DNA of 53,306 nt, counting the filler, from Jimgerdemannia flammicorona (taxonomy: Eukaryota), in NCBI GenBank assembly GCA_003990765.1. It is 3 parts of 3 records of this genome, joined end to end, with 100 filler letters (N's around TTAATTAATTAA, not from the genome) between each part and the next. Parts side by side here need not be neighbours in the genome. Positions count along the whole stretch, not along the records: positions 1 to 17,704 come from RBNJ01002443.1; 2 more parts are not named here. One strand, given 5' to 3'. Positions 1 to 53,306 of this stretch are shown piece after piece. The notes below the pieces were generated by a model. The model saw only the letters and a list, made by a program, of their open reading frames with translations, made no database searches and had not been told where the DNA came from. Within the stretch, counting starts at the first letter, position 1, and every line of letters starts with the position of its first letter. Made by a program: the position numbers and the translations under genes.

Positions 1-1192
1 TTTTTGTTTGTTTTGTTTTACAGACTCAGTGTCTCACGGATTTTTATTGGAAGAGAACCTAGACTATATAGGCCAAAACCCTCCCCCACCACCTATCAAG
101 CACTGCCCCCCCATTAACCTAGGCTAGCTATTGTCCAGCAGCTCAACTATGCCAGGTGCAACAGGGCTTAGTTGGCCCATACCTCATTCTGTATACTATG
201 CTCTCTCTACCACCAGGGAAAACCCAGCCATATGTCAATGACCAAAAGTGCATGCCCGAGAACCCAACATATGTACAAGGTCATGCTCGAGCTGAATAGA
301 ATAGCCCCTGCCACTCCAAAGAGAATAACAGGCAAAGAAAAAACCCCTATCAAAGCACAACATAGTGGGTAGGGCCTGGTTCTCTCAGTCAAGATGAGTA
401 AAGAACTTATACATAAGGTGGGAGGAGACCCCCAATACCCCACTACTCAAGCTTGTGGGCCTCAATCACGTTACCATATCAGCTCTCAGTTCCAGTTGAG
501 TGTAGCCAAGACACTTGAAATGGGTAGCCTCAGGCCCCCCGACCCCCCCTGACAACTGAGGCCCAATCCACCAAATCACCAAAAAGAAGCCAAGAGTGAC
601 ACCTACCACCTAACTATACTGTATCAATCAAAAGGCCCTACTGAAGTAGTACCTGCCTTAGCCTCGATAATTACCCCCAGTCTGGCACCCTACTGGTTCA
701 CCATTATTGCCCTTCCTCTTATCTGTGATGGCCATCTCCCCTCCCATTCCAACAATACCTGAAAAGCAGTCACCTATATCAGAACCATACTCACCAGGAA
801 GCTCACCAAAGCTAGAGGGCCCCACCACAGGCACCAAGGACCTACAGGTAACCTATACTGAGCACTTGATACCTAAGGTCAGCCGACTCCCTACATAGCC
901 TGAGACATACTGAGACAGCACCTTGTTGGCGATAGCAAAAGGAAGAAGATACCACACCAAAATGGATATACTCCAGATGTAGCCAAAGGTATCAGAAACT
1001 ATGAAAAAGTAGAGAAGACACCAATCTGACACTGATAAAGGGGCAACTCATCACCATTGCTCTCCTCCTGCCATGCCCATACAGGCACAGCAAACCAACC
1101 TGAGGTGGAGGGGGTAATAATAGGGAAAAGAGACTCAGAAGATTACCTACCAAATCTTGTAACCAGTAAGATAGTGGAGAAAGGAGTAGTGA
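1..1192 (-). mobile_element. Decayed short LINE-like (possibly non-autonomous) element
   Basis: T-rich tract at 1-20 (A-rich tail on minus strand). The minus strand is G-rich like the LINEs at 26626-35506. 691-1192 aligns with 35607-36111 and both similarities stop at the same point. Confidence 0.45.
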
Positions 1193-1199
1193 TAAGGAA

Positions 1200-4100
1200 T
1201 CTCTATAATGATAAGCTTTATTACTATATCAATAAGGTTTATAAGAATTGTGTCAAATATTAAGTAGTAAAAAAGAGAGAACATAAAAAGCAAAGAGAGG
1301 GAGTTTGGATAGGAATTTTGTATATTATAATATTGGTAAAGAGTGGATTTCCCAGAGTTTTTTCTGAAATCCTCTGCATTTATCTCCTTTTTTTCAAGAT
1401 TTTCTTTACTAATCTATTTTTGTTAAATTTTTAAAGATATATAGAATTATATATCCTTATTAGAACTTTAGAAGTACTATTAAAAACAAGCTGTATGTAA
1501 GTATGATACAGCCTATATAGTGATGGTGGCTATGATCTGGAGTTCTTTAAGTAAATTGCTAGAGCAAATAGTAGACCAGCTTGGTGGTGCTCTTGGTATA
1601 GCTATATATATATTCTTGATACAATTTAGTGTACTATATGAGATGAGAAGCTTAACTTTTTTTTGGTATAACCTGAGGGTTTCTGTCCCCTATATACAAA
1701 AAAGATTGACCAGATGCTGTCTATTTTAGTAGGTTTCTAAGTTAGAGCTCTCAGGGCTAGATGAAGAGTAGGTATCCTTTAGTATTATCTGACAATATAA
1801 GGTCCTGAGCTAAGGGTTCACCCAACTATATACTCACATTATATTGAGATACATTGGGTGCAATATTTCTCTACCTATATATATAAACAATAATATTACT
1901 CTAGTAATATTTTATATTCTGAAAAAGAAGAGCCCAACTTGAGAGAACAGTAGTAGTATCTGATATAACCTCATCTATGGTTTTGAGGTCCTGTTTGTGA
2001 CCAATACAGCCATCCTATTCCAACTATATACATGTAATCTCTATAGTACTGTCACCTTTGAGGAGAGCTCAGATAATACAGTCATCATACTCACAATAAA
2101 TGATAGACTCATCAAGGTCTAGAACTAGTGAGTGGAGCAGTTTTGTAAATATTAGGCTAGGCAGCCTTTTGTGAAAGTTAGGCAGTCTTCTGTGAAGATT
2201 ATGCAGTCAGACACCTCTTATTTTATAGTACTAGTTTTAGCTTTTTGATAGACTCTACTGGCCCCTTGGTCCTACTTTATAGTACTACTAGTACAGTACT
2301 GTAGTGCAGAATCAGGATACCTATAGGGCCTAAATCTGCACTAAAGTCTAATCTACACTAGAGTCTGATCTGTGCTGGAGTCTGACTGCTTGAAGTTGCT
2401 TCTTACAGTGGGTTGTTGGGCTGCAAATTCTGCATACTCTCTCTGATCTAGACTTCTATACCAACTTACAGCTTGGGGCTGTCCCTTACTGCTGGTAGAG
2501 GGCCATAAATTTTATATGCTCTCTCTGTTAACCCCACTGACCTCTACTCCACTCTTGTTTTATAATACTAGTTTTAGCTTTTTTCTAAGCTTTACTAGCC
2601 CCTTAGTCCTGCTTTGTAGTACTACTGGTACAGTACTGTGATGTAGAGCCAGAGTGCTTATGAGGCCTGAATCTATATTAGAGTCTGATCTATACTGGAG
2701 TCCAATCTGTGCTAGAGTCTGACTACTTGAAGTTACTTCTTATAGTACATACTTTCTAATCTGAACTCCTATACTAACTTGTAGCTTGGAGTTACCCCTT
2801 ACTACTGGCAGAGAGCTATAAATTTTACACACTTTCTCTATCAACCCTACTGACCTCCATCCCACTTAGGCTGATAAGGGACTATAAATACTGATATACT
2901 CTCTCTATCTGTTATCTTATACTCTGAGCTGAGCTCTTTTTTTTTTTTTTTTAAAATAATATACAAAAAATAATTTTTTTTTGCTTTTTTTTTATAATAA
3001 TATACAAAAAATAATTTATTTCTGACTTTTTTTTATTTAATACTATAGAACTCACTCAATTTTAGTGGCCTGTATTCCATCAAGACTTTAGGTATATACA
3101 TATAAGCCCAGATTACCTTAGCATTCAGTATATATCTCTTAGGGGAAATGAGATCTACTCTACCAGAGAACACTCACTTAACTAGAGCACTAGTGACAGA
3201 AATAGTAAGGTAGTCCTAAACCATACCACACAGGCTGGGAAAGTCTGTTTGATGCATCTGTGGCTGCTCACCCTGAGGGGTAGAATAGTGGTTAGAATGG
3301 TAGATAAAATTGACCAAATCTCACCAACTATTTGTAGAAAAACAACCTACCTTCTATCAGTTGAGTATCTCTATACTCTCTAGCTGGATTATGCAGTCAC
3401 TGATAAGGTAAATAGTGAGTTCATCTATTGATGATAGTTCTTTTACTAATGGCTCTCTCTTCCTCTTTCTATTAAAGTAAATATATGATAGAAGTGATTC
3501 TTTAGCATATTTGTCTAGACTTTGACTGAAACCTTATAGTGGTATATAGTATTCCAGTATGTTTCAATTATGACTTACTTGGCTTCCTCAATATAGTACT
3601 GCTCCCAGCTCTGATCTTTATAGTATTGTAGTTTTAAGTTTGAATCCAATACTGTTTTGAGAAAGAGAGTGAGATTTATGAGAGTTTCTCTTTTTTAGAA
3701 GAAATAACTACTATACTAATATATCTGTACTAATTGAGTATATAGTGGTATCTATTTTGGAGTAGTATTTTCTAAACTTGCTCAGAGCAACCTCTATAGT
3801 ATCTCTCTAATTTGGGCTAAAAAAAAAATCATTACTACTCTCTAGCCTTTTCTTGAGCTTACCCTTTAGTTAATTAATTAAAAGATTATATATTAGTATG
3901 GCAAAGCTTATTGTTAAGATAGTTTGTTTGACTATATTCTTTATATAATTTTCAAAACACTAGTAGTTAAGAATGATGAATTATTATATTTCTATATAGA
4001 GATAGAGCCAAAGCAATTATCACTTACTTTTAAAACTCTGATAACATTCCTTAATATATTTCACTTACTTTTATCTATAGCCTCACCCTGCATTTCCTTG

Positions 4101-5700
4101 TTAGCAGTAATTATGAAATCTATTGGCTTTTTTTTTTTTTAAAAAAAAAAAAAATTCTATTTTGATAATTCTCAGTCATTTGAAACAATTTGCTTCAGCC
4201 AACTAAAAAAAGAGTACATACTATAGCAAACTCCAGTATATGCTAGATTATTGCAAATATTGAGTTTTAATATATATAGACATCCAATATCAGCTCTTTC
4301 AAGACTAAACTGATTACTCTATACTATATAGCAAATTTGTCTTATCATTATAGAGATGATTAGACCAATATAACCAGTTTATATAACTTGGAAAAAATAC
4401 TCAGAATTCCTTCACTTTCAGATGTTTTATCTATATATATAAAATAATCCTAAACAACAAGGTTCAGTATATAGGTCTAATAATATATATGATAGTTTTC
4501 TGTACTGAAGGCTGCATTTTTCTATTAAAGACTAACTGCTAAATTTCAGAAAAATATTAAGTTATTTGTAGTATTGTCTGTTATAATGGCCAAAATCTGT
4601 ACTTGAAATTTTCAGTTAGTAAATTTATATAAAAATAAATAACTATTAAAATCTATTTTATTTTAAGACTTCTCTCAAAATACTGATCAGATAGCAAGCC
4701 CTCTCTTTTTATCTTAGTTGTGATCCCAAACTCTTAGATATAATTAATAAAAGTATCTGCAATATTTTCTCTAGAATAAGGATCAGTAAGTTTGATGAAG
4801 TCATGAGTAAGAGATTTAAGTTATTAATTGAAGTCAATCTAATAATTAGTAATATCTAAAAATGAAATTATATTAGAGAATATCTATATATTGATTATAA
4901 ATGAAATTCTGCTTACTGAATTCTATTTATTAAATATGAGATTAAATTAGTGAGCTCTTTATATATATATATATATAATTTAGCTTATAATAGTTATGAT
5001 ATTATTCTTATTTATTTATTTTATCTAAAGTATTTGATAAAGGTTAATATGTTTCTTCCTATTGGCCTTCAGGATATCTTTATAAATAGTGTCAGTACTT
5101 AGTAGATATAGATTATACTTGAGAAGGCCAAAGATACTATGTAATTGATCACTTTTGATAGTTGTAAATAGTTAGTCTATATATATAATCTAGTAAATGA
5201 GTTAATTTTGAAATTCTACTAAAGAATATAGCTAAATATTTTTGATTAAATAAGATTATTAATATAGAAATAATCAGGCAATTAGATAAATATATCCACC
5301 ATAGCTTGGATATTAATTTTATTTATTTCTATATTTTTTTTAATTTTGTTAGAGTATTTGTCTTTTATATATTGATATATATTTGAAGTTGAATCACTAA
5401 GTATTTTGAACTTCAAGCTATATAGTATAAAGAGATTGATAGAAACAACATCATATATATATTAAATAAAAGTATCAGTTATATCATAAATATATTTTCT
5501 TTTTTTAATTTTTTACCTATAATAATTACAAATAATATCATCTCTAGTCTTAGTATAATATTACCAGATTTTGAAATGAGGATTGTATAGAAAGTGTAGA
5601 ACTATTAAGAATATTTGACTTGAAGTATTAAACTATTGAAGACTAATCTATTGATATATATGTTTGTATATTTATATGTATGTTTTTGCATAAGTATATA
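1200..5700. other. AT-rich, CpG-depleted relic repeat DNA, family not assignable
   Basis: Almost no CpG, many TAG/TA, no long ORF; same decay pattern as the identifiable old TEs. Confidence 0.35.
2222..2860. repeat. Tandem duplication (~320-bp units, ~2222-2545 and ~2559-2860) with internal ~18-bp subrepeats
   Basis: Both units start TTTATA(G/A)TACTAGTTTTAGCTTTTTT and share ATCTRYRCTRGAGTCYR subrepeats; they differ mostly by transitions. Confidence 0.7.
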
Positions 5701-5707
5701 TATTTTC

Positions 5708-5733
5708 ATATATATATATATATATATATATAT
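5708..5733. repeat. (AT)n microsatellite
   Basis: Directly visible perfect AT run. Confidence 0.85.
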
Positions 5734-5817
5734 TTGTATATATGTATATTATATATATAGATATATCTAGTATATAAGTCATATAGAGAATTCAGATTAG
5801 AGGATTTGGATTGAAGG

Positions 5818-6154
5818 AGAGGAGGAGGAAGGCCCAGTGGGAGCCAAGGGTGCGAACCCAGAGCCAGTGTCAAAGCGAACGGAAGACATGTGGAAGAGCG
5901 TGTATAAGGGGGACGAACAAAGAACATAACCGAAAATGTATCAGCCGTTTATTGCCACGTAAAAATGCGGTCCTTATATACAAAATACGACGTCCCAAAA
6001 GGGAGGATGCGCCACAACTCGGGGCGAACCGAATTAGGAACCACATGACCGCCAGAGATAGGCAGAGATAAGAGGAGAGCCAATCCCAGTTGCAGGATAA
6101 AAATCACAAACAAACACAAATAAAACAAATCCAAATCGAGATTAAAAAACATCC
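5818..6154 (-). repeat. 337-bp inverted arm (A'), reverse complement of 6306-6642 and 9964-10300
   Basis: Base-by-base reverse-complement match from AGAGGAGGAGGAAGG to GATTAAAAAACATCC; the few differences are transitions. Confidence 0.95.
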
Positions 6155-6642
6155 TTGCCCCCTCCGGGGTCTCGCGCTCGCTCCGGGGTCTCGGCCTTAC
6201 TCCGCTCCCCTCCGCTGCCTTCGGCCCCTCGCTTCACTTGGGCTCGCTGCGGCTCGCTCCATTTCGGCCTCACCCCTCGCTCGCGCTCACCCCTCTGGGG
6301 TCTGCGGATGTTTTTTAATCTCGATTTGGATTTGTTTTGTTTGTGTTTGTTTGTGATTTTTATCCTGCAACTGGGATTGGCTCCCCTCTTATCTCTGCCT
6401 ATCTCTGGCGGTCATGTGGTTCCTAATTCGGTTCGCCCCGAGTTGTGGCGCGTCCTCCCTTTTGGGACGTCGTATTTTGTATATAAGGACCGCATTTTTA
6501 CATGGCAATAAACAGCTGATGCATTTTCGGTTACATTCTTTGTTCGTCCCCCTTATACACGCTCTTCCACATGTCTTCCGTTCGCTTTGACACTGGCTCT
6601 GGGTTCACACCCTTGGCTCCTGCTGGGCCTTCCTCCTCCTCT
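6140..6642 (+). repeat. 5' pseudo-LTR (15-bp stem + 151-nt loop L + arm A); includes ORF1 start
   Basis: Direct repeat of 9798-10300; differences are CpG>TpG/CpA changes. Confidence 0.95.
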
Positions 6643-7788
6643 GCTGTACCGCCTGCCCTCGGGGCCTCCGTCCTCATCGACGAGCTCATGGATGAGGTAC
6701 TTCCTCCTCCTCCTCCCCCTGCCTTCACCCCCGCCACTGTCTCCTTTGAGACCTATGTCTCGTCTGCCATCCTTTCCCTCCCCCTGGACCTTTGTCCTTC
6801 TGGTCGTCCGCTCCTCTCCCAGTTCCGGTCAGTTCTTGCCCTCTCCGCCAAGGAGGCTCGTCTCCGCCATGACATCGACGTCGTCGCTCCGCCCGCCGTC
6901 CGCTACTCCATTCTCCCCGAGGCCCGCCGCCAAGCCCTCTCTGAAGAGGTTCGTGCCGCCACCGCCGCCACCAAACTCGCCGCCGCTGACGCCACCGCTG
7001 CTTCTGCCGCCGCCGCCTCCACCACCTTCCAACGTGCCTGTGCTGCTTTCGTGGCCTTCGCCTCCTCCTGCCTTTCAGATGCCGCCCCCTTCTGTGGCTT
7101 TGCCATCCACGAGGTTCCTTCGGTCGCCGCCGACATCGACGCTGTGCGTCGCTTCCTCCTTGCCGGCACTTCCTTTGTCGCTCATCTTCACGAGCAGGAG
7201 TCATCACGTGCTGCCGCTGCTGCTCGCGCTGCCGCCACTGCTCCCCTCCCCGCCTCCCCTGAGGTTTCGGTCTCCGAGGCCATCCGCACCGAAGCTCGTG
7301 CTGCTGCTCGTGCCGAGGTTCGTTCCTTCGCTGCCGCCGCTACCAAGGCCCCCTCCAAGACCCCCGCCAAGACCCCCACCAAGCCCAACCAGGCTTCGTC
7401 GGCCTCTTCTCGGTCCCCCTCTCCCGCCAAGGCTTCCTCCTCCATTCCCCCTGCCCCCAAGCGTGGCCGCCAACTTGGTTCTCACCCCATTGGGGCCTGG
7501 CCTTGCGCTGTCTGCTCCGGTCGCCTCCACCGTGCCTACTGGCACCCGGCCAAGTCTGTCTGTCCTCATGGTGGTGTTCCTCGCGCTGCTGCCCCTTCGG
7601 CTGCTCACTTGCCTTCGGCCTCCTCTGCTGGTTCCTCCTCCGCCTCCTCCACCCATGCCCCTGAATGTAAGGGCTGCACGAAAGCCTGTGGCCGCAAGGT
7701 CTGGTACTCTGACGGGGTGTGCTCCCATTTGTCGGGCTCGCCACCTTCAAAAAAAGTCAGAGAGAAGGGGAAGGCCTCCCGCTCTTAA
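6571..7788 (+). CDS. PLE ORF1, 405 aa, Ala-rich helical middle, Pro/Ser/Lys linker, two C-terminal Cys/His knuckle-like motifs
   Basis: Intact ATG-to-TAA ORF; motifs CAVC..WH....VCPH and CKGC..WY...VCSH; TATA-like TATATAA at 6480-6486 upstream. Confidence 0.75.
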   Translation: MSSVRFDTGSGFTPLAPAGPSSSSAVPPALGASVLIDELMDEVLPPPPPPAFTPATVSFETYVSSAILSLPLDLCPSGRPLLSQFRSVLALSAKEARLRHDIDVVAPPAVRYSILPEARRQALSEEVRAATAATKLAAADATAASAAAASTTFQRACAAFVAFASSCLSDAAPFCGFAIHEVPSVAADIDAVRRFLLAGTSFVAHLHEQESSRAAAAARAAATAPLPASPEVSVSEAIRTEARAAARAEVRSFAAAATKAPSKTPAKTPTKPNQASSASSRSPSPAKASSSIPPAPKRGRQLGSHPIGAWPCAVCSGRLHRAYWHPAKSVCPHGGVPRAAAPSAAHLPSASSAGSSSASSTHAPECKGCTKACGRKVWYSDGVCSHLSGSPPSKKVREKGKASRS

Positions 7789-9803
7789 ACTTCCCCCCGG
7801 CGTGGTTCTCCCCCGGTGTCCCCATCCCTTCTCGGATTCCGTCGTCGCTTCTGGTGTGCCCTGAGTGGTTCCTCATGTTGTCCCCCCTTCGTCTTTCCCA
7901 GTTGCTTGTCCCGAACTTTCAGGTTTATTCTTCTCTTGGAACACTTTTGTCTCCTCCTTTTTCTTCAGCTGACTGCCCCCTTTCTCCCCTTCAAGTCTTT
8001 GCCTTATCCTTGGGTCCTCGCTTTGTTTTTCCTGCGACTCCCTCACAATTCTCCTTCACTGATCCGGCTCGTCTAACACATTTTCGTCGTGCTCTTGACC
8101 TTGCCATCTTCTTTCATGATCGTGGTGAGATGCCCTCTCGCTATTTTGTTCCTAGCGATTGGGTCCCCCCTCCCAATGTCTCTTCACACTGCGTATTCCT
8201 CGACATGGCTTGCTCACTGTCCATTCCTGGACGAGCTCGCTCTTGCTTGGTTTCGGACCGTGCCATGTGTACTGCGCTTAAATCGGTCAAGCAATTGCCT
8301 ATGCATTTGCTCACAGTCACTGATAAGAATCAAGGTTTTGCGCTTATTCCTAAGTTGCTCTACCTTGATGGCCTTTCTGCCCTCCTTCGAGCCACGGCTT
8401 ACGAGCCTAGTGCTCTTGGATTGGATGAGGTTCTTGCCCTTCTTTAGGTTTCTCTGGCTCATGCTAGATCGCTTTCGGATTCCCCATTCGCGAACCCTAT
8501 TTTTAATTTCTTCCAAGACTCTTTGTCCTCTCCGGATATTTCTCTTCCGGTTTTCTATGCTCTTTCTAAAGTTCATAAGCCTACTTTGGCTTGGCATCCT
8601 ATCACGGCTGCTTACAGTTCGCCTACCACCGAGATTTCTAAGTGGTTATCCCACTTCTTTCTCTCCTGGATGGCTCTTTTACAACACCGTCTTGGGCCTG
8701 AGTATTCTATTCTTCGTGATACTCAGGAGCTCGCCCTTCTCTGCTCCACCATTGTGCCTGTTCACCATTTTTCCCATTTGGCCTCTGGTGACTTCTCTTC
8801 TTTCTATACTGCTATTCGTTTCGATGAGATCGATAATTGCCTTCGCTTCTTGGGTTCCTTGGTTTTTCCTTTGGATTCCCCTGTTTCGCTGGCTTCCATT
8901 GTTGAGCTTACGCTCCTCGTCTGCGGCTCTAATTACTTTGAGTTGGCCCTTGGCTCCTTTCACCAGACTTCTGGTATTGCCATGGGAACGAATTGCGCCC
9001 CCACCCTTGCCAACCTTGTTGGTCTGGCCCATGAATTGCGTGCATTATGTGATATTACTTCACCTCTTTCCATTGCATTCCGGGCTGGGGATATTTTCTT
9101 TCGCCGATACATTGATGACTTTATTGTCTTCGCTGTTGCTGGTGTTGATATCCCTAGTGTGTTCCTGGGCATCTACCCTCCCCACCATTCTATTACTTGG
9201 GTGTGCGGTATGACTAGTATTCCCTTTTTGGACCTTTCCATTTCTCTTTCTCCTTTCCGAACTGTTGTTTATTCTCGTTTTCCCCGTTCCCAACAGTTCC
9301 CTGACTTCTTGTCCAATCATCCTCGTCGCACTCTTCTTGAATGTGTTCGGGGTGAGGCTCGTCGTCTTGCATTATGCTGCTCCCGTCATTCTGATTGGGT
9401 GTCTGCTGTTCGGGTTCTTGGCAACTTCGTGGTCCATCGTCGTGCCTACCCTATTTCTATCATTCGTGATCTGCTTGCCTCTGTTGAATGGTCTGTTGTT
9501 CACTCTACCCTCCTCTCTCCTCTTTATCCCCCCTCCCTTCCCTCTCTCCCCCCTTATCCTCTCCATACCCCCTCTTCTTTCCCACCCCTGATTCTTGTCA
9601 TACCATTTGATCGTGCTCGCTGGGTTGCTCAACACCCTGATACCATCCTGCGCTCTTCTCTTTCACGCCATGGACTTTCATCTCTTTCCCGACGCCCTCT
9701 GATTGCTTGTTCGCATCTTCCTTCTATTTCTTCTTCAATCCATCGCTCTCGTTTTGTGTTTTCGTCACCTTCTGGTGCCTCCGGTTCTGCTGGAGAGGAT
9801 TAA
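7749..9803 (+). CDS. PLE ORF2 reverse transcriptase (one in-frame TAG at 8445-8447; no endonuclease domain)
   Basis: ORFs 7719-8447 and 8523-9803 are in the same frame. Motifs TDKNQG, YALSKVHK..HPI, GDFSSFYTAI, NYF..QTSGIAMGTNCAPTLANL, RYIDD, IPFLDL, SNHP..GEARR...CS are those of Penelope/Athena/Coprina-type RT. The ORF ends without GIY-YIG motifs. Confidence 0.9.
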
Positions 9804-10300
9804 AAAACATCCTTGCCCCCTCCGGGGTCTCGCGCTCGCTCCAGGGTCTCGGCCTTACTCCGCTCCCCTCCGCTGCCTTCGGCCCCTCGCTTCGCTCGGG
9901 CTCGCTGCGGCTCGCTCCGTTTCGGCCTCACCCCTCGCTCGCACTCACCCCTCCGGGGTCTGCGGATGTTTTTTAATCTCGATTTGGATTTGTTTTGTTT
10001 GTGTTTGTTTGTGATTTTTATCCTGCAACTGGGATTGGCTCCCCTCTTATCTCTGCCTATCTCCGGCGGTCATGTGGTTCCTAATTCGGTTCGCCCCGAG
10101 TTGTGGTGCATCCTCCCTTTTGGGACATTGTATTTTGTATATAAGGACCGCGTTTTTACGTGGCAATAAATGGCTGATGCATTTTCAGTTACGTTCTTTG
10201 TTCGTCCCCCTTATACACGCTCTTCCACATGTCTTCCGTTCGCTTTGACACTGGCTCTGGGTTCGCACCCTTGGCTCCCGCTGGGCCTTCCTCCTCCTCT
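9798..10300 (+). repeat. 3' pseudo-LTR
   Basis: Direct repeat of 6140-6642; the RT stop codon TAA (9801-9803) lies in its first bases. Confidence 0.95.
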
Positions 10301-10599
10301 ATTCAAAGCAAGACCCAATACGAGGAGATTGATCAAGACATAGAGTTAGATGAGGCTGCCCGCCAAATTATCGAAGGTACTACTCCAGTCTCAGGAGAAA
10401 GCGAGAGCAAGATGGAACAGAAGCTGCACAAGACCAAGATCTACCAGTATGACATCTACAAGGACCTTAAGGAACAGAAGGTCAATGCCACTTTTGGGCA
10501 GTTAGCTGAAGTCTCTACCTTCAGACAGCAGTTGAGAGTAGGACTTGCAACTACTATCAAGAATCAAGAGTACAAGATTGTAGAAGCTCACAATGTATA
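10301..10599 (+). mobile_element. Probable Gypsy gag/protease-linker fragment between the PLE and the LTR
   Basis: Open frame with YDIYKDLKEQKVNATFGQL, resembling the pre-protease segment of fungal Gypsy polyproteins (recognition from memory only). Confidence 0.4.
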
Positions 10600-12670
10600 T
10601 GTAAGTGCACAACCTCCAAGCTACTGAAATTACACATCACTCTCTGAACAAGACACTGAAATCACATGTGACCTCTAAACAAATCTGGAAATCATCTACT
10701 TGATCACGAAGCTGAGTCAAACCGAAGTCACAGTGTACAAAGCTGAGTCAATACGAAGTCACAGAACACAAGATTTACACAAACAGAATCTTACCAATCA
10801 GGACCAAATGCATATATACCGAGCACCAAGATGCGTCGAATTAGAGAACCAAAACAAACAACAACCATAACTTCCAAACATACAAACATGACCACCGAGA
10901 TCTATACCCACATCCGCACTGACATTTGGAATGCCATTGTCAACCGAGCCACACCCCCTCTGCCTCTCATGAATATCCATAGCCTGGCATCCCTCTACTT
11001 CGTGGAAACCCAATGGAATGCTCTGAACATACTTAGTGAGGCCTACCAAATTGGACAAATCTCAAGCTACTACCAGATCGGCTGCCTCCTGGAAGACATA
11101 GTCGAACACCACCACAATACAGACATTACCCAGATGTCTCAACACCAGAAGCTCATTGCCCGCAAACATCAAGAACTCTTCTATGAGTATAGCATCTTTA
11201 TTCCCCACCTCTGAATTACTACCAGCGAAATGGTTGCTACCCTGTCCTATGGCCAAATCGATGACATGATACAAGAACTCAACCAGAAGTACTTTGAGTA
11301 TGTTGAAACCACAGATAGAACCTTCCCCCACCCCAATGATCACATCCTGCAAATGCCCCAAGTTGGATATGCCATGAAAGACATCTATGATATAATCCAC
11401 TTCGATGAAGATGAAGCAGAAGACAATGATCCCTCTAATGCCGACATGACCTCTAGCCAAGGATCTCTGCCAACCCTGATTACTCTGCCAACCTTACCAA
11501 TGAACTTACAACAGTTCATAACTATATACGAGACTTATTGAGACAATGACCACTGGTATGAATACCAACCTGCATTCACCCCCAATTACTTCAACTACAA
11601 TGAAGAGACTGAAGAATACAATCTGTACCTTCCGACAACCCTCGAGATCGAACCAACCACTCCACTACCTGAGTATGAGTGATATGAACCACAGCCACCA
11701 GCATACTATAACCCTGCAACTCACAGTGCTATAACCTATAGAAGGTACGCAGACAGCGAATCCAACAAAAGTGAAGACAATACACCCATCCTTTGCCCAC
11801 CAATACCTTATCCAGCATACAAGACAGATGATGCTATCCTGTGGGACGGAGATGAAGTTCCAATGTACTATTACCTCAGCGAACAAGGAGAAGTAATCCA
11901 TGAACCACTCTTCCTAGACGACTACTTCATCAGAGATGATGCAATTGATGGTGATGTCATCGAAGACTACCTAGACAGCACCTAAACCCATAAATAGCCT
12001 AGCAGTTATAGTATAGTTAGATTAGCATTATACGACGTGACTGTGAACTGACTCAGCAGTCAGACGATCTCTTGACATGTCAGATCACACTTGTACTACG
12101 TGACTGTATTCTGACTCAGCAAAGCACTTAGTGCTACATCCATATCTAGCATAGTCCAGATAGCCCCTCACTAGTATAAATACCCCCTCCCCCAGACCTC
12201 AGAATCTCAGACTCAAATACACAAGAACATTCCTGAATACTTCCCCACAATATCCCTTCACACAAATACTCCTAGTATAGCAATATCATGAATAGCAAAT
12301 AAACCTATTCCATAACCCACAAACCACTCTTAAGTAAATCTGCTCCCACTCCCTGTTAGGTCCCACTCCTAACCCTGTCACAAAATTTCTTAATTGGGTA
12401 TTGTCTGCAGTGATACACCAATTCAACTAAGCTGGTCTTAGTTTCTTAAACTTCCTGAAATATGGAAAATCCTGAACATCCAGAACTAGTCCAAGAAAAA
12501 AGGACTTTGGTTGAGATATCAATCCAATCTTGAAATCAATAAGCATAGAGGACATACTCCATACAAAATTGATCTTGACCATAAGAAAACAGTCTTTCAG
12601 AATATTCAGAACCTCCAGAAAACCCTTCCAGAACTACATAACAGTTACCCTAAGAAGCAACCCTCTTATA
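10600..12670 (+). repeat. LTR (copy 1, 5')
   Basis: Starts TGTAAG, ends CTCTTATA (CA decayed); homologous to 37193-39254 and 45755-47817; TATAAATA at 12175, AATAAA at 12298. Confidence 0.93.
10888..11985 (+). pseudogene. LTR-embedded 365-codon ORF of unknown function (copy 1)
   Basis: ATG..TAA, 1098 nt, same length in all three LTRs; internal stops are transition-derived and differ between copies. Confidence 0.75.
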
Positions 12671-12673
12671 ACT

Positions 12674-12682
12674 TGGTAGCAG
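12674..12682 (+). promoter_or_regulatory. Primer-binding site TGGTAGCAG (initiator tRNA-Met-like)
   Basis: 3 nt after the LTR end; same motif at 39258-39266. Confidence 0.75.
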
Positions 12683-14693
12683 TAGTTTACAATCCAATTC
12701 CGCTTCAAGACACTTCCTCACCCCGCTACAAACCCCTTTGCGAATTCCTACAAGTTGGTATAAAGCCCAACCTCTGAACTGGAATTTATCCTGAACCATC
12801 CGACAATCTGGAGAGAATTGAACCTGATGTACAAGGACAATTTGATCTCCACACCTGCAACAAGTGGGATAAACTTCATTCAAAGAAAGAAGTACTCCGA
12901 TTAAACCAGCAAATAGGCAAAACCCTATTCCTGAACTCCTTGCACTACACCCAGCAAGTCAAGATGAAGAAGGTCTTATTGAAGCCTTCTTTACTCTTCT
13001 CAACAAGAGTTTTGTCAGCTTCACAAATCTGAGCGATCTAGGACAACCAGCAGCAGTCTTTCTAGCCTTAGTTCCTTACGAAGCCCAAGCCTCTGTAGCC
13101 AAGTGGCTCTACTCTACTGACTTTCACCATACCAGGACTAAGACCGCATTATACTACTGATTCCAGAACAGCAAGGCCCACCATATTCTTAAGGAAGAAG
13201 CAAGAGAAACCCTTCATCAACTACCTGAACCTGAACCTGAAGCAGGCCCCGCTACAGCCCTACCTGAATCTGAAACCAATACTGAACCTGAACTTGACTT
13301 TGAATTAAGTCCATCTGAAATCAGATATACAACTGATTCTGTCTACTTTGATGCTGAGCAAACCCAATTACACAGGGACCAAACCGAAGAAGAGGAGGAG
13401 TATCTCAGTGAATTCAATCCCAGATACACCACCGAAGGAGAAGTATCTCCATTAGGACAGAATACATCTATACAGCAACAAACAGTTATCTATCAAGCCC
13501 TCACTCCAGACCCACAACTATTACTCCAGCAACTTACACAGACCCAAAGAACTCCATCACACTCTGCACCAGTACCTTAAGTAGTACCAGTAACACCAGT
13601 ACCAGCAGTCCAACCACCTCCAGCAAACAACATGGTGAACTAACAGATTCTTGATCTTACAGCCCAAGTAGCTATAATGGCAGCAACTATCACTGCCTTA
13701 GCTGAACAGACCTGACCTACCAAAAATCTGAGCCTACCTACCTTCAATGGTACTGCACAAGAAGTCCAAAGCTTCATTAGTGTAGTTAACACCAACTTCG
13801 AAGCCAATCAATGGACTAATGAGCAAGTCACTGACCGCATTCTGACAAACAATCAAGACCACACTCTGGAACCACTCTTTGCTACAACTACAGCCTATGT
13901 CTGCTGAGTTGTTACATTCTTCCAAGGACCTGCCAAAGAATGGTGGCGAACCCTTCCTGAAAAACCCCTCACATGGGATACCCAACCTGCAGTAGTTGCC
14001 CAGAATGCAGCAAACAATACCCCAGAATATGGAGCCCATCCTGCAGCTCCTGGACTCAAACAACTCATGATTGCTCAATACCGCAGCAAAACCATGATTG
14101 CTGAATCTCGAGTAAAACTCTGCAACCTCAAATTTGATGTACATGGCAAAGGAGAATTCGAAACCTTCTGTACAAAACTCAAGTCACTCCTGAACACTGT
14201 TGGCCTAGGATACATCGCCAATGATGAAGCATGAAATGGTACAAGAGCAGACCATTTATTTGATGCCCTACCCGAATGGCTTACTAGAAAAATCTGAGAA
14301 CAAGGCTGCCCAGTTGGTTGTGATCACCAACAATGGTACCTAGCAAGAATCAAGACTATGGTCAAGCAAATCCTAACAGCTGGACCAATTCTGCCCTGAA
14401 GACAATTTAACAACAAGGAAAGGACTTGGACCAAGAAAGAAGAACCCAAGCATGAAGCATCTCGAGCTCCCTCCACATCCACCTCTTGAACACCCAGAAA
14501 TCCTGAACCCACCCAGCCCAGTACCTTCAAGAAACTTACTGAAGGTGAAAGGAATGAACTTTGAAGAAGTGGAGCATGCTTCTATTGCTGAAAGACAGGA
14601 TACATAGCCAGTGCCTGCCCCAACCAAAAACCCCGAACAGCAACATGAGCAACTATTACCACTCTTCACCACCTCAACAACCTGACCACCAGA

Positions 14694-15104
14694 ACACTAG
14701 ACTTTGTCAAGTTAAGACAAACTGCTAAGGCCCCAAGCAAAGGAAGTCAAAAAGCAGCTGGATATGACTTGTATGCAGCTGAAGAAGCTATAGTTTCCAA
14801 CTAAGAAGTCAAACAAGTCTATACAGGAATTAGTATCCAAATCTCTGAAGGACATATTGGAAGAATATGCTGTCGCAGCAGCCTAGTGTTGAAAGAACTC
14901 TCAGTAGAAGGAGAAATCATTGACGAGGATTTCACAGGCGAAATTATTGTCCTCATCCGAAACCACAGTTGGACACCCTTCAAGATCCCTATTGGCTTCT
15001 GTATCGCTCAGATCCTATTCGAAAAAATCGAGTCAACCCTGATAGTCAAAGAAGTCCCTGAACTACTGCCCACCATCTGAGAATCCAAAGGATTTGGCTC
15101 ATCA
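14694..15104 (+). pseudogene. dUTPase domain of chromovirus copy 1
   Basis: AAGYDL, GRICCRSSL, IDEDFTGEI, IAQILF, KGFGSS motifs. Confidence 0.88.
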
Positions 15105-17704
15105 AACAAAGCCCCAGCCCAACCTACTATGAGCAAAGAAGAACAATTCTACAAGAAGATTGAAGATGGATATGTACCGAGTGGCCAATGCCCTCATGGC
15201 ATTGGAATGTACTCTTCCCAAATGATTGATGATTGCTTCTCTTATGTCAACGAACTGGCTCAAAGAAGAACCAATAGAAGGAAAGCTCCTACAACTGAAA
15301 TCACTACCATTGGATCAGACAAACTGCTCACCTTTAAGGCTTTTGTCAATGGAGCACCTGTCAAGATTATGATAGACAGTGGTGCCTTAGGCAACTTTAT
15401 CAATAAAGAGATAGCCAACAGACTCAAGATCTTCACCTCTCCAGTACAGCAAACTCAAGCAGTTGCTACAGCTGATGGAACCTCATATGTTATTAGCAAA
15501 GAAGTCTACAATCTATTCTTCTGAATTGGCAACTACTGAGTATATGTTATCCTCCAAATCATACCACTTCCTGACAATGAAATCATTCTTGGGACTCCAT
15601 GGTTAAAACAAGAGAACCCCATGATTGATTGGGTAAACCATTCTCTGACCATCAAGAAAGGATGCCACAACTTCAAACTGTAAGGCGAAAAGGACCCACT
15701 TAATTCTAGTGACCTTGGACCAAAGATCACCCACATCAACAAGCTACAACTCAAGAAATTGGCCAAGAAATGCCCTCTCTTTGCCATCTCCATCTGACCA
15801 TCCAAAGGAGAACCCGAGAACTCTGAAGAAGATTTTTCCAAAGTTGACAGCCATGTCAGACCACTACTCCAGAAATTCTAAGACATATTCCCAAAGAAGC
15901 TCCCGAAAGACCTACCTCCCAAACGAGCAGTAGACCATATAATCAAGACTATCCCAGATGCCAAACCAGCCTTCAAGTCAATCTACCACATGTCTCCGAG
16001 AGAAATTGATACACTCAAGAAAGAAATTGATGAACTCCTAGAACAAGAATTCATCAGACCCAGTGTATCACCCTATAGTGCACCAGTTCTCTTTTTTGTC
16101 AAAAAAGGAGGAGACCTGCGAATGTACATTGACTACTGCGATCTCAATGAATAGACCATCAAAAACTGTTGCCCACTACTGAGGATTGATAAAATATTCA
16201 ATAGGCTCACTAACCCACAATTTATGAGCTCTTTTGACCTGCGAAATGGTTACTGGCAAATTGCTATGAAAGAAGAAGACATCTATAAGACAGCTTTCTG
16301 AACTCGCAATGGATACTTTGAGTTTCTGGTTATGCCCTTTGGCTTAACTAATGCTCCAGCAACCTTCCAGACACTGATGAATACCATTCTGCATCTATAT
16401 CTGGACAAATTCATTGTTGTCTACATTGATGACATCCTAGTTTTCAGCAAAACCCTAGAGGAACATCTTGAACACCTTGAACTAGTCCTACTGAAACTCC
16501 AAGAAAACTGACTCTTTGCAAAACTCAGCAAGTGCAAATTTCTCCTAAAAGAAATTCAATTTCTTGGACACATTGTCACTCCAAATGGAATCAAAGTGGA
16601 CCCCAGCAAAATCTCTGCAATCAAAGATTGGCCCACACCCAAGAAGCTGAAAGACCTCCAGTCATTCCTGGGATTAGCAAACTATTACAGGCGATTTGTT
16701 GCCAACTTTGCTAAAATCGCTATCACCCTCATCTAAATGACCAAGCACAGCAAGAAACAAGAAAAACCCTGGACCATGAAACAAGAGAAAGACTTCAACA
16801 ATCTTGTAAATTGGGGACACAAACAAGATACCACCTTTCAAATACTGAAAGATGCCTTGATAACCACTCCAGTACTTCAAGTGGCAAACCCTGCCCTACC
16901 ATATGAAGTCACTACTGATGCCTCTGACCTAGCTCTTGGAGCAGTGCTCATGCAAGAAGGACACCCTGTGGCTTATCACTCCTGCAAGTTCAATGATGCC
17001 GAAATCAACTATGCAACTCATGAGAAGAAAATGCTAGCCATCGTAGACACTCTGATCAAATGGCAACCATACCTAGAAGGAGCACACTTCACTATATTAA
17101 CTGACCACAAGTCATTAGTCAATATCAAGACACAGGCTACCCTTTCCCGAAAACAAGCCAGATGGATGAAAGTTCTCACCAACTTTGACTACGAAATCCA
17201 GTACCACCCTAGCAAGGAAAATATTATTGCCGATGCAATCTCCAGACCACCAATTGAAGAGGTTATCCAAACTCTGACCTTGGTTACCAACACTATCATG
17301 GAACAAATCATCGCAGTATATGTTGATGATAAAGAAGCTCAAGCACTCCGAGAAATCCTGAACAATGATGATGCTGCCAAGCATATCCGGTACAATCAAT
17401 ACCAACTGAAGGACAATACTATCTACTACAAAGACAGATTGTATGTCCCAAACAACTGAGACCTCTAAAGGACTATCCTATTCGAATGTCATGATGCTCC
17501 TACAGCTGGACATCTAGGATTTGACAAATGTTATGAAGTTATCTCTCAAAACTTCTATTGGCCCCACATGGCAGATCAGCTCAAAACCTACATCACTTCC
17601 TATGATGCCTGCCAATGAAACAAGTCCTCAACACTAGCAAAACCTGGCTTACTTCACTCTATCCCAGTACCATCTGTGAATTGAGAACAAATCTCTTTTT
17701 TTTT

Positions 17705-17804
17705 NNNNNNNNNNNNNNNNNNNNNNNNNNNNNNNNNNNNNNNNNNNNTTAATTAATTAANNNNNNNNNNNNNNNNNNNNNNNNNNNNNNNNNNNNNNNN
17801 NNNN
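17705..17804. other. Artificial contig linker (N44-TTAATTAATTAA-N44)
   Basis: Six-frame stop spacer inside N runs. Confidence 0.97.
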
Positions 17805-18299
17805 AAAAAAAAAAAAAAAAACCACGACAAAATCAAACACCCGAAACGGTTTCCAACCAGAACATGCGAACAACGTTATTAACAATTAAGGGACGACAGA
17901 TTCCCGATCCCAGGATCTCCGAGGTGCCATGGGCCAACATTATACTGAAAGACCAAAGGATCGTACACAGATCGGCGTTATTCGATCCATTAGATCCACG
18001 TCGCGTGCCCCGCTCGCCATTTACAAATCGCAGAGCGGGAATGGGTATTTCGCCCTCCCTCGCCCACCACGTTTGCGACGTCCTCTCTGGTCCTCGAGAC
18101 AATACGAGGCGAGCTCGTCCTACGAACGAGGGCGCTGGGCGGTCAAAGCTTGGCTGACACAAGAGAGGCGGATGATCCCGAATGCATACGGGGCTGGGTG
18201 CATTGCCAAGCCACGCAGTAGGTCGCGAAGGGCAGTTGGACAACTTGGGAGGTTTCCGACGACGGATGGGGACGACAGACTCTTGGGAAACGGGGGCTT

Positions 18300-18337
<38 letters not shown>

Positions 18338-19396
18338 GGGGAGGGGGAGGGCGAAAGCGTGTTTAGTCGATCCAAGCGATGGAGACAATGGAGTGTTGCG
18401 CACGCCGACAACATAAACCAGGCTGGCGGGACGCTGACGCACGGAACACGGCGATTCTGGGGTGGGTCCTGTGATGTGCGACGATGCTGGACGGGAGGAC
18501 CCCCAACAGACTCTGCCGAAGATAATGATAATTCTTTGCGGCAAGTCGGTTGGGAGTGCGGGGACGTACGTATGTGATCTGCGGTTTCATTCTGTCGCAA
18601 AGAATTGCTAATAACTGGTCAACCCCGTTGGGTGTATCCCGAGGAGGTGATGAACATGCATCCATTGTTTCAACGCCACAGTTATGGGTGCACGCGTTCT
18701 GAAACCCTGGAACGTCCATGTGAAAACCAATCCGGGGTCATGCGCCTAGTCCCTCATGTAGTAAATGGCTCAGCTGGTCCCAGGTGCTGTTGGAGATAAC
18801 GTATGGAGCTTTACCGATACCCAGCTCGCGCGTCCGCGCTAATCTTATGTCGATATAATTATAGTGCGTCCCATAACACGTTATGTAATATAGTGAATAT
18901 AGTGTCGCCTCGCGTGTGACTTTTTGACAGAGGCCACGCCAACCCAGCCACATTATCTCAGCACGATTTTAATCGGCCCTGCAACGATCCCTGGTCGGCG
19001 GCTTGGCCACGATGGCCCTTAATAGGACATCCGAATCAACGTTTCACCCGCGGGTTGCGGGGGGTAATGAATACCACGTGGTATTTGTGTTCCTAGAACG
19101 GTGGGGCGAGGGGGTGGGAGATGAAGCGCTTCACTTGTTGACAATAGGATCGAGATCCCTGAATGGGAGAAAGGACACCTTTTGGGGAATGGTGATTGTG
19201 GTGTGTTTGTCGCCTTTTTGGACCGAGTTCGTCTGTTAGGGTAATATTTGGCCCGTGAGGTGTGGCCGATCGCCGATGAGTGGAAGAAAGAGGGCCAAGT
19301 CACATGATTCTATCTTCCTGAAACAGGTCACTTGCCACCGCGACTGCCTTGTTGCCTCAATTGCCCCACATCAACCAGCCAAACACAACACATTGC

Positions 19397-21125
19397 ATGG
19401 AATACCGCTATCTGGGAAACTCTGGCCTGAAGGTTTCCTGCCTCGGTCTGGGAGGCTGGATCACTTTCGGTACATCTTCTATCTCGCCTGGGATCTTAAC
19501 CCCCGTAAACGTCGCGTCTTGCAGCATTCTCGGCCTGTTTCATCCGAGCTTGCTTCCAAAACTTATCCTCATATTTCGCTAACCCGAGTTTTCTTCACCT
19601 TGTATTACAATAGGGCAGCAAGTCTCATTCGGTAAGTCGTCCGAGACTCCCAGCACACTCCTCTTTCTCGCGCGTTTTGACAACCCCCCCTGTGCTCATT
19701 CCGTAACCATGGTCTTACTCACCCTGCAGAAACCTGTGCGGAGTGCATGCGCGTGGCGTTCGAGAATGGTGTCAACTATTTCGATACCGCCGAGAGTAAC
19801 GCCGGTACGTATGGGCCGTTTGCGAGGTATATCCGCAGGAACTAACGATGTGCACAGTCCCGTGTGCCTTTTTTTTTATTTATTGTTTTGTTTGGGCGAA
19901 AATGGCCAACATAGTTAGATCAGATTCCTGATTGAGCTAAATCCTCCAAAAAAAGTTTCCACTCATGGTACTGACCAACAAATTCCTTTCTATCCACACT
20001 TTCTTCCTCCCCCCCCTCCCCCCTTATGCAGGTGGTCAATCCGAAATCGACATGGGCATGGTCTTCCGGAAGTTTGGCTGGAAGCGTTCGGACCTCGTCG
20101 TATCAACCAAGATTTTCTGGGGTGGCAAGGGCCCGAACGATCGCGGCCTGTCGCGCAAGCACGTCATCGAAGGGCTCCGCGCGTCCCTTAAACGCCTCCA
20201 GCTCACTTACGTCGACATTGTATTCGCTCACCGCCCGGACCTGGATACACCTATGGAAGAGGTCGTCCGTGCATTCAACCACGTCATTGATAAAGGAATG
20301 GCCTTCTACTGGGGTACCTCCGAATGGCCTGCACAAAAAATCACTGAGGCACATGCCGTCGCTCAGAGGCTCGGGTTGATCGCCCCCTTGTTGGAGGTGG
20401 GTGGGAGACGCGTCCTTGAGATCGTTGTGCGCGCATTATATATTCTCGCTATCACGCCTCTCACATCCATCCACCATCATTTTCACTTTGTAGCAATCCC
20501 AATACAACATGTTCAATCGCGAGTGCATTGAAAAGGAATACATGCCCTTGACTCAGAGCTTCGGTATGGGTCTCGTGACGTGGTCGCCCCTCGCGTCGGG
20601 CATCCTGACCGGAAAATACAACAACGGAATTCCGCCAGACTCGAGACTCGCCCTGGCCGAACACCCCGCCATCACTCGATTGCGCGCGGGGCTGGCGACC
20701 GAGGAAGGAAGGAGAAAGTTCGAGAAGGTCAGGGCTATCATGGTAAGTATGTTCGCCGTTGGACTGTCGCGTGGTCTGGTTCAACCTGGACGGACTAAGT
20801 ATATGTTCGGGAAGATATATAAGGATAACAAGCTCCTATACCTGTGCCAACCTGATATATTATTCGCGCATTCCCCTATCAATTCACTCTGGCCCAGCGC
20901 ATCGCCCAAAACATTGGCTGCACGCCGGCGCAGTTGGCACTCGCCTGGTGCCTCCGGGGCCCGAGCGTCTCCGCCGTGATTATGGGGGCGTCGCGGCCGG
21001 AGCAGGTGGCGGAAAACCTACGGTCGTTGGCGGTGGCGCCAAAGCTTACCAACGAGATCATGCTGGAGATTGAAGCCATCCTACAGAACAAGCCGGAGCC
21101 AATTTTCAACTTTAGGAAGTCGTGA
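19397..21125 (+). CDS. Aldo-keto reductase, voltage-gated K+ channel beta-subunit-like (AKR6-like), 335 aa, 6 exons
   Basis: Exons 19397-19469, 19614-19631, 19730-19804, 20032-20396, 20494-20742, 20898-21125 with GT-AG introns sum to 1008 nt. Motifs [59 protein letters not shown]. Confidence 0.93.
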
Positions 21126-22013
21126 GCGGTATCGTGCAGTGACTGAGAAACGCGGCGGATTGGTTTTTTTTTTTTTTTTTTTTTTTTTTGGAGGGGGGGG
21201 GGACTCGGGTTTAAGTTTTATTATTTCATTTTTGTTTGAGTAATCGTTGGGAACGGTACGTGCATTTCCTTTTTTTCCTTTTCCTTTTCCTTTTCCTTTT
21301 TTCTTTCTCTCTTTCTGGGATGCATTTGGTCATCGTTTGCGAAATCATGGTTCAGATTTGCATATGGAAAAAAAAAAAAAGTCGAATGACAGGATGTTGC
21401 ATTGGGTCTTGAAGGATGGGGACGCATACAAACAATGTCCATGACGCTGATATAGAGTAGCGAGGTTTTCTTTCTCTTTCCCCTATGGACTTTTATAATA
21501 CCGCGTCTCACACATTCGGCGCATGTTTTCTCATTGGCACATCGAGTTCATATTTGTCGCCTTTCTTCAAGGACAGTAATAGTCCATACATACGTCTAAT
21601 ATGGGTGATTGATTGGTGGAACGCATCACGTAAATGGGTATTGACCCAATAGATGGTTTTTATTTTATTTTATTTTACAGATATACATATATATTTTTAT
21701 TTATTTATTTTCTTCCGTTACTTCTATGTTCATCTTCTATGCTTACACTATACTAAAATTTATGAAAAAGTAAGCTTACCTCCCCTTCATCGCTGACAGG
21801 GTCGTCGGCTCGAAAATTCGCGAGCCTAAGAAATTCTATGCGCTCGAATTAAACTATGCTTCCTCCATCGACCTACCCCAATAATTTGTTTCGCCGCCAT
21901 TCACGGCCTCCCATTGGCACATGTCACTTGTCACTGCGTTGGGAGGATACCGACTAGAACATATTGGGCATGCAAGCGGATGGACATGCCATTGTTATAA
22001 ATCAGTTACCCGG

Positions 22014-22165
22014 TGCTCACTACCGCTCACCACCGTTCACTGCCGCTCACCACCGCTCACTGCCGCTCACTGCCGCTCACCACCGCTCGCCACCGCTCAC
22101 CACCGTTCGCCATTGCTCGCCGCTACTCGCCGCCGCTCGGCGCCGCTCACCGCCACTCGCCGCCT
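22014..22165 (+). repeat. GC-rich 10-bp minisatellite (CRCCGCTCRC)n
   Basis: About 15 degenerate tandem units; a short second run near 22250-22275. Confidence 0.8.
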
Positions 22166-22409
22166 TGTCAGTCGGACATGCCAACTGGTGCGCCTAAGGA
22201 CAGCTCCATCAAGAAGATCTTCTGGGCGCATTGTTATAACTCGGCTACCCGCCCCGCCGCTCACCGCCGCTCGTGTCGCAACCATCACCAACCATCAATC
22301 ATCGATATATAATGAGATGATACTTATTAAAAGAAAGTAAGGTTGTCCGAAGAGACTGCAATCTCAAACGATCTTATGTCTCTTCTGCCAAATTGTCAAG
22401 CAATCAGAT

Positions 22410-22930
22410 CCAGTGAGTATATAAGATAAAACACAATACTGATAGAAATGTAGAGTGATATAAAGCTCATTTTATTACTAAGAGTTACTCACAAGATTAT
22501 AGTATAGACTACAATGAGACATTTTCATAGAATACTCTTTATAATCAGTATACTATACAACCTAGAGATCTATCAAATAGATGTAAAGATGGTAGTGATA
22601 TAGATATCAAACTATATGTCTATTAACTACAAGGATACAAAAATGGTGAGCTCATATGCAAATTATATAAGAGATTATATGGCATTAAGTAAGTAGTATA
22701 ATTATAGAATAAAAGAATCAATAAATATCTTCTTGATGATAGATTTATGCATTGCAAAGCAGATAATTATATATATATGTCCAACATTATGATAATAGTA
22801 GTATAGTATTCATTAGTATATAGATAGATGATATCATCATCATTGCCAATAAGAATAGGCATAATAAAGTTAAAGAAGCTCTATACTGAGAATTCAAAAT
22901 GATCAATATGGACAATATATATTTTTTGCT
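22410..22930 (+). mobile_element. Decayed Ty1/Copia reverse transcriptase fragment
   Basis: Translates as DRNVE*YKAHFITKSYSQDYSIDYNETFS, LEIYQIDVK, KLYKRLYGIK*, IDDIII, matching the Copia RT motifs YKARLVAKGYSQ, QMDVK, LYGLKQ, VDD. Confidence 0.8.
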
Positions 22931-22984
22931 TGGAATATTAATCACTTATAACTGAAATATATATACTATACATCTGTCTCTTAA

Positions 22985-25900
22985 GATAGTCCATAGTCTG
23001 GATATACTTGTGGATCTATTTAGTCTTGATATTTACTCCTTTGTAGACCAGACTGGTCAGTGGAGTTGTGATAGCAGAGTATCCTTGGATGAACCTTCAG
23101 TAATATTCTATAATATCTAGAAAGTACTGGAGTAGCTTAAGAGTAGTAAGAATGAGAATATCTTTAAGAGCTGATACCTTTTGGGAGTCTATATTTATGC
23201 CTTCAGCAGAGATAATATATTCTAAATACTCAATCTAATCTTGATAGAACTTATATCTGCTCATATTAGCATAGAGCTAGTATTCTTATAGAAGGGTCAG
23301 TATCTATCTAAGATAGGTATAGTATATATAGCTCTACTGTTTCACTATAGATTAGTATATTATTAATATATATAAGGATATAAATATTGAGTAGTGGTCT
23401 AAAGATATCATTCATTAGATATTTGAATATTACTAATATATTGGTCAAATCAAAAAGTATAACTCAGAACTGATAGTATCCAAACTATATTCAGAAAGCT
23501 ATCTTCTCAACATTCTTCTTATCAATAAGAATCTAGTAATAACTATTTCATAAGTCCAGTAGGGAGAAGGTCTTGATCATAAAGATTTGATATAATAATT
23601 TATCAATCCTAAGTAAGATATACTAGTTCTTGATAGTAATCTTATTGAAGACTCTATAGTCAATATATATTTACAGAGAGCCATTCTTCTTCTTAATAAA
23701 CAGAATAAGAGCTCTAAATGGAAAATAGCTAGGTTTAATATATTCTTGAGTCAGTAGTTTGATCAACTCTTCTTTGAGGATCTTGAGTTCAGATTGGGCT
23801 AGCTGATAGATACTTTTGTATAGAGGTTCAGAATCTGGAATAAGATCAATTCTATATTAAATTTGGTACTTATATAGAAGTCCTTTGGATTCCTGAAATA
23901 TATCTTAGAATTTCTTAGATAGTTTTTGAGCTTCTGGTGAGATTGAGCTCCTCAGAGCTTTAGTGGCTTTTTATACAGTATAGATGAAGTATATATTCTC
24001 CTTTTTACAAGAAAGTCTCTTTATTTGAATAGCAAAGATGATCTCAATTCCTTGATAGTTGGTATTCTTCTAAGATGTTAGAGTGATCTTTCTGTCTTCA
24101 TGGGTCAGGTTAACCTCATTGGTCCTCCAGTTGATATTTGGTTTGTACCAAATCAATCAGACTTTTCTTAGAATAATATTTTGTTCTGGAAGATCTATGA
24201 TACTAAAGTCCAACTTCTTTTAGTATTTGCCAATCTTAAGCAATAGATCTTCACAGATCTTAGTCAGAGGTATAGTCTTACTATCACTGAAGGTAATACT
24301 TCTTTTCTCAGTAGTTAGTCTGCTTCAGGCTCTAATTCTCTTGGTAGTCTTAGTACTGATATAATTTTCAGTAGCACTACTGTCCAGTAAAACATTGATA
24401 TCTTATCTATGAACTTGGTCTGTGAACTTGATGCAATTGTCCTCCTTCTTGAGATGTTGAGTTCTTCATCTTTATTGTCTTAATTGCTATCAGTCTCCTC
24501 AAAGTTAGTCTCTTTCCATCCTTCACAAAAAGAGTGGTCTGGTTTAGATTCTTCAGTCTATTGGATTTAGTATTTTTTGGATTAGATTTTGAAAACTTTG
24601 GAGAGATATACATGATATTCACCAATATGTTCCATAGTATATTTGGATAGAATGAGGGCATCATCCACATGATATATAACTATTTATAATTCTCTTGTAC
24701 CAGTTTTTATCATCTTTCTTCATAGTGGTAATCTTTTGACTGAGAGTTTTATTGGTTGATCCAAACTCTTTCTTACTATGGTCTGTCTGGGAGAGCTTGG
24801 AAACTTCTTCAATAATTGCTTGAGAAATTCTTTGGCCTACTTTGACTTCAAATGAGATATCTTCAAAATTTTACAAGATGATATAGATTTTACTAGTAAA
24901 TTCTTAGTCAACTACTCCTCTTAGTCCAATATTGAATTCTTTAGCCAGACTACTTTATTCAGTAAGATACATAAATATATATTCCCTTAAGTACTTATAT
25001 CACAATTTCAGTTCATACTATAGTATTGGTACTTAGTAGTATTATGAGATTCTGGCTACTTTAGAGATTATATCCTATATCTATAGAATGAGTCTTAGTA
25101 GAGATAGTAGCCTTGTACCATATCTTCTATACTCTGATAATATTCTCAGAGTTCTTCTTTCCTAAGTCTTCTTCAATAATAGTGATATTCTGATTACTAG
25201 GTTTATCTAATCTATTTCTCTTCTCAGGGCATTTGAAGAAGATATATTCTGTCTTCTTATAAATGAAGTATAATTCTTTTTCATAAAGCTACTTCTTTTC
25301 ATTCTCATTGTGGGGTCTTAGTCCTCTGGGATTTTACTGATTTCTCTAGTTATTCCTTGGGGCATTTCTTTTGAGAGAACTCTTCTTATCTTAGTTATTC
25401 TTCTCATATTCTGGATTTTATAAGGTCTGTGTGATAAGAATTTCATGGGCTCATATTTATATCTAGGCAAAGTACTATGAGTAGTAGAGACATCCTTGGA
25501 GAAGGCCTTATTTTTTTATCTTCTAGGTGAGTTCGTCTGGTAGAGTAGTAAAGATATGATTGGCTCTGATACCATTGATAGCCAAATTGTTTTTCTAGTA
25601 GATAAGTTCTACAGTTTTGAAATAGACATTCATCCTAGTGATAAAGATTTCTAGATCCTCCTCACTATTCTTATGGAACTTTATCTATACTAGTTTGTTT
25701 CAAGTTTCTTATATATAAGCTATATTTTGGAATTTAGTCAACAGTAGAATCTTGAGTTCTAGGTCTACTATATAGTTATCTCAATCTGATCTGGCATGGC
25801 CAGATATCTATTCAGTGACTTGAGAGCAGTCTTTTCAGATTACTGGATGTTCTTCTAGAGTATACCAGAACTCAGCTACTGTTCTAGTAAAGAATATTGC

Positions 25901-26609
25901 TACTATTTTCACTTATATTACTAATGTAGTAAATAACTATTGAAGGGTATTGTCTCTGTTATTGGTAAGTATCTCTATAGATATGTAGTTATTATTCTAT
26001 TAATTTGCTTAGTATTCTATATCTACTACATTGATGAAGATTTCAATATTACTATTTTTCTACTAAAAGTAGAAATTCTCAAGGTCTTGGTGAGTTTGTT
26101 TTATTCAGCAATTTGTTCTACTATACCTACTAGTATAGCTAGCTGGGCAGTCAGGGCCTGAATATTGACATCTATTATTATATTAACTGCTGATAGTGGG
26201 TCTATAGGGGTGGATTCTTCTAAAGACTATTCAGTCTAATATAATTATAGTGCAGAGTAACTTGGGGTTACTTAATTTCCAGAGATTAGGTCAAAAAGTC
26301 CTATATGAGTGGGTAAACCAAACCTCTATATAGATGTCTAGATTGATCCTGAGGTCTGATCTTTAAGATCTATAGATCTTTAGTAAATTTCTAGATTTTT
26401 TATTTCTTATTAGCTATCATTAGACTAGTATTCTACAGAGTCTTTATCTGACTCTTTTCTCTGATGAGATAGTATATCCTTATACTGACTAGGTTCTTCA
26501 AAGAGGATATTAGTTTCTGGCTAAGTAGATGGGTCTACTTCTTGATCAGTAGTAGAGAGTGGGTAGTTTGTCTATTTAGTCTCATATCTTAATATAGTAG
26601 TAATATAGT
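22985..26609 (-). mobile_element. Heavily decayed Ty3/Gypsy element (gag-PR-RT), related family; continues briefly after 32424
   Basis: Minus strand: ALTAQLAIL..KTLRISTF (similar to the chromovirus gag start), VLLDSSATENYI protease, LMNDIFRPLL..IYINNILIYS (YIDD decayed). Confidence 0.8.
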
Positions 26610-26625
26610 ATACAACTAGTCTGTA

Positions 26626-29600
26626 TACCTTTCACCAGTAACATTCAGATGACACAAGACTTAGATAATACTTTTTGTAATATTTTTGATAAAAAGAGAC
26701 TATTAACATAGATAGCAACAAATATACTGGTGAGTGTACTGGCCAGGAGGGCAGTAGTACCTTCAACTGACAATATGTAGAGAGGAGGCAGAGAGACAGT
26801 TTAGGGATGCCAGAGCCTTCTATGGCTGACTATAGCATTGGTAGTAGAGGGAGGGGCAGATTGAGGTAATGAGGAGAGAAGAGAATGACATTTGCTGATA
26901 AGATCAAGATGGGAAGAATGGTATCTGGTCTGGATAGTTGGTTGGGACTGGGAAAGGTATTGACAGCTTCAGTTGGAGAACAGAGAGGAGCCCCCATGGG
27001 AGATTCAGGCAGTAGGGTGAAGGGGGAAGTAGGGGCTAGAGATGTAACTGCTGATGAAGCTGTAACTGAGAATCTGAAAAAAAAATCCAGATATAATAGT
27101 TGATAGTAGATCAGGATAGGGGGAGGGCATGAGGTCTGGGGACCTGGCAGATGGGGTAACTAGCATCGTATCAGCACCATTACTCAAAAAGTTGAGATTA
27201 GAATTTATGGTCACATTATGCTTCTGAGGCTTGGCAGTGACTGCAAGAATGATTTTGGGGCTGGTAGTATAGGAGGTAAAGAAGGCAGTATCAGTGAAGT
27301 TCTTGAAGGAAAAAGAAGAAGTCGAGGTTGGATTTGAGAAAGAAGAATCATTGTTGGAGACTGTGGATAAGGGGGTAGTAGTATGCAAAATAGTAGTTCC
27401 TATAGTAAGATACATATACTGGAACCCCCAAGTGGTGCAGTTGACAGTATTGGATCTTCCTACAGTATTGAGAGAGAAGGCCAGAGAGTTGATTGTGGAG
27501 GTGGTCAAGGAATATAGAGAAATTATAGACATCAGGTTTAGAGTCTGAAAGGATACTGATCTCTAGATCAGAGATATCAATATCAGGATAAGGCTGGCTG
27601 AGAAGAAGAATACTGGAAAGGCAAGGGATTGGCTGGTAACTCTTAAGTAGGGACTGGTTGAATGTAAAGTTTTGCAGATAAAGAGAATGATAGAGAAAGA
27701 GGAGAACTTGCTGGAGGCTCTTAAGGATCTAGCAGAAGTAGTGAAGAGGAGGAGATTGGCTTGGAAGGAGTATGAGGCCAAGACAGTGATAAAGATTATA
27801 GATAAAAAGAAGATTAGATGGACTGGGTGGCCTGGGAGAAGGTATAGGGGAGATATATTCAGAAGGAGCTATTGAAGAAGCTGAAAGAGAGTGTGGCAGG
27901 CAGCAGTATAGCAGAAGGGAGTGCTGGACTGATAGAGAGTGCTTGAGCAGGGGAGTACAGGATGGCCCAGGATGTGGTCCAGAGCAGATCAAGTGAGGAG
28001 GGGCTGGGTGATATGATAGAGGATGCCAAAATGGGTGAGGAAGTTCTCCCTCAGTATAATATCCCAAGTAGGACAAGTGGGGAGGAGGAACTACTAGATG
28101 TATTGGAGAAGGAGTAGGATGAGTCAGGGAGGAGGAGCACCTTAGTGGACTCTGTGGTAGAGGTCAAAGAAGTTGTCTGGAGTGTTGTGGAAGCAGTAAA
28201 TGAAGAGAAGTGACTGTGAAAGACTCTGGAGGGGGTGGCAGCTGAGGAGCTGAGGGGAGAGGACTTCTGAGTCCTAAGTAATAGATATTGGGAGGATATA
28301 CTCCATGGAGAGGAGGTGCTGAGGAAGATTAGAAATGAGATTTTGGTAGTACTATTAGAGTTGAAGGAATATCAAGTAGATTATCAGAGGGAGGAGACCC
28401 TTTAAGGGATTGCAAATGATCAGGTAGCATACTTGTGGAATTCAAGAAAGGGGTTAGAGAAGTGGAGAGTGGTATACATGGATTATCAGATAGAAATGGA
28501 GGTTATAGATAGGGTAGAGTATCAGGAAATCTTGGAAGCACTAGATGCTTAGGCTGTAGCAGAGAATGAGTTAGAGGCAGAGTGGTGCTTGGATCTTACT
28601 AGTGATAAGATGAGTATGGAATTCTAGACTGGACCCTTAATATCAAATATTATTCAATATGAATAGTACAATTAGAATCTTTTTTTTGAATATGAATAGG
28701 TTGAGGAGAATGGCATAGTGTAGGAATATATTTGGCTAGTTAAAGGGACTAGATGCAGATCTCTTCTTACTGCAGAATATGCAGTATGAGATAGATATAG
28801 ACTTATAGAACTGGACTAGAGAATGGGGTGGAGTAGCTGTGTGGACTGAGTGGGTGGTTTGAAAGGGGATGGGGGATATTAGGAATATTGGACACTGGAA
28901 AAGTAGATTGGTGTGGAGAGTATGGAAGAGACCTGGATAGAACTCTTTGACTGTTGGATTATACTATTATCTGACTGAGAGGGAAGAGTATGTAGATTGA
29001 ATCAAAGACTTACAAGAGGCTAGTATTATAGATGAGGCAGGTATTGACTGCCTGGGGGGGGATTTCAACATAATATATAATAATGGGGTAGACAGGATAG
29101 ATAGCAGGAGAGAAATGAGAGGCAGAAGTGGTAGGTTGGATGATTGGATGGAGATTGAGAGGTTGAGTTCTCTAGTTGACTTGGGGTGATAGTTTTGAGT
29201 AGATTGCTGAATTTATACTTACTGAGTGGCAGGGCTGGGCTTCAGGATTGACTGGATATTGATGGCAGAGTACTGGAAAATTAATGTCTGAGATATGCTG
29301 GAGGTGGTTTGATGCCTGTGATCAGATCACTGGGGTCTGTTAGGAGGGGGGAGATTTGGAGGAAGTGGGGATGGACCCAGACATTGGTGACTGAATTCTT
29401 CATTGTTAGAAGATAGTTCCATATAGATGGACTGAGAGGTGGAAATTGTTGGGAAGATTAATAGATAGTGAGAGCAGGAATTGGTAATTAGAGATCACTG
29501 GTAGCAGCTGAAGTCAAGTGCTCAGAGATACTGAAGAGAGGTAGGGAAAGAAAGGAGTGCTCAGCAGTAGCAGTGAGTACAGTGGGTATCATAGAGATTG

Positions 29601-32378
29601 GTGGCACTTCTGGGGAGGTGAGCAGGGTCACTAGAGGATTGGAGGGCAGCTGATTGGCAAATTCTATAAATACAAAAAGAAGTAGATAAGCTTAAGAAAG
29701 TGTTATAGATGGAGGAAGAGATTCAGTTGAAGGGAATGGTGGCAAGGTTGTGGTAGCAGGAGTTGGAGGAGGGGGAGAGGTCTACTAGGTTTCTTTCATA
29801 GTTACTCTAAGCTCAGAGAACCAAACAGTAGTGAGATAGTATTTTTAATGAGGATGGAAAGATGGTGGCTGGGACTCCTAAGATATTGGGATTGCTGAGA
29901 ACTCATTGAAGAAATTTATGGAGTAATGAAGAAGGGGGTGAGGATGCCCTGAACATTGAATGGTAGCTGGAGGATTGGCATCCAGACCTTGCACTGGGTC
30001 TGGGGATTCTGGGAGACCCAGTGTGAGGGGAGGAAGTATGCAAGATCTTGGCTTTGACAAGTAAGGGGACAGTCCCAGGAGAGGATGGGCTTTTCTGGGA
30101 TTTTTGAAAGAAGATGGCTAGGGTAGAAGTGATATTAGAGGAGATGACAGTGATGAGTAATAAGGTTCTTTGGTCTGGAACTTAGATTGGACGCTAGCAC
30201 CTAGGGCTGGTCTCCTTGCTCTATAAGGATAAGGAGAGAAGAGAAGACTGGAAGAACTGGCAACTGATCATGCTCCTTGACATGGACTGCAAGCTGGTGA
30301 TAAAGATCTTGGTGACTAGATTGTAGGAGATCACTCAGTAGGTACTAGGAGTGGAGCAGTGGAGATTTGTTGGTGGTCAGTTGATCTGAGATAGAACTGC
30401 CTAGGTTCATGAGGTAATTGAAGGAGCTCAGGCAGCTGGGGTTGATGGCCAGTTAGTATTTCTGGATCAGAAGAAGATATACAACAAGGTGAGGAGGGTT
30501 TGGCTGAAGGGAGTGCTGAAATATATGGGAGTTCCCCCAGATTTCAGAAGGTCATTGATCAGTCTATTGGAGAATAGTCAGACAGTATTGGTGGTAAATG
30601 GGCACAGAGATGTGACCTTTCTACTAGGTCATGGGGTGTCACAAGGAGATCCTTTGTCATCTATCTTATATGCTCTTTTATTGAAGCCCCTATTAGATAG
30701 GATTCAGTATTGAGTTGGAGGTTTGAACATTTTGGAGATTAACTGGAAGGTTGGGGCTTTTTCAAATGATATAGTGGTTGGACTGGGTTTATTAGTAGAT
30801 GTGGAGGAGTTAAGGAGGACTGTGGAATAGTATGAGAGGGGCTCAGGTGCTTGATTCAATTGGCAAAAATATGAGACTCTGGTACTAGGTAGCAGAATAG
30901 TTGGTGGTGACATGATTGGGACAGTGGTTCTGGCAGGAGAACTAGTCTGGTATTTAGGAATCTACTTCTTAGTATATGGGTCCCTTCTGCTCTGTATATG
31001 ATGGAAATAGTAGCTGCTAGTATGGGGAAATATTCTCTTGAGGTGGGGTGGTTGGTATATATCCTTAGTAGGAAGAGTGATAGTACTAAATATGTATTGA
31101 CTACCAAAGCTATGGTATGTGGGGTATCATCTAGACTTTCCAGTGTGAGTGGTCAGGTAACTTCTAAAGATAGCAAGATCATGGATTTGGACTAGGTAGC
31201 ATAGTCAGATAGGCTGAGAGATTCTGACTCTACCTATTGACAGAGGTGGGCTGGGCTTAGTAGACTTCACTAAGTGCCTATTTTGTCTGAGAGCATAGTA
31301 GCTGAAGAGGGTGAGTGAGTTGAGAGGCTGAGAGTGGGTGCTACTTATACAGAGAATGTAGGAAGTCCAGTATTTCCCTCATAGAGCAACTGGTGATCTG
31401 ATTGTAATAGTGACCATAGATGAGAGCAGAAGAATGTGTTATAAAGGCTTTTGGTAAGAAGTAGTAAATAGTGTAAGGAGGATTGGACTTTAGTAGAGAG
31501 GTGATGAGAGGGAGGAAGACTGGGAATTACAGATGTGGAGATGGGACTGACTACTACTGGGAGGTTCATTGGTGGAGGATTTTCAACTTGGTAATGGAAT
31601 GGAATGTATGTGGGGGCTTAGGGGGGATATGTAGCCTGAAGCATGGTAAAGGGTGGGGATTGGCAAGGAGTGGGACTGGAACAGTATTTGGTCTTGGAGC
31701 AAGTGGGTATTGTGGTAGCTTCTCTCTAAGTTCTGAGTAGTATGGTGGAGGTTTCTAAGGTGGAATATGATGCTGAACTATTGGTCAGGGCACTTGGTGG
31801 CAGATGGTATGTTTGAGTGTGAGGAATGCATAGATATTAGTCAGGAGGGGAGAGTGGTACAGATGTCTGAACATTGGCTAGAGGAGTGTAAAGTTCTGTG
31901 AGAGTTTTGGTACAATATTACTAGCAGACTGAGATTACAGCCCCTGGTGGAGAGGGGAAGGAGAGAGATGGAGAGACCTCTGGTATAGGTTAGTGGGTGG
32001 AGTTGGAGATAAATGATTGACCTTGAGATGGGCTCTGACTATTTGGATAGAGCTGGCTGGACATTGGCTTTATGTCTTTGAGGAGGGTTAGCAGGTTATA
32101 GTTGGGGCTAGTGTAGTATATTGAGAATGGTTAATACTGAACATTTTGAATAGTTGGTAGAGAGGGTGGAGATCAGACAAGGGGGACTGTCAGAATTTAG
32201 TGAACTGTATCTATAAGAAGAGTGGAGAGAGGGTTCAGGTGGCAGGAGGGTGGGTTGTCCTTTGGTAGAGAGAGATGGAGAATAGGGAGGAGGATCTGAG
32301 GGGCATTAGCTGAGGGGTTGTGGATCATTATGTATTATTATTTTAGACTGAGTGATAATAAATAGAAGTCTAAGTAAC

Positions 32379-32408
<30 letters not shown>
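26626..32408 (+). mobile_element. L1/Tx1-like LINE, near full length, decayed
   Basis: APE endonuclease remnants (~28680-29400, GGDFN, RIDWI, SDH); RT remnants PGEDG, LVFLDQ, GVSQGDPLS, YLGI; poly(A) at 32382-32409; 16-bp TSD ATACAACTAGYCTRTA at 26610-26625 and 32409-32424. Confidence 0.88.
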
Positions 32409-32414
<6 letters not shown>

Positions 32415-32559
32415 CTAGCCTATAGTAGAGAGAGGTTCAGATAAGAGTATGATGGCATCTTTTCTTCTATATAATTCATATTACACAAAACTTCAAGCAA
32501 TGGTTTTCAACACAACTAGGAGAAAAGGTACTATCAACATATCATCTAGCAAGAGTTCT

Positions 32560-35506
32560 GATGGGCATACTGGGTTGGGGGGATCTGGGGCTTTCAGCTG
32601 GCAGAATGTGGGGAGGGGTTATGGTCTGGGGATGGGGGCCTTTGGAGGGTCAAAGGGTGGCAAGGGCTCTGGAGGAGGGCTGGTGTCAGGAGGTAATAGA
32701 GGAAGGACTGGCCCCTCAAGCTTTGTGGACAAGGTGAAGGAGAGTGGATAGCCAGCTGAAGACAGGGCTGGTACTGCTATGGGGAAGGGCAAGGTGAGCC
32801 ATAAGAGGGGGGGAGGTCCTCAGGCTGGAGATATGAGTGTAGAGTCTGGAGGTACTGTGGCTGGGGGTGGGACTACTGATGGAGGTATGACGGGGAATCA
32901 GGAAAAAAAAAGAGATGTGATGGCTGATGGCAGAGTGGGGCTGGGGCTACTAATTCAGAAGGGGGATCTGGCTGATAGTGTGACAGGGCTGGTGGTAGCA
33001 CTATTACTCAAGAAGTCAGTTTTGGAGTTCACAGCTACCTTGTGCTTCCAGGGCTTGGCAGTGATGGCAAGGATAGTCCTGGGGCTTATCTCATAGCAGG
33101 TGGCTGGGGCAGCCTCGGTGAAGTTCCTGAAGGAGCTGAAGGGGGTAGAGGTGGGCTTTGAGGAAGTAGGCCCACTGAATGAGACAATGAAGACTAGAGT
33201 AGTAGTTGGTGAAGTGGTGGTCTCTATGGTATGGTGCCTTAGGTGAGATCCCCAGGGTGGTTCAGCTGCTAGTCAAAGGGATACCTATGGTAACAAAGGT
33301 TGAGACTAGGAGGAGGGTAGAGGAGGTGGTGGCCGAGTATAGCAATGTGATAGATATTGGATTCTAGGTGTAGGAGGGGACAGCAAACAGGACTGGTAAT
33401 GTGGATGTCAGGATTAGGCTGGCAGAGAGGGAGGCCATGGGAAAGGTGAGTGACTAGCCTTTAGTGTTGATGTGAGGGGCTGTTGTCTGTAGGGTGTCAA
33501 GGGTAAAGGGGAGTGAAGAGGAGGAGGAGGACCTATTGGAAGTACTGAAGGAGTTGAGTGGTGTGGTGGAATGGAGGGCAAAGGCCTGGAAGCTCTTCGA
33601 GGAGATGATGCATCTGGAGGTTGTGGAGGAGAAGTGTATCCGCATGGACAAGAGGCAGTGGGAGTGGGCACAGGGGTGCAGGAGGCAGAGGGAGCTACTG
33701 GTGAGTATGACAGTAGAGGTAAAGAAGAAGGCAGTTGGGACTGAGGTGTCTGGGGGTATTGAAGCCAGTGTCTGGACTAGTAAAGGAGTCGGGGAGGTGG
33801 AGGCAGGTAAGGAAGAAGCTGAGAAGGTGCTGAGCAAAGACTCCTATACTGATGGCACTTTTGAGGTCTGGGAGTAAGAATTGGATTCCACCCTCCCTCC
33901 TCTTATCAGGAGGGGCCTGGCTGTGAAGGGGAGGACAACAGAGGATATGCTGATGCAAGGGGCTCAGCGAGTGTGCTTTGGGGTCCCTGATGTGGCAAAA
34001 GGGGGCCAGGTAGTGGCAGCTGGTGAGGATGAGCTGGTGGATGTCTCTGAGGAGGAGTGGGATGAGACTGCCAGTGTAGGTGTAGACACCATAATGTTGG
34101 ATGCAAAATAGCTAGGGACTTCAGGAGGGAAGGAGGTGGGGAACTTACTGTGGATGAGCAAGGTGATGGATAACCTTGCAGCTGATATATTGGGAGAAGT
34201 TGACCTGCAGGCGATGCCTGAGGAGTATTGAGAGTAGATTCTGCATAGAGAGGGTATGGTAGAGGTACTGAGGGTAGAGATTCTTGTGATCTTTCTAGAG
34301 GAGGAGGGTTATGAGATCAATGAGGTGAGGAAGGCAGAGCTGGTGGTAGTTGTGGGTGAGTGGGCAGCCTACTGTTGGGCTGAGCATCATGGTTTGCAGC
34401 TCTGGAGAGAGGCCTATCTGGAGTATAACTTTGAGAAGAGAGAAGATGGGGTGATGGTAGAACTTCTGGAAGGGTTGGAGGTACAGGAAGCTGGGGAAAG
34501 GGAGCTTGCTGCTGAACATGACTTGGACTTGGTGCAGGAGGAGCAGAATGTGGACTTGTAGAGAATGGGATCACTATTTAACATTATTCCCTATGAACAG
34601 TATAACTGATATTTTCTCTTTGAATGTGAATGGGTTGAGGGGATCTGGATGGCATAAGAACATTTTTACTTGACTCAAGGAATTGGAGGCTGATCTCTTT
34701 TTGCTACAGAATATTTGGTATGAGAATGAGGATGATTGGGTGAAATGGACTAAGAAATGGGGTGGACTACTGCTTGGTTTGGAAAAGTGGCAATTCTGGT
34801 AAGAAAGGGTAGAGGAGACTTGGAGGGAATCAGGAGCTGGGGTGATTGCTTGGTCTGGAGAGATTGACAGTGGCTGGGGGAGGCAGTGAGAGTTAACTCT
34901 TGCTACTGCTCTGTGGTTAGGGGTGAGAGAAGTGTATGGATTGAGGAGCTGCTGGAGGAGGGAATTCTCTTGGAGGAAGGGGTCAATGTTCTTGGGGGGG
35001 ACTTTAATATGGTTCAGGATCAGCATCTTGACAGGACTGATAGAGGAAGGAGTGTAGGGGGGAGAAGTGGAGGGCTGGATATATGGGAGGAGGTGGAGAA
35101 GTTGAGCTCTTTAGGGGATATGGGCAGAACATAGTGGGGCAATACCAGGGTCTATACACATTGGGTGAATGGCTTAGGTACCAGGATTGACTGGATTCTG
35201 ATGACAGAGTGTTGGGGTTCAGATGTTTGGAAGTCATTGGAGGTGGAGTGGTGCCCATGGTCTGATCACTGGAGACTTTTGGGGCAGGGGCAGTTTGGGG
35301 GAAGTGGAGATGGACCTGGACATTGGTGCCTTAACTCCTCTCTGCTGGCTGAGAAGGGGTTGTGGGACTCGATATTGGAGAGGGTGTGGAGTGTCAGCAG
35401 GGGCTTGGCCAGGATCTTTGGCCGGGTGGCTGGCAGGCAGTTGGGATCGGCGAGGAGTGGGACTGGGCGGGCATCTGGTCTTGGAGTGCGGAGGTACGGC
35501 GATGGC
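32560..35506 (+). mobile_element. Second related LINE (ORF1 and endonuclease), truncated by the gap
   Basis: Colinear with the first LINE; LNVNGL, LLQ, GGDFN, TRIDWI, WSDH, GPGHWCLN motifs. The start coordinate is approximate. Confidence 0.8.
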
Positions 35507-35606
35507 NNNNNNNNNNNNNNNNNNNNNNNNNNNNNNNNNNNNNNNNNNNNTTAATTAATTAANNNNNNNNNNNNNNNNNNNNNNNNNNNNNNNNNNNNNN
35601 NNNNNN
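35507..35606. other. Artificial contig linker
   Basis: N44-TTAATTAATTAA-N44. Confidence 0.97.
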
Positions 35607-36111
35607 CACTGGTTCACCGTAATCGCCCTTCCTCCTATCTGTGACGGCCATCTCCCCTCCCATCCCGACATCACCCGAAAAGCAGTCACCTACGCCAGAA
35701 CCGCGCTCGCCGGGAAGCTCGCCAAAGCCAGAGGGCCCCACCACAGGCACTGAGGACCTGCAGGTAACCTACACTGAGCACTTGATGCCCAAGGTCGGCT
35801 GACTCCCTACATAGCCCGAGACACACCGAGACAGCACCTTATTGACGACGGCAAAAGGAAGAAGGCGCCGCACCAAAACGGATGCACTCCAGACGCAGCC
35901 GAAGACACCAGAAACCGTGAAAAAGTGGAGAAGACACCAATCCGACACCGATAAAGGGGCAACTCATCACCATTGCCCTCCTCCCACCATGCCCATGCAG
36001 GCACAGCAAACCAACTCGAGGTAGAGGGGGTAATAATAGGGGAAAGGGGACTCGGAAGGTCGCCTACCAAACCTTGTGACCGGTAAGGTAGCGGAGAAAG
36101 GGGCGTGGTGA
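35607..36111 (-). mobile_element. Younger (CpG-intact) copy of the element at 691-1192
   Basis: Colinear alignment with 691-1192; differences are nearly all CpG transitions. Confidence 0.8.
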
Positions 36112-37187
36112 CTTCTTTACTTTTGATCAAAGTCACTTTTTAACCTTGATTTAAGTTATAAATTAGCTATTTTGTTACTCTAATTGAGCTTTTAACTTGT
36201 TAATTTCCTTGACTAATTCTTGAGGAGTTAGCTTTTTTAATCTTACTACTTTGACTTCTAACTCCTTTATTCTATCTAATAAGTCTTACTTCTATCTTTT
36301 ATATCAGTCTTTGACAACTTCCAAGACTTTGAGATAAGTATCTGCTTCTACTGCTAATTGATCTTTTTCTTCTTATAAAGTGTTTATCTATCTTTTATAA
36401 AATTCTAATTGACTTATCTCTTCATTAGATAAAAGTGAAAGTTCTTTTTCCTCTGTGTTTTTATTATATCTAATATAATAGCAAATATATTTATTACTCT
36501 GAAAGTTAAAATTCAGTTTAGTTTTTAATCTTCTACATCTTTTGTATTTGAGTAATTTACCATTTAAAAACTTTTCTTTACAGTTTTTACATATACAGTC
36601 ATTTTCAATTATTTCACTAGCTACTTTGTTATGAGTTCTGATTTGATAGATAGATTAATTTTCACTATTTTTGAAGTGAGAGCAAAAATTACAATTACCC
36701 TCTCTATTCTACTCTTTTAATTTCAAGATTGTGTAAATTAACTCTCTCACTAATATTTAGTCTTAACTTTTATCTAAGCAACTATTTCTCAAGTTTGAGA
36801 CATAATTTTTTTTTTGATAATTGTGAAAATTTACTTTTTATTTTTATTTCTAATATCTTGAACTTGCTTAGTATTTTAGATAAAGCTTTTTTGAATAAAT
36901 ATAATTGTCTTTACAAGTTCTCTTTTTCTACCTCTTGAGTTTTGTTTTTTTTTATACTCTTTTATTAATAATTTTTTTTGTTCATATAATTTTACTTGAA
37001 GTTTTTTAATCTTAGCTTCTTGAATAATATTTTTCTCATATTCTTTTTTTAACAATTTTGACTTATCTCTAATTTTCTCTTTTAAAGATACTTCTTTTTT
37101 ATTATTCCATTTCTTACTAATTTTAGTAAAGAAGATAAAGTGAGTTTTGGTATCTACTTTACATTTTTCAATAATTCTCATAACAAC
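36112..37187 (-). pseudogene. Very AT-rich decayed ORF region (Cys clusters then coiled coil); continues at 47823-~48550 across the Gypsy insertion
   Basis: Minus strand reads CNFC..CICKNC..RCRR..YIC..EEKELSLL..EEKDQLAVEADTYLKVLE..LKKLTPQELVKEINKLKAQLE with scattered stops and no introns apparent. Confidence 0.45.
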
Positions 37188-37192
37188 CTTAT

Positions 37193-39254
37193 TGTAAGTA
37201 TACAACCTCTAAGCCACCGAAATTACATGCACCCTCTGAACAAGCCACTGAAATTACATGCGATCTCTGAACAAATCTGGAAATCACCTACTTGATCACG
37301 AAGCTGAGTCAAACTGAAGTCACAGTGCACAAAGCTGAGTCAATATGAAGTCACAGAACACAAGATTTACACAAACAGAATCTTATCAATCAGGATCAAA
37401 TGCATATATACCGAGTACCGAGATGTATCAAATCAGAGAACCAAAACAAACAACAACTACAACTTCCAAACACACAAACATGACCACCAAGATCTATACT
37501 CATATCCATGCTAACATTTGGAATGCCATTGTCAATGGAGCCACACCCCCTCTGCCCCTCATGAATATCCATAGCCTAGTACCCCTCTACTTCGTGGAAG
37601 CCCGATGGAATGCTCTGAACATGCTTAGTGAGGCCTACTGAATCGGACAAATCTCAAACTACTACTAGATCGGCCACCTCCTGGAAGATATGATCGAATA
37701 CCACCATGATACAGACATTACCCAGATGTCTCAACACCAGAAGCTCATTGCCCACAAACATTGAGAACTCTTCTACAAGTATAGCACTGTTATTCCCCAC
37801 CTCCGAATTACCACAGCCAAAATGGTTGCTACCCTATCCTATGGCCAAATTGATGACATGATACAAGAACTCAACCACAAGTACCTCAAGTACATCAAAA
37901 CTACAGACAGAACCTTCCCACACCCCAATGATCATATCCTGCAAATACCCCAAGTTGGATATGCCATGAAGGACATCTACAATATAATCCACTTTGATGA
38001 AGACAAAGCAGAAGACAATGATCCCTCTGACATCGATATGATCTCTAGTCAAGGATCTCTGCCAACCCTGATCACACTGCCAATCTTGCTGATGAACTTA
38101 CAACAATTCATAACAGCATATGAGACTTATTGGGACAATGACCACTGGTATGAATACCAACCCACATTCACTCCCGATTACTTCAACTACAATGAAGAGA
38201 CCAGAGAACACAACCTATACCTCCAGACAATCCTTGAGATTGAACCAACCACTCCACCACCTGAGTATGAGCAATATGAACCACAGCTGCCAGCTTACTA
38301 TAACCCCACAACTCATAGTGCTATAACCTACAGAAGGTATGTAGACAGCAAATCCAATGAAAGTGAAGATGATGCACCCCTCCTTCGCCCACCAACACCT
38401 TATCCAGCATATGAGACAGATGATGACATCTTGTGGGACAGAGATGAAGTTCCAATGTATTATTACCTCAGCAAACAAGGAGAAGTAATCTGTGAACCAC
38501 TCTTCCTAGATGACTACTTCATCAGAGATGATGCAATCAATGGTGATGTCATTGAAAACTATCCAGATAGTGCCTAAACCCATAAATAGCCTAGCAGTCA
38601 TAGTATAGTTAGATTGGCCTTGTACGATATGACTGTGAACTGACTCAGCAGTCAGACAATCTCTTGATATGTCAGATCACACTTGTACTATGTGACTGCA
38701 TTCCAACTCAGCAAGGCACTTAGTGCTACATCCATATTCAGCATAGTCCAGATAGCCCCTCACTAGTATAAATATTCCCTCTCTCAGATCTCAGAATCTC
38801 AGACTTGAATACACAAGAACATTCCTGAATACTTCCCCACAATATCTCTTCACACAACTACTCCTAGTATAGCAATAGTATGAATAGCGAATAAACCTAT
38901 TTAATAACCCTCAAACCACTCTTAAGTAAATCTGCTCCCCATTAGGTCCCACTCCTAACCACATTATGAAATTTCCAAATTGGGTATTGTCTGCAGCGAT
39001 ACACTGATTCAACTAAGCTGGTCTTAGTTTCTTGAACTTCCTGAAATACGGAAACTCCTGAACATCCAGAACTAGTCCGAAAAAGGACTTTGGTTGAGAT
39101 GTCAACCCAATCTTGAAATCAATAAGCATAGAGGATGTACTCTATATGAAATTAATCTTGACCATAAGAAAACAGTCTTCCAGAATATCCAGAACTTCCA
39201 GAAAACCCTTCCAGAACTACGTAACAGTTACCCTAAAAAAGCAACTCTCTTACA
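37193..39254 (+). repeat. 5' LTR (copy 2)
   Basis: TG...CA ends, followed by the PBS. Confidence 0.95.
37480..38577 (+). pseudogene. LTR-embedded ORF (copy 2, 5' LTR)
   Basis: 1098 nt, one frame, stops derived from transitions. Confidence 0.75.
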
Positions 39255-40215
39255 ACTTGGTAGCAGTGGTTTACAATCCAATTCCACTTCAAGATGCTTC
39301 CTCACCCCACTACAAACCCTTCTGAGAATTCCTACAAGTTAGTATAAAGCCCAACCTCTGAACTGGAATTTATCCTGAACTATCTGACAATCTGGAGAGA
39401 ATTGAACCTAACGTACAAGGACAATTTGACCTCTACACCTACAACAAGTGGAATAAACTTCATTCAAAGAAAGAAGTACTCCAGTTAAACCAGCAAATAG
39501 GCAAAACCCTATTCACCAAACTCCTTGCACTACACCCAGCAAGTCAAGATGAAGAAGGTCTTATTGAAGCCTTCTTTACTCTTCTCAACAAGAGTTTTGT
39601 TAGCTCCACAAATCTGAGTGACTTAGGATAACCAGCAGCAGCCTTTCTAGCCTTAGTTCCTCATGAAGCCTAAGCCTCTGTAGCCAAGTGGCTCAACTCT
39701 ACTGACTTTCACCACACCAGGACTAAGACTACCTTATACTACTGATTCCAGAACAGCAAGGCCCACCAATCCTTAAAGAAGAAGCAAGAGAAACTCTTCA
39801 TCAACTACCTGACCCTGAACCTGAAGCAGGCCCTGCTACAGCCCTACCTGAATCTGAAACCAATACTGAACCTGAACTTGACTTTGAATTAAGTCTATCT
39901 GAAATCAGATATATAACTGATTCTGTCTACTTTGACACCGAGCAAACCCAATTACATAGGGACCAAACTGAAGAAGAGGAGGAGTATCTCAGTGAATTCG
40001 ATCCTGGATATACCACCGAAGGAGATGCCCTTCCATCAGGACAGAATACACCTACTCAGCAAAAAACAGCTATCTATCAAGCCCTTACTCCAGATCCACA
40101 ACTATTACTCCAGCAACTTACACAAACTCAAAGAACTCCATCACACTCTGCACCAGTACCTCAAGTAGTACCAGTAACACCACTACCAGCAGTCCAACCA
40201 CCTCCAGTAAACAAT

Positions 40216-43200
40216 ATGGCAAACCAACAGATTCTAGACCTCACAGCCCAGGTAGCCATAATGGCAGCAACCATTACTGCCTTAGCTGAACAGACCCGAC
40301 CTACCAAAAATCTGAGCCTACCTACCTTCAATGGTACTGCACAAGAAGTCCAAAGCTTCATTAGTGTAGTTGACACCAACTTTGAAGCCAATCAATGGAC
40401 CAATGAGTGAGTTGCTGACCACGTTCTGACAAACAATCAAGACCACACTCTGGAACAACTCTTTGCTACCACTACAGCCTATGTCTGCCAAGTTGTTACA
40501 TACATTCTTCCAAGGACCTGTCGAAGAATGATGGCGAACCCTTCCTGAAAAACCCCTCACATGGGATACTCGACCTGCAGTAGTTGCTCAGAATACAGCA
40601 AACAATGCCCCAGGATATGGAGCCCATCCTGTAGCCCCTGGACTCAAACAACTCATGATTGCCCAATACCGCAGCAAAACCATGATTGCTGAATCCTGAG
40701 TAAAACTCCGCAACCTCAAATTCGATATACATGACAAAGAAGAATTCAAAACCTTCTGTACAAAACTTGAGTCACTCCTGAATACTGTTGGCCTAGGATA
40801 TATCACCAATGATAAAGCACAAAATGGTACAAGAGCAGACCATTTATTCAATACTCTGCCTGAATGGCTTACTAGAAAAATCTGAGAACAAGGCTGCCCA
40901 GTTGGTTGTAATCACCAACAATGGTGCTTGGCAAGAATCAAGACTATGGTCAAGCAAATCCTAACAGCCGGACCAATTCTGCCCTGAAGACAATTCAATA
41001 ACAAGGAAAAGACTTGGACCAAGAAAGAAGAACCCAAGCATAAAGCATCCTGAGCTCCCTCCACATCCACCTCTTGGACACCTAGAAATCATGAACCCAC
41101 CTAGCCAAGTACCTTCAAGAAACTTACTGAAGGTGAAAGAAATGAACTTTGAAGAAGTGGAGCATGCTTCTATTGCCGAAAGACAGGACACATGGCCAGT
41201 GCCTGCCCTAATCAAAAACCCTGAACAGCAATACAAGCAACTGTTACCACTCTGCACCACCTCAACAACCTGACCACCAGAACACTGGACTTTATCAAGT
41301 TAAGACAAACTGCTAAAGCCCCAATCAAAGGAAGTCAAAAAGTAGCTAGATATGACCTGTATGTAGCCAAAGAAGCTACAGTTTCCAACCGAGAAGTCAA
41401 ATAAGTCTATACAGGAATCAGTATCCAAATCCCTGAAGGACATGTTAGAAGAATATGCTGTCACAACAGCCTAGTATTGAAAGGACTCTCAGTAGAAGGA
41501 GGAGTCATTGATGAAGATTACACAGGCAAAATTATAGTCCTCATCTGAAACCATAGTTGGATACCCTTCAAGATCCCTATTGGTTTCTGCATCACCCAAA
41601 TCCTATTCGAAAAAATCGAGTCAACCCTGACAGTCAAGGAAGTCTCTGAACTACTGCCTACCATCCGAGGATCCAAAGGATTTGGCTCATCAAACAAGGC
41701 CCCAACCCAACCTACCATGAGTAAAGAAGAACAATTCTACAAGAAGATTGAAGATGGATATGTACCAAGTGGCTGATGCCCTCATGGTATTGGAATGTAC
41801 TCTTCCTGAATGATTGATGATTGCTTCTCTTGTGTCAATGAACTGGCTCAAAGAAGAACTAACAGAAGGAAAGCTCCTACAACTGAAATCACCACTATTG
41901 GATCAGACAAACTGCTCACACTTAAGGCTTTTGTCAACCAAGCACCTGTCAAGATTATGATAGACAGTAGTGCCTCAGGCAACTTCATCAATGAAGAAAC
42001 AGCCAACAGACTTAAGGTCTTCACCTCTCTGGTACAACAAACCCAAGCAGTGGCCACAGCTGATGGAACCTCACATGTTATTAGCAAGGAAGTCCACAAC
42101 CTACTCTTCTGAATTGGTGATTACCGAGTACATGTTACTCTCCAAATTGTACCACTCCCTGATAATGAAATCATCCTTGGGATGCCATGGTTAAAATAAG
42201 AGAACCCTATGATCGATTGGGTAAACCATTCTCTGACCATCAAGAAAGGATGCCACAACTTCAAACTGTAAGGTGAGAAGAACCCACTTAATTCTAGTGA
42301 CCCTGGACTAAAGATCACCCACATCAATAAGCTACAACTTAAGAAATTGGTCAAGAAATGCCCTCTCTTCACCATCTCCATCTGCCCATCCAAAGGAGAA
42401 CCTGAGAACTCTGAAGAAGATTTTTCCAAAGTTGACAGCCATGTCAGACCACTACTCCAGAAATTTCGAGACATATTCCCAAAGAAACTCCCGAAAGGCC
42501 TACCTCCTAAACAAGCAGTAGACTATACCATCAAGACTATCCCAGATGCCAAACCAGCCTTCAAGTCAATCTACTATATGTCTCCAAGAAAAATCGATGC
42601 ACTCAAGAAAGAAATTGATGAACTCCTAGAACAAGGATTCATCAGACCCAGTGTATCACCCTATGGTGCACCAGTTCTCTTTGTTGTCAAAAAAGGAGGA
42701 GACCTGCAAATGTGTATTGACTACCATGATCTCAATGAACAGACCATCAAGAACTGTTGCCCACTACCGAGGATTGATGAAATATTTGATAGACTTACCA
42801 ACCCACAATTTATGAGCTCTTTTAACCTACAAAATGGCTATTAGCAAATTGCTATGAAAGAAGAAGACATCTACAAGACAGCTTTCTGAACTCGCTATGG
42901 ACACTTCAAGTTCCTGGTTATGTCCTTTGGCTTAACTAATGCTCCAGCAACCTTCCAGACACTGATAAATACCATTCTGCATCCATACCTGGACAAATTC
43001 ATTGTTGTCTACATTGACGACATCCTAGTCTTCAGTGAAACCCTGGAGGAACATCTTAAATACCTTGAACTAGTACTACTGAAACTCTGAGAAAACCAAC
43101 TTTTTGCAAAACTCAGCAAGTGTGAATTTCTCCTGAAAGAAATTTAATTCCTTAGATACATTATTACTCTAAATGGAATCAAAGTAGACCTCAGCAAAAT

Positions 43201-45352
43201 CTCTGCAATCAAGGATTGGCCCAGACCCAAGAAGCTGAAAGACCTCCAGTCATTCCTGGAATTAGCAAACTATTACAGGCAATTTGTTGCCAACTTTGCT
43301 AAAATCACTACTGCCCTCACCCAAATGACTAAGCATAGCAAGAAATAAGAACAACTCTGGACCTTAAAACAAGAGAAAGACTTCAACAATCTTGTAACTT
43401 GGGGACCTGAGCAAGATACCGCCTTTCAAGCACTAAAGGATACCCTGATAACCACTTCAGTACTTCAAGTGGCAAACTCTGCACTGCTATATAAAGTCAC
43501 CACTGATGCCTATGACCTAGCCCTTGGAGCAGTACTTATGCAAGAAGGACACCCTGTGGCCTACCACTTCTGCAAGTTCAATGATGCTGAAATTAACTAT
43601 GCAACCCACGAGAAGGAAATGCTAGCTATCGTAGATACTCTGATCAAATGGCGACCCTATCTAAAAGGAGTATACTTCACCGTATTGACTGACCACAAAT
43701 CATTAGTCAATATCAAGACACAGACTACCCTTTCTCAAAAGCAAGCCAGATAGATGAAAGTTCTCACCAACTTTGACTACAAAATCCAGTACCACCCTGA
43801 CAAGGAAAATATTATTGCCAATGTAATCTCCAGACTACCAATCAAAGAGGTTATTCAAACTCTCACCTTGGTTACAAACTCCATCATAGAACAAATTATC
43901 ACAGCATGTGCTGATGATAAGAAAGCTCAAGCACTGCAAGAAATCCTGAACAGTGATGATGCTGACAAGCATACACAGTATCATCAATACCAACTAAAGG
44001 ACAATGCTATCTACTACAAAGACAGACTATATGTCCCAAACAACTGAGACCTCCGAAGGACTATCCTATTTGAATGTCATGATGCCCCTACAGCTGGACA
44101 TTTAGGATTTGATAAATGTTACAAAGTTATCTCCCGAAACTTCTATTGGTCCCACATGGCAGATCAGCTCAAAACGTACATCACTTCCTGTGATGCCTGC
44201 CAACAAAACAAGTTCTCAACACTAGCAAAACCTGGCTTACTTCACCCTATCCCAGTACCATCTGTGAATTGGGAACAAATATCTATGGACTTCATTGTAT
44301 AACTACCCCAAACCAAGAACGGGAAAGATGCAGTTGTTGTCTTTATGGATTATCTCAGCAAACAAGCCTACTTTATACCTATTACCACTACTGCAACAGC
44401 ACCAGACATAGCTACACTCTTATTTGACAACATCTTCCGCTATTATGGTCTTCCTAAGATCATTGTTAGCAACCAAGACCCGAAATTCACTAGCCATTTT
44501 TGGAAAGCCCTCCATGCACACCTTAGAACAAAACTTGTACTATCCACAGTCTTTCACTCAGAAACTGATGGCCAAACTGAAAGAATGAACCAAACCCTGA
44601 AATAAATGCTAAGGAACTATGTTTCCTACAGACAAGATGACTGGTATGAATACCTCACTGCAGTCAAGTTTACCTATAACAATAGCAAGCAAGCCTCTCT
44701 TGGAATGACCCCATTCTTTGCCAACACTAGACAAAATCCAAATACCCCTTTGACACTTATCTGAACCACTGAAGAACTCTCCACAGTTGAAGCTGTTGAA
44801 GAATTCTTACTGCGAATGCGCAATCTAAGCCAGATTGCCATCAAGAATTTATCATGAGCTCAAGAACAACAGTCACAGTATGTTAACTAACACCGCTGAG
44901 AAGAAACCTTTGATATTAGAGAAAAAGTTCTACTAGACATCAGAGGATACTGAGTTGACAACCTCAAGCACAGACCATCTACAAAGCTGAACAGCAAGTT
45001 CATTGGACTATTTGAAGTCATTACATAAGTCTCTCTAACCTCCTACAAATTGGTGCTACTGGATACCATTAAGATTCACCCAGTCTTTAATGTTCAATGT
45101 CTCAAGTGATACAATAAGAATGATGACAAGCTATTTCCAAACCAGACCACCAAACCACCTACACCTGTCATTATTAATGATCAAGAAGAGTATGAAGTTG
45201 ACCAAATCCTCAACAAATGTGGCAACAAGAGCCACCCTGAGTACCTTGTCAAATGGAAAGGTTATCTGATCTATGATACAACCTGGGAACCCAAGACCAA
45301 TCTCCAGAATACTACTGATCTAGTTCAGGAATATGATTCCTTGAACAACTAG
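40216..45352 (+). pseudogene. gag-pol polyprotein pseudogene
   Basis: CFYCRKTGHMASAC (41165-41206); dUTPase 41282-41692; IDSSASGNF; YIDD (~43010-43021); TTDA RNase H; HDAPTAGH..CDAC and SMDF/TDGQTER integrase; EYEVDQIL..YLVKWKGY..TWEP chromodomain. Confidence 0.93.
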
Positions 45353-45754
45353 AACCAAATACTCTGCACCTATCTGTACATACTATATACTATTCTCCCA
45401 AACATTATAATTATTGCAAACCAAACCAAGAACTCAGCAAAACAAGACAAGAATACTGACCCTCTGGAAAAATAGCAAAACTGAAAGCAAGTCTATTCTC
45501 CCTATACCACTGATGGGAAATAAGGTGTAGATATTTAAGAAGATTCTTTAGAGGAAATTCTCCAGCAGTGAATGACGTCAGAATCACTTCTAGTGCACAG
45601 CATTGAACACATGACCCTTTAACATGTGAATCCAACACATTAGGCAACTGTACTATGAGCATACCACTTTCTGAAAAAATGGACTTCACCAGACTTTTGA
45701 CCTCCCAAATGATGTAACAACACTAGAACAAAATTAGAAGGCCCCGGGGAGAGT

Positions 45755-47817
45755 TGTAAGCATACAATCTCCAAGCCACTGAAATTACACATCACTCTCT
45801 GAACAAGCCACTGAAATCACATACAATCTCTGAATGAATCTGAAAATCACCTGCTTGATCATGAAGCTGAGTCAAACCAAAGTCACAGCACACGAAGCTG
45901 AGTTAATATGAAGTCACAGAACACAAGATTTACACAAATGGAATCTTACTAATCAGGATCAAATGCATATATACTGAGCACCAAGATGTGTCAAATCAGA
46001 GAACCAAAACAAACAACAACTACAACTTCCAAATACATAAATATGACCACCAAGATCTATACCCATATCCATGCTGATATTTGGAATGCCATTATCAATG
46101 GAGCCACACCCCCTCTGCCCCTCATGAATATCCATAGCCTAGCACTCCTCTACTTCGTGGAAGTCCAATGGAATGCTCTGAATATGCTTAGTGAGGCCCA
46201 CTGAATCGGATAAATCTCAAGCTACTACCAGATCGGCTGCCTCCTGGAAGATATGATCGAATACCACTATGATATAGACATTACTCAGATGTCTCAACAC
46301 CAGAAGCTCATCACCTGCAAACATCGAGAACTCTTCTATGAGTATAGTACTGTTATTCCCCACCTCCGAGTTACTACAGCCAAAATGGTTGCTACCCTGT
46401 CCTATGGCCAAATCAATGACATAATATAAGAACTCAACCACAAGTACCTTGAGTATGTCAAAACCACAGACAGAATCTTCCTACACCCCAATGATCATAT
46501 TCTGCAAATGCCCCAAGTTGGATATGCCATGAAGGACATCTATGATATAATCTACTTTGATGAAGACAAAGCAGAAGACAACGATCCCTCTGATGCTGAT
46601 ATGACCTCTAGCCAAGGATCTTTGCCAACCCTGATCACATCACCAACCTTGCTGATGAACTTACAACAATTCATAACAGCATACGAGACTTATTGGGACA
46701 ATGACCACTGGCATAAATACCAACCCGCATTCACCTCCGATTACTTCAACTATAATAAAGAGACTGGAGAACACAACCTATACCTCCAGACAACCCTCGA
46801 GATTGAACCAACCACTCCACCACCTGAGTATGAGCAACATGAACCACAGCCGCCAGCTTACTATAACCCTGTGACTCATAGTGCTATAACCTACAGAAGG
46901 TATATAGATAGCAAATCTGATAAAAGTGAAGATGATGCACCCCTCCTTCGCCCACCAACACCTTATTCAGTATATGAGTCAGATGATGCCATCTTGTGGG
47001 ACAGAGATGAAGTTCCAATGTATTATTACCTCAGCAAACAAGGAGAAGTAATCTGTGAACCACTCTTCCTAGATGACTACTTCATCAGAGATGATGCAAT
47101 CAATGGTAATATCATTGAAGACTACCCAGATAGTGCCTAAACTCATAAATAGTCTAGCAGTTATAGTATAGTTAGATTAGCCTTGTATGATATGACTGTG
47201 AACTGACTCAGCAGTCAGACAATCTCTTGACATGTCAGATCACACTTGTACTATGTGACTGCATTCTGACTCAGCAAGGCACTTAGTGCTACATCCATAT
47301 TCAGTATAGTCCAGATAGCCCCTCACTAGTATAAATATCCCCTCCCCCAGACCTCAGAATCTCAGACTTGAATACACAAAAACATTTCTGAATACTTCTC
47401 CACAATATCCCTTTACACAACTACTCCTAGTATAGTAATAGTATGAATAGCGAATAAACCTATTTAATAACCCTCAAACCACTCTTAAGTAAATCCACTC
47501 TCCATTAGGTCCCACTTCTAACCACATTACGAAATTTCCTAATTGGGTATTGTCTGCAGCGATACACTAATTCAACTAAGCTGGTCTTAGTTTCTTGAAC
47601 TTCCTGAAATATGAAAACTCCTGAATATCCAGAACTAGTCTGAAAAATGACTTTGGTTGAGATATCAACCCAATCTTGAAATCAATAAGCATAGAGGATA
47701 TACTCCATATGAAATTGATCTTGACTATAAGAAAACAGTCTTTCAGAATATCCAGAACTTCCAGAAAACCCTTCCAGAACTATGTAACAGTTACCCTAAA
47801 AAAGCAACCCTCTTATA
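45755..47817 (+). repeat. 3' LTR (copy 2)
   Basis: Direct repeat of 37193-39254, followed by the TSD. Confidence 0.95.
46043..47140 (+). pseudogene. LTR-embedded ORF (copy 2, 3' LTR)
   Basis: 1098 nt, same frame and length as the other two copies. Confidence 0.75.
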
Positions 47818-49128
47818 CTTATTGAGTTTATTTAATTTACTATTTTTGATTTTCTCTAATAATTTTTGTAGTTCTTCTTCCAACCAATAAACTTTTTTAT
47901 TTTTTATATACTCTTCTGTTAATTCAGAATAATCTAATAAAAGTTCTTCAATAGTTTTTTTTTTTGAAACTTTCATATTCAATTTTAACTTTTACAATTC
48001 ATTCAGTAATACCTTTACTATATCTTTAAGAGAAATACTATAAAAATTATAACAATTTCTAAACTCTTCCCTTTGATCTTTTTCAAATGGTTCCTTTTTT
48101 ATCTTATCCTCTTCTAATTATTTTTCAATAATTTTCTTACTTTCTTCTAAATCTAAATCTTGTAGAGTTAAGAAAATATCTTTTTTAACATCATTTATTT
48201 CATTATAGTATTTAAATCAATTATTATAATATTGAATATATTGATAAAGTAAGTAAATATATCTTTGCTGAGAACTTTTAGCAGGATAATTCTTACAAAA
48301 CCTTGGTCAGTATTCTTCATTATTAATTTGGATGATTTTATCAACTACTGTTAGATCAGAATTATAAGTAATATATCTATTCTCTAAATATTTAATTATC
48401 TCTTGTTTAATTTCTTCATTATTCAACTACTTAACTTATAATAGTACTTTTAATTATTTGATTTGGTTTAATAATTCTTTGTTTCTCTCTTGAAGTTCAT
48501 TGATTATATTTTTTGTTATAAATTGATATTTATTTTTCTTTTATATATTTATATATTTCTTTTTATAAGATTATGTTAAGTATATAGATTATTTTAGTAA
48601 AAAAAAAAACAATAGTTATTTTTCTTTAAAATAGTTCTGAATGAAAGAAATATACCAGATTTTTATATTTTACTAATAATAATCCAGATAGTATGAAAAT
48701 GAAGAAATGTTCCCTAAAAAAATTATGTTCTGCCTAATTATGATACATCAAAGTCCTATCAATATTGGTAAAGACTTTAAAAGAAGCATGAAAACAGAGA
48801 ATATTAAGTTATACTTTCAGTTTGCTTACTCTAATCAAATTATATGGTGAATATTGAATAATTAAAAAGTTATGAGCAAAGCAGCAGCAAAAATAAATAA
48901 TCGAATGACGTCAAATGTTCACTTTGTCTGATTTTGTTGCAGCACGCCCCATATGTAAAGTCCAGAATGTCCATGGCAGTGTGATATGTGAGTGAAAGAC
49001 GAATATTAAAAACAAATTTTACAAATACAATCAACGAAATGAATGATTTCGTACATTTCGCGAACAATACCAAAAAAAAAAAAAAAAAAGCCTCCCCAAC
49101 GATACGCCAGTATACTTTTGGATTTTAT

Positions 49129-52100
49129 CTAATCAATCGATCTCCCCTCACCCCCTTCCTCCTTCACCAAATCCCTCATTTCCGTAATATCTGTCCCCCC
49201 CGGAGACACCCCGACGGAGTTCCTTCTCCTCGATAATTCCGCCGGACCCATCTCATCCTCTTCCTCTGTTACAATTCTCATCGGTTCCATCAACACCTCC
49301 ACCTCCTCGCGCTCGACGCTCGGGCGCACGCTAGGCTCTAGCAGCACCGATGATCTAGCCGTGGACCCTGCCACTGCCACGGGCCACCCAACCACGGATC
49401 CCTCGTCGCTGGCGGCTGATATGTTGGACAGCCTCCTGGGGTTGACCAATCCGCGCAGCGTCGCGAAGCGGACCTTTCGGTGCGAGTTGGACGGGTCCAC
49501 GGGACCCAGGTCCTGCGACGGATCGATCGTGACAATGGGCATGGCTTCTAGCGCCGCGGCCGTGAGACTCTGGCTCGATGACGGGCCCGTGTAGGCCGGA
49601 CCGAGTCCACCGACGCCAGCGACGGCCGAGCCAATCCCTGCGACGGCTGCGACGAGGGAGCCCTTGAGTCCGCTACGTGGCATTGCTCGTTTGGGATCGA
49701 GGGCCTTGGCTGGTGCGGACTCGGAGCGAGTGAGGCGGATGGGTCGGAGCATCATCCAGTCCTGGTTGAGGTGATCCAGGGGGCGTTCCTCCGAGATGGA
49801 GTTTCTCTCGAAGTGGAGGTCTGGATGGGACATGGCGTTCTTGGGACGGTAGACAGACTTGCGGAAGGAGTCGAAGACCGACTCGTCGTCCGACGAGAAG
49901 GCGAAGCCCGTGAAGGACATGCGCTTGCCAGACCGCATGTACATGACCTGGTCGCTGCGGAAGGACGGCGTGCGGCCGCTGGAAAACGGCGGTCGCGTGG
50001 GGATCGGCGTCGGAATGGCAATCGAGTGGTCCGACTTGTCGTGGTCCTCGAGGGTGAAAGTTTCCGACGCTGTTGTCGCACTGGAGCTGTGCCGCCGTAT
50101 CCCCGCAGTCGACGTCTCTGTGTGGAGCGAGGCATTCCGCGTGATGGGTTGTTCGTCTTCGGGACTCGTTTCGGTTCCAAGATTCTTGCAGATGACCAGC
50201 TCGCGAATGATGTCGTTGTCCAAGGGATAGTATTGGTGCAGATATACCTTGAAGGCGTAGCGCGGAAGCATGGCGATGACGAACGTGACGACGAGGCACA
50301 ACCAGAACGAGACCTCACCGAACAAAATATCCTCGCCAAGGAAAAGGAAGGTGTTGAACTGCGAAAAAACTGCTGTCCAAATGAAGTAGGTCCCGATGGA
50401 TGCCACGATGACAATGCCCATCAGCCAAGTCCAGCTAAAGATCGTGATGCCGACATAGCCGTTCGCGACCACGACGGCGATGGCAGCGATGACGGTACCC
50501 AACTCAATCACACCGTTGGAGTCATACCCGTTGGCGTTGATATGCGCGCCAAGAAACATAAAGTAAGGGATGAAGAAGCAGACGGCGGATTGGTATAGGG
50601 CGTCAACCACGTGTAGCCAGAACCGCCAGGTGGTGAATTTCTCGTTGCGTAAGCCCATCATATACAACTGCGGGTATGCCAGAGACACCTCCGCCGACAG
50701 ATCTTGGTCAAAGACGCCTGTAAAAGGTGATTTATGAAAAATTAGGGGGAGTACTTTCAAATAGGTGTGTGTGTGTATATGCGATGGACAGTGTAGTTAT
50801 ACTCACCCAAGAAAATGCAAGGCAGAGACGTGAACATCAGGTTGAATAACATGATGAACGAGTAGTCGAACATCATTGTCCCGGTAAACCTGCCAGTGGA
50901 AGTGAAAAAGTCAGTCTTCACGAACAACACATAACAAATCAATCAGGTTGAAAATATTTAAGATTGAAAAATCTCGACACAACGTACCCACAGAAGATTT
51001 GATACCAAAACAGAACAATCGTCCACACAATATTTTTGTAGAAGAAGGTCAGAATCATCTCCGCCGTGCGTAGGTACGACCATCTACCATGGACGAGAAG
51101 CAGCTTGCCCAGGAACCTAAACTGCGCGATGGCATAATCGGATGCCATAACGGCCTGCCGACCCTCCTCGCCCGAAATCCCGATGCCAACGTTCGCCTCC
51201 TGGATCATGGATACGTCATTTGCGCCATCACCGATCGCAAGCGTCATGACGTTTAAGCCCCTCTTCACCAAATTGACGACCTTTGCCTTCTGCATGGGGC
51301 TCACACGACAGCACAGAACGCTCTCGCACCTCCTCCCAAGCTCCAGCATGAGGTCCTTGCACGGCTTCTCAAGCGCGTACTTTAGTGTCTCACCGTCGAT
51401 GACAAGGGCGTGGCGCTTGCTCTCCCCGGACTGGTCACCATCCCAGAACTTTTCGAGCGCATCCTGCAGCTGCTGTTGCGTGGACTCCTTCCCATTGGCG
51501 TTGATGATGATTAGCAACATGTTCTTCTGCAGCAAGTTGGCCGCAAAACCGATGTTGATGGCCGTCTCCGTCTTGTCTCCCGTCAGCACCCAGATCTTGA
51601 TGCCCGCCTGAGAGAGCAGCGCAATCGTTTCGGGCACACCCTCCTGAAGTCGGTCCTCGATCGCCGTGCCGCCAATCAGCATCAGGTTCTGTTCGATCTC
51701 CTCGCACACCTCCTCAATTTTCTCGTCGCGGTTGCTGATGGACGAGGACGCCTCCTGGTAGCGGACAGACCAGTCGGCGTATTCCCTCTCGTCGACGAAG
51801 CGGTGCGCCACACAGAGGGTTCGAAGACCTGTGAATAAGGATGTCAATTACTATCCGCGAGCATTGAATCATTGGCTTCAAACTCCAATTGTCGTACACT
51901 CCCTCACCCGCCCACCCACCCACCCACACACCTTCATTAGCGAAAGCCTCTAAATGCGCTAACGTTGCTTCCTTAATCCTCTTCTGCGACGCACACAGCT
52001 CCGCGCTCCCTCCACAATCCTTCGCCAGCCGCTCGTAAATGACCGAATCGGCTCCCTTACATAGTAGCACGAGCCTCCCACCTTCAGAAGGCCGCATGAT

Positions 52101-53306
52101 AATGCTCATCCTCTTCCTGCTCGAATTGAACTCGAGTACACTGAGTAACGTGAACTCCTTCCGCTCGCCCATGGCCTCAATCACGATGGTGTCGTTCTCA
52201 CGACCAAGGAATGCGAATCCGAGATCGCGCGCCGTGGAAACGAGTGCGGCCTCGTCAGGCGATTGCGCCTTGTATACAATGTTATACTCATTTCCCTCCT
52301 CGGGTCGCTCGGGCAGAACTGTATGACATATGGCGAGCGCGGACAAGAAGTGTACGATGGCAGTCGCCTGATCATTCACGTTGTCGTAGGAAGCCGAGTC
52401 GAGCCCAGCGAGGTCGTCAAAAAGCTTTGGGTCGACAAAAGTCGGGTTGGGGCCTATGTAGTTGTTCTTGAAGAGCTGGGCCTGCTTCTCAAACATTTCG
52501 GTCCGCGCCGCCTGCAGCTTGGCGCTGTCCGACGGGTCAGGGTGTCTGGTCTCCGCCGGGTTATCGTTGTCCGCGTGCATCCTGGCCTCGGCCCCAGTCC
52601 CGACTTCCGTGTCGCCAAGGCCGTACGCCACGCCGTTGATGGTGCAGCGTCGGAACTCCATCACGTTCTGCGTCAACGTGCCGGTTTTGTCCGAAAATAT
52701 GTACTCAATCTGGCCAAGGTCGTCAGAGATGTTCCAGGTCTTGGGGATGCAGGGTTGATCGAGGGGCTCGTAGTACATGTCGATGTCGCTGAAAATGAAA
52801 TACGCCTGTTCGTAGAAAGAGTAATCTTAGTACTAAGCCCACCTTCATATCGATGGAATATCATGACATTTCTGGGTATGATCCGTACCGCAAGCGTCTT
52901 GACAATTTCTACGGAGATGTAAAGTGAAATCGGCACAATATTCTGGAACAAGATCAACGTAACCCTGAAGATCCATGCAAGAGCAACCAACCAGTCAGTA
53001 AAGATCAAACACCAACCAACCCCCCCCCCCCCCCTCTAACCCCACGCGGAAAACCATCCCCCAACCCACCCACACCCGACAACCGCAAGTCTTACCAAAA
53101 GGTCAAGAACCCGGCCATGGCCGCGCTGTGAGCATCTGAGCCGAACTCGAACCATTGGGCCGAGGTGTTTTGGTCAAAGTAGATGCTACTGGCGATCGAG
53201 CACCCGACGCAGATCAGACCAAGCAGGACAAAGTTGGCGATGACCTGTGGGTGAAAGCGGTTAGAAACCATTTGCACATTGGCCCTCCAATACGCCCACT
53301 TAAATA
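49129..53306 (-). CDS. Phospholipid-translocating P4-type ATPase (Dnf1/Dnf2-like flippase), 5' part outside window
   Basis: Motifs QNIVPISLY, SDDLGQIEYIFSDKTGTLT, SPDEAAL, EFNSSRKRMS, KGAD, IEDRLQ, LTGDK, CCRVSP.QK, IGDGANDVSM. GT-AG exons approx. 53244-53096, 52964-52889, 52805-51932, 51828-50988, 50889-50807, 50717-49129. Confidence 0.96.

Follow-up and report, generated by a model that had tools for sequence, protein, structure and literature searches.

A probable endonuclease-less Penelope-like retrotransposon with a conventional insertion layout in Jimgerdemannia flammicorona

Introduction

In a typical Penelope-like element (PLE), a partial tandem copy, the pLTR, comes before the full-length copy, and the 5' end often carries an inverted, 5'-truncated copy in addition (Craig et al. 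2021, PMC8557442). In the parts of that paper drawn on here, the layout is ascribed to the endonuclease, and the way in which the endonuclease-less PLE-X families insert is described as unknown. The same parts place some endonuclease-less PLEs away from telomeres, namely PLE-X, which occurs genome-wide in Chara and in the 28S rDNA of Selaginella, and MjPLE01, while the Fig. 1 legend mentions that a frameshift with a pseudoknot can separate ORF1. Most Naiad/Chlamys aside, all PLEs are said to carry a hammerhead motif in the pLTR. Among fungi, Coprina-1_Alen of Ascochyta lentis is described, in the portion of the source used here, as having two ORFs, a length of about 4.5 kb and direct repeats of 422 bp (PMC13159263).

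How PLEs build their tandem and inverted ends, and how those without an endonuclease enter chromosome interiors, is the question addressed by the locus described here. It lies in a window of 53,306 nt, the whole stretch analysed, made of three Jimgerdemannia flammicorona records (assembly GCA_003990765.1) joined with 100 filler N; positions 1-17,704 are from RBNJ01002443.1, and parts that adjoin in the window need not be neighbours in the genome.

Results

The structure at 5818-10300 is one copy of a Penelope-like element in an A'-L-A-[ORF1-RT]-L-A layout, with all features on the plus strand except A'; no second copy was found in the 53-kb window. We are confident in reading it as a single, recently inactivated, endonuclease-less Penelope-like retrotransposon that has the standard insertion layout of PLEs and most resembles the Coprina type of fungi and the Athena type of rotifers. 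It encodes a helical ORF1 bearing Cys/His motifs, and its RT is probably produced as a fusion with ORF1. The element is of a known kind, and one slightly decayed copy underlies all readings.

Repeat comparison confirmed the two repeat classes noted before, a direct repeat of 503 bp (6140-6642 and 9798-10300, 96.2% identity) and an inverted arm of 337 bp (5818-6154), 96.4% reverse-complementary to 6306-6642 and 9964-10300. The full repeating unit (6643-10300) measures 3,658 bp, equal to the start-to-start spacing of the pLTRs, and holds the rest of ORF1, the RT frame, s, L and A. The upstream pLTR (6140-6642, 503 bp) is a partial tandem copy composed of s, L and A, where s (6140-6154) is a 15-nt word common to the inner end of A' and the pLTR start, L (6155-6305) is a 151-nt C-rich spacer that forms the loop between s and s' and includes a 19-nt tandem (6162-6204), and A (6306-6642) is the 3'-terminal block of the unit, opening with s' (6306-6320) and containing a TATA-like word (6480) as well as the start of ORF1 (6571). 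The downstream pLTR (9798-10300) runs in the same order, with s (9798-9812, which includes the RT stop codon), L, and an A that begins with s' (9964-9978). On the minus strand, A' (5818-6154) repeats the final 337 nt of the unit as an inverted, 5'-truncated copy with five private substitutions; its outer end is the unit's 3' terminus, and the structure as a whole stops on either side at unit position 6642/10300. This architecture had been called unusual, but a pLTR formed by partial tandem insertion together with an inverted 5'-truncated copy is the very arrangement that Craig et al. 2021 (PMC8557442), in the parts drawn on, call typical of PLEs.

The word s at 6140-6154 is identical to 9798-9812 and is the exact reverse complement of 6306-6320, and the junction between inverted and direct parts falls exactly within it. 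The right pLTR also has the perfect 15-nt s/s' inverted repeat, independently of A'. An inverted repeat of 15 nt was reached in none of 2000 shuffles and the s/s' pair forms a stem in the MFE fold; taken as a whole, the L stem-loop shows no unusual stability (z -0.64). An AATAAA at 6507/10165 is a poor fit to a simple poly(A)-site reading, since it lies 135 nt from the unit end. The element's 3' end reads ...CCTTCCTCCTCCTCT, a CCT-type tract that differs from the complement of TTAGGG, which may not be the telomere repeat of the host.

The repeat copies differ by 24 substitutions, every one a transition and most of them at CpG. The three A copies carry five, six and seven private changes and are about equally distant from each other, which argues for a single insertion event. 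CpG o/e is 0.83 in the element versus 0.05 and 0.27 in the flanks, and the element is therefore much younger than its surroundings; the description "young" holds in that relative sense, but the repeats are 3.6-3.8% diverged and the RT frame carries a stop.

The RT frame (7713-9803; first ATG at 7875) has 697 codon positions, including an internal TAG and the final stop. The TAG (8445-8447) is the sole break in the frame and lies between the DKN and KxHK motifs, in a linker of low conservation; it needs no intron, because the spacing of motifs relative to the relatives is normal in the alignment. The motifs align with those of relatives in the order DKN, KVHKP, YIDD, followed by the thumb. Pfam RVT_1 matches only weakly (E 0.0027, 17.9 bits, under the 29.6-bit cut-off). 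An exhaustive phmmer search with the RT gave 2,969 matches at E<=1e-3, and 24 of the 158 relatives fetched have a C-terminal GIY-YIG according to a GIY-YIG HMM (Pfam confirmed four among 22 scanned), which identifies the family as PLE. Fold matches of the structural model (pLDDT 68, core above 85) are confined to TERT, retron and group II RTs, the longest being those to TERTs, at 500-595 columns. The locus thus combines the features of a PLE, DK[G/N] upstream of RT1, a PLE-like RT and a TERT-like fold. No tyrosine recombinase, DDE integrase, RNase H or LTR-type RT was found, nor any other ORF of at least 60 aa with a family match in 5818-10300; the PLE-type RT is the only domain found, and the locus lacks the marks of a DIRS, Ngaro or LTR retrotransposon.

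The original prediction of a PLE with a separate ORF1 and no endonuclease was borne out, and the search for a cryptic nuclease that it called for was negative for both ORFs. Pfam at E<=1 detected no endonuclease in either, the GIY-YIG HMM, built from the RT relatives, reached at best 2.7 bits against the six frames of 4000-13000, and the RT model matched RT folds only. The RT frame ends 224 aa past YIDD, directly entering the pLTR, and the C-terminal GIY-YIG with a CCHH motif that marks endonuclease-bearing PLEs (Penelope/Poseidon, Neptune, Nematis, Hydra) is absent from it. At the other end, KVHKP lies 231 aa from the first ATG, and the N-terminal GIY-YIG or CxC linker that marks Naiad/Chlamys/PLE-X is absent from the RT N-terminal sequence, for which Pfam is blank.

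In the tree, whose rows are unnamed relatives with no named Coprina or Athena references among them, the window RT clusters with P0001 (99) and P0011 (97/95) in a clade of 12 rows that is supported at 97 (FastTree, 147 rows) and by an SH-aLRT of 96 (IQ-TREE, 50 rows). Rows with a C-terminal GIY-YIG fall outside this clade, and the GIY-YIG HMM matches 0 of its 11 other members, a weaker kind of evidence because proteins predicted from short metagenome contigs may be cut. By its sequence, the window RT appears to belong to an endonuclease-less clade.

ORF1 (6571-7788) begins inside the pLTR, 72 nt before the unit junction, and encodes 405 aa rich in Ala, Ser and Pro. It has long helices (76-105, 117-179, 183-223 and 235-251 in an AF2 single-sequence model, pLDDT 48), a disordered basic tail and Cys/His motifs near the C-terminus. 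No Pfam family was matched at E<=1, and a word-indexed search returned no homologue. The RT frame is -1 relative to ORF1 and open from 7713. In the 75-nt ORF1/RT overlap lies the sole A7 run within 5818-10300, a heptamer A_AAA_AAA (7749-7755) that begins at codon position 3 of ORF1 and hence reads in the X_XXY_YYZ register of a candidate -1 frameshift site; the fold downstream of it is no better than that of shuffles (z +0.51). We infer that the RT may be made as an ORF1-RT fusion by -1 frameshifting at this site, and a separate ORF2 is equally possible since the ATG at 7875 aligns with the starts of relatives.

Comparison of the flanks agreed with the earlier observation that there is no target-site duplication (TSD): no flank-adjacent match of 2-20 nt exists, and the longest word common to both flanks is 6 nt, a length equalled in 308 of 1000 shuffles. 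The flanks are unrelated, the left being AT-rich with a (TA)41 microsatellite (5695-5776) 41 bp from the element's left end, and the right a 299-bp repeat fragment (10301-10599) that is unique in the window and high-copy in soil metagenome, where its depth is 308-435 versus 10-50 over the element, with loose ends at 10299. Other metagenome copies of this fragment continue leftwards with different sequence. A Ty3/gypsy LTR, 88% identical to those starting at 37193 and 45755, starts at 10600.

No telomere repeat array was detected in the window, and a search for the TTAGGG dimer with at most two mismatches gave one match (5.3 expected), at 43314, far from the element; the absence of telomeric repeats that had been noted thus stands. 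The absence of a hammerhead core was upheld as well, by Rfam (nothing at E<=10 over 5000-11000) and by the motif CTGANGA (CUGANGA box), missing from both strands of the repeats. The host genes are 10 kb and 39 kb away from the element in window coordinates, and a neighbouring P4-ATPase, whose PDB matches at E<=1e-20 are three Dnf-type flippases only, two of them yeast DNF1 and DNF2, points by its sequence to a fungal host. Judged from one copy and its window, this copy appears to be interstitial rather than telomeric.

Discussion

The element shares with Coprina-1_Alen, as far as the source describes it, a length of about 4.5 kb, an ORF1 with coil and disorder, an ORF2 with DKN, RT and thumb, the lack of an endonuclease, direct repeats several hundred bp long (422 bp versus 503 bp here) and a probable fungal host (PMC13159263). 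Coprina, whose hosts are fungi and others, is however reported at chromosome ends bracketed by telomeric repeats, whereas none occur here in the 5.8 kb of the window to the left of the element or the 43 kb to its right; the 3' end of our element is instead a CCT-type tract, and it has in addition an inverted arm. Athena of bdelloid rotifers likewise lacks an endonuclease, has an ORF1 upstream of the RT and a possible ORF1/RT frameshift (Craig et al. 2021, Fig. 1 legend, PMC8557442), but in that account attaches to telomeric G-overhangs via reverse-complement telomeric repeats next to a hammerhead motif, neither of which was found here.

The endonuclease-bearing PLEs (Penelope/Poseidon, Neptune, Nematis) and Naiad/Chlamys have the same insertion layout in that source (PMC8557442). 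Their unit length of 3-4 kb is also shared, and Naiad resembles our element in having no canonical hammerhead. Both groups differ from it, since here there is no GIY-YIG at either end and no CxC in the RT N-terminus, and the RT falls outside the C-terminal-endonuclease cluster. The motif is DKN here, versus DKG in 12 of the 17 endonuclease-bearing rows that have it. As described by Craig et al. 2021 (PMC8557442), PLE-X (Chara, Selaginella) and MjPLE01 (kuruma shrimp) are endonuclease-less yet insert inside chromosomes, as this copy does; PLE-X differs in its CxC motif, N-terminal extension, canonical hammerheads and origin from the N-terminal-endonuclease clade, none of which was seen here. 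The original prediction of an endonuclease-less PLE inserting internally thus holds for the non-telomeric position of this copy, but its novelty was overstated, given that PLE-X and MjPLE01 were already published.

The reading we prefer, with moderate confidence as a whole, is that a Coprina/Athena-like, endonuclease-less PLE entered at a pre-existing break, with both DNA ends priming and the cDNAs annealing at the 15-nt repeat. Entry at a DNA break had been suggested before and fits our findings, since there is no TSD and the flanks are unrelated, although their mismatch need not date from entry and could stem from a later rearrangement or from the LTR element inserted nearby. Priming from two ends is suggested because A' stops at the position that corresponds to 6642, as does the right-hand A. 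We infer, tentatively, that the element, which brings no nuclease, may have used the 3'-OH ends of a pre-existing chromosomal break. The left DNA end would prime reverse transcription from the 3' terminus of the element RNA, giving A' on the top strand, while the right end would prime a full-length cDNA on the bottom strand, which would continue, still in register, into another copy of the 3' part of the RNA and yield A, L and s. That second copy might be reached by end-to-end template jumping or, if transcription starts inside A, by terminal-redundancy transfer. With s and s' reverse-complementary to each other, the two cDNAs would carry 3' ends complementary over 15 nt, could anneal there and could each prime second-strand synthesis on the other, and the break would be sealed without a target-site duplication.

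A more speculative extension, to which we give a rather low probability, is that the RNA-encoded 15-nt s/s' repeat around L makes endonuclease-less retrotransposition act as break-bridging, in which two break-primed cDNAs anneal and prime each other. If so, the tandem and inverted architecture of PLEs would be encoded by RNA and RT, not by the GIY-YIG nuclease. The full tandem and inverted layout is present here in an element and a clade without an endonuclease, and the junction of the inverted and direct parts sits in a pre-existing 15-nt inverted repeat. Should other copies repeat this junction, two-ended priming at a break, then cDNA annealing, would become a concrete model.

A hairpin DNA intermediate had also been proposed. 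In such a route, a single cDNA would copy A, L and s, fold back through s/s' and copy its own A, and the resulting A'-L-A hairpin would then be joined to a full-length copy. The 15-nt s/s' pair permits exactly such a fold, and the predicted product is the structure seen. On a long cDNA, however, nothing would halt extension at 6642, whereas the observed A' stops precisely at the 3' terminus of the unit, and a short target-primed cDNA should leave an inverted flank copy, which does not exist; we regard this route as unlikely. Slightly less probable, in our estimate, is a rearrangement after insertion, in which recombination, replication fold-back or deletion would have reshaped a simple direct-pLTR copy or a short tandem array, in which case the inverted arm and the flank mismatch would say nothing about integration. 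The region is decayed, TE-rich and CpG-depleted, with an LTR-element insertion 300 bp away, and 18 of 53 contigs of distant relatives close on themselves, one with head-to-tail 3,196-bp units, so that there are arrays that could give rise to such forms by excision. Against this, divergence is equal among the three A copies, the end of the arm coincides with the unit terminus, the junction falls precisely within a 15-nt inverted repeat that was already present, and the same layout recurs in PLEs generally in the account of Craig et al. 2021 (PMC8557442).

The least probable of these alternatives, by a small margin, is mobilisation in trans by the GIY-YIG of another, endonuclease-bearing PLE in the genome, with the layout as the usual cleavage product: Craig et al. 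2021 (PMC8557442) do ascribe complex tandem/inverted pLTRs to endonuclease cleavage properties, and the left end lies 41 bp from (TA)41, (TA)n being an insertion preference listed for many endonuclease-bearing Naiads in their supplement, but all 11 nearest RT relatives lack an endonuclease, the window holds no endonuclease-bearing PLE or GIY-YIG remnant, there is neither TSD nor tail, and C-terminal-endonuclease PLEs are, in that text, known only in animals save one transfer to conifers, whereas the neighbouring gene points to a fungus.

Repeat anatomy of the element

Self-comparison of the Penelope-like element (PLE) at 5818-10300 shows a 503-bp direct repeat, the pLTR (6140-6642 versus 9798-10300, 96.2% identity), and a 337-bp inverted arm, A' (5818-6154), which is 96.4% identical to the two direct copies of block A at 6306-6642 and 9964-10300; both had been listed in the original prediction. 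The direct repeats are spaced 3,658 bp start to start, and the structure terminates on either side at the equivalent of position 6642, which defines 6643-10300 as the repeating unit. A' is thus an inverted copy of the final 337 nt of a unit, and the segment s-L-A is a direct copy of the final 503 nt, followed by one full unit. Since each of the three copies of block A carries private substitutions (5, 6 and 7), they are three real loci and not an assembly duplication. No second copy of the element was found within the window. This A'-L-A-[ORFs]-L-A layout had been called unusual, which is wrong: it is canonical for PLEs according to the cited passages of Craig et al. (PMC8557442).

Absence of an endonuclease, a hammerhead and telomeric repeats

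The RT frame ends 224 residues past YIDD with its stop codon within the pLTR, and only 231 residues, without a CxC motif, lie between its first ATG and KVHKP. A GIY-YIG HMM run on the six frames of 4000-13000 gave at best 2.7 bits, and Pfam at E<=1 gave no match in ORF1 or in the N-terminus of the RT. The prediction of a PLE lacking the GIY-YIG endonuclease (EN) is therefore borne out by the stop in the pLTR, by Pfam and by the HMM. Its other negative statements hold as well: neither a hammerhead motif nor telomeric repeats of the TTAGGG type were found for the element, no target-site duplication (TSD) is present at its ends, and the window contains no telomere repeat array, in agreement with the non-telomeric position proposed.

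Identity and phylogeny of the reverse transcriptase

The RT frame (7713-9803) is open apart from one TAG at 8445-8447. An intron accounting for this TAG was ruled out by the normal spacing to relatives and the unchanged frame. The Pfam match to RVT_1 lies below threshold (E 0.0027), and an exhaustive phmmer search returned 2,969 relatives at E<=1e-3, a number that falls to 446 at 1e-10 and to 4 at 1e-30. A C-terminal GIY-YIG domain occurs in 24 of the 158 proteins fetched, as detected by an HMM built from those proteins, and was confirmed by Pfam in 4 of the 22 scanned; the family is therefore Penelope-like. The closest proteins are P0001, a 406-aa fragment with 48-49% identity, and P0011 (33%), all others being at about 30% or less. 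A profile search with the alignment of the window's RT and its relatives yielded 10 proteins, the only named ones being a Trebouxia fragment and a Pinctada protein.

FastTree analysis was based on 147 RT cores, namely the window's RT and the 146 fetched proteins that passed a motif and length filter. The window's RT grouped with P0001 (support 99), then with P0011 (97), within a clade of 12 rows (97). The same groupings received 99, 95 and 96 from IQ-TREE (LG+C20, quick search) on a subset of 50 rows that we chose, and the two placements agree. None of the other 11 members of the 12-row clade matches the GIY-YIG HMM, and the 23 rows that do have a C-terminal EN all fall outside it. The motif ADKNLG is common to the clade; by a crude regular expression, DKN prevails among rows lacking an EN, and of the 17 EN-bearing rows that have the motif, 12 show DKG. 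On these trees, which comprise the window's RT and the fetched proteins, any affinity to Coprina or Athena is a resemblance. An AlphaFold model of the RT built from the alignment used in the profile search (pLDDT 68 overall, above 85 for most of residues 144-548) matched TERTs over 500-595 columns, as well as retron and group II intron RTs, and matched no nuclease fold.

The FastTree also contains a 33-row clade (e.g. P0014, P0035 and P0128) of PLE-type RTs, many with N-terminal extensions of 450-720 aa, in which Pfam found neither GIY-YIG nor any other domain (0 of 21 scanned, E<=1). The long extensions are suggestive of Naiad/Chlamys, but given this Pfam result for GIY-YIG the clade was left unlabelled.

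ORF1 and a candidate frameshift site

A separate ORF1 of 405 aa is present at 6571-7788, as predicted. Its start codon, at 6571, belongs to the pLTR and precedes the unit junction by 72 nt, so that ORF1 is complete only where a pLTR precedes a unit; a TATA-like word occurs at 6480. A word-indexed search restricted to proteins of 222-709 aa found no homologue, which does not in itself prove that ORF1 stands alone, and the sole hit of a PDB sequence search, to adenovirus protein IX (E 0.0065), was of low complexity. A single-sequence model, which is poor (pLDDT 48), predicts long helices together with a basic, disordered region and a small C-terminal element containing Cys/His. A cryptic nuclease in ORF1 is unlikely, and we infer that ORF1 is a predicted Gag/ORF1-like nucleic-acid-binding protein.

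The RT frame lies -1 relative to ORF1, with an overlap of 75 nt between the two. The sole A7 run in the element (7749-7755) falls within this overlap, in the X_XXY_YYZ register, but folding downstream of the heptamer is unremarkable (z +0.51) and an ATG at 7875 lines up with the starts of the RT relatives; taken together, these features make 7749-7755 a candidate -1 frameshift site that is plausible only.

Age of the element and its surroundings

The 24 differences that separate the repeat copies are without exception transitions, and in block A 13 of the 18 differences lie at CpG, counting three with apparent parallel mutation in two copies. The observed/expected CpG ratio is 0.83 in the element versus 0.05 and 0.27 in the left and right flanks, respectively. 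Repeats in this host have evidently undergone strong methylation-driven CpG decay, and the element is evidently far younger than its surroundings, yet not pristine. Its description as young thus stands with respect to the flanks and needs to be qualified by the 24 differing sites and the TAG in the RT frame. Across the stretch, repeat-derived DNA (1-5800, 10301-17500, 26000-36000 and 38000-48000) has ratios of 0.05-0.27, and genes and the element are near 0.8-1.1.

The sequence to the left of the element is AT-rich and contains a (TA)41 array at a distance of 41 bp. On the right, 299 bp (10301-10599) without a second copy in the window are followed by an LTR from 10600, which is 88% identical to LTRs at 37193 and 45755 and belongs to a decayed Ty3/gypsy element with an RT_RNaseH domain at 16737-17459. 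Because 10301-10599 is single-copy in the window and LTR homology begins only at 10600, an empty site could not be recovered from paralogous repeats there. The Ty3/gypsy-type family has two copies (10600-17500 and 37193-47455; the LTRs at 37193 and 45755 match 10600-12300), and 26000-36000, which has the opposite GC skew, may be a further, reverse-oriented one. Two host genes are present, each with a CpG ratio of about 1.1. At 19941-20979 an aldo-keto reductase is divided between two frames, and at 49129-52826 (minus strand) three exon-like ORFs separated by short gaps make up a Dnf-type P4-ATPase (flippase). For the P4-ATPase, the PDB yielded no matches at E<=1e-20 other than three Dnf-type flippases, of which two carry the names yeast DNF1 and DNF2; this suggests a fungal host.

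Among the sequencing runs listed as matching the stretch there was none of RNA, and cover came from a single soil-metagenome study (run X1), with a share of 0.13 of the stretch. In X1, 344 short contigs at 85-99+% identity span the whole element, and therefore represent a diverged multi-copy family in that soil sample; they are too short to reveal other insertion sites. The left flank at 5600-5766 has almost no cover. At 10276-10600 the summed depth is 308-435, and three contigs enter at 10299 from differing sequence, from which it follows that the right end of the element lies directly against the interior of another repeat. This repeat is not continued by the left flank. The segment 10301-10599 is a fragment of a high-copy repeat whose copies in the soil metagenome continue leftwards differently. 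An open frame (10229-10627) running from the pLTR's ORF1 start through this segment is probably due to chance.

The 15-nt inverted repeat and a proposed model of insertion

The 15 nt preceding the spacer L, termed s (9798-9812), take in the RT stop codon and are the exact reverse complement of s' (9964-9978), the first 15 nt of A. An inverted repeat of this length was reached in 0 of 2000 shuffles, and the pair forms the stem of the minimum-energy fold; the stability of the stem-loop as a whole is not unusual (z -0.64). At the left end of the structure, A' meets the direct copy exactly within the s 15-mer (6140-6154).

As both outer ends correspond to the predicted 3' terminus of the RNA, each side of the target seemingly primed reverse transcription independently. 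The left target end would prime the cDNA that became A', and the right target end a full-length cDNA that ran on into another copy of the 3' region, keeping register; carrying s and its complement at their 3' ends, the two cDNAs would then anneal and prime each other. The upstream copy, being in register, would be most readily accounted for by a transcript that begins within A, 3' of the TATA-like word at 6480. Such a sequence of events would account for A' stopping after s', for the partial tandem stopping at s, for the absence of a TSD and for a nuclease-free start of second-strand synthesis. A single cDNA folding back through s/s' would yield the identical A'-L-A product, but would leave unexplained both that A' stops precisely at the unit terminus and that no inverted copy of the flank exists, and we consider it unlikely. 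Later rearrangement of the element and mobilisation in trans by an EN-bearing PLE are likewise unlikely. Of all this only the anatomy is observed directly; we infer a break, priming from both its ends and template transfer from this one copy; entry through a DNA break, as originally proposed for an EN-less, non-telomeric element, is plausible. The 15-nt junction repeat is the sole feature that deserves to be followed up across the whole genome.

Comparison with known Penelope-like elements

Among the known elements compared here, the closest in organisation is Coprina-1_Alen (PMC13159263), which shares a length of about 4.5 kb, a coil-containing ORF1 and an ORF2 with DKN, RT and thumb, and which is likewise a direct-repeat element (422 bp). 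Unlike our element, it is strictly telomeric, with telomere repeats on both sides. According to the passages of Craig et al. (PMC8557442), Athena and Coprina join G-overhangs via reverse-complement telomeric repeats adjoining hammerhead motifs, and among PLEs it is only most Naiad/Chlamys that lack a hammerhead; in the present element neither a hammerhead nor telomeric repeats of the TTAGGG type were found. The same passages describe EN-less PLEs inside chromosomes, namely PLE-X in Chara and Selaginella, and MjPLE01, so the novelty first attributed to an interior EN-less PLE was overstated. These stem from EN-bearing clades and retain features missing here. The open-access literature searched yielded nothing specific on interstitial Coprina.

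The 53 metagenome loci of relatives are distant, mostly with 21-40% identity in the best segment. Eighteen of them have a 100%-identical overlap of 91-127 bp between their own two ends, and one 11.8-kb contig (L026/L027) contains head-to-tail units with a period of 3,196 bp. Such arrays and end-overlapping contigs indicate tandem or circular forms among these distant relatives; they are consistent with a tandem organisation in the wider family, with unit sizes resembling the 3,658-bp unit. Another metagenome contig, L051 (4,233 bp), may represent a genuine head-to-head dimer or else a chimera created by amplification or assembly; its whole sequence forms a near-perfect palindrome (5-4230 versus its own reverse complement, 94.8%) with a PLE RT fragment in each arm.
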